Shown: positions 1 through 64,000 of the stretch, piece by piece | How the letters are laid out: every line of letters starts with the position of its first letter | How positions within the stretch are numbered: the first letter of the stretch is position 1 | Source: Alphaproteobacteria bacterium | GTDB lineage: Bacteria; Pseudomonadota; Alphaproteobacteria; Bin95 | Assembly: GCA_965206075.1 (NCBI GenBank) | Contig: CBDBIS010000001.1 | Span: 12,928 to 76,927, forward strand | Direction: 5' to 3' | DNA length: 64,000 nucleotides | Program-made: the position numbers and the translations under genes | Notes under the pieces: model-generated | Seen by the model: the letters and a program-made list of their open reading frames with translations, nothing else | Database searches by the model: none | What the model was told of the DNA's origin: nothing

Positions 1-536
1 TGCTGTTCCAGGACCCGGTGGACGAATTCTGGGTGCCGACGGTCGGCGAATATAAGGGCAAGCGGTTCGTCTCCGCCTCGCGCGGCGGTATCGACCTCAG
101 CGCCATTCCGCTGGCCGATGACAAGGAGGCGGAAGAGGAGGACACAGCGGAAGCGGATATCGCCTCGCTGATCGCGCTCTTCAAGGTGACACTCGGAGAA
201 GCGGTCAAGGATGTGCGCGGCTCGGAGGCGCTGACCGAGAGCGCCGTGCGCCTGGTGGCGGACGAGGGCGACATGGACCTGCATCTGGAACGGATGCTGC
301 GCCGCCACGGCCAGATCGACGGCGCCGTGTCGCGCCGCGTGCTGGAACTCAATCCACGCCACCGGCTGGTGCAGGGTCTCGCGCGCTCGATGGCGGCGGG
401 CGAGGACCGCGCCGCGCAGCTTGCGCCGCTGCTGCTGGACCAGGCGCGCATTGCCGAGGGTGAGGCGCCGGAAGACCCCGCCGCCTTTGCGCGTCGCCTG
501 GCCGATGCGCTGGCGGACAGCCTGCCGGGTCAGTAG
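1..536 (+). CDS. htpG: Molecular chaperone HtpG (Hsp90), C-terminal fragment; 5' end lies outside the window
   Basis: In-frame ORF running from window start to stop at 536. The translation (acidic linker EAEEEDTAE..., C-terminal dimerisation region) matches the HtpG C-terminus. The stop sits in a hairpin shared with the convergent truA. Confidence 0.8.
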   Translation, partial: LFQDPVDEFWVPTVGEYKGKRFVSASRGGIDLSAIPLADDKEAEEEDTAEADIASLIALFKVTLGEAVKDVRGSEALTESAVRLVADEGDMDLHLERMLRRHGQIDGAVSRRVLELNPRHRLVQGLARSMAAGEDRAAQLAPLLLDQARIAEGEAPEDPAAFARRLADALADSLPGQ

Positions 537-1267
537 CTGACCCGCGTCAGGCAGAGGCCGTGTGGCGGGGCGGTAGGCCCGGCCGCAGGGCGCGAGGCCG
601 CTGCGAGGGCCTCGGATATATCGTCGGGCGTGCGCTTTCCGGTGCCGGCTTCGCGCAGCGTTCCGGCGATGATCCGCATCTGGTGGTGCAGGAAGGAGCG
701 CGCTTCCGCATAGAGCACGATCTCGTCGCCCTCGCGGCGGACATCGAGGCGGTCGAGCGTCCGGACGGGCGAATTGGCCTGGCATTCCGAGGAGCGGAAG
801 CTGCTGAAGTCGTGCCGCCCGAGCAGGCGTTTTGCGGCTTCTCCCATCGCCCCGGCGTCGAGCGGCGAGCCGATATGCCAGACCCGGCCGCGGTCCAGCG
901 CCGGCGGCGCGCGGCGGCTCAGGATGCGGTAGCGGTAGGCGCGGCCCGTGGCCGAGAAGCGGGCGTGGAAATCCGGCGCGGCCTCGCTGGCCTCCAGTAC
1001 CGAGACCGGCAGCAGGCCCAGATGGTGGTTGACCGCATCGCGCAGCACGGCCGCCGGCCTCGCGCTTTCGAGGTCCAGATGTGCAACCTGGCCTTCGGCA
1101 TGGACGCCGGCATCGGTACGGCCCGCGCCCTGCACACGGACCCGTTCGCTGCAGAAACGGAAGACGGCCTCCTCCAGCGCCGATTGAACCGAGGGGCCGT
1201 TCGCCTGGGCCTGCCAGCCGACGAACGGCCCGCCGTCATATTCAAGCAGGATGCGGTAGCGCGGCAT
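530..1267 (-). CDS. truA: tRNA pseudouridine(38-40) synthase TruA
   Basis: MPRYRILLEYDGGPFVGWQ...GRTDAGVHA...FLHHQMR motifs typical of TruA. Start refined to the Met at 1267 within the longer 530..1642 ORF. The 5' end overlaps fmt by ~26 nt. Confidence 0.9.
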   Translation of the reverse strand: MPRYRILLEYDGGPFVGWQAQANGPSVQSALEEAVFRFCSERVRVQGAGRTDAGVHAEGQVAHLDLESARPAAVLRDAVNHHLGLLPVSVLEASEAAPDFHARFSATGRAYRYRILSRRAPPALDRGRVWHIGSPLDAGAMGEAAKRLLGRHDFSSFRSSECQANSPVRTLDRLDVRREGDEIVLYAEARSFLHHQMRIIAGTLREAGTGKRTPDDISEALAAASRPAAGPTAPPHGLCLTRVSY

Positions 1268-2180
1268 CGAGCAGCTCCGTTCCCGGCGGCAGGGGGAAGC
1301 CGCGCAGGAAGGCGTCGGCTTCCATGGCCGAACGCCCCGGCCGCTGCAGGCGGAGAAGGCGAAGCACGCCCTCGCCGCAGGCGACAGCGGCGCCGTCGTC
1401 CAGCACCCGGCCGGGCGGCCCGTTGCCGGCTTCCACAGCCGCCGCCTCGACCCTGATGCTTTCGCCCCGAAAGGCGAAGCGGGCGCCGGGCCGGGGCGCA
1501 AAGGCGCGCACCCGCCGCTCCAGCTCGGCCGCCGGGCATGTCCAGTCAAGGAGGCTGTCCTCGCGGGCGATTTTGGTTGCCCAGGTAACGCCCGCCTCAG
1601 GCTGCGGAATCGGTACGAGGCTGCCGTTCTCCAACCCTGCAAGCGCCGTCACCGCTGCCTCGCCGGCGATCTGCGCCAGCCGGTCGTGCAGGGCTCCGCC
1701 GGTGGTTCCCGGCCCGATGGGCGTGCGCCGCACCAGAAGCACGGGGCCTGTATCCAGGCCTTCGTCCATCGCCATGACGGAGATGCCGGACTCGCGGTCG
1801 CCGGCGAGGATCGCATGCTGGATCGGAGCCGCGCCCCGCCAGCGCGGCAGCAGCGAAGCATGAAGGTTCAGACAGCCGAAGCGCGGCGCGGCCAGAATGG
1901 CGGGCGGCAGCAGGAGGCCGTAGGCGGCGGTAATGGCGGCATCGAGGCCAAGAGCGGCGAAGTCCTGCTGGAGCGCGGGATCGCGCAGGCTCGTGGGCGT
2001 CGCAACCGGGATGCCGCGCGCCTCGGCAAAGGCCTGCACCGGCGAGGGCCGAAGCCGGTGCCCGCGGCCGGCGGGGCGGGGCGGCTGCGCATAGGCGCGC
2101 ACGACCTCATGGCCAGCGTCAAGCAGCGCTTCCAGGGCGGGCAGGGCGAATTCCGGCGTGCCCAGGAAGGCCAGGCGCAC
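1242..2180 (-). CDS. fmt: Methionyl-tRNA formyltransferase
   Basis: MRLAFLGTPEFA...NLHASLLPRWRGAAPIQ formyltransferase signature. Lies directly downstream of def (classic def-fmt operon). Confidence 0.92.
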   Translation of the reverse strand: MRLAFLGTPEFALPALEALLDAGHEVVRAYAQPPRPAGRGHRLRPSPVQAFAEARGIPVATPTSLRDPALQQDFAALGLDAAITAAYGLLLPPAILAAPRFGCLNLHASLLPRWRGAAPIQHAILAGDRESGISVMAMDEGLDTGPVLLVRRTPIGPGTTGGALHDRLAQIAGEAAVTALAGLENGSLVPIPQPEAGVTWATKIAREDSLLDWTCPAAELERRVRAFAPRPGARFAFRGESIRVEAAAVEAGNGPPGRVLDDGAAVACGEGVLRLLRLQRPGRSAMEADAFLRGFPLPPGTELLDAALPHPA

Positions 2181-2186
2181 GGGCCG

Positions 2187-2702
2187 TCAGTCCTTCTTGC
2201 GGCGCTTCGACTTGTCCAGCCGCCGCAGGATCACGCCGCGCTTGATCGCCGAGAGGTAGTCCACATGCAGCACGCCGTTCAGATGGTCGATCTCGTGCTG
2301 GAGACAGCGGGCGCGCAGGCCCTCGGCTTCGATCTCCTGCGGCTCGCCGTTCTCGTCCAGATAGGCGACGCGCACCGCTTCCGGCCGTTCGACATCCACA
2401 TAGACCTCGGGCAGGGAGAGGCAGCCTTCATTGCCGATGACGAGCTCGTCCGAACGCCAGACGATTTCAGGATCGACCAGCTTCAGCGGGGCCGGCTCCT
2501 CCTCGTCGCGCGCGCAGTCGATCACCACCAGGCGCTTGAGCACGCCGACCTGCGGGGCCGCCAGTCCGATGCCGGGCGCGGCATACATGGTCTCCAGCAT
2601 GTCGTCGAGCAGGCACCGGGCCGCGTCGTCCACCGCGCCCATTGGGGCGCACCGGGTCCGCAGCCGCCGGTCGGGCGCGATCAGGATGTCGAGCGTGGCC
2701 AT
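2187..2702 (-). CDS. def: Peptide deformylase
   Basis: GIGLAAPQVG, EGCLS and HEIDHLNG metal-binding motifs of Def. 171 aa. Confidence 0.92.
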   Translation of the reverse strand: MATLDILIAPDRRLRTRCAPMGAVDDAARCLLDDMLETMYAAPGIGLAAPQVGVLKRLVVIDCARDEEEPAPLKLVDPEIVWRSDELVIGNEGCLSLPEVYVDVERPEAVRVAYLDENGEPQEIEAEGLRARCLQHEIDHLNGVLHVDYLSAIKRGVILRRLDKSKRRKKD

Positions 2703-2763
2703 GTCCGCAGGTCGTCGATTCCGGGCCGCCTTATGCCACGGCGCGTCGCCTCCCGGAAGTCCG

Positions 2764-4312
<1,549 letters not shown>

Positions 4313-4462
4313 GGGCTCTGCCCTCCGGTGCGCCCGTGGAGTCCCGCCTCGGGCGTCACCGCCAGTATGGAGGCTGTCCCGCTATTTCAACAGCGGTTTG
4401 CTCATAAATCCGCGATTGCGAAGACGGGCGCCCCGTTCCGGCAGGGCGCCCGGCCCGATCGC

Positions 4463-5812
4463 TCAGAAGGCTGCGTCGCGTCCCTTGGCCCTGGCGAGCT
4501 CGCGGGCATTGGGGTTGACGGAGGGGCGGAACGGCATTTCGCAGACTTCCGCCGCCACGGGCCGTCCCGGCTCGTCGGCATAACGGTCCGGCAACCAGAC
4601 GGCATATTCGGTGCCGACACCCGACTTCTCCACCGGCACATAGCCCATGGAAATGTTGCAGCCGAGTTCGGGCGAGTACCAGGGCGAAGTGAGATAGCCC
4701 ACCGGCTCGCCGCCGCCCGGCTCCGACACCAGCCAGAAATCCGGCGCATAGTCGTCGATCGGCCTGCCGCCCATGCGCAGGCCGACCAGCTGCTGGCGCC
4801 AGGGCGGGTTTCCGGCCCCCAATTCCGCGCGCATCCGCTCCAGCGCCGCCTTGCCGATATAGTCGGCGGTCTTTTTGCGCGGCACCTGGTAGGCGAGGTT
4901 GCACTGGAAGGGATTGGTCTCGTGGTCCAGATCCTGGCCCCAGGAGAGGATGCCGGCCGCGATCCGGCGCTGGTGGCCCGGCGCAATCACCATAAGATTA
5001 TGCGCCTTGCCGGCTTCCAGCACTGCCTCCCACATGGCGTTGGCGTGGAGCGTGGCGTCGCGCAGGTAGATTTCGTAGCCCTTCTCGCCGGAGAAGCCGG
5101 TCTGAGAGATGACGACGGCGCAGCCGCCGACCTCCGCCTCCATGATTCCGTAGAACGGAATGTCGCGGACCGCCGGCCCCACCAGGTCGGCCATCAGCGC
5201 TTCCGACTTCGGTCCCTGGATCTGCACGGGGCAAACGTCGATCTCGTCGATCTCGACATTCATCCGCGCGCCGACATTCACGCCCTGCAGCCAGAACAGG
5301 ATGTCGCTGTCGGAAAGCGAGAACCAGAACTCGTCCTCCGCGAGCCTCAGCAGCACGGGATCGTTGAGGATGCCGCCCTTCTCGTTGCAGAGGATGACGT
5401 ATTTCCCGTGCATCGGCTGGATGCGGGCCGCATCGCGGGTGATGACGTAATTCACGAACCGCTCGGCATCCGGGCCCTTCACGCGGATCTGCCGCTCGAC
5501 CGCCACGTTCCACATGGTGACGTGTTTCGTGAGCGCCTCATATTCCACCGAGGCGCCGCCGTCCTCCGGGCGCACATAGCCGCGCGGGTGATAGACGCGG
5601 TTATAGACCGTCGCCCGCCAGCAGCCGGCCTCATGACTGAGATGCCAGTAGGGCGACTTGCGCACCCGCGTCGAGATCAGCAGTTCGGTCTTCGTCGGGC
5701 CGCTCTGGCGCAGGTTGTAGGGCACGACGCGGTCGGACTGGTCCACGCTCGTCGCCTGTTCCCTGCGATAGTGTGAAACGAGGCTGGGGGAATCGTCGAG
5801 GGGCATGGGCAT
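4463..5812 (-). CDS. Aminomethyltransferase (GcvT/DmdA-like, folate-binding) family protein
   Basis: GcvT-family signature over ~450 aa. Start refined to MPMPLDD, which has GGAGG 5 nt upstream; the upstream ORF extension looks non-coding. Confidence 0.78.
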   Translation of the reverse strand: MPMPLDDSPSLVSHYRREQATSVDQSDRVVPYNLRQSGPTKTELLISTRVRKSPYWHLSHEAGCWRATVYNRVYHPRGYVRPEDGGASVEYEALTKHVTMWNVAVERQIRVKGPDAERFVNYVITRDAARIQPMHGKYVILCNEKGGILNDPVLLRLAEDEFWFSLSDSDILFWLQGVNVGARMNVEIDEIDVCPVQIQGPKSEALMADLVGPAVRDIPFYGIMEAEVGGCAVVISQTGFSGEKGYEIYLRDATLHANAMWEAVLEAGKAHNLMVIAPGHQRRIAAGILSWGQDLDHETNPFQCNLAYQVPRKKTADYIGKAALERMRAELGAGNPPWRQQLVGLRMGGRPIDDYAPDFWLVSEPGGGEPVGYLTSPWYSPELGCNISMGYVPVEKSGVGTEYAVWLPDRYADEPGRPVAAEVCEMPFRPSVNPNARELARAKGRDAAF

Positions 5813-5992
5813 CGTGCCTCCACTGGGGTCAGGAGGCCAGATTGGGAGGGCAATTGCGGATGGATGCGCCCGTTCGCGACGATTTTCGCGGCATGGACGA
5901 CAGAATTTCGCTTGCGGGGCGCCTCCAGGCGATTGACAAGGCCGCGACACAAGGGCATTTGGGCTGTAGCGACATCTTGCCGGAGTCGGCCG

Positions 5993-7018
5993 ATGGCTGG
6001 CGAGCAGGTCTTCCGCGGGAGCGACGGCGCACCTGTCGAGGTGACGCTACTTCCTATTCCGAACTTCTCCTTCTCGAGTTTTGCAGCGCTGGTGGAACCC
6101 CTGCGCCTTGCGAACTATGTCGCGGAGCGCCCGCACTACAGTTGGCGCGTCGCGACGCCCGAGGGGATGCCGGTCCGGTCCAGTTGCGGCGTTGCGGTGG
6201 CGGCGGACGAGCCGGCCGAGCGGATCCGGCGCCCGGAGAATGTCGTCGTCTGCGGCGGCGTGGACGGCTGGGCGTTCGAGGACCCCGCTACCTTCGCGCT
6301 GTTGCGCCGCTGGGCGCGGGACGGCGCGCATGTCGGCGCGGCATGCACCGGCGCTTACGTGCTTGCGCGGGCAGGCCTCCTGCGCGACCGGCGCTGCACC
6401 ATCCATTGGGAGAGTCTCGACGGGTTCGCAGAGCGTTTCCCGGATATCGACCTGCGCGCGGCGCTGTTCGAGATCGACCGGGACCGGTTCACCTGCACGG
6501 GCGGCGCCGCGGCCTGCGACATGATCCTGCAGGACATCGGGTGGCGGTTCGGGGAGCAACTGGCGGCGGCGGTCGCCGGCCAGCTTCTCCACGACCGCAT
6601 CCGCAGCGGCCGGGACGAGCGCTACCTGCCCCACCAGGCCTGGCTCCGCACCAGCCATCCGGTGCTGGTGAAGGCGCTGACCGCGATGGCCGAACATCGC
6701 GAGGAGCGCCTTTCCCTGGTCGAGATCGCCCGCGAGGCCAATGTCTCGCCGCGCCAGCTTGAGCGGCTGTTCCGGCGCTATCTCGATTCGACCCCGGCGC
6801 GCTGGTATTTGCGGATGCGCCTCACGCGGGCGCGCCAACTGCTGATCGAGACGCAGATGCCGGTGACCTGGATCGCCGTTGCCTGCGGCTTCGGTTCGAC
6901 CTCGCACTTCTCGAAGAATTACAGGCAGTTCTTCGGCGTCTGCCCGCGAGAGGAGCGGCGCCAGCGCCGCGCGGCCCGCGAATCGGCCGTCCCGCCGCCG
7001 GTAAGCCGCGCCGCATAG
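5993..7018 (+). CDS. GlxA-family transcriptional regulator (DJ-1/PfpI domain + AraC HTH)
   Basis: N-terminal class-I glutamine-amidotransferase-like/DJ-1 fold (VVCGG...CTGA). C-terminal AraC HTH (IAVACGFGSTSHFSKNYRQFFG). Divergent from the nbaC-DapA-like-GcvT-like operon. Confidence 0.8.
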   Translation: MAGEQVFRGSDGAPVEVTLLPIPNFSFSSFAALVEPLRLANYVAERPHYSWRVATPEGMPVRSSCGVAVAADEPAERIRRPENVVVCGGVDGWAFEDPATFALLRRWARDGAHVGAACTGAYVLARAGLLRDRRCTIHWESLDGFAERFPDIDLRAALFEIDRDRFTCTGGAAACDMILQDIGWRFGEQLAAAVAGQLLHDRIRSGRDERYLPHQAWLRTSHPVLVKALTAMAEHREERLSLVEIAREANVSPRQLERLFRRYLDSTPARWYLRMRLTRARQLLIETQMPVTWIAVACGFGSTSHFSKNYRQFFGVCPREERRQRRAARESAVPPPVSRAA

Positions 7019-7065
7019 AGCGCGGCTCGACCCGTCCGCCCCTTCCGGGAAGGGGCGCCGGGCGA

Positions 7066-7092
7066 TGTCATGAGATGTCATGTTTTGTCATG
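7066..7092 (+). repeat. Iteron array A: 3x TGTCATG direct repeats, 10-bp period
   Basis: gaTGTCATGagaTGTCATGtttTGTCATGttcc read directly from the sequence. Confidence 0.9.
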
Positions 7093-7169
7093 TTCCCCAT
7101 GTGTAGGTCTTATGTTCTAGAGCGCGATCCGTTCGAGTTGAAACGGACTTACCGGTAAAGCCTCAATCG

Positions 7170-7450
7170 TCACCCCGGACGGTGCGCCAGCGGCGATCCG
7201 GGGTCCATCTTCCGGCATTTCCACCGGACTGAAACGGCAGTGGATGGGCCCCGGATCGGGGTCCGGGGCGACGAATTGGGTCAAGGACGGCAGCGTTTAG
7301 GGCGGAGCCCGATCTGTATGGATCGCAATTCAGTCCAAACCCGGAATTGTCGCCCCGGCCTCCGAGCCGGGGCCCAGTACCGCCGGCGCAACACGGCGGA
7401 GACCCGATTGCCTGGACCCCGGATCTCCGCTTCGCTCCGTCCAGGCATAA
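7170..7450. repeat. Cluster of REP/RIME-like GC-rich hairpin units (GTCACCCCGG..CCGGGGTCC / GGGCCCCGG..CCGGGGCGAC types)
   Basis: Four palindromic units at ~7170-7212, 7247-7280, 7350-7388 and 7410-7445. Near-identical units recur at >10 other sites in the window. Confidence 0.85.
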
Positions 7451-7548
7451 CGCCCGACCTGCCGTGCTTCCCTCCGTGTCGCGGGAGAGAAGCTTCGCGG
7501 CGGAAATCCGGGCCTACGGACCCGAAACCCCCGCGATGCGTCATCGGA

Positions 7549-7574
7549 TGTCATGTTCTGTCATGTTTTCCATG
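7549..7574 (+). repeat. Iteron array B: TGTCATG x2 + degenerate TCCATG, 10-bp period
   Basis: gaTGTCATGttcTGTCATGttttCCATG. Followed by hairpin GGGCATattcgaATGCCC. Confidence 0.85.
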
Positions 7575-7735
7575 CGCACGGGGCATATTCGAATGCCCGT
7601 TCCGGCATGACGCCGTCCTTTCCCGCGGGGTCTTGGGGTATTCCTCCCTGTTCCGGTGCCTGTCTGTCTTCGGCATAGGTCCCTCCTCTCGACCCGGTTT
7701 CACTCCCACCGGGCGGTTGGCGGCGGGACCCTTTT

Positions 7736-7850
7736 TGCGCGCGTATCCTGCGTGCGCGCCCGCGCCCGGCCGCCCGCGTCTTGCGCCGACGCGGTTCGTG
7801 CGCCTGATTGCGCGCGCGAGACGCCGGACGCACCTGTCCCGTCGCCTCCC
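7736..7850 (-). repeat. ~115-bp conserved GC-rich segment (copy 1). It is the paralog of the leader upstream of the TerS-like gene at 32926-33040
   Basis: Shared blocks ttttgcgcgcgt.tc..gcgtgcgcg ... gcggttcgtgcgcctgattgcgcgcg.gag.c.gga.g.gcac.t.gcctgtc between the two loci. Confidence 0.8.
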
Positions 7851-7924
7851 GCCGGGGCTTTTTTGCGGGCCCCAGTCCTTGCTTCCCTCTGCAGAAAAGC
7901 CGAAAGGCGGCCCCGGAAGCCGCC

Positions 7925-7962
7925 TCTCTCCACTCTCATCATACTACACTTTTCTCCAGGTC
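7925..7962 (-). promoter_or_regulatory. Putative sigma70-type promoter (minus strand) in an AT-rich islet, reading toward the conserved segment and array B
   Basis: Minus-strand reading gCTTGACctggagaaaagtgtagTATGATgag (TTGAC - 16 bp - TATGAT). Adjacent palindrome GAAAAaTTTTC. Confidence 0.4.
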
Positions 7963-8027
7963 AAGCCCTCTGGCGGGAAAAACATGAAAATTTTTCTAAT
8001 TTCCTGCCACAAGCCGAACGGCGCGCG

Positions 8028-8230
8028 GGCGGGAGCCATGGACGAACCCCGGTTCGGGGGCCGGGGTGACAATTGAGAGGCCGCCCCTCTTTCTCCCCTC
8101 GCTTGCGGGAGGGGCCGGGGGACGGCCCACTCTCTCAACCCGACGGGTCTTTGCCGGGCTTCGCCCACCGCTTCCGCTGGCGCGCAAGCGGTCCCCTCAC
8201 CCAACCTCTCCCCGCAAGCGGGGAGAGGGG
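8028..8230. repeat. RIME-like hairpin plus 'ccctcaccc/ctccccgcaagcggggagagggg' repeat family
   Basis: The motif family recurs at 33170-33470 and 43380-43520 (gcttccgc..gcggaagcgg, ctctcccc..ggggagag palindromes). Confidence 0.75.
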
Positions 8231-8328
8231 GAAACGCCGATGCGCCCGATGATCCCCGCAAGCGCCCCCTTGTCGCCCCGAACCCCGGATCGCAGTCCGG
8301 GGCGGAGATACGAGGACGCGGTCTTCCT

Positions 8329-8596
8329 GTGATACCAGCGGCTCCGGTTTGTGACTCATGGAGATCGCCGCCCGGTTTTCCCTCTGCGTCACCCCGGCCG
8401 GAGCGAAGCGGAGAGCCGGGGTCCATCCATGGCTCTCGACGATGCCGTAGCCGGTGGGGAGCAGGCTCGACCGCTGAAGTTGCCGCGAGAACCGAGGCTG
8501 GGCCCCGGCTCGGGGGCCGGGGTGACGGCGGGCGCCATCACAATAGGTTCCGATCGACGACCGCTGGTATGAGCCCCAAGTTGAGGCCGCTGGTAT
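8329..8596. repeat. MITE-like composite element bounded by GTGATACCAGCGG ... CCGCTGGTATGA inverted repeats with internal RIME hairpins
   Basis: Near-identical copy at 43565-43881 (identical spurious peptides in the ORF track at 8329 and 43565). Inverted copy at 54693-54990. Confidence 0.85.
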
Positions 8597-8759
8597 AAGC
8601 AGGAAAAATTTCGAAGACATACAGCCGATCCGACCGTTCGGCGGGAGGCTGTAGCTTCTTCGCCCGGCGCAGCCGTCCCGCTCCGGCCAAGCATCGACAA
8701 TGAAAAAATGCAACTGTAGGCTCCATCATCCGAATCCGCCTGTGGAGGATTGCGCGCCA

Positions 8760-9386
8760 ATGCCGTCCCGCATCGCTCTCGCCGCCCTGCCGCTGCTGCT
8801 TGCCGCCGCGCCCGCCTTCGCCCACCACCCGTTGGGCGGTATGGTGCCCAAGACCTTCATGCACGGCCTGCTTTCCGGCATCGGCCATCCGGTGATCGGG
8901 CTCGACCATTTCGCCTTCGTCGTTGCGCTCGGCCTGGCGGCGGCCTTCATGCGCAATGTCTGGCTGCCGCCGCTCGCGGCCATTATCGCCATGGCGGCGG
9001 GCTGCCTGCTCACCGTCGGCTCGGTGGCCCTGCCGGCGGTCGAGCCGGTCATCGCGGTTTCGGTGGTGCTGCTCGGCGGCATGGTGCTGTTCGGGCGCAG
9101 CCTCCCGGTTCCGGGCGCAGCCCTGCTGTTCGCCTTTGCCGGTCTTTTTCACGGCGCGGCATACGGCGAGGCCGTCATCGGCGCCGAGCCGACGCCGATT
9201 CTTGCCTATCTGATCGGCCTTGCGGCCGTGCAGATGGCGATTGCGCTCGCCGCCGCCTATCTGGTGCGGGGCGTCTGGAAGGCGGGCTCGGCCGCGGCGC
9301 TGCAACCGCGGCTGGCGGGCGCGATCTGCGCCGGCATCGGGCTTACCTTTACCGTCGAGTTGCTGGAAGGCGCGCTCCTCGGCTGA
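8760..9386 (+). CDS. HupE/UreJ family metal (Ni/Co/Cu) transporter
   Basis: Signal peptide ending AFAHHPLGG, the hallmark HupE N-terminus. Multi-TM hydrophobic body. Start refined to the internal Met (MPSRIALAALPLLL). Confidence 0.82.
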   Translation: MPSRIALAALPLLLAAAPAFAHHPLGGMVPKTFMHGLLSGIGHPVIGLDHFAFVVALGLAAAFMRNVWLPPLAAIIAMAAGCLLTVGSVALPAVEPVIAVSVVLLGGMVLFGRSLPVPGAALLFAFAGLFHGAAYGEAVIGAEPTPILAYLIGLAAVQMAIALAAAYLVRGVWKAGSAAALQPRLAGAICAGIGLTFTVELLEGALLG

Positions 9387-9416
9387 GCGCGCTCCGGACC
9401 GGCGCGTTACCGACGG

Positions 9417-9863
9417 CTATTGCTTCGGCATCGTTTCTGCGAGCGGCGCGACGCGGACCTCCACGGTCACGGCGCCGGCCTTCTCGAAGAGGAGCGTGAG
9501 CGGAAAGCTGCCGCCCGGTTTCAGTCGGCCCTTCAGGCCGAACAGCATCAAATGGTCGCCGCCGGGCTCCAGCGCGGCTTCGCCGCCGGCCGGCACATTG
9601 AGGGCTTCCACCCGGCGCATCATCACCACGCCGCCTTCGTGGATGTGGGTGTGAAGCTCGACGCGCTCCGCTGCCGGGCTTTCCGCACCGACCAGCCGGT
9701 CTTCGCCGCCGGCATTGCGGATCGTGAGCCAAGCGGCGCCCGGCCGGCTCGGCAGCAGGATACGCGCGCGGGCGTCCTCCACCGTCAGCGACCCGTCGGC
9801 CGAGGCCGGATCGATGCCGGCAAGGGAGGCGACAAGCGCCGCCGCAAGGGCGAACCGCAGCAT
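9417..9863 (-). CDS. Copper chaperone PCu(A)C (DUF461)
   Basis: Signal peptide plus H(x)nM motif region (ELHTHIHEGGVVMMRRV). Start ATG overlaps the stop of the upstream VWA gene (TGATG). Confidence 0.8.
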   Translation of the reverse strand: MLRFALAAALVASLAGIDPASADGSLTVEDARARILLPSRPGAAWLTIRNAGGEDRLVGAESPAAERVELHTHIHEGGVVMMRRVEALNVPAGGEAALEPGGDHLMLFGLKGRLKPGGSFPLTLLFEKAGAVTVEVRVAPLAETMPKQ

Positions 9864-11047
9864 CAGGCGGCGGTGAGCACCCTGAGGCCCCGGTCGAGGC
9901 CGTCGATAGAGAGCGGGAACATGCGGTTGGCCATGACCTCCTTGACGATCATCGTCGAGGGCGTGTGGTCCCAGCGGGTCTCGGGGCGCGGGTTCAGCCA
10001 GATCGAATTCGGCCACTGGTCCAGCATGCGCTGCGCCCAGAGCAGGCCCGGTTCCTCGTTCCAGTGCTCCACGGAGCCGCCCTTGTAGGTGATCTCGTAG
10101 GGACTCATGAAAGCGTCGCCGACGAAGATCACCTTGTAGTCCTTGGGATAGGTGTTGATGACATCCCAGGTCGGCGTGCGCTGCTCGTGCCGCCGGCGGT
10201 TGTCCCGCCACATATATTCGTAAGTGAAGTTGTGGAAATAGTAGTATTCGAGATGCTTGAACTCGGTACGCGCGGCCGAGAACAGCTCTTCGCAGACCCG
10301 GATATGGTCGTCCATCGAGCCGCCGACATCGAAGAACATCAGCACCTTGACGCGGTTGCGGCGCTCCGGGCGCATGACGATGTCGAGCAGCCCGCCATTA
10401 TGCGCGGTGCTGCGGATCGTTTCGTCGAGGTCGAGCTCGTCGTCCTCGCCCACCCGCGCGAACTCCCGCAGCCGCCTGAGCGCAAGCTGGATGTTGCGGA
10501 TGCCGATCTGGACGTCGTCGTCGTAGTTCTTGTATTCGCGCTTGTCCCATACCTTGAGCGCGCGGCCCTGCCGGCGGCGGCGCTGGCCGATGGCGACGCC
10601 TTCGGGGTTGTAGCCGCCCGTGCCGTAAGGCGAGGTCCCGGCGGTGCCGATCCAGCGGTTCCCGCCCTGATGACGCTCCTTCTGTTCCTCCAGCCGCTTG
10701 CGAAGCTCCTCCATGAGCTTCTCCCAGCCGCCCATGGCCTCGATGGCCGCCTTGTCCTCCTCGCTGAAATACTTCTCCGCCTGGAGCAACAGCCATTCTT
10801 CGGGAATGTCGTCACCGAATAGCGTCGCCGTCAGTTCTTCCACGCCCTTGAAGAACGTGCCGAACACGCGATCGTAGCGGTCGAAATATTTCTCGTCCTT
10901 CACCAGCGCAGAACGGGAGAGATAGTAGAAATCGTCGATATTGTACATCACGAGGCGCTTGTCCATCGCCTCGATCAGCATGAGGAACTCGCGGATCGTC
11001 GCCGGGATCTTCGCCTTCTTTACGTCGAAGAAGAAGTTGATGAGCAT
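9863..11047 (-). CDS. VWA domain protein, CoxE-like (partner of the MoxR ATPase)
   Basis: C-terminal VWA with MIDAS DxSGS (FFDVGGSMDDH). Start ATG overlaps the MoxR stop (ATGA). Confidence 0.85.
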   Translation of the reverse strand: MLINFFFDVKKAKIPATIREFLMLIEAMDKRLVMYNIDDFYYLSRSALVKDEKYFDRYDRVFGTFFKGVEELTATLFGDDIPEEWLLLQAEKYFSEEDKAAIEAMGGWEKLMEELRKRLEEQKERHQGGNRWIGTAGTSPYGTGGYNPEGVAIGQRRRRQGRALKVWDKREYKNYDDDVQIGIRNIQLALRRLREFARVGEDDELDLDETIRSTAHNGGLLDIVMRPERRNRVKVLMFFDVGGSMDDHIRVCEELFSAARTEFKHLEYYYFHNFTYEYMWRDNRRRHEQRTPTWDVINTYPKDYKVIFVGDAFMSPYEITYKGGSVEHWNEEPGLLWAQRMLDQWPNSIWLNPRPETRWDHTPSTMIVKEVMANRMFPLSIDGLDRGLRVLTAA

Positions 11048-11901
11048 CAGCGGCCCTCGCGTCTCGCCATGAAGATCAGGCGCTCGAACAGATGCACGTC
11101 CTGCTCGTTCTTCAACAGCGCGCCATAGAGCGGCGGGATGGACTTGTTGCCGTCCTTGCCGCGCAGGACCTCGGGCGGGATATCCTCCGCCATCAGCAGC
11201 TTCAGCCAGTCCAGGAGCTCGGAGGTGGAAGGCTTCTTCTTCAGGCCCGGAACCTCGCGCATCTGGAAGAAGGCTTCCATCGATTCCTTCACCAGATCCT
11301 TCTTGATGCCCGGATAGTGGACATCGACGATCTCCTGCATCGTCTCGGGGTCCGGGAAGCGGATATAGTGGAAGAAGCAGCGGCGCAGGAAAGCGTCCGG
11401 AAGCTCCTTTTCGTTGTTCGAGGTGATGATGACGATCGGGCGTACCTTCGCCTTGATCGTCTCCCCGGTTTCGTAAACGAAGAACTCCATGCGGTCGAGT
11501 TCCTGCAACAGATCGTTCGGGAACTCGATATCCGCCTTGTCGATCTCGTCGATCAGCAGGACGATCTTCTCGTCCGAAGTGAAGGCGTCCCAGAGCTTGC
11601 CGCGGTCGATATAGTTGGCGATGTCCTTCACCCGCTCATCGCCTAGCTGGCTGTCCCGCAGGCGCGACACCGCGTCATACTCGTACAGGCCGTGCTGGGC
11701 CTTGGTGGTGGACTTGATGTGCCAGGTGATGAGCCGCATGCCGAGCGCCGAGGCGACTTCCTCCGCGAGCATGGTCTTGCCGGTGCCGGGCTCTCCCTTG
11801 ACCAGCAGCGGCCGCTCCAGGGTGATGGAGGCGTTGACCGCCAGCATCAGGTCTTCGGTGGCCACATAGCTGTCGGTGCCGGTGAAACGCATCTCGCTCA
11901 T
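11047..11901 (-). CDS. MoxR-family AAA+ ATPase (CoxD-like)
   Basis: Walker A GEPGTGKT and Walker B LLIDEIDK. Start refined to MSEMRFTGTDSY. Confidence 0.88.
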   Translation of the reverse strand: MSEMRFTGTDSYVATEDLMLAVNASITLERPLLVKGEPGTGKTMLAEEVASALGMRLITWHIKSTTKAQHGLYEYDAVSRLRDSQLGDERVKDIANYIDRGKLWDAFTSDEKIVLLIDEIDKADIEFPNDLLQELDRMEFFVYETGETIKAKVRPIVIITSNNEKELPDAFLRRCFFHYIRFPDPETMQEIVDVHYPGIKKDLVKESMEAFFQMREVPGLKKKPSTSELLDWLKLLMAEDIPPEVLRGKDGNKSIPPLYGALLKNEQDVHLFERLIFMARREGR

Positions 11902-12082
11902 GGGGGCGCCTGTTTCCTCGTGTCTTGTCGCTCTCGCGGTCGGGCGGACCTTAAAGACGGTCTCGGTTCCAATCAAGGCGCGGCGCGGTGACGCGGGAGG
12001 GCGTCGCCCGGGGCCGGCCGGCGTTGAACGCTCCGCCCCGGTCGGCTAGAACCGGGCGGACGACAAGGGGAGGGTCCGGGCC

Positions 12083-12274
12083 GTGTGGGACAACGGGGTC
12101 GGCAAATATCTCTACGGGATGACGATGATCCTCTGCGCGGCGGGCTTCCTGTTCGTGGCGAGCCGGATGCACGGCGCGATGGAGTGGATCGCCTGGGCCG
12201 GCTTCCTCGGCTGCACGGCCTTCGTCTACTGGCTGATCGCGCACCACACGCGCGCGCCGCGCGGCAGGCACTGA
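12083..12274 (+). CDS. Small two-TM membrane protein (hypothetical; GTG start)
   Basis: 63-aa hydrophobic ORF with an AAGGGGAGGG purine tract ~10 nt upstream. No homology recognised. Confidence 0.3.
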   Translation: MWDNGVGKYLYGMTMILCAAGFLFVASRMHGAMEWIAWAGFLGCTAFVYWLIAHHTRAPRGRH

Positions 12275-12308
12275 GGCGGGCAGCGCGCCGATTGCGGGTT
12301 GGCCGCGG

Positions 12309-13181
12309 TTACGTTCCGTCGCCAACGCGGTGGCCGCCAGCTTTCGTGTAGCGACTGCCTTCCGGCCCGTATTCGGCAATCAGTCGGGCAATCATCTCGC
12401 GGTCGATGCCTTCGAATGAAGGCATACAGCCGCCCGGCTGCGGTACAACCCAGCGGCCTCCGCGCTCATCCACTCGCGAAATCACGACGAGCCCGTCGGA
12501 AGCGACCTGCAGCTGCCCGTAACGTCTTTCCGGAAGGGCGTCCAGGATCAGATGGGCTTCTCCGATGCTGGCCCGAAGTTCAGTACCCATGTTCTCCAGT
12601 GAGATATCGAAAGTCGCGTCATAGGTGTCTTCATCCCGCGCCCGGGCGAAGTGCCAGTTGCGCGATATCTCCTCCAGGAGCGACTGCGGACTGAAATCGG
12701 GGTCTTTGCCCGGCGCGGCGCACGCGCTCCTCCAAAGCGGAAGCACATGCCGGTCCAGCATCCACAGATCGATGAAGTCTCGCACGACCATGCGGTTGCC
12801 GGCGGCCAGCGCCTTGTTGACTGCCAGATCGGCGAAATGCAGGCGGAACCCGAACAACTCATCGGGAACGGGCCGATAGAATTCCCGGCTCAGCCCGTGA
12901 GTCCATTGCAGGACCGTCCTGCCGGCCGCCGGTTTGGATACGATACATTCCCTGAAACCGTCGCGGAGCCGTCCGGGAGAAACCGTGTAGCCGGCGCTTT
13001 CGAGCGTCGCGATGTCCCGCTCGGCAATGTCTTCCAGGTCCCAGCCTGTGAAGATGTCCTGATCGTTGCTCAGCCTGAAGCCGTGCTGTTGAATTACCGC
13101 GCCGCCGGCGAATGGACTCCCGGGGTCCCTGTTGGCGCTGAGAACGGCGGCGATGGCCTTCTGGAAATCATCGAGCGGCAT
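12309..13181 (-). CDS. Nucleotidyltransferase of the AbiEii/AbiGii (DUF1814) toxin family
   Basis: hGG-x8-RxSxDxDh motif (FAGGAVIQQHGFRLSNDQDIF). Second conserved block LAVNKALAAGNRMVVRDFIDLWML matches the AbiEii EK..A..R...RDlyDL signature. Confidence 0.65.
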   Translation of the reverse strand: MPLDDFQKAIAAVLSANRDPGSPFAGGAVIQQHGFRLSNDQDIFTGWDLEDIAERDIATLESAGYTVSPGRLRDGFRECIVSKPAAGRTVLQWTHGLSREFYRPVPDELFGFRLHFADLAVNKALAAGNRMVVRDFIDLWMLDRHVLPLWRSACAAPGKDPDFSPQSLLEEISRNWHFARARDEDTYDATFDISLENMGTELRASIGEAHLILDALPERRYGQLQVASDGLVVISRVDERGGRWVVPQPGGCMPSFEGIDREMIARLIAEYGPEGSRYTKAGGHRVGDGT

Positions 13182-13464
13182 CGCCGCTCTGCCGTTCGAC
13201 TTCGCGGAGGATAGCGGCCGCCAGGTGAGCGGCTTCACGGTCGCCGTAGAGGCGTAGTGACCGCGCTACCCCGCGCATCGCATTCAGCGTTGCGTCGCCC
13301 CGCCTGTTCCAGAGGGCCCGCAAGTCATACCTGTCCCATGCTTCCTTCCGGAGTGCCATCAGCCTGTCGCCGATATCGTCGTATTTCAGCGTCCGGCCCT
13401 GCTGCGCAGCACGCTCTTCGGCACGGCACGCAAAGCGTCCGTCAATGTCGGCAGCGGTTGTCAT
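13168..13464 (-). CDS. Small helical protein overlapping the AbiEii gene start by 14 nt; candidate cognate antitoxin/partner (hypothetical)
   Basis: 98-aa ORF (63 aa if the internal Met is used). Plausible CTGACA-17bp-TAGTCT promoter immediately upstream. No recognisable domain. Confidence 0.4.
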   Translation of the reverse strand: MTTAADIDGRFACRAEERAAQQGRTLKYDDIGDRLMALRKEAWDRYDLRALWNRRGDATLNAMRGVARSLRLYGDREAAHLAAAILREVERQSGDAAR

Positions 13465-13580
13465 ATCGCTTCATCCGGCATGAGCCGCCAGACTATATGA
13501 GGCTTCAAGAGATGTCAGCGCAGGCGTCCCGGTCGAAGGGGCTGCTTCTCCCTGAAAAATTTCGCTTGGCGGCGCTGCAC

Positions 13581-13994
13581 TCAGGGCGATTTGCGCGGAT
13601 CGCCGCCGGGCGCGCCCAGGCTGTCGATAATCGGGCAGTCCGGCCGGTCGTCGCCCCGGCAGGCATCGACGAGATGAGCGAGCTCGTCGTGCAGCGACTG
13701 GAGTTCGCGCTGCTTCTTCGCAATGTCCTCCAGGCGCGCCGTTGCGATGCGCTTGACGTCCGCGCTGGAGCGCCGGCGGTCCTCGTAGAGGCCGAGCAGC
13801 TCCCGGCATTCCGAGATCGAAAACCCGAACTCCCGCGCCCGGCGCACGAAGATGAGCTTCCGCACCGAGGCGCCGTCATAGCTCCGGTAGCCCGATTCCG
13901 ACCGCGCCGGGGCGGGCACCAGTCCGATATCGGCGTAGTAGCGCACCGTCTTGGCCGGCAGGTCTGCGGCTTTCGAGGCGGCGGAAATGTTCAT
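13581..13994 (-). CDS. cueR: MerR-family Cu(I)-responsive regulator (CueR/HmrR-like)
   Basis: N-terminal MerR HTH (AKTVRYYADIGLV). C-terminal metal-binding C-x8-C (CRGDDRPDC). Confidence 0.85.
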   Translation of the reverse strand: MNISAASKAADLPAKTVRYYADIGLVPAPARSESGYRSYDGASVRKLIFVRRAREFGFSISECRELLGLYEDRRRSSADVKRIATARLEDIAKKQRELQSLHDELAHLVDACRGDDRPDCPIIDSLGAPGGDPRKSP

Positions 13995-14006
13995 GGGCCC
14001 AGGCGC

Positions 14007-14037
14007 TTGACCTTCCAGTAACTGGAAACATTATCTT
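14007..14037 (+). promoter_or_regulatory. CueR-type operator/promoter: TTGACC - 19-bp spacer containing the perfect palindrome TTCCAGtaaCTGGAA - TATCTT
   Basis: MerR-type promoter with a 19-bp spacer. The dyad matches the CueR box consensus (CCTTCC-N7-GGAAGG). Sits between divergent cueR and the DUF4396 gene. Confidence 0.7.
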
Positions 14038-14067
14038 GCCGTTAAGGACGAGGCAAGAGGCATCGCC

Positions 14068-14514
14068 ATGGTCGCCATAGCTGCAAATTTCGCCATAGAC
14101 TGGCGCTGCCGCCACACTTGGCGGCGGGCCTCGAAGAATACGGCCTGGTGCCTGCTCGGCTGCGCCATCGGCGACCTGGGCACCATCGCCTTCTTCCAGT
14201 TCACCGGCATTCCCTGGCCGACCATGGCGATCATGATCCTCGCCATCGTGAACGGCCTGCTGACCTCCATCGCGCTGGAAACCTTCATTCTCTCCCGCCA
14301 GATGGACTTGGCGACGGCGTTCCGGACGGCCATCGGCATGTCGTTCATCTCCATGATCGCCATGGAAGCCATGATGAACGCGGTGGACTGGGCGCTGACC
14401 GGCGGCGCCGTGCTGACATGGTGGGTCGTGCCGCTCATGCTGGCTGCCGGCTTCGTCACGCCGCTTCCCTACAATTACTGGCGGCTGAAGGCGCTCGGGA
14501 AAGCCTGCCACTGA
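14068..14514 (+). CDS. DUF4396 family membrane protein (commonly Cu-regulon associated)
   Basis: Multi-TM sequence with the characteristic C-rich N-terminus. Lies downstream of the CueR-box promoter. Confidence 0.78.
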   Translation: MVAIAANFAIDWRCRHTWRRASKNTAWCLLGCAIGDLGTIAFFQFTGIPWPTMAIMILAIVNGLLTSIALETFILSRQMDLATAFRTAIGMSFISMIAMEAMMNAVDWALTGGAVLTWWVVPLMLAAGFVTPLPYNYWRLKALGKACH

Positions 14515-14527
14515 GGGCGGCGGGCCC

Positions 14528-14962
14528 GTGAGACACGCTCTTGCGCTCCTCGCGTTTCTGGTTCCGGCGGCTGGGTTCGCCGGCCACGAATTGGACGACC
14601 GCGACCTGGAAAACGGGCAGGCGCTCTATGCCGAACACTGCGCCTCCTGCCACGGGGCGAAGCTGGAGGGCCAGCCCGATTGGCGGCAGCCCGGTCCGGA
14701 CGGCGTCTTTCCCGCGCCGCCCCACGATGCGACGGGCCACACCTGGCACCACGACAACCAGCTACTGTTCGACTACACGAAACTCGGCGGCGAAGCGCTG
14801 TTCGCGACGCGCGGCATCCGTGGGCCGAAGAGCGGAATGCAGGGGTTTGCGGATGTGCTGAGCGATGACGGCATCTGGGACATTCTCGCCTATATCCGCT
14901 CCACATGGCCGGAGCGGGTCAAGGAAGTGCAGGCCGCGAGGAATCCGCCCCACAACCGGTAG
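14528..14962 (+). CDS. Periplasmic c-type cytochrome
   Basis: Signal peptide plus haem-binding CASCH motif. Confidence 0.8.
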   Translation: MRHALALLAFLVPAAGFAGHELDDRDLENGQALYAEHCASCHGAKLEGQPDWRQPGPDGVFPAPPHDATGHTWHHDNQLLFDYTKLGGEALFATRGIRGPKSGMQGFADVLSDDGIWDILAYIRSTWPERVKEVQAARNPPHNR

Positions 14963-15058
14963 CCGCCTTCTGTCGCCGGATGCCGCGCAAGGCTTCGCTT
15001 GAAGGGAAATTCCCGCCGCGCTATCCAGAAAGAGGGCGAAACAGCGAGGCAATCTTCC

Positions 15059-15829
15059 ATGACCGGCACGCCGGGCTACTTCCAGGGCAAGACCATCGTC
15101 ATCACCGGGGCTGCGAGCGGCATCGGCCGTGCGACCGCGCAGATCTTCACCCGCGAGGGCGCCAATGTCGTCGCCTGCGACATCGACGATGAAGGCAACG
15201 AGAACACGGTGGAGATCATCCGCCAGACCGGGGGCCGGGCGCTTGCCGTCGCGACCGACGTAACCCGGCGGGAGGATGTCGATGCCGCGGTTGCGGAGGC
15301 CATCCGGGAGTTCGGCCGGATCGACTTCATGTTCAACTGCGCGGGCGCGGCGGTGCGCCGATCCGCCTTTCTCGATATCGACGACGATCTCTGGCGGCGC
15401 ACCTGGGCGATCAATGTGGACGGCGTGCTTTACGGCATGCAGGCGGTGCTGCCGCACATGCTGGAGAACGGCCGGGGCGTGATCGTGAATGTCGCCTCCA
15501 TGTCCCACAAGCGCGGCGGGCCCGGCACCTCGGTGCACTATGCCTCGGCGAAGGGAGCGGTACTGACCATGTCGCTCGGCGTGGCCAGGGAGTTCGCAAG
15601 CCGCGGCATACGCTGCCTGTCGATCTCGCCGGGTCCCGTCGAGACGCCGTTCCAGGCCGCGGCCGCGACGACGCCCGACACGATGGCGACCTTCCTCTCG
15701 GACGTGCCGATGGGCCGCTTCGGCAAGCCGGAGGAGATCGGCGAGCTCGTGCTCTTCATGTGCTCCGACGCCTGCGAGTTCATGACCGCCGACACCGTCT
15801 ATGTGAACGGCGGCGGCGGCTGGCGGTAA
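15059..15829 (+). CDS. SDR family oxidoreductase
   Basis: TGAASGIG Rossmann motif and S...Y...K catalytic triad region (YASAKGAV). Start refined to MTGTPGYF. Confidence 0.88.
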   Translation: MTGTPGYFQGKTIVITGAASGIGRATAQIFTREGANVVACDIDDEGNENTVEIIRQTGGRALAVATDVTRREDVDAAVAEAIREFGRIDFMFNCAGAAVRRSAFLDIDDDLWRRTWAINVDGVLYGMQAVLPHMLENGRGVIVNVASMSHKRGGPGTSVHYASAKGAVLTMSLGVAREFASRGIRCLSISPGPVETPFQAAAATTPDTMATFLSDVPMGRFGKPEEIGELVLFMCSDACEFMTADTVYVNGGGGWR

Positions 15830-15835
15830 GACCGC

Positions 15836-16402
15836 CTACTGCCCGAAGCGGTTTTCGGGGTCGGCGGCGAAGGCTTCCTCCTCGGGCGTCGACGGGCGGC
15901 CGAGGACGGCGTTGCGGTGCGGGAAGCGCCCGAAGCGGCGGATGATGTCGCGGTGCTTGCGGCCGTATTCGCCGCTGCCGGCCCCGCCATAGGCATCGAA
16001 CAGGCGGACCGCGAGCTCCTGGTCGGCAAGCGACTCGCTGTGCTCCAGCGGCAGGTAGAGGAATGTGCGCAGCGTGGCCGGCAGGGCCCGGTCGAAGCCG
16101 CGCGCCACCGCGAAATGCGCAAGCTCGCAGGCGCGCGGGTCGCCTGCAAACGCCCGCGCCGTTCCCCGGTAGATATTTCGGGGGAACTGGTCGAGCAGCA
16201 GGATGAGCGCGAGGCAGGACCGCGGCCGCCAGCGCCAATCCTCGAAGCCGCCGGCGATGGCCTCTTCGACCGCAGGCTCGAACCGCCGGCAAAGCTCGTC
16301 GAACGCCGGCCCGCCCTTGAACCAGACCTCGCGCTGCCAGCCGAAATCGGGGGCGTCGGGCGGCCCGAACCAGAACTCGAACACGGCATCCGGGTCCGTC
16401 AT
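15836..16402 (-). CDS. DUF924 family protein
   Basis: Conserved DQFPRN...RFPHRN motifs. Start refined to MTDPDAV. Confidence 0.75.
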   Translation of the reverse strand: MTDPDAVFEFWFGPPDAPDFGWQREVWFKGGPAFDELCRRFEPAVEEAIAGGFEDWRWRPRSCLALILLLDQFPRNIYRGTARAFAGDPRACELAHFAVARGFDRALPATLRTFLYLPLEHSESLADQELAVRLFDAYGGAGSGEYGRKHRDIIRRFGRFPHRNAVLGRPSTPEEEAFAADPENRFGQ

Positions 16403-17358
16403 GCTATCAGTCCTTTCTCCTGCAGTATTCGGTCGAGGCCGCCGGGGTCGCGCCATTCGATATTGACGGGCACGGTCTCCACCGCGCCGCGTATGTCCGC
16501 CGGCAGGCGCACGGCGTCCTTCTCCGTCGTGACGCATCTTGCGCCGAGTGCTGCCGCCCGCTCCAGCAGCGCCATTGCCTCCTCCGGCCGGTAGGCGTGA
16601 TGGTCCGGGAAGGCGCGGAAATCGACCAGCCGCGCGCCCAGCTCCTGCAGCGTCTCGGCGAATTTGCCCGGCCGGCCGATGCCGGCGAAGCCGAACACCG
16701 CCTCGCCCGCGAGCCGCTCGCTGCCCGGCGCCGGTATGAGACGCGCCTCCAGACGGGGCAGGCCGTTCGGCAGGACGCAACGGGGGTGGCCCACCACGAC
16801 GAGGGCGTCGGCGCGTGCATGGGCGGCCCCGGCGGGCTCGCGCAACGGGCCCGCGGGAAAGACGCGCCCGTTGCCGTAGCCGACCGCGCCGTCGGCCACC
16901 AGGATCGCCGCGTCCTTGGCGAGGCTTCCGTTCTGGAAGCCGTCGTCCATCACGATGACGGTAGCGCCCGCCTCGGCAGCGGCGAGCGCGCCGGCAGGGC
17001 GGTTGCGCGCAACCCAGGCCGGGGCGGCGCGGGCGAGCAGCAGCGGTTCGTCGCCGACATCGCCCGCGCCATGCGCCGCCGGATCGACCTGCACCGGGCC
17101 GCGTTTGCGTCCCCCATAGCCGCGCGAGAGGAAGTGCGGGCGGTGCCCGGCGGCGGCGAGGCGTTCGGCGACGGCCAGCGCAACCGGTGTCTTGCCGGCC
17201 CCGCCCAGCACGGCATTGCCGATGCAGACGACCGGCGCCGGCGCCCGGCGGGCCTTGCCGCGCCCGGGCCGCGAAAGCAGCGCGTAGAGCCGGCCGACGG
17301 GGGCGAGCAGCCGGCCTTGCAGCGCGCCCGCATCGTTCCAGAAGGCGGGCGGGCGCAC
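16399..17358 (-). CDS. lpxK: Tetraacyldisaccharide 4'-kinase
   Basis: PAFW N-terminus and Walker A GNAVLGGAGKTP. Start assigned to GTG (VRPPAFW), overlapping the waaA stop. Confidence 0.83.
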   Translation of the reverse strand: MRPPAFWNDAGALQGRLLAPVGRLYALLSRPGRGKARRAPAPVVCIGNAVLGGAGKTPVALAVAERLAAAGHRPHFLSRGYGGRKRGPVQVDPAAHGAGDVGDEPLLLARAAPAWVARNRPAGALAAAEAGATVIVMDDGFQNGSLAKDAAILVADGAVGYGNGRVFPAGPLREPAGAAHARADALVVVGHPRCVLPNGLPRLEARLIPAPGSERLAGEAVFGFAGIGRPGKFAETLQELGARLVDFRAFPDHHAYRPEEAMALLERAAALGARCVTTEKDAVRLPADIRGAVETVPVNIEWRDPGGLDRILQEKGLIA

Positions 17359-17362
17359 AGGC

Positions 17363-18631
17363 TCAGATGCGGGCGAGCAGCGGCGAGAGCGCGCCCAGCA
17401 CCTCGTCCAGCACGCCTCCGCGGGCGTTGGCCACCGCCGCCGCGCGGGCCGCCTGCAAGCGCCGCGCTTCGCTGTCGGAAAGCAGCTGGCCAATGGCAGC
17501 CACCAGCTCGTCCCGGTCCGCAACCCGGCGCGCACCGCCCGCCGCCGCCAGCTCAGCCACGATCTCGGTGAAGTTGAACATGTGCGGCCCATAAACGAGA
17601 GCCGCGCCCAACCGCGCCGGTTCGAGAGGATTCTGTCCGCCATGCGGCACCAGCGAGCCGCCGACGAACACCGCTTCGGCAACGCGGTAGAACAGCCCGA
17701 GTTCGTCCAAGGTGTCGATGAGGTAAACCTCGGTCGCCGCACCCGGCAGCTCCCCGCGCGAGCGCCTTGCGACGGCCAGACCGTTCTTGGCCGAAAGCAG
17801 GGCTTCGATCTCGGCGCCGCGTTCGGGATGGCGGGGCGCCAGCAGGGTCAGGACGCCGGCATGGTTGTGCCGGAGCGCCTCATGCGCGTGGGCGACCTGT
17901 ACTTCTTCGCCGGGATGGGTGGAGGCGGCGAGCCAGACCGGCCGGTCGGCGACGGAGTCCAATACGGCTTCGAGCGCCGCTTCGTCGGCGCCGAGCGGCG
18001 GGGCGGCGTATTTCAGGTTGCCGGGAATACGGACGGGGTCGGCGCCCAGCAGGCGGAAGCGCGCTGCGTGCTCGGCGTCCTGCGCGAGCGTTACCTCGAA
18101 CGAGCCGAGCAACCGGCGCGCAAAGCGCGGGAACCGCTGCCAGCGACGGAAGGAAGCGGGCGACATGCGGGCGTTCAGAAGCGCAGCCGGCACGCTTTGC
18201 GCGCGGAGCTCGTGAAGCATGTTGGGCCAGAGTTCGGACTCGATCCAGAGCGCAAGGTCCGGGCGCCAGTGCTTCAGGAAGCGGCGCACCCAGGCCGTCC
18301 TGTCCATGGGATAGTACTGGTGGATGACGCCGGGCGGCAGCCGCCGCGCCAGCAGGGTAGCGGCGGTGCGGGTGACGGAGGTCGCGAGCACCGCTGCATC
18401 CGGCCGGGCGGCGATGAGCCTGTCGATCAGCGGCAGGACCGAGGCGGTCTCGCCGATACTCGCGCCGTGGAACCATACCAGCGGGCCGTCGGGCCGGGCC
18501 GCGCCGGCGATGCCCCGCCGCTCGGGCAGGCGTAGCGGGTCTTCCCGGCCGCGCCGCCGGCGGTGGGCGACATAGAACGGCAGGACGGGCGCCAGCAGGC
18601 CGGTCGCCGCCCTGTAGGCGAGATGCATCAT
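17363..18631 (-). CDS. waaA: 3-deoxy-D-manno-octulosonic acid transferase
   Basis: KdtA/WaaA glycosyltransferase family sequence (WFHGASIGE...). Start at MMHLAYRAATG. Confidence 0.86.
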   Translation of the reverse strand: MMHLAYRAATGLLAPVLPFYVAHRRRRGREDPLRLPERRGIAGAARPDGPLVWFHGASIGETASVLPLIDRLIAARPDAAVLATSVTRTAATLLARRLPPGVIHQYYPMDRTAWVRRFLKHWRPDLALWIESELWPNMLHELRAQSVPAALLNARMSPASFRRWQRFPRFARRLLGSFEVTLAQDAEHAARFRLLGADPVRIPGNLKYAAPPLGADEAALEAVLDSVADRPVWLAASTHPGEEVQVAHAHEALRHNHAGVLTLLAPRHPERGAEIEALLSAKNGLAVARRSRGELPGAATEVYLIDTLDELGLFYRVAEAVFVGGSLVPHGGQNPLEPARLGAALVYGPHMFNFTEIVAELAAAGGARRVADRDELVAAIGQLLSDSEARRLQAARAAAVANARGGVLDEVLGALSPLLARI

Positions 18632-19347
18632 GGCGCGGCCGTGGATGGCAGCGGTTCGTGTCCGCACAGCCGGTCGGCGCGGTCGGTCAGGCTGTCCAGC
18701 GCTTCCTTGAGGCGCGGGAGGGCGTCATCGTCCGAAACCGGCAGTGCCTCGCCGATAAGATAGACACCCCGGTTGACGGGAAGCGGTACCAACAGCCGGT
18801 CCCAGCTCCCGAGCAGGATGCGCCGGCGCACCGACCAGGACACCGGCAGGATGCGCACGCGCGTGAGCCTGGCCAGCGCCGCGGCGCCCGGATGCGGCAC
18901 GCCGCGCGGCCCGCGCGGCCCGTCGGGGGTGATCGCTACGATGTCGCCCGCGCGCACCAGGCGGACCAGCCGGCGCAGCGCCGGCGCCCCGCCGCGCTCC
19001 GTCGAGCCGGACACGGTATGCAGGCCGAAGCCTTCCGCGATAGCGCCGCCGATCTGGCCGTCGCGATGCGCCGAAATGAGCACATGGGTGCGGTTGGGCC
19101 ACGGCCAGTCCACAGGGAACAGCATCAGCCTGCCGTGCCAGAAGCACACCACGGCGCTGCCGTCTTCCTCCAGTGCCGTTTCCAGATGCTCGCGCCCTTC
19201 GACGCGCCAGCGCGTGGTGGCGGCCACCAGCCGGACATAGGCGACCAGCAGCCGCTTCGCGAGCCGCTGTGTCGCAGGGTGCCGCAACAGCCGCCTGCCG
19301 AGGCGTCTAGGCAATGCGGCGGCCCGCTTCGACGAACTGGAGCGCAT
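18628..19347 (-). CDS. DUF374 family lysophospholipid-acyltransferase-like protein (lipid A cluster)
   Basis: The conserved DUF374 partner in msbA-waaA-lpxK clusters. Confidence 0.72.
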   Translation of the reverse strand: MRSSSSKRAAALPRRLGRRLLRHPATQRLAKRLLVAYVRLVAATTRWRVEGREHLETALEEDGSAVVCFWHGRLMLFPVDWPWPNRTHVLISAHRDGQIGGAIAEGFGLHTVSGSTERGGAPALRRLVRLVRAGDIVAITPDGPRGPRGVPHPGAAALARLTRVRILPVSWSVRRRILLGSWDRLLVPLPVNRGVYLIGEALPVSDDDALPRLKEALDSLTDRADRLCGHEPLPSTAAP

Positions 19348-21076
19348 GCAGGCGCGCATAGGCGCCGCTTTGCGCCAGCAGCACCCCATGCGCGCCCGAC
19401 TCGATAACCCGGCCCTTGTCGATGACATGGATGACATCGGCATTTGCAACGGTGGAGAGGCGGTGTGCGATGACTACGGTGGTGCGCCCCTGCTTCAGGC
19501 GCTCCAGCGCAGCCTGCACCAGCCGTTCGGTTTCGGTGTCGAGCGCGGAGGTCGCCTCGTCCAGCAGCAGGATCGGCGCATCCTTCAGCATGGCGCGCGC
19601 AATGGCGATGCGTTGGCGCTGGCCGCCCGAAAGCCGGACGCCGAACTCGCCGACCCGCGTCCCGTAGCCCTCCGGCATTGTCTCGATGAAATCGTGCGCG
19701 CCCGCATTGCGCGCGGCTGCCTCGATTTCCTCCTCCGACGCGCCCGGCCGTCCGCAGGCGATATTGGCGTGGATGCTGTCGTCGAACAGCGACACCTCCT
19801 GGCTCACCAGCGCAATTTTGTCCCTAAGCGAAGCCAGCGTGACGCCGCGCAGATCCTGCCCGTCTATGGCGACCCGGCCGGATTCGACATCGTAGAAGCG
19901 TGGGATGAGGTTGAGGACCGTGGTCTTGCCGGCCCCGGAAGCCCCGACCAGCGCCGAGGTGCGGCCGGCCGGGAACGTAAGCGACAGGCCGGAGAGCGCC
20001 GCCGGTCCGCCCGAATAGGAGAAGGACACGTCTTCGAAGGCGATCTCGCCCCGGCCGACGCAGAGCGGGGCAGCGTCCGGCGCATCGATGATTTCAGGCT
20101 TCCGGTCCAGCAGTTCGAAGCAGCGCTGCGCGCCGACCAGCCCCTGCTGGATGGCGGCATTGACGCTGACAAGGTGCTTGACCGGCCGGTAGGCGACCAG
20201 GAAGGCGGTGAGGAACGCGACGATGGTTCCCGGCGTGATGTTGCCGGAGGCGACCTGCCCGCCGCCGTAAAAGATGACGGCCGCAATGGCAACGGCGCCC
20301 AGAAACTCCATAATCGGGCGGGAGATCGCCTGCACGCGCACGGTCTTGATCGTCAGGCGGCGGATGCGATCGATCGCGGCGTCGGCCTCTCTTTGCTCGC
20401 GTTCCTCCAGCCGGTAGGCCTTGACGTGGCGAATGCCGGTGAGGGTCTGTTCGAGCGTGGCGGTGAATTCGCCCCAGCTTGTCTGCGCGGAGCTCGTGAT
20501 CCGGCGAATGCGCCGGCCGATGCGCAGGACCAGGATCAGCGTCGTCGGGAACACGAACAGCACGATGAGTGTTAGAAGCCAGTCCTGGTAGAACAGCACG
20601 CCCAGCACGAAGACGATGGTGAGGCTGTCCCTGCCCAGCGTGAGCAGGGTTGTGGACAGCGCCTGGCGCATCAGGTTCACGTCGTTGGTGAAGCGCGAGA
20701 TGAGCGCGCCGGTGCGGCTGTTGTCGAAAAACACCAGGTCGGCATGGACAAGATGGCCGAACATGGCGGATTGGAACGAGGCGACCACGCCTTGGCCGAC
20801 CCTCGCGAGTATGACGGCCGAGAAATAGGCCGAGAAGCCTTGCACCAGGCCCAGCGCGAAGATCGTGAGCGACACGAAAACGATCAGAGCTTCGTTTCCG
20901 GCGACGAGAACCTCATCGACCAGCTCCTGCACCACGCGGATGTATCCGGCCTGCGCGGCGGCGCTCAGCGCCATCGCCAGCGCCGCCAGGCGGAGCGAAG
21001 GCAGGCTGGCGCGGATATGGCCTCGCCAGAGGCGGCCGATCAGTGCGCGAACGGGAAGATCCTGGGGCGAGTCCAT
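19307..21076 (-). CDS. msbA: Lipid A export ABC transporter (permease/ATPase fusion)
   Basis: Six-TM domain plus NBD with Walker A GASGAGKTT, LSGGQRQR signature and Walker B LLLDEATSALD. Confidence 0.9.
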   Translation of the reverse strand: MDSPQDLPVRALIGRLWRGHIRASLPSLRLAALAMALSAAAQAGYIRVVQELVDEVLVAGNEALIVFVSLTIFALGLVQGFSAYFSAVILARVGQGVVASFQSAMFGHLVHADLVFFDNSRTGALISRFTNDVNLMRQALSTTLLTLGRDSLTIVFVLGVLFYQDWLLTLIVLFVFPTTLILVLRIGRRIRRITSSAQTSWGEFTATLEQTLTGIRHVKAYRLEEREQREADAAIDRIRRLTIKTVRVQAISRPIMEFLGAVAIAAVIFYGGGQVASGNITPGTIVAFLTAFLVAYRPVKHLVSVNAAIQQGLVGAQRCFELLDRKPEIIDAPDAAPLCVGRGEIAFEDVSFSYSGGPAALSGLSLTFPAGRTSALVGASGAGKTTVLNLIPRFYDVESGRVAIDGQDLRGVTLASLRDKIALVSQEVSLFDDSIHANIACGRPGASEEEIEAAARNAGAHDFIETMPEGYGTRVGEFGVRLSGGQRQRIAIARAMLKDAPILLLDEATSALDTETERLVQAALERLKQGRTTVVIAHRLSTVANADVIHVIDKGRVIESGAHGVLLAQSGAYARLHALQFVEAGRRIA

Positions 21077-21227
21077 AAGGTCCGCTTCATACCACGGGCG
21101 GACGCCGGGCGGGAGCGCCTATGCGCGTCCGGACGGGACAGTTGCTTGTCTCGCGGGAGCCGGCGTAAAGTCGCCGAGGCTAAAGCAGGGTCCGGGGACC
21201 GGGCCTTCCATCGGGAGGATGCAAGAC

Positions 21228-22400
21228 ATGAAACGTTCGCTTCTTGTTGCGACAGCGGCGGCAGCAATGCTGACCGCGGGCGCCGTGCAGGCCGACGAGA
21301 TCAGGATCGGGGTGCTCTACCCGATCGCCGGGACGGGAGCCGTTTACGGCGAGCCGGCAATGCACGGCCACAATATGGCCGTGGATGAACTCAATGCCGC
21401 AGGCGGTATCCTCGGCAAGAAGATCGTGAGCTTCGCCCGCGACACCAAGCTGAAGCCGGCTGCCGCTTCGGCCGCCGCCAAGGAGCTGATTACCAAGGAC
21501 GGCGTGAATGTGCTGGTCGGCGGGCTCTCTTCGGCCGTCGGCCTTGCAATCTCGGAGGTCGCGCGCCAGGAGGGGGTCGTCTATGTCGCGACGATCCCGA
21601 AGACGATCAAGCTCACCACCGAGAAGCGCCACGCCCACGTGTTCCGCACGGCCTCGCATACGGATTTCGAGGGCGATGCGATGGGCCAGATCGTGGCCAA
21701 GCTCGGCCTGAAGAAGATCTGCGACATCCAGCTCGACTATGCCTACGGCCACGACCTTGCCGCCGGCATCGAGAAAGGGCTGAAGCGCCATGCACCGGAC
21801 GCCGAGAAGGTGCTCGACCTGCGCGTCAAGCTCGGCGCGACGGACTACAACGCCTTCATCTCCCAGATCATGGGCGCGGGCTGCGACGGCGTGACGAGCG
21901 GACTCTGGGGCTCCCACTTCGTCAATTTCGCCCAGCAGGGCAGCCCGTTCGGCCTCTTCAACCAGATCACCTACATCTCGGGCGGCGAGATCGCGAGCCA
22001 TGAGATCGCCGGCAAGATGAAGGGCGACTATCCGGACAATGTGTGGTCCAACACCTACGAACTCTGGTACCACCACCACGATCCGAGCCATGTCGCCTTC
22101 CAGGAGGCGCTGGCGGAACGCTCCGGCACCAAGGAAACGGCCATGTGGCCGGTGCTCGCCTATATCGGCGTGAAGTTCATCGCGGCCGCCGCCGAGAAGG
22201 CGGGCTCGATGGACGCGGACGCGCTCGCCGGCGCGCTGAAGGGCATGAGCATCTCGACGCCCGTCGGCCCGCGCACCATCGATCCCGAGACGCACCAGGC
22301 CGACACCGGCCAGTTCTGGGGCCCGATGGTCAAGAAGGAAGGCGTGGACTACCGCGTGATGGACCCCGTGACCTTCATTCCGGCGGTCATCGAAGACTAG
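21228..22400 (+). CDS. Branched-chain amino acid/amide-type ABC transporter substrate-binding protein
   Basis: Type-I PBP (LivK family) with signal peptide. GGGAGG RBS 9 nt upstream of MKRSLLV. Confidence 0.87.
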   Translation: MKRSLLVATAAAAMLTAGAVQADEIRIGVLYPIAGTGAVYGEPAMHGHNMAVDELNAAGGILGKKIVSFARDTKLKPAAASAAAKELITKDGVNVLVGGLSSAVGLAISEVARQEGVVYVATIPKTIKLTTEKRHAHVFRTASHTDFEGDAMGQIVAKLGLKKICDIQLDYAYGHDLAAGIEKGLKRHAPDAEKVLDLRVKLGATDYNAFISQIMGAGCDGVTSGLWGSHFVNFAQQGSPFGLFNQITYISGGEIASHEIAGKMKGDYPDNVWSNTYELWYHHHDPSHVAFQEALAERSGTKETAMWPVLAYIGVKFIAAAAEKAGSMDADALAGALKGMSISTPVGPRTIDPETHQADTGQFWGPMVKKEGVDYRVMDPVTFIPAVIED

Positions 22401-22477
22401 CGGCGCACAAGGAACGCGGCCGGCCGCGCGGCCGGCCGCATTTCTCACTTTCCCGACACCGCTGACGGAGCCCGTCC

Positions 22478-23422
22478 GTGGACTCCCTGATCCAGTTCGC
22501 GCAGCAGGACCTGGGCAATCCGGGGCTGGCGGCTCTGCTGTCCAACCCCTCCTTCGCCTTCATCCAGCTGATGAATTCCTTCTCGCAGGCGATGAACCTG
22601 TTCATCATCGCTGCGGGCCTGTCGCTGATCTTCGGCGTGTTGCGCGTCATCAACTTCGCGCACGGCGCCTTCTACATGTTCGGCGCCTATATCGTTTATT
22701 CCGTAGCCCAGGAATGGACCGGCAATTTCTGGCTGGGCGTCGCCGCCGCCGGACTCGGGCTCGCGGTCATTGCGGTCGTCATCGAGCGCGGGCTCTTCCA
22801 GTATATCTACGACAAGGAGCATCTCATGCAGCTGCTCCTGACCTTCGCCGTCGTGCTGATCCTCTCCGACGTCGCCAAGATTATCTGGGGAACCGACCAG
22901 TACAGCGTCTCCTACCCGGCGGGCATGAAGGGCGCCGTCGACCTGGGCGTCACCTTCTATCCCACCTACCGGCTGTTCCTGATCGTGGTCGGCCCTGCCA
23001 TCGCCATCGGGCTCTGGCTGTTCACCGAGCGCACGCGCTTCGGGCGGCTCACGCGCGCCGCGACGCAGGACCGCGAAATGCTCTCCGCCCTCGGCGTCAA
23101 TGTGCCGATTATCTACACGGGCGTCTTCATCCTGGGCTCGGTGCTCGCGGGCATCGGCGGCGGGCTCGCCGCGCCCTTCAACTCTCCGACGCCCGGCATG
23201 GACGCAACGATCATCGTGGACTGCTTCGTCATCGTCATCGTCGGCGGCCTCGGCTCGATCTGGGGCAGCTTCATCGGCGCCATCATTTACGGGCTCGTCT
23301 TCAACTACGGCTCGGTGATCGTGCCCAACTGGCAGGACGTGTTTCCCTTCCTGATCTTGCTCGCGGTGCTGCTCATCCGGCCGTGGGGCCTCTTCGGCAG
23401 GCCCGAGGGAGGCAACGCCTGA
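22478..23422 (+). CDS. Branched-chain amino acid ABC transporter permease (LivH-like)
   Basis: LivH-family permease sequence. Confidence 0.9.
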   Translation: MDSLIQFAQQDLGNPGLAALLSNPSFAFIQLMNSFSQAMNLFIIAAGLSLIFGVLRVINFAHGAFYMFGAYIVYSVAQEWTGNFWLGVAAAGLGLAVIAVVIERGLFQYIYDKEHLMQLLLTFAVVLILSDVAKIIWGTDQYSVSYPAGMKGAVDLGVTFYPTYRLFLIVVGPAIAIGLWLFTERTRFGRLTRAATQDREMLSALGVNVPIIYTGVFILGSVLAGIGGGLAAPFNSPTPGMDATIIVDCFVIVIVGGLGSIWGSFIGAIIYGLVFNYGSVIVPNWQDVFPFLILLAVLLIRPWGLFGRPEGGNA

Positions 23423-23423
23423 T

Positions 23424-24365
23424 ATGACCGGCCGCATGACCCGCCCGGTGCTGGCCGCCTGCCTCGCAGTGCTCGTGCTGCTGGCGCTGGTGCCGTTGCT
23501 GGAATCGAACTACCTGATCGACCTCTTCAACGAGATCATGATCTACGCGCTCTTCGCGCTCAGTCTGAATGTCATCATCGGCTATTCGGGCAATGTCTCC
23601 TTCGGGCACGCCGCCTATTTCGCCATCGGCGGCTACACCATGGCGATCCTGCTCACCACCTACGAGTGGCCGCTGCTGCCGGCGTTCGCCGCCGCGGTTG
23701 CGTTTTCGTTCGTCGCCTCCGGCGTCGTCGCCTATTTCTGCACGCGGCTGACCGACATCTATTTCGCCATGCTGACGCTTGCCTTCTCCATGCTGGTCTG
23801 GGGAGTCGCCTTCAAGTGGCGCTCGATGACGGGCGGCGACGACGGCTTCGTCGGCGTGGACGTGCCGGCCTTCATCGCCGAGCGGGTGCCGTTCTACTAT
23901 TTTTCGCTGGTCGTGATCGCCATAGCGGTGGCGGTGCTTTGGGTTATTTGCCATTCAGCTTTCGGGCGCGCGCTGCTGGCGGTGCGCGAGAATCCGATCC
24001 GCGCGGGCTTCGTCGGCATCAACACGCGGCTAATGCGCTGGTGGGCGTTCGCGGTGGCGGGCACGTTCGCCGGAATAGCGGGCGCGCTGTTCGCCATGGT
24101 GCATCGGGGCATGTACACGGAATCGGCGTTCTGGCCCGAGAGCGCGACCGTGCTCATCATGACGCTGCTCGGCGGCATGTATTCCTTCTTCGGCCCGGCG
24201 ATCGGCGCGGCGAGCCTCTTCCTGCTGGAACGGCTCACCAACGAGTACACCGAATACTGGCCGCTCGTGCTGGGCGCGATCCTGGTGGCGATCCTGATGT
24301 TCCTTCCGGAGGGGCTGGCGGGGCTGGCGCAGGCGGTCCGCCGCCAGATATTGCGGGGGCGATGA
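23424..24365 (+). CDS. Branched-chain amino acid ABC transporter permease (LivM-like)
   Basis: LivM-family permease sequence. Confidence 0.9.
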   Translation: MTGRMTRPVLAACLAVLVLLALVPLLESNYLIDLFNEIMIYALFALSLNVIIGYSGNVSFGHAAYFAIGGYTMAILLTTYEWPLLPAFAAAVAFSFVASGVVAYFCTRLTDIYFAMLTLAFSMLVWGVAFKWRSMTGGDDGFVGVDVPAFIAERVPFYYFSLVVIAIAVAVLWVICHSAFGRALLAVRENPIRAGFVGINTRLMRWWAFAVAGTFAGIAGALFAMVHRGMYTESAFWPESATVLIMTLLGGMYSFFGPAIGAASLFLLERLTNEYTEYWPLVLGAILVAILMFLPEGLAGLAQAVRRQILRGR

Positions 24366-24369
24366 GGCC

Positions 24370-25125
24370 ATGCTGAAGATCGAGGGCCTCTTCAAGCAGT
24401 TCGGCGGGTTCGTCGCCATAAACGATGTCTCCTTCGAGCTCATCGAGGGCGAGAAGCACGCCATCATCGGCCCGAACGGCGCCGGCAAGACCACCTTCTT
24501 CAACCTGGTGACCGGGCATTTGCTGCCGGACCGGGGCACCGTCGCCTTCCGGGGAGACGACATCACCGGCCGGCCGCCGCACCGCATCGTCAAGCTCGGC
24601 CTCGCGCGCTCCTTCCAGCGGATCAACATCTACCCGCGCATGTCGGTATTCGAGAATGTCCAGGTCGCTCTGATCGCCCGCGAGCGCCAGGAGTTGCGCT
24701 TCTTCCGGCTCGCCGCCGGCCTCTGCGGCCCGGAAACGAGCGGGCTGCTGGAGCTGGTCGGGCTGGACGAAGAGGCGGACGAACTCGCCGGCGAACTCGC
24801 TTACGGCAAGCAAAAGCAGTTGGAGCTCGCCATTGCGCTTGCCGAAAACCCGACCGTGCTGCTGCTCGATGAGCCGACCGCCGGCATGTCGCCGAGCGAG
24901 ACCGAGGAAGCGATCCGGCTGATCCACGAAATCGCCGACGCGCGGGGGCTGACGCTGCTGTTCACCGAGCACGACATGACGGTCGTGTTCGGCATCGCCG
25001 ACCGGATCACCGTGCTCCACCACGGCGAGATCATCGCGTCGGGAGCGCCGGAGGCCGTGCGCAGCGACCCGATGGTCCGGCAGGTCTATCTCGGCGAGGA
25101 GGAGGGGGCGGATGGCGCAGCTTGA
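24370..25125 (+). CDS. ABC transporter ATP-binding protein (LivG-like)
   Basis: Walker A GPNGAGKTT, signature and Walker B motifs. Confidence 0.9.
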   Translation: MLKIEGLFKQFGGFVAINDVSFELIEGEKHAIIGPNGAGKTTFFNLVTGHLLPDRGTVAFRGDDITGRPPHRIVKLGLARSFQRINIYPRMSVFENVQVALIARERQELRFFRLAAGLCGPETSGLLELVGLDEEADELAGELAYGKQKQLELAIALAENPTVLLLDEPTAGMSPSETEEAIRLIHEIADARGLTLLFTEHDMTVVFGIADRITVLHHGEIIASGAPEAVRSDPMVRQVYLGEEEGADGAA

Positions 25126-25819
25126 AGCCCGGAACCTGCACACCTCCTACGGCCTGTCGCGGGTGCTGTTCGGCGTCTCCTTCGAGGTCGAGCAGGGCTC
25201 CTGCATCGCGCTGATCGGGCGCAACGGCGTCGGCAAGACCACCACCATGCGCTCGCTGATCGGGCTCACGCCGCCGTCCGAGGGCGAGGTGGTCTGGGAA
25301 GGGCGGCAGATCGCCGGGCTCGCCCCGCATGCCGTCGCCAAGCTCGGCATCGGCTTCGTGCCGGAGGACCGGCGCATCTTCCCGGAGCTCACGGTCTGGG
25401 AGAATCTCGATATCGCGCGCCGGCCAGCGGAACCCGGCCGGCAGGCGTGGGGAGAGGACGAGGTGTTCGACCTCTTCCCGGACCTGAAGGATATCCAGTC
25501 GCGGGCCGGCGGCGTGCTGTCCGGCGGCCAGCAGCAGATGCTGACCATCGCCCGCTCGCTGATGGGCAATCCGAGGCTGCTGCTGCTCGACGAGCCGTCG
25601 GAGGGCCTGGCGCCGCGCGTGGTGGAGACGCTCCGCGAGCGCGTGCGCACGCTCAAGGAAAGCGGCCTGTCCATCGTGCTGGCAGAGCAGAATCTCCGCT
25701 TCGTGCTGGCGCTTTCCGACACATGCCATATCATGGAGAAGGGCGAGATCGTCTATTCCGGCACGCCGGACCATTTGCGGGAGAACCGCGATGTGCTCGA
25801 CCGGTATCTGACGCTGTGA
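25112..25819 (+). CDS. ABC transporter ATP-binding protein (LivF-like)
   Basis: Walker A GRNGVGKTT, LSGGQQQM signature, LLLDEPSEG. Confidence 0.9.
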   Translation: MAQLEARNLHTSYGLSRVLFGVSFEVEQGSCIALIGRNGVGKTTTMRSLIGLTPPSEGEVVWEGRQIAGLAPHAVAKLGIGFVPEDRRIFPELTVWENLDIARRPAEPGRQAWGEDEVFDLFPDLKDIQSRAGGVLSGGQQQMLTIARSLMGNPRLLLLDEPSEGLAPRVVETLRERVRTLKESGLSIVLAEQNLRFVLALSDTCHIMEKGEIVYSGTPDHLRENRDVLDRYLTL

Positions 25820-26610
25820 GGGAAGCGGAGACCTTTCGCGAGGAGGGCGTCGTCGCTGTGCGCGGCGTGCTCGACGCAGCATGGCTCGACCGGCTGGCCG
25901 AGGCGGTGGCCGCCAACATGGCCGCGCCCGGGCCTTACGGGCGCGACCATGCCGAAGAGGGGCAGGGCAGCTATTTCGGCGACTATGTGAACTGGAGGCG
26001 CTTCCCGGCCTATCTTGAGATCGGCCGCGAAGGACCGCTCGGGCGCCTCGCCGCAGAGCTGACCGGCGCTTCGCGGGTCCAGTTCTTCCATGAGCATGTG
26101 CTGGTGAAGGAACCCGGGACTTCGCAGCCGACGCCCTGGCACCAGGACATGCCCTATTACTGCATGTCCGGGGCGATGACGGTGAGCTTCTGGGTGCCGC
26201 TCGACCCCGTGCGGGCAGAGGTCTGTCCGCATTTCCTGGCCGGCAGCCACCGCTCGCGCACCGCCTGGCTGCCGCGCCGCTTCAAGACCATGGCGGCGCT
26301 GGAAGGCGACACCAGCGAATACGAGCCCTTCCCGGAGATCGACGAGGCGGCGCAGGCGGCGGACATTCGCGCCTTCGACCTGGAGCCCGGCGATGCGGTC
26401 GCCTTCGACTTCCACACACTGCACAACGCCCCGCCCAACCGCGCGGCGACGCGCAGACGCGCCGTCAGCCTGCGCTATGTCGGCGAGGACGCCCGCTATC
26501 TGGAACGCCCCCACGCCGTCTCTCCGCCCTTCCCCGATCTCGGCCTCCGCGCCGAGCCGGGCGAGCCGCTGCCGGAAGACTGGTTTCCCGTCGTCTGGGA
26601 GCGGGGCTGA
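25816..26610 (+). CDS. Phytanoyl-CoA dioxygenase (PhyH) family Fe(II)/2OG oxygenase
   Basis: PhyH-family sequence (WHQDMPYY...). Putative GTG start overlapping the livF stop (GTGA), so the start is uncertain. Confidence 0.7.
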   Translation: MREAETFREEGVVAVRGVLDAAWLDRLAEAVAANMAAPGPYGRDHAEEGQGSYFGDYVNWRRFPAYLEIGREGPLGRLAAELTGASRVQFFHEHVLVKEPGTSQPTPWHQDMPYYCMSGAMTVSFWVPLDPVRAEVCPHFLAGSHRSRTAWLPRRFKTMAALEGDTSEYEPFPEIDEAAQAADIRAFDLEPGDAVAFDFHTLHNAPPNRAATRRRAVSLRYVGEDARYLERPHAVSPPFPDLGLRAEPGEPLPEDWFPVVWERG

Positions 26611-26655
26611 GGAAAGTCGCCGTCCCCGCGGGACCTCGGGAGAGGACAGACGGTC

Positions 26656-27606
26656 ATGCCGATTTCGGAGGAGAGCAGGGGCGTCTTCGTCATTATGGCG
26701 ACTCCGTTCGCCGATGACGGGGCGCTCGACCTCGATAGCGCCGACCGGCTGGTCGAGTTCTACCTGGAGGAGGGCGTTCACGGCTTCACCTTGCTCGGCG
26801 TCATGGGCGAGGCGCCGAAGCTTTCGCTGGAGGAGCAGGCCGCGTTCACGGACCATGTGCTGAAACGGATCGACGGGCGGGTCCCGGTCATCGTCGGGGT
26901 CAGCAATCCCGGCATGGACAATCTGGCGGCGCTGTCGAAGAGCGCGATGGACCTGGGCGCGGGCGGCGTGATGGTCGCCGGCATGCCGGGGCTCAAGACC
27001 GACGAGCAGGTCGAGACCTACTTCCGTGCGGTCGGCGAGCGGCTCGGCGAAGAGGTGCCGATCTGCCTGCAGGACTACCCGCCGACGACCACGGTGTTCC
27101 TGTCGGTCCCGGTCGTGAACCGGCTGATCGGGGCGCTCCCCCAGCTCAGGATGTTCAAGCACGAGGACTGCCCCGGCCACCGCAAGCTGACCCGCCTCCG
27201 GGAAGCCCCGGAAACGGATGGCGTGCGGCGGGTGAGCATATTGACCGGCAATAACGGACTCTATGTGCCGCAGGAGCTCGCGCGGGGCGCCGACGGCATC
27301 ATGACCGGCTTTGCCTTCACGGGCATGCTGGTGGAAGTCTTCGACCTGTTCGAGGACGGCAGGGCGGAAGAGGCCGAGGACCTGTTCGACCTCTATCTGC
27401 CGGTGTTGAGGCATGAGGCGCAATTCGGCTTCGGGCTGGCGCTCCGCAAGGAGGTGCTGCGCCGCCGGGGCGCCATCGCCTCCGCCAGGGCCCGCGCCCC
27501 GGGCCCGAGCATGGACGCGAGGGACCACGCCGAACTGGACGCCCTCCTCGACCGCCTCAGGGCCAAGCTCGCCGCGACAGGCCGCCCGCTCCCCGCCGGC
27601 CTTTAG
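26656..27606 (+). CDS. Dihydrodipicolinate synthase family protein
   Basis: DapA-family TIM barrel (TPFADDGALD..., active-site Lys region MFKHEDCPG). Confidence 0.8.
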   Translation: MPISEESRGVFVIMATPFADDGALDLDSADRLVEFYLEEGVHGFTLLGVMGEAPKLSLEEQAAFTDHVLKRIDGRVPVIVGVSNPGMDNLAALSKSAMDLGAGGVMVAGMPGLKTDEQVETYFRAVGERLGEEVPICLQDYPPTTTVFLSVPVVNRLIGALPQLRMFKHEDCPGHRKLTRLREAPETDGVRRVSILTGNNGLYVPQELARGADGIMTGFAFTGMLVEVFDLFEDGRAEEAEDLFDLYLPVLRHEAQFGFGLALRKEVLRRRGAIASARARAPGPSMDARDHAELDALLDRLRAKLAATGRPLPAGL

Positions 27607-27672
27607 TCTTCGAGAGCGGGGAAGTCCGAATCCGGGTGGATCGTTGGCGACCGAGGCAGTAGGCCTGCATCC

Positions 27673-28374
27673 ATGAGCAGGGAAATCGACAATCTCGACT
27701 GGCCGGGGCTCGGGGCCGGCCTGCTGGAATGCGGCCATGCGCGGGCGGCGGGCGTGCTGTCCCCGGACGCATGCGCCGCGTTCCAAGCCTTCTGGGAGCG
27801 GGACGAGATGTTCCGGCGGCGCATCGTCATGGCGCGGCATGGCTACGGTGAGGGCGCCTACGCCTATTTCGCCGACCCGCTGCCGGAGGCGGTACGGGCG
27901 CTGCGCGAGGGCCTCTACCGCCGTCTTGCGCCGCTCGCCAACGAGGCCATGGCCCGGCTCGGCAGGGAGACCCGCTATCCGCCGGGCCATGCCGCCTACC
28001 GGGACGTGTGCCATGCGGCGGGGCAGACGAAGCCGACGCCGCTCATGCTGCGCTACGGGGAAGGAGGCTATAACCGCCTGCATCGCGACCTCTACGGGGA
28101 CCTCGCCTTTCCGTTCCAGGCCGTATTCCTGTTGTCCGAACCCGGAACCGACTTCACCGGCGGGGAGTTCCTGCTGGTCGAGAACCGGATGCGTATGCAG
28201 GCGATGGGCGAGGCGGTGCCGCTGGGGCAGGGGGACATGGTCGTCTTTGCCGTGCGGGACAGACCGGTTGCCGGCAGGCGTGGTTATGTCCGGGCCGAGA
28301 TGCGCCATGGCGTGTCGCGGGTCCGTTCCGGCGAGCGGTTCACGCTCGGCATCATCTTCCACGACGCGGCTTAG
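27673..28374 (+). CDS. 2OG-Fe(II) oxygenase family protein
   Basis: HxD...H jelly-roll region (NRLHRDLYGD...). ~233 aa. Confidence 0.72.
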   Translation: MSREIDNLDWPGLGAGLLECGHARAAGVLSPDACAAFQAFWERDEMFRRRIVMARHGYGEGAYAYFADPLPEAVRALREGLYRRLAPLANEAMARLGRETRYPPGHAAYRDVCHAAGQTKPTPLMLRYGEGGYNRLHRDLYGDLAFPFQAVFLLSEPGTDFTGGEFLLVENRMRMQAMGEAVPLGQGDMVVFAVRDRPVAGRRGYVRAEMRHGVSRVRSGERFTLGIIFHDAA

Positions 28375-29332
28375 CCCGCCGGGACCGCTCGGGGGCAGGG
28401 CCGCTTCGCGGCTTCGGCGCGGGACGGACCGTATCCGGAAGGATTCCGGCAACGGTCTCCGCCAGTTTCTCGACCAGGGCCATGCGTGGATAGCCCTTCC
28501 GGTGCACCAGCCGGATCGTCCGCCCGGCTGTGCCGCTCCGTTCGCGGCGAATGGCGATGCCCGTATCTGCCGCCCGCCTGCCCGCCAGGCTCATGGCCGG
28601 CACCAGGGTAATGCCGTCGCCCGAACCGACAAGCGCCAGGATCGTGGGCAGGCTGGTCTTCTGCGTCCTCGGGCCGGACATGTCGAACGCACGCGACCGG
28701 TCCAGCTTGCACGCCTCGAATACCTGGTCCCTCAGGCAATGGCCGTCGGAGAGCAACAGCATTTCCTCCGGCTCGATCTGCTCGATATCGACGGTATCGT
28801 GCCGGGTCAGCGGGTGCTCCTCGGGAACAGCCACCCAGAAAGGCTCGTCATAGAGGACGATCTCCGAGAGGTTCGCGCGGGTGGGGGCCGTGGCGAGGAT
28901 GGCGAGGTCGAGGCGCCCGTCGGCCAGCTGCTGTTCCAGGTGGTCGGTGAAGTCCTCGATCAATTCCAGTCCGACCTCCGGCAGATGCTGCTTGAGCGCC
29001 GGCAGCAGCACAGGTGTCAGGTAGGGGCAGACCGTCGGAGGCATACCGAGCGTGCAGGCGCCGACGAGCGGGTCGCTGTGCGCCGCCGCGATCTTCTCCA
29101 TCTCCTCCACCTCGCGCAGGATTTCCCGCGCGCGGTCCACGATCCGGGCGCCGACCGCCGTCACCCTGACATATCGCTTGGTGCGCTCGAACACCTTTAC
29201 GCCGAGGCGGTCCTCCAGCTTGCGCAACTGGCCGCTCAGGGCCGGTTGGCTGGCGTTGCAGCGCTCCGCCGCCCGGCCGAAATGCAACTCCTCGGCGACG
29301 GCGACCAGATATTCGAGATCGCGGGTGTTCAT
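28352..29332 (-). CDS. oxyR: LysR-family hydrogen peroxide-inducible activator
   Basis: LysR HTH (TRDLEYLVAVAEELHFGRAAERCNASQPALS). Redox cysteines (GACTLG ... DGHCL). Divergent from katG. Confidence 0.87.
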   Translation of the reverse strand: MNTRDLEYLVAVAEELHFGRAAERCNASQPALSGQLRKLEDRLGVKVFERTKRYVRVTAVGARIVDRAREILREVEEMEKIAAAHSDPLVGACTLGMPPTVCPYLTPVLLPALKQHLPEVGLELIEDFTDHLEQQLADGRLDLAILATAPTRANLSEIVLYDEPFWVAVPEEHPLTRHDTVDIEQIEPEEMLLLSDGHCLRDQVFEACKLDRSRAFDMSGPRTQKTSLPTILALVGSGDGITLVPAMSLAGRRAADTGIAIRRERSGTAGRTIRLVHRKGYPRMALVEKLAETVAGILPDTVRPAPKPRSGPAPERSRRAKPRRGR

Positions 29333-29389
29333 GACGGCATTGCCTCCGTTCGACCCCCGGTATCGACTCTCATTTGTAATCGGTATTAA

Positions 29390-29475
29390 CGATAAAAACA
29401 ATGCTTTTTGCTTATTTGACTTATTTCAATCACCGAAATATCTTCCCCGTCCGGGCTCTGCAGCATGCTGCCGCG
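29390..29475. promoter_or_regulatory. AT-rich oxyR-katG intergenic region with OxyR-type binding repeats (ATcG..ATTaacGAT..AAT..)
   Basis: Marked AT-rich stretch in an otherwise GC-rich context between divergent oxyR and katG. Resembles the ATAG-N7-CTAT tetrad architecture. Confidence 0.45.
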
Positions 29476-29523
29476 ACGCGGCATCTCCGGGCCTTCCGAA
29501 CGGCGCGGATGACGAGACGATGA

Positions 29524-31743
<2,220 letters not shown>

Positions 31744-31764
31744 CCTTCGCGCAGGTTTGCCTGA

Positions 31765-31802
31765 GAGGCCCCCGGGGCGCATTGGCCCCGGGGGCCTTTT
31801 GC
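31765..31802 (+). terminator. Rho-independent terminator after katG
   Basis: GAGGCCCCCGGGGCgcattgGCCCCGGGGGCCTTTT perfect GC stem followed by a T-run. Confidence 0.75.
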
Positions 31803-31874
31803 ATGGGCAGGCCGTTCGGTCCGGGAGACGTTGCGCCGGGCGGGGTCCTGCCGGGCAAGAGGACCCCAGCGAAG

Positions 31875-31901
31875 TGTCATGGAGTGTCATGAAATGTCAT
31901 G
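31875..31901 (+). repeat. Iteron array C: 3x TGTCATG, 10-bp period, overlapping the 3' end/stop of the TerS-like gene
   Basis: aagTGTCATGgagTGTCATGaaaTGTCATGttc. The gene's stop codon (TGA on the minus strand) lies inside repeat 2. Confidence 0.9.
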
Positions 31902-32876
31902 TTCGAGGGCGGAACCGGCGTCCTCCGGCCCGGTCTTCCTCTTCTTCTTTTTCTTCTTCTTTCCCGTCGCCGGTCCACTCCAGCCACCGTCTTCGCCGCC
32001 CTGCCATTCGTCGCGTTCGATCCGATCCCGCCTTCGCTCCTCGCGTTCGGCCGGCGACCAGGGGTCGTAGATGTCGGCGTAGCCGTTGCGGCGCTGGTAG
32101 AGCCAGTCGTGCTCCGCGCCGTCGGCCCGGTCGTCGTCGATCATGCCGTCAGTCCGGTCGTCGTAGGCGGACCTGTCGTCGCCGGCCCAGGGGCAGTCTT
32201 CATAGGCCTCCTCGGGCGGGTCGTCGGCGGGCGGCAGGTCGTTTGCCGGTGCGGGCGGGGTCTCGAAGCCGACGGGCAGGCATGCGCGCTCCTCGACCGC
32301 CCCGGCGAGCCTCCGGGCGGCCTCCTCATGCGCGGCTTCGTCGAAACCCTCCTGCGCCTCCAGTTCCTCGCGGCTTTCGCGGTGGCGGGCGAGCGCGCGT
32401 TCGGCCCGGTCCCGGCCCCGGCGCACGGCCTCGGCCAAGGGTCCGGGCTCGGTGCCGACCTCAAGCGCCTCGCCCGCCTCGATCTCTCCGAGTTCGTCCT
32501 CGTGCGGCAGCGGCCAGAGCCGGGCGCGGGCTCCGCCGGCGGGCGCGACCAGCCCGGCAATCTCCGCCTGGAAGCGCAGGACCCGGAGCATGGTATAGGC
32601 GGACCCGCTGGCAACGGCCGCATCCCACGCCTGCTCCAGCCGGGCCAGCACGATCTGCGCCTCGTCGCGCTCGGTGCGCTTCCAGGACAGGCGGATGCGC
32701 CGCAGGCGCTCCACCACATAGGGGCGTTCGAGCAAGGCGCATCCGGTCTGGCGGGCGGAGCGCTCGGAATAACCGGCCTGCCTTGCGGCGCCGGCGGCAT
32801 TGCCGGAGACGGCATAGTGGCGGCAGAAGGCTTCCTGACGGGTGGAGAGGGCAATGGCGGGCTGGATGATGGGCAT
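31887..32876 (-). CDS. Orphan phage terminase small-subunit (Terminase_2/P27-family HTH) domain protein with long acidic tail and poly-Lys C-terminus
   Basis: N-terminal LSTRQEAFCRHYAVSGNAAGAARQAGYSERSARQTGCALLERPYVVERL matches the TerS DNA-binding domain. The rest is D/E-rich low complexity ending KKKKKKKRK. AGGAG RBS before MPIIQ. No large terminase or other phage genes nearby. Confidence 0.7.
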   Translation of the reverse strand: MPIIQPAIALSTRQEAFCRHYAVSGNAAGAARQAGYSERSARQTGCALLERPYVVERLRRIRLSWKRTERDEAQIVLARLEQAWDAAVASGSAYTMLRVLRFQAEIAGLVAPAGGARARLWPLPHEDELGEIEAGEALEVGTEPGPLAEAVRRGRDRAERALARHRESREELEAQEGFDEAAHEEAARRLAGAVEERACLPVGFETPPAPANDLPPADDPPEEAYEDCPWAGDDRSAYDDRTDGMIDDDRADGAEHDWLYQRRNGYADIYDPWSPAEREERRRDRIERDEWQGGEDGGWSGPATGKKKKKKKRKTGPEDAGSALEHDIS

Positions 32877-32925
32877 GGCGGCTCCTCGGTTCGGTTCCCG
32901 TTCTTTCCGTCCCGTCATCGGAGCG

Positions 32926-33040
32926 ACCCTGTTTTGCGCGCGTTTCGCGTGCGCGGGCGGCTGGGCGCGCGTCAGCGCCGGCGCGGTTCGTGCGCCTGAT
33001 TGCGCGCGTGAGCCGGAGGGCGCACTTCGCCTGTCTGCCG
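32926..33040 (-). repeat. ~115-bp conserved GC-rich leader (copy 2) upstream of the TerS-like gene
   Basis: Paralogous to 7736-7850 (see feature there). Confidence 0.8.
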
Positions 33041-33097
33041 AATCGGGGTCGTTCCGCGCCGGGCCGGCACGGGCGGGAGGCGGTCCATGGTCACCGC

Positions 33098-33135
33098 CTC
33101 CCTGGAACCTATTCTAGCATATTTTCCTAGAATGC
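33098..33135 (-). promoter_or_regulatory. Putative promoter with overlapping palindromic operator ATTCTAG-N9-CTAGAAT for the TerS-like gene
   Basis: Minus-strand reading gcTTGCATtctaggaaaatatgcTAGAATagg. The dyad ATTCTAGcatattttCCTAGAAT overlaps the -35/-10 elements. AT-rich islet. Confidence 0.4.
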
Positions 33136-33592
33136 AAGCCCCTGTCCCGAATTTATTTTCGAGACCTTCGGGAAAGACCCGTCGCGCCGGGAGGGAGAAG
33201 CCGCGCGCATCTCTCCTCTCCCCGCTCCCGCTGCTGCCGGTGGAAAGCGGGCCGGGGTTCGGGGGACAGGCGGCCTTCCTCTTTTCCCCCTCCCTCGCTT
33301 GCGAGGGAGAGCCTGCCCCGGACCGCGATCCGGGGGCCGGCGTGGGAGCCTCTCTCTCGGCGTGACGGGCGGTTGCCGGGGCTTCGCCCGCCGCTTCCGC
33401 AGGCGGAAGCGGCCCCTCACCTTGCCTTCTCCCTGAGGGAGAGGGTCTTCCGGGAGTGTGTTTCCGTCCTCTCCGTCATGGGGACCGGCGCGCCCACCGC
33501 TTTCGCCAGGGCAGGCGGTGGGATGGCATTCTCTGTGAGTTGCAACCCGGCGCCGTCGGTATGGGTTCTCCGGGAGCGCGGCCGGGAACCGC

Positions 33593-34096
33593 TTAACCCC
33601 GTTCCGCCCGGTAGGCTTCGAGCGCGGCGAGCAGCGCCTGGACGAACGTCATGCGCGGGGCCCAGGGTTGGAACCGGCGTTCGGGGAACTCGGGCAACGG
33701 GATGAAGAGGCTTGAGGCGACCGCCAGCGGGTGGTCGGCGGAATTTGCGAAGGCGAGCACCGGAACCCCGCGCGCCTGCGCCGCCGCCGCGACCCTGACA
33801 GCGGAGACGTCATCATCGGAAAGGCAAATGGCTACAACCAGATCCTCCCTGTCGAGGGCCGAGACATGCCGCTGAGCCGCATCGGCGGGCGACTCGACCC
33901 GGAAGCAGCGGCAACCGAGCTGCGTCAGGCCGTAGAACAGGTAGGCGGCAATCCAGGAAGCAGGCCGATATCCGACAATATGGATGGAGCGGGCCCGGTC
34001 CAGCATCCCGATCGCCTGGCGGAGAGCGACCGCGTCGACATTCCGTTTCAGCTCTTCGATGGCCGCAATGGACATGTCCGCAACGTTATGGAGCAT
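33593..34096 (-). CDS. SIS-domain protein lacking the N-terminal HTH; possible truncated MurR/RpiR paralog or pseudogene
   Basis: ~35-40% identity by eye with the SIS half of the adjacent RpiR regulator. No HTH in any upstream frame. Confidence 0.5.
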   Translation of the reverse strand: MLHNVADMSIAAIEELKRNVDAVALRQAIGMLDRARSIHIVGYRPASWIAAYLFYGLTQLGCRCFRVESPADAAQRHVSALDREDLVVAICLSDDDVSAVRVAAAAQARGVPVLAFANSADHPLAVASSLFIPLPEFPERRFQPWAPRMTFVQALLAALEAYRAERG

Positions 34097-34664
34097 TGCG
34101 CGGCTCCTGTTTCGACCGTTCCAGGCAATGGCCGGGCGGAATGCCAGCCCGGCGTGGGTCGCGCAGATGCACAGTGAGGAGGATGGTCGGTTTCGGACAG
34201 GGAAACGACGGTCTGCAGGGGTAACGGCGCCCCCGGTCAGCCCGGAATCGAAATGAGCCTCCGGCGGATTTGCCGAGCGACAGACAAGACGGGCGCATAC
34301 CCACAGAAAATAGAAATGCCTTGGCCTTGGCGAACGAGATTGGCGATCCGCTTCCAATCCGGCGACCGCGGCCCGGTGAAGCGGATCGACCCAGCGTCGA
34401 GCGAGCCTGGTCCGCCACGGTCCGGCAAAGCCGGTAGGAGGTTGACATAACTGGAGTTTCCGTCCGGTCTGCTGCGTGCTGTCTTGCGAGGCACGGCATC
34501 TCCCCTTCGATATTAGTAGGCATTATAATAGAAAATATATTTCATTGACAATAACTAAAGAGAATATAGACTTCGATCCTCTTGGCTCAGGCCGTAGAAA
34601 ATTGTTTCATCCTGTGCCATCAAGCCGCTGTCAGGCTCCGGGCTATGCTGCGTTGGAGAAGAGT

Positions 34665-35534
34665 ATGGCGAGCACAAAGCTGCCGTGGGACTATCCCCGG
34701 CTGCACAGAGCTTTTTTGGACCGGTTCGAGACGCTCAGCCCCCATCTGAAGCGCATTGCGCGCTACGCCTTGTCGGATCCCAGCCGGTTCGCATTGCAGA
34801 CGGTGGCAGAGATTTCGCAGGGCTGCGGGGTCCAACCCTCCACGGTTGTTCGTTTCGCCAAGACATTCGGTTTTTCGGGCTTCTCCGACATGCAGAATGT
34901 CTTTCGATTGCGCCTGATCGGAGGCTCCGAATCCTATCGGGAACAGGTTCACGAGCATCGGGGCAGGCTCGGAGCCGTTTCCGGCGACGATCCGGCGGCC
35001 ATACTCCACGAGTTCGCAAGCGCGTCCGTCCTCGCAATCGAGCGTCTGAAGGAAACGCTCGACGCGGACATGTTGCGGGAGGCGGCTGCGATGATGAACG
35101 AGGCGGCTTCCATTTACCTTGTCGGGGAACAGCGCGCGTTTCCGCTCACTTCCTGCTTTGCATATGCGTTGATCGAACTCGGATGCCGATGCCATATGCT
35201 GGACCCTGCCGTCGGGACGATGGCTCGCCAGATCGCGGCCGTCGCCACGGACGAGCTTCTGGTCGCGATCGGCTTGGACGAGCTACCGGAGGCGGTTCTG
35301 GACGCCGTTTCGGATGCGCATGAGCGCGGAGTTCCGGTGCTCGCGATCACCGATTCGGAGGTAAACCGGCTTGCGCGCGATAGCAGGCTCTGCTTCGTGC
35401 TGCGCGATGCGGAAGTGCACCGGATAGCCCCGTTGGCTCCACACGTCGTCCTGGCCCAGTCTCTTGTCATTGCGCTTGACGGGCTGAGATACGGGGAGCG
35501 GTCGGGCGTCATGCAGCGAGAGGCGGTCGGATAG
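34665..35534 (+). CDS. MurR/RpiR family transcriptional regulator (HTH_6 + SIS)
   Basis: HTH_6 (LQTVAEISQGCGVQPSTVVRFAKTFGFSGFSD) plus SIS domain. GGAGAAG RBS before MASTKLP. AT-rich promoter islet 34500-34660 upstream. Confidence 0.85.
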   Translation: MASTKLPWDYPRLHRAFLDRFETLSPHLKRIARYALSDPSRFALQTVAEISQGCGVQPSTVVRFAKTFGFSGFSDMQNVFRLRLIGGSESYREQVHEHRGRLGAVSGDDPAAILHEFASASVLAIERLKETLDADMLREAAAMMNEAASIYLVGEQRAFPLTSCFAYALIELGCRCHMLDPAVGTMARQIAAVATDELLVAIGLDELPEAVLDAVSDAHERGVPVLAITDSEVNRLARDSRLCFVLRDAEVHRIAPLAPHVVLAQSLVIALDGLRYGERSGVMQREAVG

Positions 35535-35724
35535 CCCGGTAGCTGCGGAAGCCTTTGCCTGTCCGGCGGGTGCATTTGCCGCAATATCCTTCCTGACAGT
35601 TCGGTCCGGCAGCACGAAGGGTGCCCTCACGCGCGCGTTCGAGTTCGCCTAACGTCTTGTATTGGGAAATCAAAATGCAATTTTCGGAAAATTAGATGCA
35701 AAAAACGCATATCGGGCCAACGGT

Positions 35725-35975
35725 CATCGATCGGAACCGATTGCGGGGCCGTCGCCCCGGACCCCGATCCGGGGCCCATCCCTGAACGGAGAGGCGCGCA
35801 CAGCCGGCCGTTACAGGGCGGATGCCCTCGGCAACCCTTCATTTGCACCGCCCAAGCAGGTCGAGATGGCCGGAGATGGGCCCCGGATCGGGGTCCGGGG
35901 CGACGATATGGAGACGCAATCTGCGTATAAGTTCGAAGTTGAGCCCGCTGGTATCGGGTGCGGTATGGAACCGGA
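35725..35975. repeat. Composite RIME/MITE-like repeat block
   Basis: GGGCCCCGGATCGGGGTCCGGGGCGAC and CCCGCTGGTAT units shared with other copies. Confidence 0.75.
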
Positions 35976-35981
35976 TATCGG

Positions 35982-36941
35982 CTAAGCGCCGGTGCTGTAG
36001 TAAGCCCGGTACCAGGAGGCAAAGCGGGGCAAGCCCTCGTCGATGGCGGTTCGGGGAGCGTAGCCGAAATGCCGGGCTGCTTCGCCGATATCGGCGCAGG
36101 TCTCCAACACGTCGCCCGGCTGCATTGGCTTGAATTCGATATGCGCCTGCGTTCCGAGCGCGGCTTCAAGCACGCCGATGAAGCGCATCAGCGGCTCAGC
36201 GCGGCCGTTGCCGATATTGTAGATCCGATGCCCGTCCCCGGTCCGGTCGAGCGCGCCGAGCGTGCCCGCCACCGCGTCCTCGACGAAGGTGAAGTCGCGG
36301 GCGAGCCGGCCTTCGTTGAAGACCGGGATCGGCTTGCCGGCGAGCATGGCGCGGGCGAACAGGGTCGGCGCCATGTCCGGCCGGCCCCACGGCCCGTAAA
36401 CCGTGAAGTAGCGCAGCCCCGTCGCGCGGAAGCCGTAGAGATGCGCGTAGCTCTCGGTCATCATCTCGTCGGCGCGCTTGGTGGCGGCGTAGAGCGAGCG
36501 CGGCCGGTCCGCCGCCGCATCCACAGCGAGCGGCCCCGAGCCCGCATCCCCATAGACCGAGGAGGAGCTGGCATACACGAAGTGCGACACGCGCCGCCGC
36601 CGCGCCAGCTCCAGCAGGTTCAGATGCCCGGCGATGTTGGCGCGGACATAGGCGCGCGGGTTCTCCAGCGAATAACGCACGCCGGCCTGCGCGGCGAGGT
36701 GGAGGATGCGTTTCACCCCGCCCGCTGGCAGACGGTCCATCGCTTCGTCGTCGGCGATGTCGGCGCGCTGGAAGGCGAAGCCGGGCAGGCCGATCAGGCG
36801 GGCCAGCCGTGCGCGTTTCAACACCGGGTCGTAATAGCCGTCGAGATTGTCGATGCCGATAACGGCTTCGCCGCGAGCGAGCAGGGCGGCGGCGGCGTGC
36901 ATGCCGATGAAGCCGGCGACGCCGGTGACGAGAATGCTCAT
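35982..36941 (-). CDS. NAD-dependent epimerase/dehydratase (UDP-glucuronate 4-epimerase-like)
   Basis: GVAGFIG Rossmann motif and YxxxK (YAATKRA). Confidence 0.87.
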   Translation of the reverse strand: MSILVTGVAGFIGMHAAAALLARGEAVIGIDNLDGYYDPVLKRARLARLIGLPGFAFQRADIADDEAMDRLPAGGVKRILHLAAQAGVRYSLENPRAYVRANIAGHLNLLELARRRRVSHFVYASSSSVYGDAGSGPLAVDAAADRPRSLYAATKRADEMMTESYAHLYGFRATGLRYFTVYGPWGRPDMAPTLFARAMLAGKPIPVFNEGRLARDFTFVEDAVAGTLGALDRTGDGHRIYNIGNGRAEPLMRFIGVLEAALGTQAHIEFKPMQPGDVLETCADIGEAARHFGYAPRTAIDEGLPRFASWYRAYYSTGA

Positions 36942-37082
36942 GGGCTCGGGTTTCGCGCTGCGGGCAGAGCCGCACCATAGCCGAGGCGACACGACGCGCA
37001 ATCTCCGGGCAGTCGCCAGCCTCGACCCCGGCCGGCCGGGGCGCTATACCGCGCGCGCCCGCCCAAGCTCCGGGAGCCCGGC

Positions 37083-38669
37083 ATGAGCGACGACCGCCTC
37101 TACCTCTTCGACACGACCTTGCGCGACGGCGCCCAGACTCAGGGCGTGGATTTCAATATCGCGGACAAGGCCGCCATCGCCCGCGACCTCGATGCGCTGG
37201 GCATCGACTATGTCGAAGGCGGCTGGCCGGGCGCCAATCCGACCGACGACGGCTTCTTCGCCGATCCGCCCGTGCTCTCCCGCGCGCGCCTCACGGCGTT
37301 CGGCATGACACGCCGGGCCGGGCGGTCCGCGGCCAACGATCCGGGCCTCGCGGTCACGCTGCGCTCGCGCGTCGATACCGTCTGCCTGGTCGGCAAGGCC
37401 GACGCGCGCCATGCCGAATCGGCCCTTGGCGTATCGCTGGACGAGAACCTTGCCATGATCCGCGATTCCGTCGCGGAGATCGTCCGGCGCGACAAGGAGG
37501 CACTCTTCGACGCCGAGCATTTCTTCGACGGCTACAAGGCCCGTCCGGACTACGCGCTCAAGGTCCTGGAAACGGCGCTCGAGGCCGGCGCGCGCTGGGT
37601 CGTGCTCTGCGACACCAATGGCGGAACGCTTCCCGATGAAATCGAGGCCGCCGTCTCGCGGGCCGCGCAAGCGGTGCCCGGCGCCCGCCTCGGCATCCAC
37701 ACGCACAACGATACCGGCAATGCCGTCGCCAACACGCTCGCCGCCGTGCGCGCCGGCGCGCGCCAGGTGCAGGGCACCTTGAACGGCCTCGGCGAACGCT
37801 GCGGCAATGCCGACCTTGTGGCGCTGCTGCCGACGCTCACCCTCAAGATGGGCTTCGGAACCGGGGTTCCGGCGGAAGGGCTGGAGCGCCTCACGCAGGT
37901 CTCGCGGGCGTTCGACGAGCGGCTCAACCGCCCCTCGAACCGCCATGCTCCCTATGTCGGCGCGTCGGCCTTCGCGCACAAGGCGGGCCTGCACGTCTCG
38001 GCGGTGGAGAAGGACCCGGCCTTCTACGAGCATGTCGCGCCGGAGGCGGTCGGCAACAAGCGCCAGATCCTGGTGTCGGACCAGTCCGGCCGTGCGAACA
38101 TTCTCTCGCGCTTCCGGGAGATCGGGCTTGAGGTGGACCGGGACGATCCGCGCGTCGCGCGCCTGGTCGATCTGGTGAAGGAGCGCGAGTTCGAGGGCTA
38201 TGCCTATGACGGCGCGGTGGCGAGCTTCGAGCTGCTGGCCCGCCGGATGCTCCAGACCGTGCCGGACTACTGGTCGCTGGACAGCTTCCGCGTCACCGAC
38301 GAGCGGCGTTTCAATGCAAGGCGCGAGCTGGTGACGATGTCGGAGGCGGTGGTGAAGCTTTCCGTCGAGGGGCGCCGGTCGATGCAGGTGGCGGAGGGCA
38401 ACGGGCCGGTGAACGCGCTCGACGCCGCGCTCCGCCTCGCGCTCCTGCCGGACTATGCCCGTCTCGAAGGCGTGCGGCTGACCGACTACCGCGTGCGCAT
38501 CCTGACGCCCGGCGACGGCACGGCGGCCGTCACGCGCGTCCTGATCGAGAGCGCCGACGAGACGGGCGCGCGCTGGACCACGGTCGGCGTTTCGGGGAAC
38601 ATCATCAATGCCTCCTACGAAGCGCTGAACGACAGCCTGACCTACAAGCTGCTCAACGCAGGACGGTGA
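37083..38669 (+). CDS. cimA: (R)-citramalate synthase / 2-isopropylmalate synthase family protein
   Basis: LFDTTLRDGAQ...HTHNDTGNAVANTLAAV HMGL-like TIM barrel plus C-terminal LeuA-dimer domain. 528 aa, typical of CimA. Confidence 0.85.
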   Translation: MSDDRLYLFDTTLRDGAQTQGVDFNIADKAAIARDLDALGIDYVEGGWPGANPTDDGFFADPPVLSRARLTAFGMTRRAGRSAANDPGLAVTLRSRVDTVCLVGKADARHAESALGVSLDENLAMIRDSVAEIVRRDKEALFDAEHFFDGYKARPDYALKVLETALEAGARWVVLCDTNGGTLPDEIEAAVSRAAQAVPGARLGIHTHNDTGNAVANTLAAVRAGARQVQGTLNGLGERCGNADLVALLPTLTLKMGFGTGVPAEGLERLTQVSRAFDERLNRPSNRHAPYVGASAFAHKAGLHVSAVEKDPAFYEHVAPEAVGNKRQILVSDQSGRANILSRFREIGLEVDRDDPRVARLVDLVKEREFEGYAYDGAVASFELLARRMLQTVPDYWSLDSFRVTDERRFNARRELVTMSEAVVKLSVEGRRSMQVAEGNGPVNALDAALRLALLPDYARLEGVRLTDYRVRILTPGDGTAAVTRVLIESADETGARWTTVGVSGNIINASYEALNDSLTYKLLNAGR

Positions 38670-39385
38670 GCCGCCCGCCCGCCATCGTGCTGGTGCGCCC
38701 GCAGCTCGGCGAGAATATCGGCATGGCCGCGCGCGCGATGCTGAATTGCGGGCTGGACGAACTCAGGCTCGTCGCCCCGCGCGACGGCTGGCCGAACCCG
38801 GCGGCGCAGGCAGCCGCAGCCGGCGCGGACGCCGTGATCGACAAGGCGCAGGTTTTCGGCACGGCGGCCGACGCCGTTGCCGAGCTGCAGATCGTGCTGG
38901 CGGCGACGGCGCGGCGGCGCGATGTCGAAAAGCCCGTCCACGGTCCGCGCGAGGCGGCGCGGCTGCTGCGCGAGTCCGGCGCGCGGACGGGTGTGCTGTT
39001 CGGCCCGGAGCGCAGCGGCCTCGACAATGACGAGCTGGGCCTCGCCGCCGCCATCGTCGAAGCGCCGCTCAACCCGGCCTTCCCTTCGCTCAATCTCGCG
39101 CAGGCCGTGTTCCTGGTGGCGTGGGAGTGGCGCATGGCCGGCCCGCCGCCCGTCCCGCCGCCGCCGAGCGAACTGGCAACGGCGGACGCTTTCGAGGGCT
39201 TCTGGCAACATCTGGACGGCGCGCTCGACGATGCCGGCTATTACCGAGAGCCGAAGCTCAGGCCCACCGTCCAGCGCAATCTCCGCGCCCTCTTCGCCCG
39301 CGCCGGCCTCACCGGCCAGGAAGTCCGCACGCTGCGCGGCGTCGTCGCCCGGCTTGCGGCGGGAGGGCGGGGAAAGGACGAATAG
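38666..39385 (+). CDS. SpoU/TrmH-family RNA 2'-O-methyltransferase
   Basis: SPOUT fold motifs (LVRPQLGENIG...VLFGPERSGL). GTG start overlapping the cimA stop. Confidence 0.8.
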   Translation: MSRPPAIVLVRPQLGENIGMAARAMLNCGLDELRLVAPRDGWPNPAAQAAAAGADAVIDKAQVFGTAADAVAELQIVLAATARRRDVEKPVHGPREAARLLRESGARTGVLFGPERSGLDNDELGLAAAIVEAPLNPAFPSLNLAQAVFLVAWEWRMAGPPPVPPPPSELATADAFEGFWQHLDGALDDAGYYREPKLRPTVQRNLRALFARAGLTGQEVRTLRGVVARLAAGGRGKDE

Positions 39386-39403
39386 CGTCCCCGAGGAGCG
39401 GTT

Positions 39404-39757
39404 TCATGCGGCGCGGCGGGGCGCGACCTCCCGTTCGATCCGCGTACGCAGGGCGTCGGAGGCGTCCAGTTCGTACCGGATCTGGAGATTGATCCAGAAT
39501 TCCGGCGTGGTCCCGAAATAGCGCCCCAGCCTGAGCGCGGTATCGGTCGTGACGGCCCGCCGGCCGCGCACAAGGTCGTTCAGGCGCGCCCTGGAAACCT
39601 TCAGCGCCCCGGCCAGCGCATAGACGCTGAGGCCCATCGGCGCCAGGAACTCGTCGCGCAGGATTTCGCCGGGATGCACCGGCGCCAGCCGCCCGCCGGC
39701 GGCGATATCCGAAAACTGCACCGCGCCCCGGTCGAGGTCAGCGGCATATCCGGACAT
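39404..39757 (-). CDS. higA: HigA-family antitoxin (XRE HTH)
   Basis: VHPGEILRDEFLAPMGLS...LAGALKVSRARLNDLVRGRRAVTTDTALRLGRYFGTTPEFWINLQ is the HigA signature. The start could also be the upstream Met at 39778. Confidence 0.75.
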   Translation of the reverse strand: MSGYAADLDRGAVQFSDIAAGGRLAPVHPGEILRDEFLAPMGLSVYALAGALKVSRARLNDLVRGRRAVTTDTALRLGRYFGTTPEFWINLQIRYELDASDALRTRIEREVAPRRAA

Positions 39758-40064
39758 ACAGAAAATACTCGGACGCATAGGGATCTAATCCTCCTCCGCC
39801 ACCATTGCGATTTTCGAGTCGTCTCCTTTTCCGGCCAACGAGCATTTTCTCAGCTTCTTTGATTCTTTCATATGACCTCGTTTTCCAAAGAAGCCTTAAC
39901 TCCGATCCCTTAACTTTCCTCTCGTGCTGCCTTTCGCGCCTTGCAGGATAGGAAGTTACTCCAACATATACAGAACGGTTATGGCGGAGATAAGCGCCTA
40001 CCTTTCTACGCAAAATTGTTCCTACGCGCCCGAGAGGGCCAGTTATGTACTCTCGTCTAGCCAT
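39738..40064 (-). CDS. GIY-YIG nuclease superfamily small protein (YhbQ/UPF0213-like) overlapping the higA 5' end
   Basis: GAYLRHNRSVYVGVTSYPARRERQHE...RLLWKTRSYERIKEAEKML fits Y..h...lYvGvT.d..rR..qH...E..iK. AAGGAG RBS 9 nt upstream. Encoded in a ~45-50% GC islet (39780-40180). Confidence 0.6.
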   Translation of the reverse strand: MARREYITGPLGRVGTILRRKVGAYLRHNRSVYVGVTSYPARRERQHERKVKGSELRLLWKTRSYERIKEAEKMLVGRKRRRLENRNGGGGGLDPYASEYFLYVRICR

Positions 40065-40182
40065 TCGGATTTTCTCCTTCCAAAGTGTAGATTGTAGAGA
40101 AAATATCTTGCCCCGAAGCCTTGCAAGTTGTCAAGCGTTTCGCCTTGGCTCCATCTCGCCCTTACGGAATATTTCGTCCTGC

Positions 40183-41097
40183 TCACTCCAGCCCCATGAG
40201 GCCCCGGGCGAAGTCTTGGGGGGTGAAGGGGCGGAGGTCTTCTTCGCCTTCTCCGACGCCGACGGCGTGGACGGGCAGGCCGACATTCTCCGCGAGCGCC
40301 ACGACGACGCCGCCCCTGGCCGAGCCGTCGAGCTTGGTCACGACCAGTCCCGTCACTTCCGCCATGTCGCGGAAGGCGCGGACCTGTTGCAGCGCGTTCT
40401 GCCCGGTGGTGGCGTCGAGCGTGAGCACCGTGTCGTGCGGCGCGTCCGCGTCCTGCTTGGCGATCACGCGGGTTATCTTGCCGAGCTCGTCCATCAGGTT
40501 GGCCTTGTTGTGCAACCGCCCGGCCGTGTCGATCAGCAGGATGTCCGCCCTCTCGCGGATCGCCTGCGCATGGGCGTCGAAGACGAGGCCCGCGGCGTCC
40601 GCTCCGGTCGGCCTCGCGACCACGGGAGCGCCGGCCCGCTCCCCCCATAGCTGCAACTGCTCGACGGCGGCCGCGCGGAAGGTGTCGCCCGCCGCCAGCA
40701 GCACGGACTTTCCCTCGGCGCGGAAGGCGTGCGCCAGCTTGCCGATGGTCGTCGTCTTGCCGGTGCCGTTCACGCCCACCACCAGGATGACATGCGGCTT
40801 GCGCGCCGGGTCGGCGATGAGCGGGCGCGCCACCGGCTCCAGCAGGCCGGCGATCTCGTCGGCCAGCACGCCGCGCACCTCTTCGTCCGACACCTCCTTG
40901 CCGAAGCGCGTGCGCGCGAGGCCGGCGGCGAGGCGCGCTGCGGTAGCCGGCCCGAGGTCCGCCATGATGAGCAGGTCTTCCAGTTCCTCCAGCGCTTCGG
41001 CGTCCAGCCGGCGCCGGTTGAAGATGCCCGCAATCCCGTCGGCGAGGCGGTCGGAGGATCGCGACAGCCCCTGCCTCAGCCGCTGAAGCCAGCTCAC
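40183..41097 (-). CDS. ftsY: Signal recognition particle receptor
   Basis: NG domain with [15 protein letters not shown] and DTAGR motifs. Confidence 0.92.
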
Positions 41098-42338
41098 GCC
41101 GCCAGCACCTCCGCGACGAGGCGTTCCTTCTCGACCCGTTGGACATGTGCGCGCCGCACCGAGCCTGGCCGCGCGGGTCCTTCGAGACGGGCCAGCGCGA
41201 ACTGCTCGGTGCGTCCGATGCCCTCGCGCTCGACGGCGACGCGCTCAATGCGTCCGACCCTGCTCGCGAGGAAGCGTCCGGCGGCGGCTTCGCCCGCGTC
41301 TCTGAGCCGACGGGCGCGCTCCTTGCGCACGGGCGCGTCCACCTGGGGCATGCGCGCCGCCGGCGTGCCCCGGCGCGGCGAATAGGGGAAGACATGCAGC
41401 CAGGTGAGCGGGCAGGCCTCCACAAGGTCGAGGCTTCCGGCGAACATTGCCTCGGTCTCGGTCGGGAAGCCGGCGATCAGGTCCGCGCCGAAGGCGATCT
41501 CCGGCCGCAGCGCCCGCAGCCGCCCGCAAAGCGAGATGACATCGGCCGCCAGATGCCGGCGCTTCATCCGCTTCAGCACCATGTCGTCGCCCGCCTGCAC
41601 GGAGAGATGCAAATGCGGCATCAGCCGGGGTTCCTCCGCCAGCAGCCGGAAAAGCTCGTCGTCGATGGCGGCGGGATCGACGGAAGAGAGGCGGAGCCGG
41701 CGAAGCTCCGGCACCTGCGCCAGCAGGCGGCGGACCAGCTGCCCGAGCCGGGGCTTGCCCGGCAGGTCCGCGCCCCAGGAGGCGATGTCCACGCCGGTCA
41801 GCACGATCTCGGCCGCGCCCGCCTCCAGCAGCCGGCGGGTCTGCGCCGCGATTTCGCCGAGCGGCACGCTGCGGTTGGGGCCGCGCCCATAGGGGATGAT
41901 GCAGAAGGTGCAGCGGTGGTCGCAGCCCTGTTGCACCTGCACGAAGGCCCGCGCCCGGCCCCCGAAGCCGTCCAGCAGGTGCGGGGCCGTCTCCCGCACG
42001 CTCATGATGTCGTCCACCAGCGCTGCCGGCGCATCCGGCCTCCAGGCGTTGGCGGTCAGCTTCTCGACGTTGCCGACGACCCGGTCCACCTCTTCCATCG
42101 CGAGCCAGCGCTCGGGCGCGATCTGGGCGGCGCAGCCCGTGACGACGATCTCTGCCTCCGGCCGCTCGCGCCGGGCCTTGCGGATCGCCTGCCGCGCCTG
42201 CCGCTCGGCTTCGGCTGTCACCGCGCAGGTGTTGAAGACCACGGTCCCGCCGAGCCCGGCCTCGGCCGTCAGCCGGCGCATCGCCTCCGACTCCCAGGCG
42301 TTGAGGCGGCAGCCGAAAGTGACGATTTCGGCGCTCAC
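41094..42338 (-). CDS. mtaB: tRNA t6A37 methylthiotransferase (radical SAM, MiaB-like)
   Basis: N-terminal MTTase domain (FGCRLNAWESE), radical-SAM CDHRCTFC and TRAM domain. GTG start overlapping the dapF stop. Confidence 0.86.
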   Translation of the reverse strand: MSAEIVTFGCRLNAWESEAMRRLTAEAGLGGTVVFNTCAVTAEAERQARQAIRKARRERPEAEIVVTGCAAQIAPERWLAMEEVDRVVGNVEKLTANAWRPDAPAALVDDIMSVRETAPHLLDGFGGRARAFVQVQQGCDHRCTFCIIPYGRGPNRSVPLGEIAAQTRRLLEAGAAEIVLTGVDIASWGADLPGKPRLGQLVRRLLAQVPELRRLRLSSVDPAAIDDELFRLLAEEPRLMPHLHLSVQAGDDMVLKRMKRRHLAADVISLCGRLRALRPEIAFGADLIAGFPTETEAMFAGSLDLVEACPLTWLHVFPYSPRRGTPAARMPQVDAPVRKERARRLRDAGEAAAGRFLASRVGRIERVAVEREGIGRTEQFALARLEGPARPGSVRRAHVQRVEKERLVAEVLAA

Positions 42339-43174
42339 GGCGCCGCCTCCGGCACATGCGCCTCCAGCTCGCCCCGGAAGCTCACCGCCGCAGGCCCGGT
42401 CATCAGCAGATGGCCGTCGCTCTCGCGCCACTCGATGCCGAGCGGGCCGCCGTCGAGCCGCACTTCCATCCGGCGGTCGCCGAGGCGCCGGCGCACGGCC
42501 GCCGCGACCGCCGCGCAGGCCCCGGTGCCGCAGGCGCGGGTAATCCCGACGCCGCGCTCCCAGACGCGGAGCCGCATGGTGTCCCGTCCTTCCATGTGGG
42601 CCACGCCCACATTGGCGCGCTCGGGGAATGCGGGGTCGTGTTCGATCCGGGGTCCCCAGCTTTCGAGGTCCACTGCCTCGGCGTCCTCCACGAAGAAGGT
42701 GGCGTGCGGATTGCCGACATTGGTGGCTGTCGGCCCTGCCAGCGGGCCGCAGTCCAGGTCGAGGCGGAGCGTGTCTGCCGGGCCGGCCAGCGGTATCTCG
42801 TCCCAACCGAGCCGCGCCGGTCCCATATCCACCCGCACCGCACCGCCGGGCGACCGCGCCGCGAGCAGTATGCCGGCCACCGTCTCGACCGCCGCCTCGC
42901 CGCGCCCGCGCTCGTCGAACAGGAGCGCCGCCACGCAGCGCGTGCCGTTTCCGCAGGCCTCGACCTCGCCGCCGTCGGCATTGCGGATTTCCATGAAAAC
43001 ATCGCCGTCGCGCAGGGGCGGGCGCAGCACCATGAACTGGTCGCAGCCGATGCCGGTGCGCCGGTCGGCCACGCGGCGGTAGCCTTCCTCGGACCAGCCG
43101 AGCGGCCGGGCGCGGGCATCCAGCACGACGAAATCGTTGCCGAGCCCGTGCATCTTGACGAAGGGAATACCCAT
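42335..43174 (-). CDS. dapF: Diaminopimelate epimerase
   Basis: FVKMHGLGNDF N-terminus and two catalytic Cys (GNGTRC, CGTGA). Confidence 0.9.
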   Translation of the reverse strand: MGIPFVKMHGLGNDFVVLDARARPLGWSEEGYRRVADRRTGIGCDQFMVLRPPLRDGDVFMEIRNADGGEVEACGNGTRCVAALLFDERGRGEAAVETVAGILLAARSPGGAVRVDMGPARLGWDEIPLAGPADTLRLDLDCGPLAGPTATNVGNPHATFFVEDAEAVDLESWGPRIEHDPAFPERANVGVAHMEGRDTMRLRVWERGVGITRACGTGACAAVAAAVRRRLGDRRMEVRLDGGPLGIEWRESDGHLLMTGPAAVSFRGELEAHVPEAAP

Positions 43175-43564
43175 GGCCTGCCTGCGACCTCCGACTGCCG
43201 CTCCCGCCAGCGGCCGGACCCTATCTAGGTGCGAAGCCCGCCCTGCGCAATGGCGGGGACCGCCCGGATTGCCCGGCACGCCGAGAGGCCCTCCTCCGGC
43301 CCCTCCCGCAAGCGCTACTGGATTCGCACATCGGCGCCCGGTGGCGTGGCATTGCATAACCCCGACCTCCTGTCCTCGCGAAAGCGGGAGTCGCCCCGGT
43401 CCCCATGACGAAGGGGGCGCAACACGCCCCCGGAAGACCCTCTCCCTCGGGGAGAGGGCAGGGTGAGGGGCCGCTTCCGCCTGCGGAAGCGGCGGGCGAA
43501 GCCCCGGCAACCGCCCGCCCAGCAAGGCTAGCAAGCGTACCGAATACAAGCCAGCAAGAGAGGT

Positions 43565-43881
43565 GTGATACCAGCGGCTCCGGTTTGTGACTCATGGAGA
43601 TTGCCGCCCGGTTTTCCCTCTGCGTCACCCCGGCCGGAGCGAAGCGGAGAGCCGGGGTCCATCCATGGCTCTCGACGATGCCGTAGCCGGTGGGGAGCAG
43701 GCTCGACCGCTGAAGTTGCCGCGAGAACCGAGGCTGGGCCCCGGCTCGGGGGCCGGGGCGACGGTTGGTGTAGTGCAATACCACACCACCAAGCGGAAAT
43801 GTGTGAATCCAGTAGGGCTCGGGGGCCGGGGTGACGGTGGGGGCCGTCACCATAGGTTCCGATCGGCGACCGCTGGTATGA
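43565..43881. repeat. MITE-like element, near-identical copy of 8329-8596 (GTGATACCAGCGG...CCGCTGGTATGA TIRs) with an extra internal hairpin unit
   Basis: Aligns almost base-for-base with the 8329 copy. Appears to interrupt a small minus-strand ORF fragment (43895-44075). Confidence 0.85.
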
Positions 43882-44241
43882 ATGCGGTAGCCCGCAAGCG
43901 GGAGGGGAGACAGGGAGCCGCCGCCGAGCACGAGTCCTGCCTTATGCACCTTGGTATTATTCACCGTGCGGTCCTGGGTCGTGGTGCCGTCCGCCGCCGT
44001 CACCGTGACCCAGCGGTCGTCCACCAACGCGGTGTAGGCCGTCGTGGCCGGCGCGAAGGCCGGGTTGAGCGGCACGGCGGAGCCGCGCCGCTGAACCGTC
44101 GGAGCGCGAGGCCGCCCCTGGAAGCCGTTGCAGCCGGCTACCCCGACGACCGGCTCCCGTGAACCTTCGCCGGCTCGTCAAGCTGCAACCGGCCTGCCGC
44201 GTTCGAACCGCTTGCAATACTTGCGGCACGCTGCGGCAAAT

Positions 44242-44871
44242 TCAGGCTGATCGTCCGGGCGGTGGCGTTTCCCGGGTTTGCGGCTGCGCCGAGCGACCGC
44301 GGGCGTTCCCGGGGAATCTCCGGCTGTCGTCGGACAGCAGGTCGAGTTCCTGCGCGCGCTGGACGGCCTCGTTGCGGTTGTTCGCGCCCAGCCTGGAGAA
44401 CAGCTTGCGGAGGTGGTATCGCACGCCCTCGGTCGTAAGGTCGAGCTCGGCGGCGATCTCCTTGTCGGTCCCGGTGTCGAGTCGCAAAAGGATCTTCCGC
44501 TCGCGCTCGCTCAGCTCAAGGGTGGGGTCGGCATCGGCGCTCTGCATCGCGGCGAGAAGGGCCTCGGCCGGTTCGCGCAGCGGAGAGTCGCCCGCGTCCC
44601 CCAGGAACCGCTCGACCGCAGGCAGGCAGACGCGCCGTTCGCAGACCGCCGCCCACGCATAGTCGGTTTCGGCGAAGAGCGTGAGGAATTCCTCCAGGCG
44701 CCGGCGCTGCCGGGCGGGGTTGCCCGCCCGGTCTTCCAGGACCATGCCGAGCGCGAGCGCGCGCATCAGCGTGCGCCGCAGCCCGCCTTCGGCCGCCGAC
44801 GCCGAGAGCGCCTCGGCGAAGCGTTCCTGCGCGATCGAGAGCCTGAGGCGCGCGCAGGAGAGCGCCTCCAT
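44242..44871 (-). CDS. LuxR-family (HTH) transcriptional regulator
   Basis: C-terminal LSERERKILLRLDTGTDKEIAAELDLTTEGVRYHLRKLFSRLGANNRNEAV. Start uncertain. Confidence 0.72.
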   Translation of the reverse strand: MEALSCARLRLSIAQERFAEALSASAAEGGLRRTLMRALALGMVLEDRAGNPARQRRRLEEFLTLFAETDYAWAAVCERRVCLPAVERFLGDAGDSPLREPAEALLAAMQSADADPTLELSERERKILLRLDTGTDKEIAAELDLTTEGVRYHLRKLFSRLGANNRNEAVQRAQELDLLSDDSRRFPGNARGRSAQPQTRETPPPGRSA

Positions 44872-44914
44872 CTCCCGCCAGCACCGACACCTGCATAAGC
44901 GTCGAGCAGGTGGG

Positions 44915-45844
44915 CCGATGACGGGGCCCGGCATCCACCGCGAGGTGCTCGACAATCTTGAGGACGGCGTGCTGGTGGTCGGCACGGGCGGGCGGATCGA
45001 GACGCTCAATCCGGCGGCGGAGCGCATTCTCGGCCTGGAGGCCGGCGAGGCGGCGGGGCGGGGCTTCGCCGAACTCTTCATCCTGCGGGAGGGCTTCGAC
45101 GACTTCACGCAGCTCATCATCGACGCGACGACCGCCGGCACCGGCGGGGAGCGCCGCGTCGCGGTCCGGGTCGAGGGCGACGGCGAGGCGCGTTCGCTCT
45201 CCGTCGCCACCTCCTGGCTCAGAAGGCCGGGCGCCGACGGCTCGTCGGAAGCGGTGGCGGCGATTGCCGTGTTCAGCGATATCACCGAGCTGCGCGAGCT
45301 TCGGGAGACCGAACTCAGGCTGGCGAAGGAGACGGAAGCGCAGCACCGCCGGCTCCAGGACGCCTACCGGGAGATCGAGGACCGCAATGCGGCGCTCGCG
45401 TCCGCGCTGCGCAAGGTGCGCATCGTGCAGGGGCTCGGCGTGGTGCTGGCGGCGACAGCCCGATCCCCTGCGGCGGCGGAGGACAGGGCTGCGCTGGACA
45501 TAGGGGTGCTGCATGAAGGCTCGGCCGTCGTCCTCTCGCTGCGCGGCCGGCTGGACGGCAGCAATGCGCCGGCGCTGATCGCGCGGATGTCCGGCGCGCT
45601 CGAGGATGGCGTCGGCGATCTGGTGCTGGACTGCGCTGGCATGAGCTATATCAGCAGTGCCGGGTTGCGCGTCCTGCTGGTCGGCGCCAAGACCTGCCGG
45701 CAGGAGGGCGGAAGGTTCGCGCTCGCCGCCCTCGCGCCGCAATGCCGCTCCGTTCTGGAAATGAGCGGCTTCCTTTCGGTCGTCGAGCATCACGAGACAC
45801 GCGGGGCCGCCCTCGCCGCCCTTGGAAGGTCCGAGTCCGCATGA
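44915..45844 (+). CDS. PAS domain + STAS (anti-sigma-factor antagonist) domain protein
   Basis: PAS (LDNLEDGVLVVGTGGRIETLNPAAERILG) and C-terminal STAS (VLDCAGMSYISSAGLRVLL). Divergent from the LuxR gene. Confidence 0.75.
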   Translation, partial: PMTGPGIHREVLDNLEDGVLVVGTGGRIETLNPAAERILGLEAGEAAGRGFAELFILREGFDDFTQLIIDATTAGTGGERRVAVRVEGDGEARSLSVATSWLRRPGADGSSEAVAAIAVFSDITELRELRETELRLAKETEAQHRRLQDAYREIEDRNAALASALRKVRIVQGLGVVLAATARSPAAAEDRAALDIGVLHEGSAVVLSLRGRLDGSNAPALIARMSGALEDGVGDLVLDCAGMSYISSAGLRVLLVGAKTCRQEGGRFALAALAPQCRSVLEMSGFLSVVEHHETRGAALAALGRSESA

Positions 45845-46572
45845 TGCCGGTCTCGTGTACGCAGCGCCGGCCTCCGGCTTTCTTCCCGATCGACGAAACC
45901 GGGACAGGGCGGACTGCCGACCGGACATTCGACGACCGTTCAGCGGCCCATTGCGACCGGGGCGAAGTCCGGCGAGCGGCGGATTGCGTGCATCCGGCGC
46001 CGGGCAACGGCAGAGACACGGCTCCAGCGCTTCATCGGAAGGAGAAGTTCGATGCCGAAGAACGCCTGCGGCCCGAAAGACACGAACGGGATGCAGCGCA
46101 TGTCAGCCGCGAGGCGGCCCCAACGCGTGGAGCTGCCCGACGGGGAGGAGGGAATCGACAGGCGGGACAGTCTTCATAGGCGACGCTGTTGAGATGGAGG
46201 AAATTCCGGCCGCATACTCGGTTCTTACCCCGCCACCCTGCGGGGTCACGGAACGGGGACCGGCCCGCCCCGTGCTGCCTCCCTTACGGGAACGCCCGGG
46301 GCGGGCGCCTGTTGCGGTCGTCGTTGGGCACCGGGGCGCAAGGTTCGCCAGCGAGCCGGCGGGGTGGATATGCGAGCGTTGCCCGGATTTCCGCGTCGGC
46401 CCGCGACGGCCTCCGCTGCTCGGTATTCGGTCTGCCGCCCCGAGCTATGGGCGCGTCAGGCCGGGCGCGTATCCCGGCCGGAAAACCAGCAAAACCGGGC
46501 CGTTTCTGTGCCATGGCACAGATACAACCCGGTCCTATCCGAGCGGAATGTCCGCTAAGTCGTTGATTCGAA

Positions 46573-46647
46573 TGGTGGGCGCGGCTGGGTTTGAACCAGC
46601 GACCCCTGCCGTGTGAAGACAGTGCTCTCCCGCTGAGCTACGCGCCC
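46573..46647 (-). tRNA. tRNA-Val (anticodon CAC), CCA encoded
   Basis: Manual fold: acceptor GGGCGCG/CGCGCCC, D stem GCTC/GAGC, anticodon stem CTGTC/GGCAG with loop TTCACAC, T arm GCTGG-TTCAAAC-CCAGC. Confidence 0.85.
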
Positions 46648-46684
46648 GGAAAGACAGGTCGTCTAGGCTTGCGTCCCGCCGCTG

Positions 46685-47824
46685 TCAAGCGCCGGCCCAG
46701 GGATCGTCGAGGTCGAGAAGCGCGTTGTCTGCGCCGAGGCCGGGCGCGGGCGCACGCACCGCCGGGCGCCGTCCGTCGAAGGAAATCGGCAGCGCCAGCG
46801 CCTGCATGCCATCCCGCTCCGGCACGTCCACGACCATGTCGAGCGCCTGCACCTGCGGCTCCTCAAGCGCCTCGGCAAGATTGTTGATCGGCGAGGCCGG
46901 CACGCCCGCGGCCTCGAAGACTTCCATCCATTCCCTGACGCTTCCGTCCGCCAGGGCCGCCTGGATGTCGCGCACGATCTCGTCATGCCGTTCCATGCGC
47001 GCGGCGTTTCCTTCGAACGCAGGATTCTCCGCCCAGTCGCTGCGGCCGAGCGCCAGCCCGAGCCGCTTGAACAACCGGTCCGTCGCCGCGGTAATCAGGA
47101 TGCGCCCGTCGGCGGCGTCGAACGCCTCGAACACGACGACGCGGGGGCTGCCGGTCGGATGGCGCACCGGCCTCCTTCCCGTCGCCTTGTGGGAGACGAA
47201 CTGCGTGGTCAGCAGGAACATCGCCGTCTCCAGCAGCGAGGTGTTCACCACGACGCCCTCGCCCGTCCGCTCCCGCTGGCGCAGCGCGGCGAGCGCGCCG
47301 AGCGCGGTCCAGAGCCCGGTGCCGAGGTCGCAGACCGCAGCCCCCATCCGCATCGGTTGCCCCTCCGGGTCGCCGGTATTGTCCATCAGCCCGGAGAACG
47401 CCTGGAAGAGGACCTCGAAACCCGGGTCGAGCCGCTTCGGCCCCTTGTGGCCGAACGCGCCCATGTCGCAATAGACGAGCCGCGGGTTCTCGCGGAGCAA
47501 CGCTTCCGGTCCGAGGCCGAGCTTCGCCGTGACACCGGGGCGGAGATTCTGGAGGAACACGTCCGCTCCGCGCACCAGTTTCATCAGGCCCGCACGGCTC
47601 TCCTCGGTCGTCAGGTCGAGCGACACAGACCGCTTGGAGCGGTTGACGCCGTGGAAGGTGGGGGCGGCTCCGAACCAGACCGGCGGCGTCCAGCGGCGCG
47701 ACTCGTCTCCTTCCGGACGCTCGACCTTGATGACCTCGGCCCCGAGCTCGGCCAGCACCTGCCCGACGACGGGGCCGGCGATGATCTGCGCTAGCTCGAC
47801 GACGCGCACTCCCGAAAGCGGCAT
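46685..47824 (-). CDS. CoA-transferase family III (CaiB/BaiF) protein
   Basis: Family III CoA-transferase sequence with conserved Asp region (VLFQAFSGLMDNTG). Confidence 0.87.
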   Translation of the reverse strand: MPLSGVRVVELAQIIAGPVVGQVLAELGAEVIKVERPEGDESRRWTPPVWFGAAPTFHGVNRSKRSVSLDLTTEESRAGLMKLVRGADVFLQNLRPGVTAKLGLGPEALLRENPRLVYCDMGAFGHKGPKRLDPGFEVLFQAFSGLMDNTGDPEGQPMRMGAAVCDLGTGLWTALGALAALRQRERTGEGVVVNTSLLETAMFLLTTQFVSHKATGRRPVRHPTGSPRVVVFEAFDAADGRILITAATDRLFKRLGLALGRSDWAENPAFEGNAARMERHDEIVRDIQAALADGSVREWMEVFEAAGVPASPINNLAEALEEPQVQALDMVVDVPERDGMQALALPISFDGRRPAVRAPAPGLGADNALLDLDDPWAGA

Positions 47825-47938
47825 GCCGCATCCCCTCCCCGTTTTGCGGCCGGCTCCGTCGCACGCTCTGCTTGATGCAGGTCCGCCGGCCGCCTAACTC
47901 TAGATCGCAGAAAGATGGCACATCCGGGGAGACGGCGC

Positions 47939-48394
47939 ATGTTGGGCAGATGGGCACTGGCGGCCGCTTTGTTGTGTATGGCGGGAACCGCCTTCGCTCT
48001 CGGCAGCGGCAGCGGCGGCACGGACGAGTCCGGCCCGCTCGCGGCCATCGAGAAGAAGATCGAGGCCGCCGAATACGAACAGGCGCTCGCCGACCTCGAT
48101 CGATATATCGAGAAGAACCGCACCAGCGCCGACGCCTTCAACTGGCGCGGCTACGCGAACCGCAAGCTCGGCCGCTTCGAGGAGGCCCGGAAGGCCTATG
48201 CCCGCGCGCTCTTCCTCGACCCCGACCACAAGGGCGCGCACGAATATGCGGGCGAACTGCGCCTCCTGCTCGGAGACCTGGAAGGCGCGGAGCGGCACCT
48301 GGCGGAGCTCGACCGCATCTGCCTGTTCGGCTGCGAGGAATATGACGAGCTGAAGGAAGAGATCGCCGCCTGGAAGAAGGCGAACGCCAAGTGA
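47939..48394 (+). CDS. Secreted tetratricopeptide-repeat protein
   Basis: Signal peptide plus TPR-like helical repeats (AFNWRGYANRKLGRFEEARKAYARAL). Start could be 47915. Confidence 0.62.
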   Translation: MLGRWALAAALLCMAGTAFALGSGSGGTDESGPLAAIEKKIEAAEYEQALADLDRYIEKNRTSADAFNWRGYANRKLGRFEEARKAYARALFLDPDHKGAHEYAGELRLLLGDLEGAERHLAELDRICLFGCEEYDELKEEIAAWKKANAK

Positions 48395-48431
48395 GGCCGG
48401 GCGGGCGCCGGGCCGGACCGGGAGCCGGGCC

Positions 48432-49235
48432 TTGCGGACCGGCATGAGCCCCGGGCGCATCGGTGCCATGCTGGGGCGCTACTACTACCTGTTCCGGGGC
48501 TCGGTGCCGCGCATGATCGAGCTCGCCTACTGGCCCATCGTCCAGGTCGCGCTCTGGGGCTTCATCACCAAGTTCTTCCTGGAGCACAGCAGCTGGCTGA
48601 TAAACGCCGCCGGCGCGCTGCTGGCGGGAGTGCTGCTCTGGGACGTGCTTTTCCGCAGCCAGCTCGGGCTCAGCATCTCCTTCCTGGAGGAGATGTGGGC
48701 GCGCAATCTGGGCCAGTTGTTCGCAAGCCCGCTCCGGCCCGGCGAACTCATGGCGGCGATGATGCTCGGAAGCCTGCTGCGCACCTCGCTCGGCCTGATG
48801 CCGGCGACGCTGGTCGCCTGGCTGCTCCACGAATATTCGATCTATTCGCTCGGCCTGCCGCTCATCGCGTTCTTCGCCAACCTCATGGTCTTCGGCTGGG
48901 CCATCGGGCTTGCCGTCTGCGCGCTGCTCATCCGTTACGGGCTCTCGGCGGAGAGCTTCGCCTGGGCGTCGATCTTCATCCTGGCGCCCTTGAGCGCGGT
49001 CTATTACCCGGTCGACGTGCTGCCGGAAGCGGCGCAGACGATTGCGGCAGCACTGCCGTCAGCGCACGTCTTCGAGGGCATGCGCGCGGTCATGATCGAG
49101 GGCGTGTTCCGCACCGACCTGTTCCTCTGGGCCGTCGGGCTGAATGTCGCCTACATCGCGGGCGGCGCGGCGCTCTTCCTCTACGCCTTCGAGATCGCGC
49201 GCCGGCGCGGCCTCATCCTGCAATCCGGCGAGTAG
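48432..49235 (+). CDS. ABC-2 type transporter permease
   Basis: 6-TM ABC-2 family sequence. No cognate ATPase adjacent. Confidence 0.72.
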   Translation: MRTGMSPGRIGAMLGRYYYLFRGSVPRMIELAYWPIVQVALWGFITKFFLEHSSWLINAAGALLAGVLLWDVLFRSQLGLSISFLEEMWARNLGQLFASPLRPGELMAAMMLGSLLRTSLGLMPATLVAWLLHEYSIYSLGLPLIAFFANLMVFGWAIGLAVCALLIRYGLSAESFAWASIFILAPLSAVYYPVDVLPEAAQTIAAALPSAHVFEGMRAVMIEGVFRTDLFLWAVGLNVAYIAGGAALFLYAFEIARRRGLILQSGE

Positions 49236-49281
49236 GAAGGCGATTGCCCGACGGCCCCCCTTGGTGTAGCCAAGTTCCGCC

Positions 49282-49764
49282 ATGAACCATGACAGCTATA
49301 CCGACGCCCATCTCAAGGGCGTGCTGGAGAGTGTGCGGACCGTCGCGATGGTGGGCGCCAGCCCCTACTGGAACCGGCCCAGCTATTTCGTGATGAAATA
49401 CCTCCAGGCGAAGGGCTTCCGCGTGCGCCCCGTCAATCCGGTCGCGGCCGGCGAGACGATCCTGGGCGAGACCTGTTTCGGCGACCTCGCCGACCTGCCG
49501 GAGCCGGTCGATATGGTCGATATCTTCCGCAACTCCGAGGCCGCCGGCCCGCTGGCCGACCGGGCGGTGGAAATCGGCGCGAAGATCGTCTGGATGCAGC
49601 TCACCGTGCGCAACGACGCGGCCGCCGAACGCGCCGAGGCGGCGGGCCTCACCGTGGTGATGAACCGCTGCCCGAAGATCGAATATGCGCGCCTCTTCGG
49701 CGAGCTCTCCTGGAACGGCTTCAACTCCAGGCGCATCTCCTCCAGGCGCCGCCGGATCAATTGA
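49282..49764 (+). CDS. CoA-binding domain protein (YccU family)
   Basis: VAMVGASPYWNRPSYFVMKYLQAKGFRVRPVNP Rossmann-like CoA-binding signature. Confidence 0.8.
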   Translation: MNHDSYTDAHLKGVLESVRTVAMVGASPYWNRPSYFVMKYLQAKGFRVRPVNPVAAGETILGETCFGDLADLPEPVDMVDIFRNSEAAGPLADRAVEIGAKIVWMQLTVRNDAAAERAEAAGLTVVMNRCPKIEYARLFGELSWNGFNSRRISSRRRRIN

Positions 49765-49765
49765 C

Positions 49766-51049
49766 ATGAGCGGCAACGAATCCCCCTACGGCCTCGAAAC
49801 GCTTGCGATCCATGCCGGCGCGGGCCCGGACCCCGCCACCGGCGCGCGCTCGACGCCGATCTACCAGACGACCTCCTATGTCTTCGATGACGTGGACCAC
49901 GCGGCCTCGCTCTTCAACCTCCAGACCTACGGCTTCATCTATTCCCGCCTCACCAACCCGACCGTCTCGGTGCTGGAGGAGCGGGTGGCCGCGCTGGAGG
50001 CCGGCAAGGGCGGCACGGCCACGGCGTCGGGCCATGCCGCGCAGATGCTGGCGCTCTTCCCGCTCATGCAGCCGGGCTCGCACCTGCTGTCGTCGAACAA
50101 GCTCTACGGAGGCTCGGTGACGCAGTTCACGCGCACCTTCGCCAAGTTCGGCTGGCAGGCCTCGCTGGTCGATTTCGACGATCTCGACGCGGTGCGGGCC
50201 GCCATCCGGCCGGAAACGCGGGTCGTATTCTGCGAGTCGCTCGCCAATCCGGGCGGCATCGTCAGCGACATGGAGGCGCTGGCGGACATCGCGCACGAGG
50301 CGGGCATCCCGCTGATGGTGGACAACACCATGGCCACGCCCTTCCTCTGCCGGCCGTTCGAGTGGGGCGCGGACCTGATCGTGCATTCCATGACCAAGTT
50401 CCTCTCCGGCCACGGCAACGCCATGGGCGGCATGGTGGTGGACAGCGGCGCCTTCGACTGGGGGCAGAACGACAAGTTCCCCTCCATGACGGAGCCGGAA
50501 GGCGCCTATCACGGCCTGCGCTTCTGGGAGACCTTCGGCGACCTCGGCTACACGGTGCACTGCCACGCCGTCGGCCTGCGCGACCTCGGCGCGACCATGG
50601 CCCCGCTCAACGCCTTCCTCGCGATCACCGGCATCGAGACCCTGCCGCTGCGCATGGCGCGGCACAGCGAGAACGGGCTGGAAGTGGCGCGTTACCTCTC
50701 CGGCCACCCGGCCGTCGCCTGGGTCTCCTATGCGGGGCTCGACGACAACCCCTACAAGCCGCTGGCCGACAAATATCTGAAGGGCTCGGGCGGCTCGGTC
50801 TTCACCTTCGGCCTCAAGGGCGGCTACGAGGCGGGCGTGAAGCTGGTGGAGGGCGTCGAGCTGTTGAGCCATCTCGCCAATATCGGCGACACGCGCTCGC
50901 TCATCATCCACCCCCGCTCGACGACGCACCGCCAGCTTTCCGAGGAGCAGGCCGCGGCCGCCGGCGCGGGCGACGAGGTGGTCCGCCTCTCCGTCGGCCT
51001 GGAAACCGCCGCTGACATCGTCGCCGACCTGGAGCAGGCGCTCGGCTGA
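49766..51049 (+). CDS. metY: O-acetylhomoserine aminocarboxypropyltransferase (sulfhydrylase)
   Basis: PLP-dependent Cys/Met-metabolism family with the PLP-lysine motif (HSMTKFLSGHGN). Confidence 0.9.
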   Translation: MSGNESPYGLETLAIHAGAGPDPATGARSTPIYQTTSYVFDDVDHAASLFNLQTYGFIYSRLTNPTVSVLEERVAALEAGKGGTATASGHAAQMLALFPLMQPGSHLLSSNKLYGGSVTQFTRTFAKFGWQASLVDFDDLDAVRAAIRPETRVVFCESLANPGGIVSDMEALADIAHEAGIPLMVDNTMATPFLCRPFEWGADLIVHSMTKFLSGHGNAMGGMVVDSGAFDWGQNDKFPSMTEPEGAYHGLRFWETFGDLGYTVHCHAVGLRDLGATMAPLNAFLAITGIETLPLRMARHSENGLEVARYLSGHPAVAWVSYAGLDDNPYKPLADKYLKGSGGSVFTFGLKGGYEAGVKLVEGVELLSHLANIGDTRSLIIHPRSTTHRQLSEEQAAAAGAGDEVVRLSVGLETAADIVADLEQALG

Positions 51050-51293
51050 GGGGGCGGCTGGCCCTGCGAAAGCGGGGGCGCCCCGGCCCCCCAATTCGTC
51101 ACCCCGGCCTCCGAGCCGGGGCCCGTCCATGGACCCCAATGCCGCCGTAGCGAGTGGAGAGCCGGCCGCCCGATCCGAAGGGTCCCGACGGCATGCGCGA
51201 CTACCCGAGCCGCATCGCCGCCATGGACCGCAGCGCGCTGGTTGGACAGACCCTTGCCTCAAAGAGGCCGCCGAAGAAAACTGGCTGCCCTAG

Positions 51294-52335
51294 CTGTGAT
51301 CTCTCAATAGGTTGTCCATCCGGGACTGATTCTCGGAAGCTGATGGGTGACGAAAACCTGTCAGCGAACCGAGAAGCGAGCCCCGGATGAACGTCCACAA
51401 GAATGCAAAACTCACGCCGCGCGGTCGAGCCGAGATCGTCCGCCGCGTGATCGACCAGGGGCAGACCCCGAAGGCCGTGGCCACGGCCTTCGGGGTCTGC
51501 GAACGCACCGTGCGCAAGTGGGTCCGGCGCTTCCAGGCCGAGGGAGCCGAAGGCCTGCGGGACCGCTCGTCGCGACCGCACACCCTGCGCCGACCGACCC
51601 CGGCCCCGGTGGTCCGCCGGATCGCCGCGCTGCGCCGGCGGCGCTGGTCCGGCGCGCAGATCGCCGCCCAGCTCGGCGTCTCCACCGCAACCGTCAGCCG
51701 CGTCCTCAGGCGCCTCGGCCTCAACCGCCTCAAGGCGCTCGAACCGCCCCAGCCGGTCAGGCGCTACGAGCGCGAGAACCCGGGCGAACTCATCCACATC
51801 GACATCAAGAAGCTCGGACGCTTCGACCGACCGGGACACCGCGTCACCGGCGACCGTACCGGCCAAAGCAACGCGCGCGGCATCGGATGGGAGTATCTCC
51901 ACGTCTGCATCGACGACCACTCCCGCGTCGCCTTCAGCCAGATCCTGCCCGACGAGAAGAAGGAAAGCGCCATCGCCTTCCTCAACGCCGCAATCGCCTA
52001 CTACAAGAGCCTCGGCGTCGCCGTCAGCCGCGTCATGACCGATAACGGGTCCTGCTACAGGGCCCACGCCTTCCGCGACGCCTGCAAAACCCGCGGCCTC
52101 AAGCACATCCGAACCAGACCCTACACGCCAAGAACCAACGGAAAGGCCGAACGCTTCATCCAGACCGCCCTCAGAGAATGGGCCTACGTTCGCGCCTACC
52201 AAAACTCAGGCCAACGCGAACACCACCTCCCGCACTGGCTCCACCGATACAACTGGCACCGACCGCATGGTAGCCTGAAGGCAAATACACCCATCAGCCG
52301 ACTCCGCCTGACCCAGGACAACCTGTTGATGCTCC
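51294..52335 (+). mobile_element. IS481-family insertion sequence (~1.04 kb) with ~27-bp imperfect terminal inverted repeats, inserted at a CTAG
   Basis: Left end ctag|CTGTGatctctcaatAGGTTGTCCatc. Right end ggtcaGGACAACCTgttgatgctcCACAG|ctag. CTAG on both flanks is the typical IS481 target duplication. Confidence 0.8.
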
Positions 52336-52343
52336 ACAGCTAG
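51387..52343 (+). CDS. IS481-family DDE transposase
   Basis: MNVHKNAKLTPRGRAEIVRRV N-terminal HTH and rve integrase core (DIKKLGRF...YTPRTNGKAERF). Confidence 0.92.
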   Translation: MNVHKNAKLTPRGRAEIVRRVIDQGQTPKAVATAFGVCERTVRKWVRRFQAEGAEGLRDRSSRPHTLRRPTPAPVVRRIAALRRRRWSGAQIAAQLGVSTATVSRVLRRLGLNRLKALEPPQPVRRYERENPGELIHIDIKKLGRFDRPGHRVTGDRTGQSNARGIGWEYLHVCIDDHSRVAFSQILPDEKKESAIAFLNAAIAYYKSLGVAVSRVMTDNGSCYRAHAFRDACKTRGLKHIRTRPYTPRTNGKAERFIQTALREWAYVRAYQNSGQREHHLPHWLHRYNWHRPHGSLKANTPISRLRLTQDNLLMLHS

Positions 52344-52492
52344 AGCACGGTCCGTTCCGGTTGCAACGGGGCCGAATGCGCGGCTCCAGGTGTCACCCCG
52401 GACGGAGCGAAGCGGAGATCCGGGGTCCAGGCAGTCCAAGTCTCTGCCAGGTTGCAGCGGCGTTACTGGGCCCCGGCTCGGAGGCCGGGGCG
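52342..52492. repeat. ~110-bp repeat (AGAGCACGGTCCGTTCCGGTTGCAACGGGG...) plus RIME hairpin; copy A abutting the IS right end
   Basis: Near-identical copy at 58607-58727. Confidence 0.85.
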
Positions 52493-52664
52493 GCAATTTC
52501 GAGCTTGGCCCGAAATACGGTCCAATCGGAACGGATTCTGCCCTAACTCGGAGAGGTGCGAGGTGGGCAGGGCATTCGCGACGAGATGTAGCCGCGGCGG
52601 CCCGGGTCAATTCCGCCATCCGTTTTTACACCCAGGCCGCAGCGCCTGGGCAACTTCGGGGTGG

Positions 52665-53387
52665 TTACACGGCCACGCCCAATTGCCGCGCCATGTCGGG
52701 GAAACTGTCGGCGACGATGTCGTGGGCCGGATTCGGGTCCCGGTCGGGCGGGCCTTCGGGCCCCCACTCGTCGGGCCGCTTCACGAACGCGGTCCTGAAG
52801 CCGCAGCCCTTCGCCGCGTCGAGGTCGAAATTGTGGCAGGCCACCATGCATATTTCGCCCGGCTCCAGCTGCAGGAACTTCGCGACGGCGTTGTAGGCTT
52901 CCGGCAGAATCTTGTATTTGCCGATCGCCTCGCAGGAGAAGACGGCGTCCCAGCCGAGCCCGTTGCGCCTGGCCGTATCCATGATGATTCGGAAGCTGAG
53001 GATCGTGAACGACGCGCACAGGAAACTCTGGCGGAGCTTCGGCAGGGTGGCCGGAAAGTCGGGCCAGCACTGCAAATTGTGCATCGTGTCGTATGAAATC
53101 GCGTGGCGCTCGTCCTCGGTGAAGGCGTCGAGTCCGTGCTCCCCGACAAGGCTCTCCAGCGCCATCCGGTGGGCGTCGTCGATGTTGTAAGCCGGCGGTT
53201 CCCTTTCGCCCAGATTTATCATCTTCCCGAGCGAGCGGCGGCGGAACTCGTTGGCGATGTGAGCCCAGTCCTTCTCGATCCCGTGTCTGGCGCCGGTCCG
53301 GGCCAATGCGCCTTTGACGCCGGAATGCCAGTCGAGAACGGTCCCGCCCGTGTCGAATGTCAGAGCCTTCACGCTTGCCAAGCTCAT
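52665..53387 (-). CDS. Haloacid dehalogenase type II (HAD superfamily)
   Basis: FDTGGTVLDW nucleophile motif. L-2-haloacid dehalogenase family length and pattern. Confidence 0.83.
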   Translation of the reverse strand: MSLASVKALTFDTGGTVLDWHSGVKGALARTGARHGIEKDWAHIANEFRRRSLGKMINLGEREPPAYNIDDAHRMALESLVGEHGLDAFTEDERHAISYDTMHNLQCWPDFPATLPKLRQSFLCASFTILSFRIIMDTARRNGLGWDAVFSCEAIGKYKILPEAYNAVAKFLQLEPGEICMVACHNFDLDAAKGCGFRTAFVKRPDEWGPEGPPDRDPNPAHDIVADSFPDMARQLGVAV

Positions 53388-53502
53388 CGCGCCTTCCCCC
53401 GAAATTTCAGCGGCCACAATTTCATGCGCCGCCGCCAACCGCAATCTGCGGCTTCGCGGGCGAGTATTCCCCATTCGGCTTGAGCGCGGGCCTGTTCGCG
53501 CT

Positions 53503-54690
53503 TCACGTCACCCGCGCGCGGACCCGGTATTTCGGATCGCGCCAGAGCTCTTGTGCGATCACGGTTTCGAGGGTTTCGACGGCGGCGAGCACGTCGGCCT
53601 CGTCGAGATAGAGCGGCGTGAAGCCGAAGCGCATGATGTCGGGCGCGCGGAAGTCCCCGATCGTGCCCCGGTCGATCAGCGCCTGCATGGCGGGATAGCC
53701 GTGCTCGAAAGCGAAGGACACCTGCGAGCCGCGTTCGGCCGGGTTGCGCGGCGAGGCGAGCGCGAGGCCGGGGCAGCGGGCCTCGACCTCGGCGATGAAC
53801 AGCTCGGAAAGCGCGATGGAGGCCGCGCGAATCTCCGCCATGTCGACGCCCTCCCACACGTCCAGCGCCCGGTCCAGGATGGCGAGTTGCACGACGGGCG
53901 GCGTGCCGACCCTGAGCCGCTCTGTGGACATAGCCGGGCGGTAGTCGGGCTCCATGGCGAAGGGCGCCTCATGGCCCAGCCAACCCGCCAGCGCCGGCTC
54001 GACCTCCTCCACGATGTCGGGCCGGACATAGATGAAGGCCGGCGCGCCGGGGCCGCCGTTGAGATATTTGTAGGTGCAGCCGACGGCGAACTCCGCCCGG
54101 CTTGCGGCCATGTCTATCGGCAGGGCGCCGGCGCTGTGGGCGAGGTCCCAGATCATCGCCGCGCCGGCATCGTGGGCGCCCCTTGTGATCCGGTCCATGT
54201 CGTGCAGCCGGCCGGTGCGGTAATCGACTTGCGTCAGCATGACCGCCGCGACTTCGCCGGAAATGTTGCTCGGCAGGTCTTCCGGAGCAGGCGTGCGCAG
54301 CTCGTAGTCCTTGCCGATCGTGCGGATCAGCCCCTGGGCCATGTAGAGGTCGGAGGGGAAGTTGCCGGAGTCCGAAAGGATTACCCTGCGTTCCGGGCGC
54401 AGTTTCAGGGCTGCGGCCAGCGCCTGATAGACCTTGATCGACAGCGTGTCGCCGGTCGCGACGGAGCCCTCGGGCGCGCCGATCAGCCGGGCGATCCGAT
54501 CGCCCACATGTTGCGGCAGCGACATCCAGCCGGCCGTGTTCCAGGCGCGGATGAGTTCCTGCCCCCATTCCCCGACGATCGCGGCGCGCGCGCGTTCGAG
54601 GGCTCCTTTGGGCAGGGGGCCCAGGGAGTTTCCGTCGAGATAGACCACCCCGTCGGGCAGGTCGAAAAGCTCTTTCCTCGGCAGGTTCAT
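53503..54690 (-). CDS. kynU: Kynureninase
   Basis: PLP fold-type I sequence with the characteristic kynureninase N-terminus (YLDGNSLGP) and PLP-lysine region (TYKYLNGGPG). Confidence 0.88.
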   Translation of the reverse strand: MNLPRKELFDLPDGVVYLDGNSLGPLPKGALERARAAIVGEWGQELIRAWNTAGWMSLPQHVGDRIARLIGAPEGSVATGDTLSIKVYQALAAALKLRPERRVILSDSGNFPSDLYMAQGLIRTIGKDYELRTPAPEDLPSNISGEVAAVMLTQVDYRTGRLHDMDRITRGAHDAGAAMIWDLAHSAGALPIDMAASRAEFAVGCTYKYLNGGPGAPAFIYVRPDIVEEVEPALAGWLGHEAPFAMEPDYRPAMSTERLRVGTPPVVQLAILDRALDVWEGVDMAEIRAASIALSELFIAEVEARCPGLALASPRNPAERGSQVSFAFEHGYPAMQALIDRGTIGDFRAPDIMRFGFTPLYLDEADVLAAVETLETVIAQELWRDPKYRVRARVT

Positions 54691-54692
54691 GG

Positions 54693-54990
54693 CTCATACC
54701 GGTGGTTGTCGATCGGAACCGATGTCGCTTGCAGCCGGAAATCTCCTCTCCCGCTTGCGGGGAAGGTTATACCAGCGGTCGTCGATAGGAACCGATGGCG
54801 GCCTCCCCCATCGTCACCCCGGCCTCCGAGCCGGGGTCCATCCATGGCTCCCGATGCCGCCGCAGTCGGTGGAGAACAGGGTGAACCGGCGAGGCTGCCG
54901 CCAGAACCGAGGCTGGGCCCCGGCTCGGGGGCCGGGGCGACGGGTTGGGTGGCATTCTTCATGAGTCGCAACCCGACGCCGTTGGTATCA
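54693..54990. repeat. Inverted-orientation MITE-like composite element with degenerate TACCAGCGG TIRs
   Basis: Shares the internal RIME hairpin and TIR with the 8329 and 43565 copies, in opposite orientation. Confidence 0.8.
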
Positions 54991-55199
54991 GGTGGGCCGC
55001 TTCCGCGTCAGCGCAAGCGGCGGCGGCGCCGTATTTCGTAGTGCTCGTCGCGTTCGGCCCGTCGGCGGGCGAAGCCAGGCAAAGGCACGTCACGCTGAGA
55101 GGCCCCGGGCCCCTTCCGCCGGGCGGGAGGGGAGCATGACGAAGCGCTCCCGAACATCGGTCTCGCGTTGAGCGCATTCGGATTACCTCGGGACCCGGC

Positions 55200-56285
55200 C
55201 TAGCGGAACTTCGGCATGATCTCTTCGGCGAACCGGCGGAAATTGCGCCGGTCCACGGCCTTGGGCGGCAGCAGCACGATCTCTCGGCAGCCGGCGGCCT
55301 CCATCGACCGGATGCGCTCCACGATGAGGTCCGGCTCGCCGACCAGCCCGCCCGTCGCCTGCACCGTGGCGGGCGTGACAAAGCGATGCTCGGCCTCGGG
55401 CAGATAGGAGCAGTGGCCCCGATGCACGCGAAGATGCATCCGGTCGTCGGGGATGCCGAGGTCCTTCAGGAAGCGGTTGTAGAGCTCCCAGTCGTCGCGG
55501 GCGTAGTCGGGGACGAAACCGTCATGGCCGACGATGCGCGCATGCTCCCACCAGTAATGGAGCGTTGCGCCGACCTGCGCGCCGATCTCCTCCACGATAT
55601 GCGGGTCGCTCACCTGTTCTCCCGGCTTCATCGCGCAGTAGAAAGTGAGGGTCGAGGCGTGGAAGTCCTCCGGCAGCGTGCGGCCGGCCTTCTCGGCGCC
55701 GGCCTTCACCCGGTCGAGATTGCGCGCCATGACGCCGAGCGGCTCTGCGCCTGCGCAGATGCGCCCGTCGCCGAGCTCGCCCGCGATCTCGAGCGCCCTG
55801 GGCCCATTGGCCGCGACATGGATCGGCACCGGCGGCTCGAAGCCGATGAAGCCCATCTCCCGGTTCTGGAACCGGATCGGCCGCGTCACGCCGTCATGGG
55901 TGAACGCGACCTCCTCGCCGTGCAGCAGGCCGCGCACCACGCGAAGATACTCCCGGAAGGAGCCGGGCTTCATCGGCTTCAGGCCCATGATGCGCATGGC
56001 GGTGTGGCCGGTGCCGATGCCGAGAAAGGCGCGGCCGGGCGCGAGGCGGTTGATGGAGGCGATGGAATGCGCCGTCACCGGGGCGAGCCGCGTGCCGGGA
56101 ATGGCCACGCCGGTGCCGAGGCGGATGCGCGAGGTATTGGCGGCCGCCAGGGCCAGCACGGCGTAGCAGTCCGACCAGATCATCTGGCTGTCCGGCGCCC
56201 AGCCGGAATCGTAACCGAGCTCCTCGGCGAGCTTCAGCGTCTGCCACTCGTCGATCTTGGTGTTGACCATCGCGCCGAACTGCAT
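55200..56285 (-). CDS. LLM-class (luciferase-like) flavin-dependent oxidoreductase
   Basis: Luciferase-like monooxygenase TIM-barrel sequence. Start refined to MQFGAMV. Confidence 0.82.
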   Translation of the reverse strand: MQFGAMVNTKIDEWQTLKLAEELGYDSGWAPDSQMIWSDCYAVLALAAANTSRIRLGTGVAIPGTRLAPVTAHSIASINRLAPGRAFLGIGTGHTAMRIMGLKPMKPGSFREYLRVVRGLLHGEEVAFTHDGVTRPIRFQNREMGFIGFEPPVPIHVAANGPRALEIAGELGDGRICAGAEPLGVMARNLDRVKAGAEKAGRTLPEDFHASTLTFYCAMKPGEQVSDPHIVEEIGAQVGATLHYWWEHARIVGHDGFVPDYARDDWELYNRFLKDLGIPDDRMHLRVHRGHCSYLPEAEHRFVTPATVQATGGLVGEPDLIVERIRSMEAAGCREIVLLPPKAVDRRNFRRFAEEIMPKFR

Positions 56286-56316
56286 GGGGGCGTTTCCTTC
56301 CGTCGCTCGGCCCGGA

Positions 56317-57027
56317 CTATAGCGCGCCGCTCGGCGCGTCGCGCCACGGATCGTCCGTCTTGGCTCCGATGAACGCGACCTCCAGCAGATCGTCCGGCAG
56401 GGGCCGCTGGAGCGCCGCTGCCTTCTCGGCGCTGCCCGTAAGCCAGGTCTCGAATTCCTCTTCCGTGCGAAGAACGACGGGCATGGCTTTCGGATGAATG
56501 GGCTCGACAATCCCGTTCGCCGGGCAAGTCAGGATGACGGTCGCCAACAGGGGCGCATCGGCGCTGGCGAGTTCCTCGTCCGACTTTCGCCGCAGGCCCT
56601 CTGTCCGCCAGTCCCAGCGGCGCCAGAAACCCGGAAAGGCGAAGGGCGGGCGGTCCTCCGCCCCTCCCCGGAGGCGAAACCAGGCCGCCGCCTTGACGGG
56701 CCTGCCCCGGCCGCCCGGTGTCGTGACCGTCGGATGGTACTCCGCGAAGGAGGTCGCCGGGACGAGGCAGCGCTGGCGCACATTGCGGATCGCGGGCCAG
56801 CTGCGGCCCAGATTGCGCGCATTGGTCACCCAGCCGCGCGGCGTGCGGTCCCAGCCCCACCTGGCCCGCACCAGTTCCCGATGCCCGTCATCGCCGATAC
56901 GGGCAATCGGCACCTCGCCATCGGGGAAGATCGCCGGCAGCGGTGCGAAATTGCCGAGCCTGTCCGTCGCCCGGAAGAGGCGTCGCATCGCTTCCTGCGG
57001 CAGCGTATTGGAAAACAGGTTGCACAA
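56317..57027 (-). CDS. SOS-response-associated peptidase (SRAP/YedK, DUF159)
   Basis: Family signature. The catalytic Cys directly follows an in-frame TTG (DL-CNLFS), so a TTG start giving Met-Cys2 is inferred. No ATG gives the obligatory N-terminal Cys. Confidence 0.78.
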   Translation of the reverse strand: MCNLFSNTLPQEAMRRLFRATDRLGNFAPLPAIFPDGEVPIARIGDDGHRELVRARWGWDRTPRGWVTNARNLGRSWPAIRNVRQRCLVPATSFAEYHPTVTTPGGRGRPVKAAAWFRLRGGAEDRPPFAFPGFWRRWDWRTEGLRRKSDEELASADAPLLATVILTCPANGIVEPIHPKAMPVVLRTEEEFETWLTGSAEKAAALQRPLPDDLLEVAFIGAKTDDPWRDAPSGAL

Positions 57028-57203
57028 ATCTTCTTTCCCGCCCCGTCGGGCTGCCGGCGCCCCGGGTTCTGCGAAGCGCCAGGCCGTCAATACACCATGT
57101 CGCGATCGTCGGGCGAACCCCCTCTCGTCCGCCGCGGTTTCGGTTTGTCTGAGGCCCATATATCCTTGCACGGTGAGCGACTCCGGGGGCGGAGAGACGG
57201 ACC

Positions 57204-58340
57204 ATGACGATTGCCGAACCGGCCTTCACTCTGGGCGTCGAGGAAGAGTATCTGCTGGTCGATGCCGGGACGGGCGACCTGGCGTCCGACCCGCCGGAAA
57301 GCCTGATCGACGAATGCGTGGGCGCGCTCGGCGAGCAGGTCACCAACGAGTTCCTCCAGGCGCAGATCGAAATCGGCACGAAGGTCTGCGCCGATACCGG
57401 CGAGGTGCGGGCCGAGCTGCGCCGGCTTCGGAGCGGCGTCGCGCGGGCCTGCGGCAATCACGGCCTCGCCCCGGTCGCGGCCTCGACGCACCCCTTCGGC
57501 GACTGGCGCAAGCAGGACTATGTCCAGAAGGAGCGCTATGTGGGCCTCGCCCACGACATGCAGGCCGTGGCCTACCGGATGCTCATCTGCGGGATGCACG
57601 TCCATGTCGGCATCGAGGACGAGGAGCTGCGGATCGACCTGATGAACCAGGCGCGCTACTTCCTGCCGCATCTCTTGTGCCTCACGACCTCCTCGCCCTT
57701 CTGGCAGGGGCAGGATACGGGGCTCGCCTCCTACCGGCTGACGGTGTTCGACGCCATGCCGCGCACCGGCCTGCCGGAGCCGATGGCCAGCTGGTCGGAA
57801 TACCAGCGCATGATCGGGCAGATGACGAGCTCGGGCCTCCTGGAGGACGGCTCCAAGATCTGGTGGGACCTCAGGCCGAGCTCCCGCTTCCCGACGCTCG
57901 AAATGCGGATCTGCGACGTCTGCCCGGACATGGAGGACGCGATAACCGTCGCGGCGATGTTCCAGTGCGTCCTGCGCATGCTCTACCGCCTGCGCCTCGG
58001 CAACCAGCGCTGGCGGGACTACCCCAATATGCTCATCCAGGAAAACCGCTGGCTGGCGCAGCGCTACGGCAGCCGGAGCAGCCTGGTGGATTTCGGCAAG
58101 CAGACCCTGGTTCCCTTCGCCGATCTTACCGACGAGCTTCTGGAAATCCTGAGGGAAGACGCCGAGGCGCTGGGCTGCACGGCCGAGTTGGAGCGCGCCC
58201 GGCGGATTGCGGGCGCCGGCACGTCGGCCGAACGCCAGAGGGCGGTGTACGAAGCCGCGGGCGGAGAAGCCAATAACGACGAAGCGCTGCGCGCGGTCGT
58301 CCGCGAACTGGCGGCGGAGACCGTCAACAGCGCGGGTTAG
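57204..58340 (+). CDS. ybdK: Carboxylate-amine ligase (YbdK/GCS2 family)
   Basis: TLGVEEEYLLVD N-terminus and GCS2 fold. Confidence 0.88.
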   Translation: MTIAEPAFTLGVEEEYLLVDAGTGDLASDPPESLIDECVGALGEQVTNEFLQAQIEIGTKVCADTGEVRAELRRLRSGVARACGNHGLAPVAASTHPFGDWRKQDYVQKERYVGLAHDMQAVAYRMLICGMHVHVGIEDEELRIDLMNQARYFLPHLLCLTTSSPFWQGQDTGLASYRLTVFDAMPRTGLPEPMASWSEYQRMIGQMTSSGLLEDGSKIWWDLRPSSRFPTLEMRICDVCPDMEDAITVAAMFQCVLRMLYRLRLGNQRWRDYPNMLIQENRWLAQRYGSRSSLVDFGKQTLVPFADLTDELLEILREDAEALGCTAELERARRIAGAGTSAERQRAVYEAAGGEANNDEALRAVVRELAAETVNSAG

Positions 58341-58602
58341 CCCGCATTTCTCACCGGGGTCACGGCCTGCGTCGCTGTCCAGGCGTTCGCTCCGCAAGGA
58401 GTGGGCCGAAAAGCGTAGCGGTGCCTACGGTCGAGGCCCGCGACGCCGCGGGCGGACGCCTGGACGCGACCCGGAGGGCGGCGCTGTCGGGCCGGCATGG
58501 TGCGTCGAGCCGCTTGCCCGATGCCCCGCATCGCGCTGCACGGCTCTCCTTCCCTGCCGGCCCGACAGCGCCGCGCAGACCATGACCCCGGTGAGAAATG
58601 CG
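58341..58602. repeat. MITE-like element with perfect ~23-bp terminal inverted repeats (CCCGCATTTCTCACCGGGGTCAC / GTGACCCCGGTGAGAAATGCGGG) flanked by TTAG, inserted at the ybdK stop codon
   Basis: TIRs read directly. Both flanks carry (gcggg)TTAG. Internal sequence is non-coding. Confidence 0.75.
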
Positions 58603-58606
58603 GGTT

Positions 58607-58981
58607 AGAGCACGGTCCGTTCCGGTTGCAACGGGGCCGAATGCGCGGCTCCAGGTGTCACCCCGGACGGAGCGAAGCGGAGATCCGGGGTCCAGGCAGT
58701 CCAAGTCTCTGCCGGGTTGCAGCGGCGTTATACCAGCGGCCCCAACCTGGGACTCATAGGGAGACCGCGTCCTCATATCGTCGCCCCCGCGAAGGCGGGG
58801 GCCCATCTCCGGACCTTTCGGCCTGCCTCGGCGGCACAAACGGAGTGCTGCCGAGGGCGCGTCCGCCCCGTAACGGCCGGCTGTGCGCGCCTCCCGGTTC
58901 AGGGATGGGCCCCCGCCTTCGCGGGGGCGACGAACAGGGGCGCCGCCGCTATCGGTTCCGGTCAATGACCGCTGGTATTAC
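58607..58981. repeat. Copy B of the 110-bp repeat, then a TACCAGCGG-bounded MITE containing a 28-bp-arm inverted repeat (GTCGCCCCCGCGAAGGCGGGGGCCCATC)
   Basis: 58607-58727 is near-identical to 52342-52459. 58728-58981 is bounded by TTATACCAGCGGC / GACCGCTGGTATTA. Confidence 0.8.
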
Positions 58982-60246
58982 TGGGCCCCGGCGTCCGACA
59001 GGTCCAGCATGGCGCCCTGTTTCCTCAGCGCCTGGCGGACGGCGGCGACTCCGAAGCGGCCGTCGGCTTCGAGCGCGGCGGCGATGCCGGCCGCCTGGCC
59101 GGTCGCGTAGGCGGTGCCCATGACCCGGATGGCGGCCCCGGCCTTCCGGTCCCCGTCGGCGAGGCGCCCGGCGCAGAACAGGTTCGCCGTGTCCGCGCTG
59201 CGCAGGCAACCGAGCGGTATCTCGTAGGCGCCGCGCTCCGGCGGGTAGTCGTAGGTGCTCCAGTACGTGGCACGGTCGTGCCATTCCGCGCCCCAGCCGC
59301 CGAGCGCGATACAGTCGTCGAACCGCGTCCGATTTTCGATGTCGGCCCAGGCGAGCTGCCGCAGGCAGTTGAGATGCCGCGACTCGCGCGTGCCGAATTC
59401 CGGGCCCGTTGCGACGAGATAGGCGTTTTCGCAGCCTTCGACGGTCCGGAGCGCGTCCAGATAGACCCAGGCCTGCCGCCGGCCCCGGGCCTCCGCTGCC
59501 GACATGGAGAGGCTGTCGCGCGGGTCGTAGTCTTCCGAAGCGAGATAGACCACGAGATCGCCCGATATGGGCAGGCGCGCGACGACGCTGCGGTCCTTGG
59601 TGACGGCGTTCGCCTTCGCTCCCAGGCCCGCTACCGCCTCCGCAATGCGCTCGGCCGTCACGGGCACGGAAGGGGCGATGCCGCCGAACCGCGTGCCGAG
59701 CGTGCCGAGATTGATGTCGGCGCCGTTGCCGTAGCGCGTGCTCGCGCCGGCGAAGGCGGCGAGGTCGCCTTCTCCCGTGCAATCCACGAAAGCCCTGGCG
59801 GAGAAGGTCGCAAGGCCGGAATGGCCGGCGACCGCGATGCTGCGCATCCGGCCGTTGCGCCGCTCCGCGTCGGCGACGAAGCTGGAGAACATCACGGTCA
59901 CGCCGGCCGCCGCAGCGAGGTCGTCGAGGACGGGTTTCACCGCTTCCGGCTCGAAGGTGACGAACACGCCCCGGTGCCGGTGCGGCCCGTCGACGGCGCC
60001 CCGCCTGCGCAAGCCCTGCATGACCTCTTCGGCGACGCCGCCGACGACGCGGCGCGGCGTCTCCCCGAGCGTGTAGAGGCCGCAATAGGTGACGACGTTG
60101 CGCATCGTCGCTGCGCCGCCCAGGCAGTTGTAGCGCTCGACGAGAAGCGTCCGGGCGCCCAGGCGCGCGCTCGCCACCGCTGCCGCCACGCCCGCCGACC
60201 CGCCGCCGGCGACGATGACATCGTAGTTTTCACGATCGGCCGTCAT
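58978..60246 (-). CDS. FAD-dependent oxidoreductase
   Basis: DVIVAGGGSAGVAAA dinucleotide-binding motif. FAD_oxidored family. Confidence 0.8.
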   Translation of the reverse strand: MTADRENYDVIVAGGGSAGVAAAVASARLGARTLLVERYNCLGGAATMRNVVTYCGLYTLGETPRRVVGGVAEEVMQGLRRRGAVDGPHRHRGVFVTFEPEAVKPVLDDLAAAAGVTVMFSSFVADAERRNGRMRSIAVAGHSGLATFSARAFVDCTGEGDLAAFAGASTRYGNGADINLGTLGTRFGGIAPSVPVTAERIAEAVAGLGAKANAVTKDRSVVARLPISGDLVVYLASEDYDPRDSLSMSAAEARGRRQAWVYLDALRTVEGCENAYLVATGPEFGTRESRHLNCLRQLAWADIENRTRFDDCIALGGWGAEWHDRATYWSTYDYPPERGAYEIPLGCLRSADTANLFCAGRLADGDRKAGAAIRVMGTAYATGQAAGIAAALEADGRFGVAAVRQALRKQGAMLDLSDAGAQ

Positions 60247-60288
60247 CGCATCGCTCTCCCCGGCCGTCCCGCTGTCGGGACTTCCTGC

Positions 60289-61281
60289 TTATGAGACGAA
60301 GGGATGGGAGGCCCAGGCGCGGCGGAGCGCGGCGAGCGCGTCCTCCTCCAGCGGCCCGAGGCCGGGCGCGGCAAGCGCCTGGCGGACATGCGCCATCTCG
60401 GCCACGCCGAACACCACGGTCGAGACTGCGGGATGGGCGAGGCCGAACCGGATCGCCGTCTGCGACCGCGTTTCGCTGCGCTCGCCGAGTGCAGTTCGCA
60501 CCGCCCGGGCGCGCGCCTCTTCCGCCGCCATTTCCGCGTTGGCCGTGATCGGGATTTCGCGCCCGTGGCGCTCGTCCGCCGCGAGCACGCCGGCTGCGAA
60601 GATGCGGATGTTCATCACGCCCACATCGTGTTCCCGGCAGGTGTCCAGCAGGCCGGTAAAGTCCGAATCCGACCAGTCGGCGCTCATGCCGTCGCCGAGC
60701 GCGAACCCCGCCGTCGGGTTCAGCATGTTGTAATAGACCTGCGCCATGTCGAAGCGGCCCGACGCGATGGCTGCGCGGACGGTCGGCCCGTCGCCGAGCG
60801 CAGTGAAGCCCACATGGTCGAACAGGCCCTCCTCGCGAAGCCGGTCGAAACAGTCGATGACCCCGAGCGCCTCGTCGAGCGTGAGAGTCGCGCGGTCCGG
60901 CTCCGCGGGAACCAGGGGGTTGTGCAGGATCAGCAGGTCCACCCGGTCCATGCGAAGCCGTTCCAGGCTGCCCTCTATCGACGCGCGGACCTGGTCCGGG
61001 AAATTGTCGCGCCGCGTCGCGTCCAGCCGGACCTTGGTGCTGATATGCGGGCGCTTCTCCGCCGGCAGCTCCCCGACCAGCCAACCGATCGCCTTCTCGG
61101 ACTCGCCCCCGCCATAGTCTGCCGCCGTGTCGACCCAGTTCATGCCGGCATCGAGGCAGGCCGCGATGCATTCCCGCTTCACATCGTCCGGCTGGTGGAG
61201 CAGCAATCCGCCCACAAAGCCGCCTCCGAGCGTCATTTCCGAAATCTCGACATTCGTGCGGCCGAAACGTCGCCTGTTCAT
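60289..61281 (-). CDS. Aldo/keto reductase
   Basis: AKR family (DTAADYGGGESE, LILHNP). Start refined to MNRRRFG. Confidence 0.85.
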   Translation of the reverse strand: MNRRRFGRTNVEISEMTLGGGFVGGLLLHQPDDVKRECIAACLDAGMNWVDTAADYGGGESEKAIGWLVGELPAEKRPHISTKVRLDATRRDNFPDQVRASIEGSLERLRMDRVDLLILHNPLVPAEPDRATLTLDEALGVIDCFDRLREEGLFDHVGFTALGDGPTVRAAIASGRFDMAQVYYNMLNPTAGFALGDGMSADWSDSDFTGLLDTCREHDVGVMNIRIFAAGVLAADERHGREIPITANAEMAAEEARARAVRTALGERSETRSQTAIRFGLAHPAVSTVVFGVAEMAHVRQALAAPGLGPLEEDALAALRRAWASHPFVS

Positions 61282-61340
61282 GGGGCCGGGTCTCCGATGG
61301 TGTCCTGGGATGAAATATGCCGGCGCTTCGGCGCGCCCCG

Positions 61341-62117
61341 TCAGCCGCCGGCCGCGAAGGAAGAGCGGAAGGCCCACCGCGTGGTTCGCATCTCGATGAA
61401 AGCGAACAGCGCATACATGGCGATGCCTTCGATGGCGAGCGCAACCAGCCCGGCGAAGACGAGCGGCATCTGGAAGTTCGTGCCCGCCACGCTCATCAGG
61501 TAGCCGATGCCGGCATTGGCCGCGATGGTCTCGGAAACGACCGAGCCGACGAAGGCGAGCGTGATCGCAACCTTCAGCGAGCCGTAGAAGTAGGGCTGGG
61601 CGCGCGGAATGCCGACCTTGAGGATGACGTCCAGCTTTCGCGCCCCGAGCGCGCGCAGCACGTCCTCCAGCTCCGGCTCCGTGGTGGCGAGCCCGGTGGC
61701 GACATTCACCACGATGGGGAAGAAGGAGATGAGGAACGCGGTCAGGATCGCCGGGATTTCGCCGATGCCGAACCAGATGACCAGGATCGGCACGACGGCG
61801 ACCTTGGGGATCGAGTTGAAGCCCACCATCACCGGGTAAAGCCCGCGATAGATCGCCCGCGACCAGCCGACGATCATGCCGAGGACGACGCCGAACGCGA
61901 CCGCGATGGCGAATCCGGCGAGCGTCGTCCACATGGTCGCGCCGGAATGCCGGAGCAGCGGTTTCCAGTGCGTTACTGCGGCCTCGACGATGGCGGAAGG
62001 CGCGGGCAGGATGATCGGGTTGATGCCGAAGAGCTGGCAGACCGCCTCCCAGACAATGAACAGGCCGAGCGTGAACGCCACAGGCGCGGACTGCTCCACT
62101 AGGGACGCCCGCATCAT
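61341..62117 (-). CDS. ABC transporter permease (NitT/TauT/SsuC family)
   Basis: SsuC-like permease sequence. Start refined to MMRASLV. Confidence 0.85.
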   Translation of the reverse strand: MMRASLVEQSAPVAFTLGLFIVWEAVCQLFGINPIILPAPSAIVEAAVTHWKPLLRHSGATMWTTLAGFAIAVAFGVVLGMIVGWSRAIYRGLYPVMVGFNSIPKVAVVPILVIWFGIGEIPAILTAFLISFFPIVVNVATGLATTEPELEDVLRALGARKLDVILKVGIPRAQPYFYGSLKVAITLAFVGSVVSETIAANAGIGYLMSVAGTNFQMPLVFAGLVALAIEGIAMYALFAFIEMRTTRWAFRSSFAAGG

Positions 62118-62878
62118 TGCCGGACCTCCGAAATGCGGCTGCGCAGGTCGTGGACGATATCCACGAATTCGGGCTCGAAGCAGATGTCGAGCTCGCGCGG
62201 GCGCGGCAGGCCGATGGCGCGCGAGGCCACGATCCGGCCCGGCCGCGCGCTCATGACATGGACCGTATCGGCGAGGAAGGCGGCTTCCCTGAGGTCGTGC
62301 GTGACGAGGATGACGGTGAAGCCGATCCGCGCCCAGAGGTCGCGCAGCACGCACCAGAGCTCCTCGCGCGTGAAAGCGTCGAGGGCTGCAAACGGCTCGT
62401 CCAGCATGAGCAGCGCAGGCTCGTGGATGAGCGCCCGGCAAAGCGAGGTTCGCTGTTGCATGCCTCCCGAAAGCTCCCAGGGAAAGCGCTCGGCAAAGCC
62501 GTCGAGCCCTACCAGCGCCAGCAGCCCGTCCGCGCGCTCGGCATATTCCGCCTTGTTCCTGCGGAACCGCCGACGGTGCGGTTCGACGATCTCCAGCGGC
62601 AGCAGGACATTGTCCCGGATGGTCCGCCAAGGCAGCAGGTTGGCGTTCTGGAACGCCATGCCGGCGATCTTGACCGGCCCCTCCACGGTGGCCCCGTCCA
62701 CCGCAATGCGCCCTGCGGTCGGCCGGACGAGGCCGGTGGCAAGCTTCATCAGCGTGGACTTGCCGCACCCCGACGGGCCGACCACGGCGGCGAAGGCGCC
62801 GCGCTCCACATTCAGGTCCAGTCCCTGGACTGCGGTGACGCCTCCGCCGGCGGAAGCGCCCGCATAGGTGAGCGTCAC
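62114..62878 (-). CDS. ABC transporter ATP-binding protein (SsuB/TauB-like)
   Basis: Walker A GPSGCGKST, LSGGMQQR, LLMDEPFAALD. Confidence 0.88.
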   Translation of the reverse strand: MTLTYAGASAGGGVTAVQGLDLNVERGAFAAVVGPSGCGKSTLMKLATGLVRPTAGRIAVDGATVEGPVKIAGMAFQNANLLPWRTIRDNVLLPLEIVEPHRRRFRRNKAEYAERADGLLALVGLDGFAERFPWELSGGMQQRTSLCRALIHEPALLMLDEPFAALDAFTREELWCVLRDLWARIGFTVILVTHDLREAAFLADTVHVMSARPGRIVASRAIGLPRPRELDICFEPEFVDIVHDLRSRISEVRQ

Positions 62879-62936
62879 GTCCTCGACGATAACGATGGCG
62901 CGTCCTCCCCCCCTTTTGCGGGCGTCCGGTCAGGCG

Positions 62937-63977
62937 TTAAAGCTGGCGGTCCGCAGCAGGAGGCAGGTAGGACGAATCGAAGACCGCCGAAGGCTCCGGT
63001 CGGTTGGTGAACTCGTAGGTGACGCCGATCTGGTCGAGCGATGTGGCCAGCCTGTCCGCATCCACGCCGCCGAAGCCGTTCTGCTTCACCTCATCGGTCA
63101 CGATATTGTCGCGGATCGCCATTTTGAGCCGTGCAAGCTCAAGCGCCTCGTCGGCGATCTCGTTGCGCTTCATGACGGACTTGATCGCGGTCTCAGGGTC
63201 GGCGACGGCGGCCTGGACGCCCCTGATAGTCGCGGCGACGAAGCCCCTGACGACTTCCGGGTTGGCCTTGGCGTAGTCCGTGTTGACCATGATCGCGTTG
63301 CCGTAGAGCTGCAGCCCGTAGTCGGCCATCATCATGACCTTCACGTCCTCCGGCGCGATGCCGTTGCGGATCAGGTTGAAGTGGGACGAGAAGGAATAGC
63401 CGGTGATGGCATCGACCTCGCCGCGGGCCAGCATCGGCTCGCGCACCGGGAAGCCCACATTCTCAATCTGCACCTTGGAGGCGTCGATGCCGTTTTCCTT
63501 CACGAAGGCCTTCCACTGGGCGTAGGCCCCGTCCGGCGCCGGCGCGCCGAGGATGCGGCCTTCCAGGTCCTTCGGCTTCAGCACGCCCCGTTCCGCGGTC
63601 GAGACGATGGCGAAAGGCGGGCGGTTATAGACCATCAGCACGGCGGTCACCGGCGAGCCCGGGTTCTGGTCCAGGAACTTGGCGAGCGAGTTGATGTCCA
63701 TGAAGCCGATGGGATAGGTGCCGGCGGCGATGCGCGTGATGCCCTTCACGGAGCCCGGACCGGAGTCGATGGTGACGTCGAGCCCTTCGTCGGCGTAGTA
63801 GCCATTGTCTATGGCGACGAAATAGGGCGCCGACGGACCCTCGAATTTCCAGTCGAGCGCGAACTTGACGGCGGTTTCCGCGGCGGCGGCATGCGCCGCA
63901 AACGCAAGCGTGGCTGCCGAGAGGAGAGCTGCGCCCTGCCGGCGCAGTCGAGCAAAGCGAATGAAGTCTGACATCAT
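62937..63977 (-). CDS. ABC transporter substrate-binding protein (NMT1/SsuA/TauA family)
   Basis: Signal peptide plus SsuA-like periplasmic binding domain. Confidence 0.85.
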   Translation of the reverse strand: MMSDFIRFARLRRQGAALLSAATLAFAAHAAAAETAVKFALDWKFEGPSAPYFVAIDNGYYADEGLDVTIDSGPGSVKGITRIAAGTYPIGFMDINSLAKFLDQNPGSPVTAVLMVYNRPPFAIVSTAERGVLKPKDLEGRILGAPAPDGAYAQWKAFVKENGIDASKVQIENVGFPVREPMLARGEVDAITGYSFSSHFNLIRNGIAPEDVKVMMMADYGLQLYGNAIMVNTDYAKANPEVVRGFVAATIRGVQAAVADPETAIKSVMKRNEIADEALELARLKMAIRDNIVTDEVKQNGFGGVDADRLATSLDQIGVTYEFTNRPEPSAVFDSSYLPPAADRQL

Positions 63978-64000
63978 GGGTCTCGTTCTCCCGTTTTGTG

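What the first reader, a model, noticed from the sequence alone, without database searches (positions are those of the whole stretch)
7019..8759. 1.7-kb gene-free region holding a degenerate paralog of the TerS cassette plus two TGTCATG arrays
In a genome where genes otherwise abut or overlap, 7019-8759 has no credible CDS. It does contain a second copy of the ~115-bp conserved leader (7736-7850; blocks like gcggttcgtgcgcctgattgcgcgcg are identical to 32981-33008). A strong minus-strand sigma70-like promoter, TTGAC-16-TATGAT, sits at ~7925-7962 in an AT-rich islet, in the same relative position as the 33100 promoter. Two TGTCATG arrays follow at 7549-7574 and 7066-7092, and RIME hairpins are inserted in between. 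The architecture promoter, leader, degraded body, iterons parallels the 31.9-33.1 kb locus. This suggests either a decayed duplicate gene or a non-coding RNA locus sharing the same control elements.
Basis: seen in the sequence. Interest (0 to 1): 0.6.

Follow-up and report, generated by a model that had tools for sequence, protein, structure and literature searches.

The report
Terminase-less mini copy of a repeated cassette
The 1.7-kb "empty" stretch is an insertion whose core is a miniature, terminase-less copy of a gene cassette repeated 5-10 times in these uncultured alphaproteobacteria. The mini copy keeps the promoter, leader and end repeats, and carries a conserved 41-codon reading frame where the gene used to be.

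Summary
Window 7019-8759 has no ordinary gene. It holds a second copy of the promoter, 5' hairpin and leader of the small-terminase-like (TerS-like) gene at 31887-32876. It also holds two of the window's three TGTCATG/CATGACA arrays and hairpin repeats.

The block is an insertion. In a related genome the flanking GlxA-type regulator and hupE/ureJ genes lie 98 nt apart.

The full cassette (promoter, 190-310-nt leader, TerS-like gene, three heptamers at 10-bp spacing overlapping the stop codon) occurs 5-10 times per genome. It is homogenised within genomes and often sits at synteny breakpoints.

Locus A is not a one-off wreck. Five related minis in other (meta)genomes share changes that full copies lack. 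All but one partly sequenced mini keep the 5' stem-loop, all keep a ribosome-binding site and the array, and most keep a good promoter. Three, including this one, carry an intact 41-codon reading frame.

The function is unknown. My best inference is a transcribed, non-autonomous derivative that keeps the cassette's cis elements. The array would be a phased protein-binding site, most simply for the TerS-like protein. No Rfam, PADLOC or NCBIfam match was found, and neither of the two literature searches turned up this cassette. I class it as a new variant of a known kind, of moderate interest.

The parts
5993..7018 (+). Left flank: GlxA/AraC-family regulator gene (DJ-1_PfpI + HTH_18), 341 aa by comparison with orthologues
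   Evidence: Pfam. Orthologues P0121-P0123 are 83-93% identical. The region is collinear with L096/L097/L100 up to 7018-7034.
7037..7057 (.). Perfect palindrome GCCCCTTCCGGGAAGGGGC just after the regulator's stop codon, next to array 2
   Evidence: Self inverted match at 7037-7057; sequence read. Function not tested.
7066..7131 (-). Orphan array 2: CATGACA x3 at 10-bp spacing (7092-7066), a degenerate CATGGGG (7101-7095) and ~30 nt resembling the tail of the mini body. Probably the remnant of a second, tandem mini.
   Evidence: 7067-7131 is 72% identical to 7540-7604 (family D3).
7160..7450 (.). ~280-nt near-perfect palindromic REP/MITE-like element lying between the two arrays
   Evidence: MFE -176.9 kcal/mol, z = -7.7. 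Arms listed. Related copies at 52.4-52.5 kb and 58.7 kb. It draws only spurious long-hairpin Rfam hits.
7539..7574 (-). Array 1, the 3' end of the mini-cassette. Read on the minus strand: CATGGAA, CATGACA, CATGACA, then a degenerate GATGACG. The TGA stop of the 41-codon ORF lies in the second perfect heptamer.
   Evidence: The surrounding 44 nt are 42/44 identical to the L096 mini.
7551..7676 (-). 41-codon ORF (MPKTDRHRNREEYPKTPRERTASCRNGHSNMPRAHGKHDRT*). It is preceded by GAGAGGAGGGA (7691-7681). Its ATG is in the same register as the TerS-like ATG of locus B.
   Evidence: Intact 41-aa counterparts exist in L284 and L331 (P0241), with no indels in 126 nt at ~64% nt identity and dN/dS 0.5-0.75.
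7677..7932 (-). Leader of the mini-cassette, including the conserved blocks at 7721-7833 (GCAATCAGGCGC, CCGCGTCGGCGC, ACGCGCGC, AGGGTCCC)
   Evidence: nhmmer hit at 7932-7674, E 3e-31. blastn to 32919-33025. Alignments A2, A4 and A6.
7902..7928 (-). 5' stem-loop of the predicted transcript. In this copy it is followed by CUUUUCU, which looks like a terminator.
   Evidence: The stem-loop is present in every full copy with a recognisable -10 (about 30 distinct sequences) and in the two minis tested, winA and L096. The L096 stem has a compensating, different sequence.
7938..8005 (-). Promoter (-10 TATGAT at 7943-7938, -35 TTGACC at 7964-7959) plus an upstream AT-rich palindrome (GAAAAATTTTC). This is the 5' boundary of the repeated unit.
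   Evidence: Sequence read. Family alignment with the consensus ggcTTGac-N15-TAtgAT. Not called by the generic scan.
8010..8691 (.). Cluster of REP-like palindromic repeats between the mini's promoter and hupE. Includes 8328-8528, which is 99% identical to 43564-43764, and 8111-8201, which is 77% identical to 33333-33421 (upstream of locus B's promoter).
8760..9386 (+). Right flank: hupE/ureJ-family gene
   Evidence: Pfam HupE_UreJ on the orthologue in L097. Collinear from 8737 with L097 and from 8712 with L003 and L009.
31875..33137 (-). Reference full cassette (locus B): promoter 33137-33111, leader 33109-32877, TerS-like gene 32876-31887 (329 aa), array 31901-31875 overlapping the stop codon

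Best explanation
SHOWN.

Window ~7035-8691 is a composite insertion between a GlxA-type regulator gene and a hupE/ureJ gene. Its core (8005->7539, minus strand, ~430 nt from the -35 to the array) is a TerS-less 'mini-cassette'.

The parent is a ~1.25-1.4-kb unit: sigma-70-type promoter, 5' stem-loop, conserved 190-310-nt leader, a 300-345-aa protein with an SF6/SPP1-type small-terminase DNA-binding domain, and three CATGACA heptamers at 10-bp spacing overlapping the stop codon. This unit is present 5-10 times per genome in a clade of uncultured alphaproteobacteria, some of them sponge-derived bins.

The mini keeps the promoter, stem-loop, leader, ribosome-binding site, start codon and array. 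A 41-codon ORF replaces the 329-codon gene; it appears to join the first two codons to the basic tail of the gene. The mini belongs to an old, separately evolving lineage found at different loci in at least five other related (meta)genomes.

The rest of the block is a second orphan array carrying a scrap of mini tail, a 280-nt palindromic repeat between the arrays, and a cluster of REP-like repeats.

INFERRED.

(a) The mini is still transcribed from its own promoter, and the short ORF is translated up to the array. There, the 10-bp spacing puts a TGA in all three reading frames.

(b) The three heptamers lie on one face of the helix and form a protein-binding site. The most economical binder is the cassette's own TerS-like helix-turn-helix protein, made in trans by full copies such as locus B.

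(c) The mini is therefore a non-autonomous derivative. It retains the cis-acting ends of the cassette and acts as an extra binding or decoy site, and possibly as the source of a 41-aa tail peptide.

What process the cassette serves (regulation, DNA packaging or transfer, anti-phage interference) is not established.
For: Identity as a paralogue.

Insertion: L097, L098 and L099 have the two flanking genes 98 nt apart and are collinear with 4463-7018 and 8737-12262.

Parent family:
- 114 tblastn-confirmed loci, 80 kept, with 5-10 per genome.
- The unit boundaries are sharp, from 220-375 nt upstream of the ATG to just past the array.
- The array is present, always in sense orientation, in 57 of 80 loci; most sit at the gene's 3' end, and many of the rest are truncated contigs.
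- The ORF ends inside the array in either of two frames.
- Paralogues within a genome are 90-98% identical. Positional orthologues are 78-87% identical while their flanks are 85-94% identical.
- Copies sit at synteny breakpoints.

Protein:
- Pfam Terminase_2, E 4e-13, residues 11-84.
- PHROG 51.
- PDB 4ZC3/2CMP/3ZQP by sequence.
- By fold: TM 0.77-0.82, rmsd 0.8 A.

Mini lineage:
- L096 is 71.5% identical over 309 nt, with the array context 42/44 identical.
- L284, L290, L308 and L321 have leader plus array and no TerS.
- Shared derived blocks are GACGGGAGAGGTGCGCCC, AGGGTCCCGCCGC and CTTATGCC..CAGAACATG..GCGCATGG.
- Promoters are retained in 5 of the 6 minis whose promoter region is in hand (winA, L284, L290, L308, L331; L096 has a weak -10). 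All keep a ribosome-binding site.
- The stem of the 5' hairpin in L096 has a compensating sequence.
- Intact 41-aa ORFs occur in the window, L284 and L331 with no indels.
- In-situ reduction of a full copy to a mini is seen in L308, whose downstream flank matches full cassette L057 at 88%. L031 has a mini just downstream of a full copy.

Arrays occur only with cassettes or their remnants across ~700 kb of related loci.
Against: There is no expression, binding or proteomic data.

This copy shows signs of relaxed constraint:
- Its leader is only ~61% identical to full copies.
- Its -10 lacks the TG extension of the family.
- Its 5' hairpin is followed by a U-rich tract that could terminate transcription early.

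The small ORF is only weakly constrained. dN/dS is 0.5-0.75 on 41 codons. It is frameshifted in L096, lacks a start in L321 and is interrupted by a repeat in L290.

Nothing links the array to the TerS-like protein except constant co-occurrence. For the nearest solved relative (SF6), the isolated DNA-binding domain showed little sequence specificity for the direct repeats of its packaging-initiation (pac) site (PMC4737164).

In phage contigs, similar ATGACA arrays look like late-promoter elements rather than terminase sites.
Confidence: 0.6

Rival explanations
1. Plain decay. Locus A is a dead remnant of one or two cassette copies, wrecked by internal deletion and repeat insertion. It has no present function. 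The conserved pieces are kept similar only by occasional gene conversion from full copies.
For: The leader has diverged to ~61% identity. A terminator-like tract follows the 5' hairpin. Array 1 has only two perfect heptamers. The locus is embedded in repeats. Some sister minis have a broken short ORF. dN/dS is not far below 1. In-situ deletions do happen.
Against: The blocks shared by the minis are mini-specific, so conversion from full copies cannot maintain them. Array 1 and its context are 42/44 identical to L096, against 71.5% identity overall. Promoters and ribosome-binding sites are retained across minis. The 41-codon length is kept in three genomes at ~64% nt identity with no indels, while the adjacent leader is full of indels.
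Confidence: 0.22
2. Non-coding regulatory RNA. The mini is an RNA gene whose product is the leader itself, for example a decoy or sponge for whatever factor regulates the long 5' UTR of the full cassettes. The short ORF would be incidental.
For: Leader blocks are more conserved than the protein, across copies with only ~60% aa identity. The 5' stem-loop is kept with compensatory change. The promoter is retained in most minis. The fold energy of 7540-7935 has z = -3.0.
Against: No Rfam family matches, even at E<=5. The RNAalifold consensus has almost no covariation (covariation term -0.25 kcal/mol). The ribosome-binding site, start codon and frame are conserved, which points to translation.
Confidence: 0.15
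3. Packaging sites. The TerS-like protein is a domesticated small terminase and the arrays are its packaging-initiation (pac-like) sites. Full cassettes and TerS-less minis would then mark chromosomal sites from which a gene transfer agent (GTA) or helper-phage large terminase starts packaging host DNA.
For: The DNA-binding domain is of the SF6/SPP1 type. In SPP1 the pac site consists of sets of direct repeats at the terS gene (PMC4737164). The heptamers are phased with the helix. Minis retain exactly the two cassette ends. CATGACA x3 arrays in IMG/VR contigs lie beside terminase genes in L082/L083, L084, L085 and L087.
Against: No large terminase or structural gene lies next to any cassette examined. 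Only the N-terminal half of the Terminase_2 profile matches, and the C-terminal half is acidic and predicted disordered. Phage ATGACA arrays mostly sit 13-15 nt upstream of an extended -10, downstream of sigma/ArpU-like genes, so they look like late promoters; their nearness to terS follows from operon order. Whole genomes could not be searched for a GTA.
Confidence: 0.1
4. Mobile element. The cassette is an autonomous mobile unit and the mini is its non-autonomous (MITE-like) derivative, moved by an enzyme encoded elsewhere that recognises the array end.
For: The unit is multi-copy with sharp common boundaries. There are internal-deletion derivatives that keep both ends. Type-1 minis sit in different genomic contexts in different genomes. 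An empty site exists. Tandem arrangements occur (window; L031 and L044).
Against: No transposase or recombinase is in the unit. The cassette ends show no terminal inverted repeats. No target-site duplication is seen at the window junctions. Many copies are positional orthologues across genomes, so movement is rare. One-flank sharing is explained by recombination between copies.
Confidence: 0.1
5. Pho boxes. On the plus strand the arrays read TGTCAT, the PhoB half-site, so they could be phosphate-regulated operator sites.
For: The heptamer resembles CTGTCAT (sequence; the Pho-box consensus is from my own knowledge).
Against: The spacing is 10 bp in every array, not 11. There are three units. 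They always sit at the 3' end of the cassette, often facing the end of a convergent gene as in both window loci. They are never found apart from cassettes.
Confidence: 0.02

Closest known systems
Phage small terminase with its pac site (SPP1/SF6 G1P; Pfam PF03592 Terminase_2)
   Same: The N-terminal helix-turn-helix DNA-binding domain matches by sequence and by fold. A set of short direct repeats is physically tied to the terS gene (PMC4737164).
   Different: There is no large terminase and no prophage context. The gene is present 5-10 times per genome. It has a long conserved 5' leader and an acidic, disordered C-terminal half. The repeats lie at the 3' end and overlap the stop codon. TerS-less derivatives exist.
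Autonomous IS element with MITE-type non-autonomous derivatives
   Same: A multi-copy unit with sharp ends. Internal-deletion minis keep both ends. Copies serve as substrates for rearrangement.
   Different: No transposase, no terminal inverted repeats and no target duplication were seen. Many copies are positionally conserved, and the family evolves in concert.
Late (packaging-operon) promoters of Firmicutes-type phages, with phased ATGACA repeats next to ArpU/RinA-like regulators
   Same: The same hexamer core and 10-bp spacing in three or more units, found near terS genes.
   Different: In phages the array lies upstream of terS and 13-15 nt before an extended -10. Here it lies downstream of the gene with no -10-like element after it.
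REP/BIME-type intergenic palindromic repeats
   Same: The elements at 7160-7450 and 8010-8691 are palindromic, multi-copy and intergenic.
   Different: They are passengers in the locus, not part of the cassette. Identity with Rhizobium 'RIME' elements was not tested.
Satellite (PICI/SaPI) small-terminase or Rpp-type packaging hijackers
   Same: A terminase-small-subunit-like protein encoded outside a phage (a conceptual resemblance only, from my own knowledge).
   Different: No island context, integrase or capsid-morphogenesis genes. No PADLOC or NCBIfam match.

Membership tests
Multi-copy TerS-like cassette of this alphaproteobacterial clade (undescribed; defined here) | Promoter of the form ggcTTGac-N15-TAtgAT with an upstream AT-rich palindrome | tested here: met
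   7964-7938 plus GAAAAATTTTC upstream. Aligned with 50 copies.
Multi-copy TerS-like cassette of this alphaproteobacterial clade (undescribed; defined here) | 5' stem-loop and conserved leader blocks | tested here: met
   Stem-loop at 7928-7902. nhmmer E 3e-31. The GCCGGCCCGGCGCGGAACGACCCCGATTC block is replaced.
Multi-copy TerS-like cassette of this alphaproteobacterial clade (undescribed; defined here) | Ribosome-binding site and ATG at a fixed distance from the last leader block | tested here: met
   The ATG at 7676 lies 45 nt after the block end, against 43 nt in locus B.
Multi-copy TerS-like cassette of this alphaproteobacterial clade (undescribed; defined here) | 300-345-aa ORF with a Terminase_2 DNA-binding domain | tested here: not met
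   Only a 41-codon ORF is present. No similarity to the TerS body.
Multi-copy TerS-like cassette of this alphaproteobacterial clade (undescribed; defined here) | CATGACA x3 at 10-bp spacing in sense orientation, overlapping the stop codon | tested here: met
   Array 1 has two perfect units and two degenerate ones, with the stop codon inside it. Array 2 has three perfect units.
Phage small terminase (PF03592; applies to the locus B protein, not to locus A) | N-terminal helix-turn-helix DNA-binding domain | tested here: met
Phage small terminase (PF03592; applies to the locus B protein, not to locus A) | Central oligomerisation core that forms a ring | tested here: inconclusive
   Helices 52-106 are predicted (pLDDT 64-82). 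3ZQQ aligns over 131 columns but at rmsd 8.7 A. Only profile positions 2-72 of 141 match.
Phage small terminase (PF03592; applies to the locus B protein, not to locus A) | Encoded next to a large terminase in a virion-assembly module | tested here: not met
   katG lies downstream in the window. L210 has housekeeping and IS neighbours. No flanking protein family recurred next to the cassettes; the flank ORFs were clustered but not annotated.
Phage small terminase (PF03592; applies to the locus B protein, not to locus A) | Binds a pac/cos site and recruits the large terminase | not testable with these tools
   Needs biochemistry.
Any Rfam RNA family | Match to a curated covariance model | tested here: not met
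   The only gathering-level hit in the window is tRNA-Val. At E<=5 there are only spurious hairpin hits.
Pho box (PhoB operator) | Direct CTGTCAT repeats at 11-bp spacing, replacing a -35 element | tested here: not met
   The spacing is 10 bp everywhere and the arrays lie at gene 3' ends.
Replication iterons | 17-22-bp direct repeats next to a rep gene or origin features | tested here: not met
   The units are 7 bp and no rep gene lies nearby.
MITE / non-autonomous transposable element | Terminal inverted repeats and a target-site duplication | tested here: not met
   No inverted match between the cassette ends. No duplication at 7034/8692 when compared with the empty site; the block is composite, so this test is weak.
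Phage late-promoter ATGACA arrays | An extended -10 element 13-15 nt downstream of the last repeat | tested here: not met
   No -10-like element follows any of the three window arrays or the family consensus CACTTCGCAGGGG.
REP/BIME-like repeats (the hairpins) | Palindromic, multi-copy, intergenic | tested here: met
RIME (Rhizobium-specific intergenic mosaic elements) | Sequence identity to the published RIME consensus | not tested
   No reference sequence was available in the tools.

The most novel reading that the evidence does not exclude
The cassette is a domesticated small terminase together with its recognition site, scattered at 5-10 chromosomal positions and kept uniform by gene conversion. 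It would direct a gene transfer agent or helper-phage motor to start packaging host DNA at defined loci. The TerS-less minis, such as window 7539-8005, would be extra recognition sites served in trans. This would amount to a built-in system of site-directed gene transfer in uncultured, partly sponge-associated, symbionts.
Probability: 0.1. Interest if true: 0.85.

Novelty: new variant of a known kind. Interest (0 to 1): 0.55.

Why it matters
If the reading is right, a phage DNA-recognition protein has been taken over by a bacterial lineage as a multi-copy cassette that evolves in concert, with its own fixed promoter, leader and end repeats. That cassette has also produced a conserved family of protein-less mini copies. 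This gives a concrete and testable system. Does an orphan small terminase bind phased heptamers at the end of its own gene, and what does it do there: regulation, DNA transfer or interference with phages? The work also shows that these cassettes mark the points where the symbiont genomes have been rearranged. Finally, it warns annotators that the "empty" 1.7 kb holds a conserved 41-codon gene candidate.

Tried and rejected
- **Rfam.** Searched at gathering score over the whole window and at E<=5 on both loci; nothing relevant.
- **RNAalifold on 20 leaders.** A long-range GACCCC/GGGTC pairing is predicted, but both sides are invariant, so it proves nothing.
- **Generic promoter scan.** It finds no promoter in either locus because of the 15-nt spacer. 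I kept the promoter call on the strength of family conservation instead.
- **Exact-protein look-ups.** The window's GlxA, HupE and TerS-like proteins are not in the collection, and P0004 was not on record.
- **PADLOC and NCBIfam.** No hit for the TerS-like protein.
- **Literature.** Searches for the heptamer with terminase or pac, and for small terminases in sponge symbionts, found nothing on this cassette.
- **Phage evidence for a terminase site.** CATGACA x3 arrays in IMG/VR looked enriched next to terminase genes. A wider scan then showed the common phage form is an array just upstream of an extended -10, after a sigma/ArpU-like gene. I no longer count it as support for terminase binding.
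- **Pho-box and iteron readings.** Rejected on spacing, unit size and context.
- **Small ORF.** I first judged it unconstrained from the window-versus-L096 comparison. I revised this after L284 and L331 showed the same 41-codon length.
- **Crude GC3-based gene caller.** Too inaccurate to test the claim that genes elsewhere abut or overlap. That claim is left untested.
Full report
**Observation.** The window is 64-72% G+C. Between the stop of a GlxA/AraC-type regulator gene (7018) and the start of a hupE/ureJ-type gene (8760) there is no ordinary gene. All ORFs in 7019-8759 have flat G+C over the three codon positions, whereas neighbouring genes show the usual 0.7/0.5/0.86 pattern.

- blastn aligns 7721-7833 with 32919-33025 (80.7%, E 4e-20).
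- A profile of 20 family leaders hits only 33109-32872 and 7932-7674 in the window.
- TGTCATG-N3-TGTCATG occurs five times against 0.00 expected. All eight plus-strand TGTCATG lie in three arrays.
- 7160-7450 folds into one ~280-nt hairpin, z = -7.7.
- The promoter (TTGACC at 7964-7959, TATGAT at 7943-7938, minus strand) is in register with TTGCAT/TAGAAT at 33137-33111.
- The generic scan misses both promoters because the spacer is 15 nt.

**The reference locus.** On the minus strand, 32876-31887 encodes a 329-aa protein.
- Residues 11-84 match Pfam Terminase_2 (E 4e-13; only profile positions 2-72 of 141) and PHROG 51.
- The closest solved structures are the SF6/SPP1 small-terminase DNA-binding domain, by sequence and by fold (TM 0.77-0.82, rmsd 0.8 A).
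- Helices continue to residue 106. The rest is acidic, ends in a lysine run and is predicted disordered.
- The gene stands alone beside katG.
- It has no PADLOC or NCBIfam match.

**A multi-copy cassette.** A scan of one genome per species found 114 related loci, 80 of them kept. All are in uncultured 'Alphaproteobacteria/Rhodospirillaceae' MAGs, several named as sponge bins, with 5-10 copies per genome.
- Within a genome, similarity starts 220-375 nt upstream of the ATG and stops just past the array, which gives a 1.25-1.4-kb unit.
- The array (three heptamers, at most 2 mismatches in total) is present in sense orientation in 57 of 80 loci and never in antisense. Most arrays sit at the gene's 3' end.
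- The ORF always ends inside the array, as ...PDHD[KRI][TSA]* or, in another frame...PTMTxHDI[SP]*. A 10-bp spacing puts a TGA in all three frames.
- The promoter, 5' stem-loop and leader blocks are nearly invariant even between copies with ~60% protein identity.
- Positional orthologues in different genomes are 78-87% identical in the cassette, while their flanks are 85-94% identical. Paralogues within one genome are 90-98% identical. This is concerted evolution.
- Many pairs of loci from different genomes share only one flank, so copies sit at rearrangement breakpoints.
- One copy is surrounded by IS1595 and IS3 elements.

**Anatomy of locus A** (read on the minus strand):
- an AT-rich palindrome and the promoter (8005-7938);
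- the 5' stem-loop (7928-7902), here followed by CUUUUCU;
- the leader (to 7677), with one family block replaced and the others kept;
- GAGAGGAGGGA and an ATG at 7676, within 2 nt of the register of locus B;
- a 41-codon ORF ending at the TGA in array 1 (7551);
- array 1 (7574-7539);
- the 280-nt palindrome;
- array 2 (7101-7066), preceded by ~30 nt that resemble the end of the mini body (72% over 65 nt).

Upstream of the promoter lie 680 nt of REP-like repeats. One segment, 8328-8528, is 99% identical to 43564-43764.

**The block is an insertion.** In L097 (a 3.43-Mb contig whose GlxA orthologue is 89% identical in protein, and whose flanks are ~85% identical in DNA) and in L098/L099, the GlxA and hupE genes are 98 nt apart. 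They are collinear with 4463-7018 and 8737-12262.

In L003 and L009 a full cassette sits directly upstream of the same hupE gene, with its array ~75 nt before the ATG. Its orientation is opposite to that of the window mini. This neighbourhood is therefore a recurrent cassette site, but the window arrangement is not a simple orthologue of those copies.

**A family of minis.** L096 is the closest relative found; its flanks are 88-89% identical. Five kilobases beyond GlxA it has the same kind of mini: 71.5% identical over 309 nt, with 42 of 44 nt identical around the array.

Four had a leader, and none of those had a TerS gene: L284, L290, L308 and L321. The protein search with the short ORF found one further case, L331.

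The window, L096, L284, L290, L321 and L331 share nucleotides that full copies lack. They lie in different contexts: GlxA|hupE, xseA|GST, acyl-CoA-ligase-like|lepA and FMN_dh|cytochrome c.
- 5 of the 6 minis whose promoter region is in hand keep a good promoter (the exception is L096, with a weak -10). All keep a ribosome-binding site.
- The 5' stem in L096 is kept with a different, compensating sequence.
- Three minis (window, L284, L331) have an intact ORF of exactly 41 codons: MP[KR]T.R......[LS]C....[QS].M...HG.HD[KR]T*. There are no indels at ~64% nt identity, and dN/dS is 0.5-0.75.
- L096 is frameshifted, L321 lacks a start and L290 carries a repeat insertion.
- The ORF looks like the first two codons joined to the basic tail of the TerS-like gene (RKT.PE.D ... 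HD.T*). This is inference.
- Minis also arise afresh. The L308 mini sits where L057 has a full copy, with the downstream flank 88% identical. L031 has a partial leader plus array 250 nt after a full copy.

**What the array might be.**
- *Shown:* three or four heptamers at 10-bp spacing, always in sense orientation, always tied to a cassette or its remnant, and conserved whatever the reading frame. In more distant relatives, degenerate arrays are read through as ...MTEPDISLH... inside longer proteins. The constraint is therefore on the DNA or RNA, not on a peptide.
- *Tested and not met:* Pho box (spacing 10, not 11); iterons; intrinsic terminator; phage late-promoter form (no -10 follows).
- *Phage lead:* exact CATGACA x3 arrays occur in 12 IMG/VR contigs, several of them beside terminase genes. 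The broader ATGACA x3 pattern occurs in at least 120 contigs. It typically sits 13-15 nt before an extended -10, downstream of a weakly sigma/ArpU-like gene and upstream of terS/HNH/terL. That looks like late-promoter architecture. It shows that such arrays are protein-binding elements, but it does not tie them to small terminases.
- *Inferred:* the binder here is the cassette's own helix-turn-helix protein.

**Mechanism, and what rests on what.**
- *Secure:* the paralogy, the insertion, the family structure, the concerted evolution and the existence of a conserved mini lineage.
- *Probable:* the mini is or recently was transcribed, and its short ORF translated.
- *Speculative:* what the TerS-like protein and its array do. 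The options are autoregulation, packaging or transfer initiation, and interference with phages.

The window copy shows some relaxation: a diverged leader, a possible early terminator and a partly degenerate array 1. It may be on its way out even if the lineage is functional.

**Comparison and novelty.** The nearest known things are small terminases with repeat-bearing pac sites (PMC4737164), IS/MITE pairs, and phage late-promoter arrays. The cassette fails a defining test for each: no large terminase, no transposase or inverted repeats, and no -10 element. Neither of the two literature searches, nor any curated family, turned up this cassette. I rate it a new variant of a known kind.

**Limits.** The window's own genome is not in the collections. 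Whole genomes could not be scanned for a GTA or terminase. The mini sample is six sequences.

Noticed in passing
window 8328-8528 and 43564-43764: A 201-bp segment is 99% identical between two gene-poor, repeat-rich stretches. This is far closer than the other REP-like matches (75-95%) and suggests a recent copy or conversion event.
   Followed up: no
window 58340-58604; L053 and L069 4159-4421: A ~265-bp element in the window is ~90% identical to an insertion that interrupts the TerS-like gene in two cassette copies of genome OZ253490, whose ORFs stop at 133 aa. It is probably a small mobile (MITE-like) element shared across these genomes.
   Followed up: partly
80 related loci (L001-L080): The cassettes evolve in concert. 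Paralogues within a genome are 90-98% identical. Positional orthologues are only 78-87% identical although their flanks are 85-94% identical. Many inter-genome pairs share only one flank, so cassettes mark synteny breakpoints.
   Followed up: yes
L061-L079 (more distant relatives): Here degenerate arrays are translated inside longer proteins (repeats ...MTEPDISLH... / ...PTEPDISLHRAGL...), followed by extra C-terminal modules that again end in an array. The long G+C-rich leader is replaced by a short AT-rich region with palindromes such as TTGTTCCTATATCGATAACAGAACAA.
   Followed up: partly
IMG/VR contigs L101, L104, L129, L145, L164, L166, L174 and others: Three or more ATGACA units at 10-bp spacing occur in at least 120 viral contigs. 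They commonly lie 13-15 nt upstream of an extended -10 (TGnTATAAT/TATAGT), just after a small gene with weak sigma-region-4/ArpU similarity, and just before HNH/terS/terL. This is an apparently common late-promoter design.
   Followed up: partly
window 8111-8201 and 33333-33421: Both cassette loci have a 77%-identical REP-like segment 150-280 nt upstream of their promoters, in the same relative position.
   Followed up: no
L210 7596-12181: One full cassette is bracketed by two IS1595-family transposase genes upstream and an IS3-family pair immediately downstream, with an HNH plus N6/N4-methyltransferase pair next to them.
   Followed up: no
arrays generally, e.g. window 31875-31901: Each CATGACA holds an overlapping AUG and UGA (AUGA). 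Three units at 10-nt spacing give both a start and a stop in every frame, plus a 7-codon mini-ORF (MTxHDxx*) that spans the array.
   Followed up: no
window 34000-36000: G+C falls to 0.59-0.62 just beyond the promoter side of locus B, against 0.67-0.73 around it. The stretch may be foreign DNA.
   Followed up: no
window 46573-46647: tRNA-Val (CAC) on the minus strand is the only Rfam or ARAGORN hit in the window.
   Followed up: no

What the first reader, a model, noticed from the sequence alone, without database searches (positions are those of the whole stretch)
8329..8596. Family of MITE-like elements with TACCAGCGG terminal inverted repeats carrying RIME-type hairpins (at least 5 copies)
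Near-identical copies occur at 8329-8596 and 43565-43881 (identical fortuitous peptides in the ORF track). An inverted copy lies at 54693-54990, with related blocks at 35725-35975 and 58728-58981. All are bounded by (GTGA)TACCAGCGG ... CCGCTGGTA(TGA) and carry GTCACCCCGGCC..AGCCGGGGTCC and GGGCCCCGGCTCGGGGGCCGGGG hairpins inside. They dominate the intergenic space, and one copy (43565) appears to truncate a small ORF. The non-autonomous structure implies a trans-acting transposase elsewhere in the genome.
Basis: seen in the sequence. Interest (0 to 1): 0.5.

Follow-up and report, generated by a model that had tools for sequence, protein, structure and literature searches.

The report
IS630-derived miniature transposon family
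These repeats are real miniature non-coding transposons: stripped-down copies of an IS630-type insertion sequence that insert at T-N-A triplets (often a gene's stop codon) in uncultured Alphaproteobacteria, which makes them an ordinary kind of selfish DNA with a few unusual details.

Summary
TACCAGCGG occurs 10 times in the window against 0.24 expected. Four complete elements carry it as terminal inverted repeats: A 8333-8569, B 43569-43878, C 54770-54987 and D 58731-58977. There is also one decayed copy (E 35715-35953) and at least three fragments.

They are dispersed transposons, not segmental duplications.
- Similarity between copies stops exactly at the ends.
- Each element is flanked by a 3-bp direct repeat TNA. 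The two flanks are identical in 30 of 38 element calls across the window and related genomes (the window's copy C is counted twice among these 38).
- Two empty-versus-filled site comparisons show precise insertion with TNA duplicated.
- The right-end motif recurs in at least 16 species-level alphaproteobacterial metagenome-assembled genomes, with at least 32 loci in one of them.

The predicted trans-acting transposase was found. Elements of about 1.17 kb encoding IS630-family transposases (HTH plus DDE_3 domains) have the same TACCAGCGG...GACTCA left end and GGTTC...CCGYTGGTA right end. In finished or long sequences they show the same TNA duplication in 10 of 10 cases.

The inside of the element is a mosaic of GC-rich REP-like hairpins around a core that occurs in both orientations.

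The "RIME" label could not be tested, and the claim that copy B truncates an ORF is unsupported. Overall this is a new member of a known kind. The TNA duplication, rather than the canonical TA, is the only unusual feature.

The parts
8333..8569 (+). MITE copy A (237 bp), oriented left end to right end. Flanked by TGA at 8330-8332 and 8570-8572.
8570..8595 (-). Left end of an older reverse-oriented copy (A0): TACCAGCGGCCTCAACTTGGGGCTCA. Copy A inserted at the TGA inside its CATGAGTC motif. The rest of A0 continues upstream of A, from about 8291 to 8329.
   Evidence: comparison with the reverse complement of D read
43569..43878 (+). MITE copy B (310 bp). It equals A plus a 73-nt module with a duplicated hairpin arm at 43765-43837. 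Flanked by TGA at 43566-43568 and 43879-43881.
54770..54987 (-). MITE copy C (218 bp). Its ends are inverted relative to A but its hairpin-core-hairpin part is direct. Flanks are TTA (54767-54769) and TCA (54988-54990).
54697..54766 (-). Right-end portion of decayed copy F, into which C is nested. F resumes at 54991 and ends in a decayed left end near 55150-55195. Its terminus lies 6 bp from the kynureninase start codon at 54690.
   Evidence: (L033 and L070 as intact models of this subfamily)
58731..58977 (+). MITE copy D (247 bp). Flanked by TTA at 58728-58730 and 58978-58980. The right-hand TTA is the stop codon (TAA on the minus strand) of the oxidoreductase gene 58978-60246.
52341..52477 (+). 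Paralogous empty site for D: an uninterrupted copy of a second repeat family reading GCGGCG-TTA-CTGGGCCCCGGC, with the TTA at 52463-52465.
   Evidence: (D3)
35715..35953 (-). MITE copy E (239 bp), same subfamily as D, with decayed ends (GGCCAACGG / CCGCTGGTA). Flanked by TCG on both sides.
33536..33561 (-). Left end of a further decayed copy (TACCGACGGCGCCGGGTTGCAACTCA). Its internal part, 33366-33522, is an inverted repeat of 43362-43517, just upstream of B.
   Evidence: (I1, I7)
8392..8421 (+). Example of the internal hairpin GTCRCCCCGG-loop-CCGGGGYCC (hairpin 1 of A). Its inverted partner, hairpin 2, is at 8503-8522. About 19 such hairpins occur in the window, also outside this family.

Best explanation
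[quoted passage not shown] Each keeps roughly the first 30-55 nt and the last 30-35 nt of the parent, including the last codons of the transposase gene, and has no coding capacity. An IS630-family transposase made elsewhere in the genome binds the imperfect terminal inverted repeats of about 28 nt (TACCAGCGG-N10-GACTCATG and CATCGGTTCCGATCAAYGACCGCTGGTA). It then excises the element and re-inserts it at a T-N-A triplet with a 3-nt stagger, so that repair duplicates TNA. In a 68% GC genome TNA triplets are rare. Stop codons and other repeats supply many of the tolerated targets, so copies pile up at gene ends and inside one another. The interior is a mosaic of GC-rich REP-like hairpins. The two hairpins flanking the core are inverted repeats of each other, and recombination or template switching between them probably flips the core. 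What is shown: the element ends, the TNA duplication, precise insertion, dispersal across genomes, and end similarity to IS630-family elements. What is inferred: the actual trans-mobilisation, the cut-and-paste chemistry, and the cause of core inversion.
For: Ends and duplication: 25 of 31 complete elements have identical TNA on both sides, with all four N represented; a looser census gives 30 of 38 element calls, with the window's copy C counted twice. Chance agreement is roughly 0.3, my estimate from the TSD frequencies.

Empty versus filled sites: within the window, GCGGCG-TTA-CTGGG at 52459-52472 corresponds to GCGGCG-TTA-[D]-TTA-CTGGG. Between two MAGs about 95% identical, L019 reads gggaaTGAaacgc and L038 reads gggaaTGA-[193-bp element]-TGAaacgc.

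Flanks of A and B are unrelated, and the repeat families stop at the duplication.

Of these, 73 come from 16 alphaproteobacterial species-level MAGs, 32 of them from one MAG.

Parent element:
- L046 carries TGA|TACCAGCGGTTCTGTGTGCTGACTCATGG followed by a transposase with HTH_29/32/33 and DDE_3 domains.
- The protein's homologues are annotated as IS630 family.
- A metagenome scan for this left end plus the IS-specific GGGGATTC found 119 loci, with 34 full-length elements of 1161-1181 bp ending CCGYTGGTA.
- MITE ends match IS ends in register at up to 26 of 30 nt (left) and 24 of 30 nt (right), against a mean of 16 for the cross-end control.
- Ten of ten IS copies in long contigs or finished plasmids have identical TNA flanks.
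- A related IS end sits at a contig end of a MITE-bearing MAG (L005).
Against: No transposase gene lies in the window, and the source genome itself was not available, so I did not show that an active partner coexists with these copies. The one IS copy seen inside a MITE-bearing MAG with a MITE-type terminus (L046) has a disabling frameshift and a truncated 3' end. Its best intact homologues are only 57-59% identical. MITE ends are 70-87% identical to the best IS ends, not identical. Among the 34 full-length IS copies in short-read metagenome contigs, the two TNA flanks agree in only 17, which is chance level at about 0.46. I attribute this to chimeric assembly or recombination across a multicopy 1.2-kb repeat, but did not prove it. 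By my own knowledge the IS630 family is described as duplicating TA, not TNA.
Confidence: 0.85

Rival explanations
1. The elements are MITEs mobilised by an IS5-family or PIF/Harbinger-like transposase, the families classically associated with 3-bp TNA duplications.
For: The TNA duplication is what IS5-family subgroups and PIF/Harbinger elements produce, by my own knowledge. An IS5-family element of the IS427 type (DUF4096 plus DDE_Tnp_1) abuts a MITE at its TAA in L064 and is tandemly duplicated in L056. Its end shares the 9-nt motif GGACTCATA with the MITE's GGACTCATG.
Against: That IS5-type element ends in GGCCGTGKACYCATAAG, not TACCAGCGG, and the shared motif sits at a different distance from the terminus. 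In contrast, 34 full-length IS630-type elements carry TACCAGCGG...CCGYTGGTA ends in register with the MITE ends, and they themselves show TNA flanks.
Confidence: 0.04
2. The blocks are segmental duplications or gene-conversion tracts of one locus, not mobile elements.
For: A and B are 99% identical over 200 nt.
Against: Similarity stops at the TNA duplication and the flanks are unrelated. Precise presence/absence with TNA duplicated is seen twice. Dozens of copies sit in different contexts in 16 MAG species.
Confidence: 0.01
3. The elements are REP/BIME- or RIME-type intergenic palindromic repeats, spread by a REP-associated tyrosine transposase or by recombination, with a host function such as transcript stabilisation or termination. 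On this view the TACCAGCGG ends are incidental.
For: The interior is built from GC-rich hairpins of the form GTCRCCCCGG-loop-CCGGGGYCC. About 19 occur in the window, all intergenic. Some stand alone (8047, 51102) and some lie in an unrelated second repeat family at 52396 and 58661. Single-stranded A folds somewhat better than shuffles, z = -2.4.
Against: What is conserved across subfamilies is the two ends, while the interiors differ completely, as in L014, L018 (143 bp) and L013. Inverted-repeat ends plus a fixed-length duplication are the signature of a DDE transposase, not of REP spread. No Rfam family reaches its gathering threshold. No terminator-like site falls inside A. The hairpins may nevertheless be an independent module that colonised the MITE interior.
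Confidence: 0.05

Closest known systems
MITEs derived from IS630-family insertion sequences, for example RUP of Streptococcus pneumoniae with IS630-Spn1 (my own knowledge)
   Same: Short non-coding elements whose terminal inverted repeats match the ends of an IS630-family element. They are multicopy and mostly intergenic, and are presumed to be moved in trans.
   Different: The duplication is 3 bp (TNA) rather than TA. The interior is a mosaic of GC-rich REP-like hairpins with a core found in both orientations. The hosts are uncultured high-GC Alphaproteobacteria.
The alphaproteobacterial IS630-family clade annotated 'IS630 family transposase' in Rhizobium, Sinorhizobium, Methylobacterium, Sphingobium, Aureimonas and Azospirillaceae
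   Same: The ends have the same architecture (TACCA...GACTCA left, GGGTTC...TTGGTA right, with the stop codon inside the right repeat) and the same TNA flanks. This clade is the parent lineage of the MITE.
   Different: Those elements are about 1.16-1.18 kb and encode the transposase, whereas the MITEs have lost it. Exact TACCAGCGG termini were found in metagenome copies and in L046, not in the cultured-strain copies I read (TACCAGCGT, TACCAGCGA, TACCAACGA, TACCGACCT).
Tourist-type MITEs of PIF/Harbinger, and MITEs of IS5-family subgroups
   Same: A 3-bp TNA target-site duplication.
   Different: The terminal repeats are unrelated and the transposase family is different. The IS5-type element seen in L064 and L056 has different ends.
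RIME (Rhizobium-specific intergenic mosaic elements; Osteras et al. 1995, cited in PMC2573895) and REP/BIME elements
   Same: Intergenic, mosaic, built around large GC-rich palindromes, and found in Alphaproteobacteria.
   Different: As far as I know, RIMEs and REPs are not defined by transposase-type terminal repeats plus a fixed duplication. A sequence relationship to RIME1 or RIME2 could not be tested: the original paper is not held, and no Sinorhizobium plasmid matched copy A.

Membership tests
MITE (miniature inverted-repeat transposable element) | Small size and no coding capacity | tested here: met
   Complete copies are 132-326 bp. The only ORFs are fortuitous translations of the repeat.
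MITE (miniature inverted-repeat transposable element) | Terminal inverted repeats | tested here: met
   TACCAGCGG/CCGCTGGTA is perfect at the tips. The left end matches the reverse complement of the right end at 16-19 of 30 nt. The ends are conserved across subfamilies whose interiors are unrelated.
MITE (miniature inverted-repeat transposable element) | Target-site duplication of fixed length, with precise insertion | tested here: met
   Identical TNA flanks in 30 of 38 element calls. Two empty/filled comparisons agree. Copy E has TCG on both sides.
MITE (miniature inverted-repeat transposable element) | Multiple dispersed copies | tested here: met
MITE (miniature inverted-repeat transposable element) | Ends shared with an autonomous element that encodes a transposase | tested here: met
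   L046 and 34 full-length elements. In-register identity reaches 26 of 30 nt on the left and 24 of 30 nt on the right.
IS630-family derivative | The parent transposase has the IS630-type architecture (N-terminal HTH domains plus a DDE_3 catalytic domain) | tested here: met
   Pfam HTH_29/32/33 and DDE_3 on the L046 ORFs. Homologues are named IS630 family transposase by their sources.
IS630-family derivative | Duplication of a TA dinucleotide on insertion (the canonical family trait, by my own knowledge) | tested here: not met
   The empty site in L019 (gggaaTGAaacgc) contains no TA, and the filled site has TGA on both sides. The parent IS clade also shows TNA/TNA in 10 of 10 reliable copies. 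So the deviation belongs to the whole clade, not to the MITE alone.
IS630-family derivative | An active transposase in the same genome as the MITEs | not testable with these tools
   The source genome is not available and there is no transposase in the window. Related MAGs show one decayed copy (L046) and one copy cut by a contig end (L005).
IS5-family or PIF/Harbinger-derived MITE | 3-bp TNA duplication | tested here: met
IS5-family or PIF/Harbinger-derived MITE | Ends shared with an IS5 or PIF-type element | tested here: not met
   The only IS5-type element found (L064, L056) ends in GGCCGTGKACYCATAAG.
RIME (Rhizobium-specific intergenic mosaic element) | Sequence similarity to RIME1 or RIME2 | not testable with these tools
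   No RIME sequence was available. A blastn of copy A against 72,556 plasmids, including Sinorhizobium megaplasmids, matched only short GC hairpins in other genera.
RIME (Rhizobium-specific intergenic mosaic element) | Intergenic mosaic of large palindromes | tested here: met
   This is a resemblance only.
REP/BIME | Association with a REP-associated tyrosine transposase | not tested
   No such gene was searched for. The hairpins also occur outside the MITE.

The most novel reading that the evidence does not exclude
The MITE and its whole parent clade of alphaproteobacterial IS630-family elements may integrate with a 3-nt stagger at T-N-A (weakly C-TNA-G) instead of the canonical TA of the IS630/Tc1/mariner superfamily. 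That would be a target rule resembling PIF/Harbinger inside a Tc1-like transposase lineage. In high-GC genomes such a rule makes stop codons a preferred, harmless landing site. If this rule is not already recorded in curated IS databases, it would be a new variant of the family's integration geometry, with many natural substrates available to study it.
Probability: 0.3. Interest if true: 0.5.

Novelty: new member of a known kind. Interest (0 to 1): 0.3.

Why it matters
For annotating this lineage, the family explains a good share of the long repeat-filled intergenic regions and the fortuitous ORFs. It also explains why short-read contigs break where they do: many copies lie at contig ends.

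Near-identical copies within one genome (A and B, 99%) and a presence/absence difference between MAGs about 95% identical suggest recent activity. That makes the family usable as a strain marker.

The more general point is that a widespread IS630-family clade, including copies in cultured rhizobia and sphingomonads, shows TNA rather than TA duplications. If this is not already curated, IS annotation rules and the picture of target choice in the IS630/Tc1/mariner superfamily need a footnote.

No host function is shown for any copy.

Tried and rejected
- Looking up the window's KatG by exact sequence to find the source genome found nothing.
- Synteny with L030 around katG ends at the katG terminator, so it gave no empty site.
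- A blastn of copy A against plasmids hit only GC hairpins, never the terminal repeats.
- The long pairs of ends in L048 (718 bp), L010 and L052 are two adjacent or composite MITEs, not autonomous elements.
- The 1.76-kb difference between L009 and L014 is an unrelated two-gene insertion.
- The 842-bp repeat in L064 and L056 is an IS5-family element with different ends, so it is not the partner.
- A gapped global-alignment statistic for end similarity was uninformative, because shuffles scored almost as well. I replaced it with in-register ungapped identity plus a cross-end control.
- A strict regular expression for IS right ends lost most copies, so I redid the analysis.
- I considered a TA duplication with a TNATATNA target. 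I rejected it because the L019 empty site has no TA and because the two N agree far above chance in MITEs and in finished IS copies.
- A 1-bp duplication with the element defined as ATACC...GGTAT fits most sites equally well, but not copy E (TCG/TCG).
- Rfam gave nothing at gathering thresholds, and only noise at permissive ones.
- Two literature searches found no paper linking IS630 with a TNA or CTNAG target. The original RIME paper is not held.

Full report

Yes. TACCAGCGG or its complement occurs 10 times in the 64-kb window, against 0.24 expected, and none of 100 shuffles reaches 10.

Reading the sequence and running repeat and BLAST analyses gives the following inventory.
- Four complete elements are bounded by TACCAGCGG ... 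CCG(C/T)TGGTA:
  - A, 8333-8569
  - B, 43569-43878
  - C, 54770-54987, on the other strand
  - D, 58731-58977
- One copy has decayed tips: E, 35715-35953.
- There are three fragments:
  - a 26-nt left end at 8570-8595
  - a right end at 54697-54720, which belongs to a decayed copy F that surrounds C
  - a left end at 33536-33561

A and B are 99% identical over 200 nt and 92% over the last 66 nt. B has 73 extra nucleotides at 43765-43837.

The window itself is ordinary chromosomal DNA at about 68% GC. It carries katG, an msbA-like gene, a kynureninase gene, dapF and one tRNA.

**2. Dispersed elements or duplicated segments?**

They are dispersed elements.

The similarity between A and B begins and ends at the triplet next to the terminal repeats, and their flanks are unrelated.

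Of these, 73 are from 16 uncultured alphaproteobacterial MAGs, including 32 loci from a single MAG. The remaining locus is a chance hit inside an actinobacterial gene.

L030, from one of these MAGs, is about 88-90% identical to the window across katG. The source organism therefore belongs to this group.

**3. Ends and target-site duplication**

I oriented the complete elements by their distinct left end (TACCAGCGG-N10-GACTCATG) and right end (CATCGGTTCCGRTCAAYGACCGCTGGTA).
- In 25 of 31 elements the trinucleotide on both sides is identical. It is always of the form TNA, and all four N occur.
- A looser census gives 30 of 38 element calls; among these the window's copy C appears twice, once paired with copy F's right end.

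Two independent comparisons show a precise insertion.
- **Inside the window.** A different repeat occurs uninterrupted at 52341-52477, reading GCGGCG-TTA-CTGGGCCCCGGC. At 58606-58992 the same repeat reads GCGGCG-TTA-[D]-TTA-CTGGGCCCCGGC.
- **Between two MAGs about 95% identical.** L019 reads gggaaTGAaacgc where L038 reads gggaaTGA-[193-bp element]-TGAaacgc.

The empty L019 site contains no TA, so the duplication is TNA (3 bp) and not TA. Copy E has TCG on both sides, which looks like an off-target event that again duplicated 3 bp.

**4. The autonomous partner**

The first clue was the C-terminus of a transposase, followed by ...GTGACCCTTGGTA|TAA, at a contig end in L005.

Its relative in L046 begins TGA|TACCAGCGGTTCTGTGTGCTGACTCATGG, which is the MITE left end. 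It continues into ORFs with HTH_29/32/33 and DDE_3 domains, the IS630-family architecture. That copy is damaged, and its best intact homologues are 57-59% identical and named IS630 family transposase.

Intact relatives fetched with their DNA have the same end design. The transposase stop codon lies inside the right repeat. The TNA flanks are identical in every reliable case:
- TAA, TGA, TAA, TAA, TAA and TTA in long contigs
- TTA, TTA, TTA and TCA in finished plasmids of Rhizobium, Methylobacterium, Sphingobium and Aureimonas

A metagenome scan for the MITE terminus joined to an IS-specific motif (TACCAGCGG N9-12 GACTCA N2-6 GGGGATTC) returned 119 loci. Thirty-four of them contain full-length elements of 1161-1181 bp ending in CCGYTGGTA. 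Several of these carry a transposase split at an A-run, which looks like a programmed frameshift site.

In-register identity between MITE ends and IS ends reaches 26 of 30 nt on the left and 24 of 30 nt on the right. Comparing a left end with a right end gives a mean of 16. The MITE therefore retains a distinct left and right end of an IS of this clade.

No transposase gene lies in the window.

**5. A caveat on the insertion sequences**

In the 34 full-length metagenome copies both flanks are always TNA, but they are identical in only 17. That is about chance level, 0.46.

Finished and long-contig copies agree 10 of 10, and the short MITEs agree 30 of 38. The most likely cause is therefore chimeric assembly, or recombination, across a multicopy 1.2-kb repeat. 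I did not prove this.

**6. Interior anatomy**

Only the ends are shared by all subfamilies; the interiors differ.

In the window's copies the interior runs hairpin 1 (GTCRCCCCGG-loop-CCGGGGYCC), a core of about 75 nt, then hairpin 2, which is the inverted form of hairpin 1.
- **Core orientation.** The core occurs in both orientations relative to the ends. A and C differ in this way, and so do L019/L023/L037 compared with L047.
- **Paired hairpins.** In D both hairpins have changed to the same new stem (GCCCCCGCGAAGGCGGGGGC and its exact complement), so the two arms evolve together.
- **Hairpins elsewhere.** The same type of hairpin occurs alone and inside a second, unrelated repeat family. 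It behaves as an independent REP-like module.
- **Folding.** Single-stranded A pairs end with end and hairpin 1 with hairpin 2, but only modestly better than shuffles, z = -2.4.
- **Known RNAs and signals.** No Rfam family passes its threshold, and no promoter-like or terminator-like site falls inside A.

**7. Where the elements land**

- A sits in the TGA of the CATGAGTC motif of an older copy.
- C sits inside copy F.
- D sits inside the second repeat family, and its right-hand TTA is the stop codon of the gene at 58978-60246.
- Across all loci, 22 of 38 elements have an open frame of at least 80 codons ending exactly in one copy of the duplication, and 14 of them have at least 300 codons. 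Some of these loci are orthologous.

In a high-GC genome, stop codons are a guaranteed TNA. Duplicating one leaves the gene intact.

The flanking bases show a weak C-TNA-G preference.

**8. Comparison with known families**

This is a MITE in every tested respect, and it derives from the IS630 family.

It departs from the family's textbook TA duplication, but so does its whole parent clade. The TNA duplication resembles IS5-family and PIF/Harbinger elements, yet the one IS5-type element seen in the loci has different ends.

The RIME label is only an analogy and could not be tested by sequence. The claim that B truncates a small ORF has no support.

**9. Verdict**

The element is a new member of a known kind. 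Its modest points of interest are the 3-bp TNA rule in an IS630-type lineage, the use of stop codons as targets, and the mosaic interior with a core found in both orientations.

Noticed in passing
window 52341-52547, 58606-58730 (interrupted by D), and 7117-7445: A second MITE-like family has ends TAGAGCRCGRTCCGTTCCGRTTG... and ...CAATCGGAACGGATTCTGCCCTAA. It carries the same GTCACCCCGG hairpins. Two copies are 99% identical over 125 nt.
   Followed up: partly
window 7500-8000; also L001, L005, L016, L030, L047, L003, L073: A conserved multicopy module of about 450 nt contains arrays of ATGACA spaced about 10 nt apart, a GC-rich stretch (7729-7850), a terminator-like hairpin (7900-7928) and an AT-rich tail. 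It is 80-86% identical in several related MAGs, often right next to a MITE copy. Its nature is unknown.
   Followed up: partly
window 31880-31910 and 7080-7100; L019 about 1700; L030; L061: Triplets of ATGACA (for example ATGACAAAACATGACATCTCATGACA) recur at gene ends in the window and in related MAGs. They could be read as tiny ORFs (MTKHD...) or as binding-site arrays.
   Followed up: no
window 33366-33522 versus 43362-43517: An inverted repeat, 95% identical over 97 nt plus 80% over a further 61 nt, matches the interior of a MITE subfamily (the ...cttcgcccgccgcttccgc... type seen in L009, L057, L059 and L073). This places decayed copies at 33290-33561 and just upstream of B.
   Followed up: partly
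window 43765-43837; L052 4036-4110; L003; L004: The 73 extra nucleotides of B (GGTTGG...GCAAT...ATGTGTGAATCCRGTAGG, between two copies of a hairpin arm) form a module that recurs inside copies in other genomes. It is not a one-off insertion.
   Followed up: partly
window 58769-58796 and 58905-58932 (copy D): Both hairpins of D carry the same altered stem and are exact reverse complements of each other, while sister copies (E, L002) keep the usual CCCCGG stem. This points to concerted change of the two arms.
   Followed up: no
L064 262-1102; L056 4021-5703: An IS5-family element of the IS427 type (DUF4096 plus DDE_Tnp_1, with an A-run frameshift site) is present as a head-to-tail tandem pair in L056. 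In L064 it directly abuts a MITE at its TAA.
   Followed up: partly
L009 5232-6993 versus L014: A 1.76-kb two-gene insertion (a 428-aa and a 154-aa ORF, not searched against any domain library) is present in one MAG and absent from the orthologous site of a relative that is 89% identical.
   Followed up: no
L142, L085, L147, L140 (full-length IS copies): Many transposase genes of this IS clade are split at FKK(N/T) over an A-run, which is consistent with programmed -1 frameshifting. Others, such as P0004, are a single frame.
   Followed up: no
window 8198-8235 and other sites (e.g. 43450, 33285): Short CCTCTCCCCGCAAGCGGGGAGAGGG-type hairpins are scattered through the same intergenic regions. 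The weak CRISPR-DR10 hit at 8198-8235 (E = 0.33) is noise.
   Followed up: no

What the first reader, a model, noticed from the sequence alone, without database searches (positions are those of the whole stretch)
12309..13464. AbiEii/DUF1814 nucleotidyltransferase with a short non-canonical upstream partner: candidate type IV TA / abortive-infection module
The 290-aa protein carries both AbiEii signatures: GG-x8-RxSxDxDh, and the LAVNKALAAGNRMVVRDFIDLWML block. Canonical AbiEi antitoxins are ~200-300 aa wHTH proteins. Here the only upstream co-oriented gene, overlapping by 14 nt, encodes a 63-98-aa helical protein with no recognisable HTH. A plausible promoter, CTGACA-17-TAGTCT, sits immediately upstream. 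The pair lies between the MoxR-VWA-PCu(A)C operon and cueR and looks like an insertion into the copper locus. A small two-TM ORF on the opposite strand (12083-12274) lies just downstream.
Basis: partly seen in the sequence, partly recalled or inferred. Interest (0 to 1): 0.65.

Follow-up and report, generated by a model that had tools for sequence, protein, structure and literature searches.

The report
MenT/AbiEii-like toxin with unannotated small partner
This is a two-gene cassette: a nucleotidyltransferase of the MenT/AbiEii toxin superfamily, and just upstream a small helical protein from an unannotated family that always travels with it and is most likely its antitoxin, so it is a new partner for a known kind of system rather than a new kind.

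Summary
Window 12309-13181(-) encodes a 290-aa protein and 13168-13464(-) a 98-aa protein, overlapping by 14 nt.

**The large protein.** It misses Pfam AbiEii on its own (13.1 bits against a cut-off of 22.5). However, 25 of 44 relatives hit it. All four AbiEii/DUF1814 motifs are present and nearly invariant. A confident AlphaFold model (pLDDT 91.6) matches only MenT3, MenT4, MenT1 and JHP933 among solved structures. The Ser/Thr that is auto-phosphorylated in MenT3, MenT1 and AbiEii is conserved (S38; 102 of 108 relatives).

**The small protein.**
- It is real: substitutions fall mainly on third codon positions.
- It lies directly upstream, overlapping by 11-14 nt, in 40 of 48 species-representative loci (3 more overlap by 35 nt or sit 3-8 nt upstream).
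- It co-diverges with the enzyme (r = 0.91).
- It is a confident four-helix protein with no match in Pfam, NCBIfam, PADLOC, PHROGs or the PDB.
- Its ~60-aa core also occurs alone, or fused to an XRE HTH or other N-terminal domains, as antitoxins typically are.

**Other points.** The "type IV" label is untested and is being revised for this superfamily. Insertion into the copper locus is not shown. The 2-TM ORF shows no coding signal.

**Verdict:** a new variant of a known kind, of moderate interest.

The parts
13168..13464 (-). Partner gene, 98 aa: predicted antitoxin. Four-helix protein (H14-22, H33-50, H60-73, H76-97). The conserved core is roughly residues 33-93.
   Evidence: ORF. Third-codon-position bias against L001/L002. 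Family alignments A2-A4. AlphaFold pLDDT 89.4, pTM 0.82. No Pfam, NCBIfam, PADLOC or PHROGs hit. No PDB fold or sequence match. 459 clusters at 50% identity in the exhaustive search.
12309..13181 (-). NTase gene, 290 aa: predicted toxin of the DUF1814/AbiEii/MenT superfamily.
   Evidence: ORF. Family of at least 131 proteins. 25 of 44 members hit PF08843. AlphaFold pLDDT 91.6, pTM 0.90. Foldseek top 11 hits are all MenT3, MenT4, JHP933 or MenT1.
13168..13181 (-). 14-nt overlap of the partner's stop codon with the NTase start (ATGCCGCTCGATGA): translational coupling.
   Evidence: Read directly from the sequence. The overlap is 11 or 14 nt in 40 of the 43 related loci that carry the partner.
13056..13106 (-). 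Codons for motifs I and II: G26-G27 ... R36-L-S38-N-D40-Q-D42. S38 (13068-13070) is the position of the phospho-acceptor in MenT3 (S78), MenT1 (T39) and AbiEii (T65).
   Evidence: Conservation in 108 relatives: G26 97, G27 99, R36 103, S/T38 102, D40 103, D42 104. Motif definition from PMC3985639. Phospho-acceptor from PMC11375011 and bioRxiv 10.64898/2026.01.19.700257.
12768..12830 (-). Codons for motifs III and IV: D118-L-A-V-N122-K123-A-L-A-A-G-N-R130 ... R134-D135-F-I-D138.
   Evidence: K123 107 of 108, R130 105, R134 106, D135 107, D138 107. This stretch is the window protein's only Pfam AbiEii match (residues 115-145).
13478..13518 (-). Promoter-like region upstream of the partner gene: CTGACA (13518-13513) and the conserved block AAGCCTCATATAGTCTGGCGGCTCATGC (13505-13478), which contains TATAGT (13497-13492).
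   Evidence: Alignment with L001 and L002: the block is conserved and the -35 is not. Not called by the consensus scan. Function inferred only.

Best explanation
This is a self-contained, horizontally mobile, two-gene toxin-antitoxin-like cassette.

**Downstream gene.** It encodes a Pol-beta-type nucleotidyltransferase of the DUF1814/AbiEii/MenT superfamily. By analogy with MenT1, MenT3, MenT4 and AbiEii, it most likely adds nucleotides to the 3' CCA end of tRNAs and so stops translation. This step is inferred.

**Upstream gene.** It is translationally coupled and encodes a 98-aa four-helix protein from an unannotated family that acts as the cognate antitoxin by binding the enzyme directly (inferred). 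The enzyme keeps a Ser/Thr two residues before the first catalytic Asp (S38). Binding could therefore neutralise it by triggering auto-phosphorylation there, as unrelated antitoxins do for MenT1, MenT3 and AbiEii. Simple sequestration is the alternative (inferred).

**What is shown.** The fold and all catalytic motifs of the enzyme; that the small gene is real; strict adjacency, overlap and co-divergence of the two genes; movement of the pair as a unit between unrelated contexts; and the modular make-up of the partner (core alone, or core plus various N-terminal domains, some DNA-binding).

**Regulation.** The window's partner has no DNA-binding domain, so on its own it probably does not autoregulate the operon, like MenA1.
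For: **Enzyme.**
- All four motifs defined for AbiEii/DUF1814 (PMC3985639) are present with matching spacing and are nearly invariant in 108 relatives.
- 25 of 44 family members hit PF08843.
- More distant plasmid-borne members pass the cut-off, and one is annotated in RefSeq as AbiEii/AbiGii toxin family.
- The model (pLDDT 91.6) has MenT3/TglT, MenT4, JHP933 and MenT1 as its only hits with E <= 0.001.
- The S38 position is S or T in 102 of 108 relatives.

**Pairing.**
- A partner homologue lies directly upstream on the same strand in 43 of 48 species-representative loci, overlapping by 11-14 nt in 40 of them.
- Of the other 5 loci, one is cut by a contig end, three have a truncated or split NTase gene, and one (L016) has lost most of the partner gene.
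- The identity matrices of partner core and NTase correlate at r = 0.914, with 0 of 2000 Mantel permutations reaching that value.
- One database protein (P0323, 481 aa) carries both in a single ORF.

**Mobility.**
- Apart from the two syntenic close relatives, only window 12346-13445, i.e. the two genes, is shared with other loci.
- Several genomes hold two diverged copies.
- Copies lie beside transposases and on plasmids.
- Decayed copies exist.

**Partner architecture typical of antitoxins.**
- The ~60-aa core occurs alone (62-90 aa), with the window's N-terminal extension, and with a GLVRVEVLVP-type N-domain.
- It also occurs fused to an XRE HTH (Pfam HTH_3, E 7e-15 to 2.8e-17), and once to an AbiEi-like N-terminus (weak DUF6088 hit).
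Against: - Nothing was tested functionally: no toxicity, rescue, binding, NTase activity or phosphorylation data exist for any member of this clade.
- The window's own protein is below Pfam's AbiEii cut-off and has no PADLOC hit.
- Structural similarity to the MenT proteins is moderate (TM 0.43-0.51).
- L016 keeps an apparently intact NTase gene without a partner gene. That is awkward for a potent toxin, unless the paralogous pair in the same genome (L021) covers for it.
- No phage or viral contig carries the family, and the window's neighbours are housekeeping copper genes, so a defence role has no support from context.
Confidence: 0.72

Rival explanations
1. This is an abortive-infection or phage-defence module rather than, or as well as, an addiction or stress toxin-antitoxin pair. 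The pair stays silent until a phage cue releases the NTase, as described for lactococcal AbiE.
For: AbiE, the founding member of the superfamily, gives phage resistance (PMC3985639). Some copies lie in variable islands beside a second AbiEii pair, a DNA methylase or a Uma2 nuclease-like gene.
Against: PADLOC defence models do not recognise either protein. No recognised defence genes were seen among the annotated neighbours in the closest relative of the window. There is no link to phages or prophages in IMG/VR or GenBank phages. MenT systems of the same superfamily have no shown defence role.
Confidence: 0.3
2. The NTase is not a toxin. It is a benign modifying enzyme, for example of a small molecule as with ANT(2'')-Ia, or of an RNA or protein. 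The small protein is then a specificity or regulatory subunit.
For: The DUF1814 superfamily also holds non-toxin members such as ANT(2'')-Ia and Pb27. L016 carries the NTase without its partner. MenT2 had no detectable activity.
Against: - The best structural matches are toxins (MenT1/3/4) and JHP933, not ANT(2'')-Ia.
- The organisation is that of a toxin-antitoxin pair: partner first, 11-14 nt overlap, mobile as a unit, several diverged copies per genome, frequent decay, and the partner fused to DNA-binding domains.
- The phospho-acceptor Ser/Thr used to switch off the toxins is conserved.
Confidence: 0.13
3. The roles are reversed, as in HEPN-MNT systems: the small helical protein is the toxin, and the NTase is the antitoxin that modifies it.
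For: In HEPN/MNT pairs the nucleotidyltransferase is the antitoxin and the small helical protein is the toxin (PMC7641770, listed).
Against: - The partner has no invariant Arg or His that could form the HEPN Rx4-6H motif. Its invariant residues are A42, G74 and A78.
- It has no HEPN or other nuclease fold match.
- It is found fused to XRE HTH domains, which is typical of antitoxins.
- The NTase belongs to the DUF1814 toxins, not to MNT.
Confidence: 0.04

Closest known systems
MenAT1 of Mycobacterium tuberculosis (MenT1 Rv0078A with the small antitoxin MenA1 Rv0078B; PDB 8AN4/8AN5)
   Same: A DUF1814 NTase toxin preceded by a short antitoxin that has no DNA-binding domain. The toxin has a hydroxyl residue two positions before the first catalytic Asp (T39 in MenT1, S38 here). 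MenT1 is among the significant fold matches.
MenAT3/TakA-TglT (Rv1044-Rv1045) and MenAT4 (Rv2827c-Rv2826c)
   Same: These are the best structural matches, spanning nearly the whole length (263-270 aligned columns, E 9e-6 to 6e-5, TM 0.43-0.51). The motif-II layout R-x-S-x-D-x-D is the same as MenT3's R76/S78/D80/D82.
   Different: Sequence identity is 11-14%. Their antitoxins are AbiEi-like (COG5340) proteins (wHTH plus C-terminal domain per PMC3985639), while the partner here is a 98-aa helical protein with no wHTH.
AbiEi-AbiEii of Streptococcus agalactiae / Lactococcus lactis (Pfam PF08843; COG5340 antitoxin)
   Same: A bicistronic operon with the antitoxin first. All four NTase motifs are present, and the phospho-acceptor position is conserved (T65 in AbiEii).
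   Different: The window protein is below the PF08843 cut-off and is missed by PADLOC. The G-to-D spacing is 12 residues here against 15 reported for AbiEii. The partner lacks the AbiEi wHTH and C-terminal domain. No phage-defence evidence exists.
Type II antitoxins built as a DNA-binding domain plus a toxin-binding domain (XRE-HTH or RHH fused to a neutralising domain)
   Same: Within the partner family the conserved core is joined to different N-terminal domains: an XRE HTH (Pfam-supported), a GLVRVEVLVP-type domain and an AbiEi-like N-terminus (neither confirmed as DNA-binding).
   Different: The window's copy, and most Paracoccaceae copies, carry no DNA-binding domain at all. The core domain has no match to any known antitoxin family.

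Membership tests
DUF1814 / AbiEii / MenT nucleotidyltransferase toxins (Pfam PF08843) | Match to the PF08843 profile above the gathering score (22.5 bits) | tested here: inconclusive
   The window protein scores 13.1 bits, E 0.09, over residues 115-145 only. In contrast, 25 of 44 close relatives match with E <= 0.01, best 1.1e-7. More distant plasmid members score 25.5-27 bits.
DUF1814 / AbiEii / MenT nucleotidyltransferase toxins (Pfam PF08843) | Motifs I and II: hG[G/S], a spacer, then R-x-x-x-D-h-D (the Pol-beta catalytic core with the family-specific Arg) | tested here: met
   A-G26-G27, then R36-L-S-N-D40-Q-D42-I. Conserved in 97-104 of 108 relatives. Definition from PMC3985639.
DUF1814 / AbiEii / MenT nucleotidyltransferase toxins (Pfam PF08843) | Motif III: a Lys in a hydrophobic setting, followed by Arg seven residues on (KLxAaxxR type) | tested here: met
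   N122-K123-A-L-A-A-G-N-R130. K is conserved in 107 of 108 and R in 105 of 108.
DUF1814 / AbiEii / MenT nucleotidyltransferase toxins (Pfam PF08843) | Motif IV: the +DxxD pentad | tested here: met
   R134-D135-F-I-D138, conserved in 106, 107 and 107 of 108.
DUF1814 / AbiEii / MenT nucleotidyltransferase toxins (Pfam PF08843) | MenT-type fold | tested here: met
   The model has pLDDT 91.6. All 11 PDB hits with E <= 0.001 are MenT3/TglT, MenT4, JHP933 or MenT1, with TM 0.31-0.51.
DUF1814 / AbiEii / MenT nucleotidyltransferase toxins (Pfam PF08843) | Ser/Thr phospho-acceptor two residues before the first catalytic Asp (MenT3 S78, MenT1 T39, AbiEii T65) | tested here: met
   S38; the position is S in 77 and T in 25 of 108 relatives. 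Only residue conservation was tested, not phosphorylation.
DUF1814 / AbiEii / MenT nucleotidyltransferase toxins (Pfam PF08843) | Growth inhibition when expressed alone; nucleotide transfer to tRNA 3' ends | not testable with these tools
   Needs expression and biochemical assays.
AbiEi (COG5340) antitoxins | N-terminal winged HTH plus C-terminal domain | tested here: not met
MenA1-type small antitoxins | Sequence or fold relationship to MenA1 (PDB 8AN5) | tested here: not met
Toxin-antitoxin operon (generic, types II/IV/VII) | Two co-oriented, coupled genes that are inherited together and move as a unit | tested here: met
   The partner is adjacent in 43 of 48 loci, overlapping by 11-14 nt in 40 of them. 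Co-divergence r = 0.914. Only the two genes are shared between unrelated contexts. Several genomes hold two diverged copies. Copies occur on plasmids.
Toxin-antitoxin operon (generic, types II/IV/VII) | The antitoxin neutralises the toxin (rescue), by binding, by target protection or by modification | not testable with these tools
A single-ORF fusion (P0323) hints at physical association.
HEPN-MNT (toxin = small helical RNase, antitoxin = NTase) | Rx4-6H motif and HEPN fold in the small protein | tested here: not met
   No invariant R or H in 59 partners. No HEPN match by fold.

The most novel reading that the evidence does not exclude
The ~60-aa three-helix core of the partner is a new, structurally unrelated class of DUF1814 antitoxin. 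It would join AbiEi/MenA3, MenA1 and the remaining MenA family. It would switch its toxin off by inducing auto-phosphorylation at S38, which would make it an independent test of the proposed universal "antitoxin-induced auto-phosphorylation" (type VII) mechanism. The core is also a portable neutralising domain that evolution has joined to at least four different N-terminal domains.
Probability: 0.3. Interest if true: 0.6.

Novelty: new variant of a known kind. Interest (0 to 1): 0.45.

Why it matters
[quoted passage not shown] Whether all of them act by making the toxin phosphorylate itself is still open.

**What this clade adds.** It offers another unrelated, very small partner, and the toxin keeps the phospho-acceptor residue. 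It occurs in culturable alphaproteobacteria: Cereibacter sphaeroides 2.4.1 plasmid c, and Rhizobium, Bradyrhizobium and Afipia isolates. That makes the idea directly testable.

**Annotation gap.** The clade is invisible to PADLOC. Pfam sees only part of it. The partner, with 459 clusters at 50% identity, has no family model at all, so these cassettes are currently annotated as pairs of hypothetical proteins.

Tried and rejected
- **Exact-sequence look-ups.** The window's NTase and CueR are not on record, so the window's own genome is not in that collection.
- **Empty-site search.** A metagenome scan with CueR gave 80 loci. The closest (L051 at 84%, L052 at 77%) keep DUF4396-cueR but have unrelated genes downstream and no MoxR. 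Neither an insertion nor an ancestral state can be shown.
- **Insertion scars.** No flanking direct or inverted repeats around the pair. GC content is unremarkable, 0.62-0.65 against 0.55-0.72 nearby.
- **Phage link.** No relative in IMG/VR or GenBank phages. No PHROGs hit.
- **Profile of the NTase family against PDB sequences.** No MenT hit at E <= 10. The relationship shows only by fold and by Pfam at family level.
- **Partner.** No PDB sequence match and no fold match. The afdb50 library was not available.
- **RHH idea.** The GLVRVEVLVP N-domain of the Rhizobiales partners looks like a ribbon-helix-helix by pattern, but Pfam gave no RHH hit. It stays a guess. The same applies to the RFxCRAE stretch of the window's partner, which the model shows as mostly coil plus a short helix.
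- **L016.** I guessed that the sequence replacing the partner gene was an IS256-type transposase. Pfam found nothing, so the guess is dropped.
- **Regulatory elements.** No Rfam family in 11500-14200. No convincing operator repeat upstream of the partner gene.
- **Nearby AbiEii pair in L142.** Its 121-aa partner is unrelated to this partner family.
Full report
**1. What is in the sequence**

On the minus strand, window 13168-13464 encodes a 98-aa protein and 12309-13181 a 290-aa protein. The 309-aa GTG-started version from the ORF list is not the real one: every relative begins MPLD at the ATG. The two genes overlap by 14 nt (ATGCCGCTCGATGA).

Upstream on the same strand is a MerR/CueR-type regulator (Pfam MerR-DNA-bind, 4.5e-20). 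Downstream are MoxR-like AAA, VWA_CoxE and PCuAC (LpqE-like) genes. These were identified through the precomputed Pfam labels of the syntenic relative L131.

Both genes are genuine coding sequences. Against the two syntenic relatives, substitutions concentrate on third codon positions: small gene 4/4/17 and 10/11/29, large gene 17/17/56 and 26/21/93.

**2. The large protein**

Scanned alone, it fails Pfam AbiEii (13.1 bits against a cut-off of 22.5, residues 115-145 only). It has no PADLOC or meaningful NCBIfam hit.

- *Family level.* The protein has at least 131 relatives. Of 44 aligned members, 25 hit PF08843, best E 1.1e-7, and no other family is hit. More distant plasmid-borne members reach 25.5-27 bits, and one is annotated in RefSeq as "nucleotidyl transferase AbiEii/AbiGii toxin family protein".
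- *Motifs.* The four motifs that define AbiEii/DUF1814 (Dy et al. 2014, PMC3985639) are all present with the right spacing:
  - G26-G27;
  - R36-x-S38-x-D40-x-D42;
  - K123-x6-R130;
  - R134-D135-x-x-D138.

  In 108 full-length relatives these positions are conserved in 97-107 sequences.
- *Fold.* An AlphaFold model built on the family alignment is confident (pLDDT 91.6, pTM 0.90). Against 350,542 PDB chains, its only hits with E <= 0.001 are MenT3/TglT, MenT4, H. pylori JHP933 and MenT1. The MenT3 and MenT4 matches span 263-270 aligned columns; TM is 0.43-0.51 for MenT3, MenT4 and JHP933 and 0.31-0.34 for MenT1.

A family profile searched against PDB sequences finds nothing. This is therefore a divergent branch, visible by fold and motifs rather than by simple sequence search.

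Position 38, two residues before the first catalytic Asp, is Ser in 77 and Thr in 25 of 108 relatives. This is the position of MenT3 S78, MenT1 T39 and AbiEii T65. Those residues become auto-phosphorylated when the antitoxin binds, which switches the toxins off (PMC11375011; bioRxiv 10.64898/2026.01.19.700257).

**3. The small protein**

A single-sequence search finds 11 relatives, several on contigs of the same length as contigs carrying NTase hits.

A scan of one genome per species with the NTase alignment returned 48 loci. They come from Paracoccaceae and other Rhodobacterales MAGs, Bradyrhizobium, Afipia, Roseomonas, Rhizobium and Agrobacterium. A profile of the small protein finds a homologue immediately upstream on the same strand in 43 of them. 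In 40 of these the overlap is 11 or 14 nt; in L047 it is 35 nt, and in L046 and L048 the two genes are 3-8 nt apart.

The five exceptions are informative:

| Locus | State |
|---|---|
| L035 | cut by the contig end |
| L040 | NTase gene split near residue 33-37 by about 4.8 kb carrying an IS110-like transposase |
| L043, L045 | truncated NTase genes |
| L016 | intact NTase, but all except the last ~15 codons of the partner gene replaced |

Across 42 pairs, the pairwise identity of the partner core tracks that of the NTase (r = 0.914; none of 2000 Mantel permutations reaches it). The two genes therefore diverge together rather than being reshuffled.

An exhaustive profile search of 1.84 billion representative proteins finds 459 clusters at E <= 0.001 and 123 at E <= 1e-10.

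**4. Architecture of the partner family**

The conserved part is a ~60-aa core (window residues ~33-93) with the signature A-x3-[FY] ... LWN ... L-x3-GD-x2-A-x2-LA. The table lists the forms in which it occurs.

| Form | Size | Where |
|---|---|---|
| Core alone | 62-90 aa | the 77-aa partner of P0111; the 72-aa protein on C. sphaeroides 2.4.1 plasmid c |
| Core plus N-terminal extension (RFxCxAExRA...) | 98 aa | the window and most Paracoccaceae copies |
| Core plus GLVRVEVLVP-type N-domain | ~111 aa | Rhizobiales; the same N-domain also heads 163-aa proteins with a different C-terminal half, so it is a separate module |
| Core plus XRE-family HTH | ~188 aa | Pfam HTH_3, 7e-15 to 2.8e-17 |
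| Core plus N-terminus resembling AbiEi-type wHTH proteins | 230 aa | one protein, P0269; weak DUF6088 hit, E 0.0062 |

A constant domain joined to interchangeable N-terminal domains (only the XRE HTH is confirmed as DNA-binding), placed first in the operon, is the usual build of an antitoxin.

One database protein (P0323, 481 aa) has the partner and the NTase in one reading frame. Two others (P0332, P0248) are partner-plus-NTase-remnant deletions.

**5. Mobility and context**

The two closest genomes (L001 at 91% and L002 at 87% DNA identity) are collinear with the window from 8680 to beyond 19000 and carry the pair at the same place. All other loci share only window 12346-13445, that is, the two genes.

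- Five assemblies each yielded two diverged copies among the 48 loci (L001+L004, L009+L023, L016+L021, L018+L020, L026+L034).
- Other copies lie next to transposases, a DNA methylase, a second Pfam-positive AbiEii gene with an unrelated 121-aa partner, or a prophage-like stretch.
- Twelve plasmid records carry the family.
- No phage or viral contig does.

I could not find a relative with an empty site. The nearest other cueR loci have different genes downstream, no flanking repeats mark an insertion, and GC content is unremarkable. "A mobile two-gene cassette" is supported. "Inserted into the copper locus" is plausible but not shown.

**6. Promoter**

In L002 the -35 is not conserved, whereas the block CTCATATA(G/A)TCTGGCGG is. 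That block holds a better -10: TATAGT, reading TATAAT in L002.

Many Paracoccaceae copies carry CTTCAAT-N17-CTATATT, with the -10 box only ~6 nt from the ATG, which suggests leaderless transcripts.

There is no terminator-like site between cueR and the partner gene, so read-through from cueR is not excluded.

**7. Mechanism**

*Shown:* a MenT-fold NTase with an intact active site; a real, co-inherited, translationally coupled small partner with antitoxin-like modularity; and movement of the pair as a unit.

*Inferred from the characterised relatives:* the enzyme adds nucleotides to tRNA 3' ends and arrests translation. The partner binds it and neutralises it, either by sequestration or by inducing auto-phosphorylation of S38.

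The window's partner lacks a DNA-binding domain. It probably does not autoregulate by itself, as reported for MenA1.

**8. Rivals**

- *Phage-defence (Abi) role.* It is compatible with the above but has no contextual support.
- *Benign NTase with a regulatory subunit.* The toxin-antitoxin-like population genetics of the pair and the toxin-only structural matches make this unlikely.
- *Reversed roles, as in HEPN-MNT.* This is rejected. The partner has no Rx4-6H motif or HEPN fold, and it is the member that gets fused to HTH domains.

**9. Comparison and novelty**

The system works like MenAT/AbiE. The NTase passes the motif and fold tests for DUF1814 membership, but as a divergent clade that Pfam only partly recognises and PADLOC misses. 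The partner fails the membership tests for AbiEi and for MenA1, and it belongs to an unannotated family.

Short partners of DUF1814 toxins without a DNA-binding domain are already known (MenA1), and the antitoxins of this superfamily are known to be diverse. This is therefore a new variant of a known kind, not a new kind.

Its value is as an additional, very small and unrelated antitoxin class with which to test the proposed general auto-phosphorylation mechanism, and as a gap in current annotation.

Noticed in passing
Its DNA is 92-94% identical in L001/L002, more conserved than the flanking genes. Substitutions by codon position are 4/5/2 and 3/6/7, so there is no coding signal. The Phage_holin_2 hit is below cut-off (16.9 against 32 bits). 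It is not part of the mobile pair. The conserved stretch may instead belong to the leader or promoter of the MoxR operon.
   Followed up: partly
L016 5232-6897: A Paracoccaceae genome keeps an apparently intact NTase gene with all motifs, while all but the last ~15 codons of the partner gene are replaced by unrelated sequence. The same genome holds a second pair (L021). This is either cross-protection or a silent toxin.
   Followed up: partly
L040 769-1195 and 5962-6801: The NTase gene is split near residue 33-37 by about 4.8 kb that encodes an IS110-like transposase (Pfam DEDD_Tnp_IS110, E 6e-6, below cut-off). The partner and the first 37 codons of the NTase remain upstream.
   Followed up: partly
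P0323 (481 aa), P0332 (295 aa), P0248 (204 aa): Database proteins in which the partner and the NTase are in one reading frame (P0323), or the partner is joined to only the C-terminal part of the NTase (P0332, P0248). They could be true fusions or deletions, or assembly frameshifts.
   Followed up: no
L010, L012-L015, L018, L020, L021: the ~45 nt before the partner ATG (about 5670-5715 in most): Paracoccaceae copies share CTTCAAT-N17-CTATATT followed by ~6 nt and the ATG. This is a promoter whose -10 box sits so close to the start codon that the mRNA would be leaderless.
   Followed up: no
L142 8504-10509: A second, Pfam-positive AbiEii gene (240 aa, E 7.9e-10) begins about 1.9 kb past the end of the pair, preceded by its 121-aa partner. 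That partner is unrelated to the family studied here, and a 134-aa duplicate of it lies further upstream. DUF1814 toxins with yet other short partners therefore exist.
   Followed up: partly
L140 7001-11725 (Roseomonas vinacea) and window 9400-14000: In two unrelated contexts the pair lies beside metal-homeostasis genes: cueR and PCuAC in the window, and a CsoR/RcnR-type repressor plus a P-type ATPase in Roseomonas. This may be chance, or may reflect metal-resistance islands being mobile.
   Followed up: no
P0345, P0229 (163 aa): The GLVRVEVLVP-type N-terminal domain of the Rhizobiales partners also heads 163-aa proteins with a different C-terminal half. It is thus an independent, probably DNA-binding, module. 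It looks like a ribbon-helix-helix by pattern, but Pfam does not confirm that.
   Followed up: partly
L137 2780-3777 (Cereibacter sphaeroides 2.4.1 plasmid c): A model organism carries a diverged copy: a 72-aa partner (WP_017140498.1) and a 259-aa NTase (WP_011331406.1), both annotated as hypothetical. In this copy the second motif-II Asp appears to be Thr, so it may be inactive.
   Followed up: partly
window 13168-13181 and the equivalent sites in L001-L048: The partner's stop codon is built from the NTase codons for L3-D4 (11-nt overlap) or D4 plus the next codon (14-nt overlap). The invariance of the NTase N-terminus MPLD may partly reflect this overlap.
   Followed up: no
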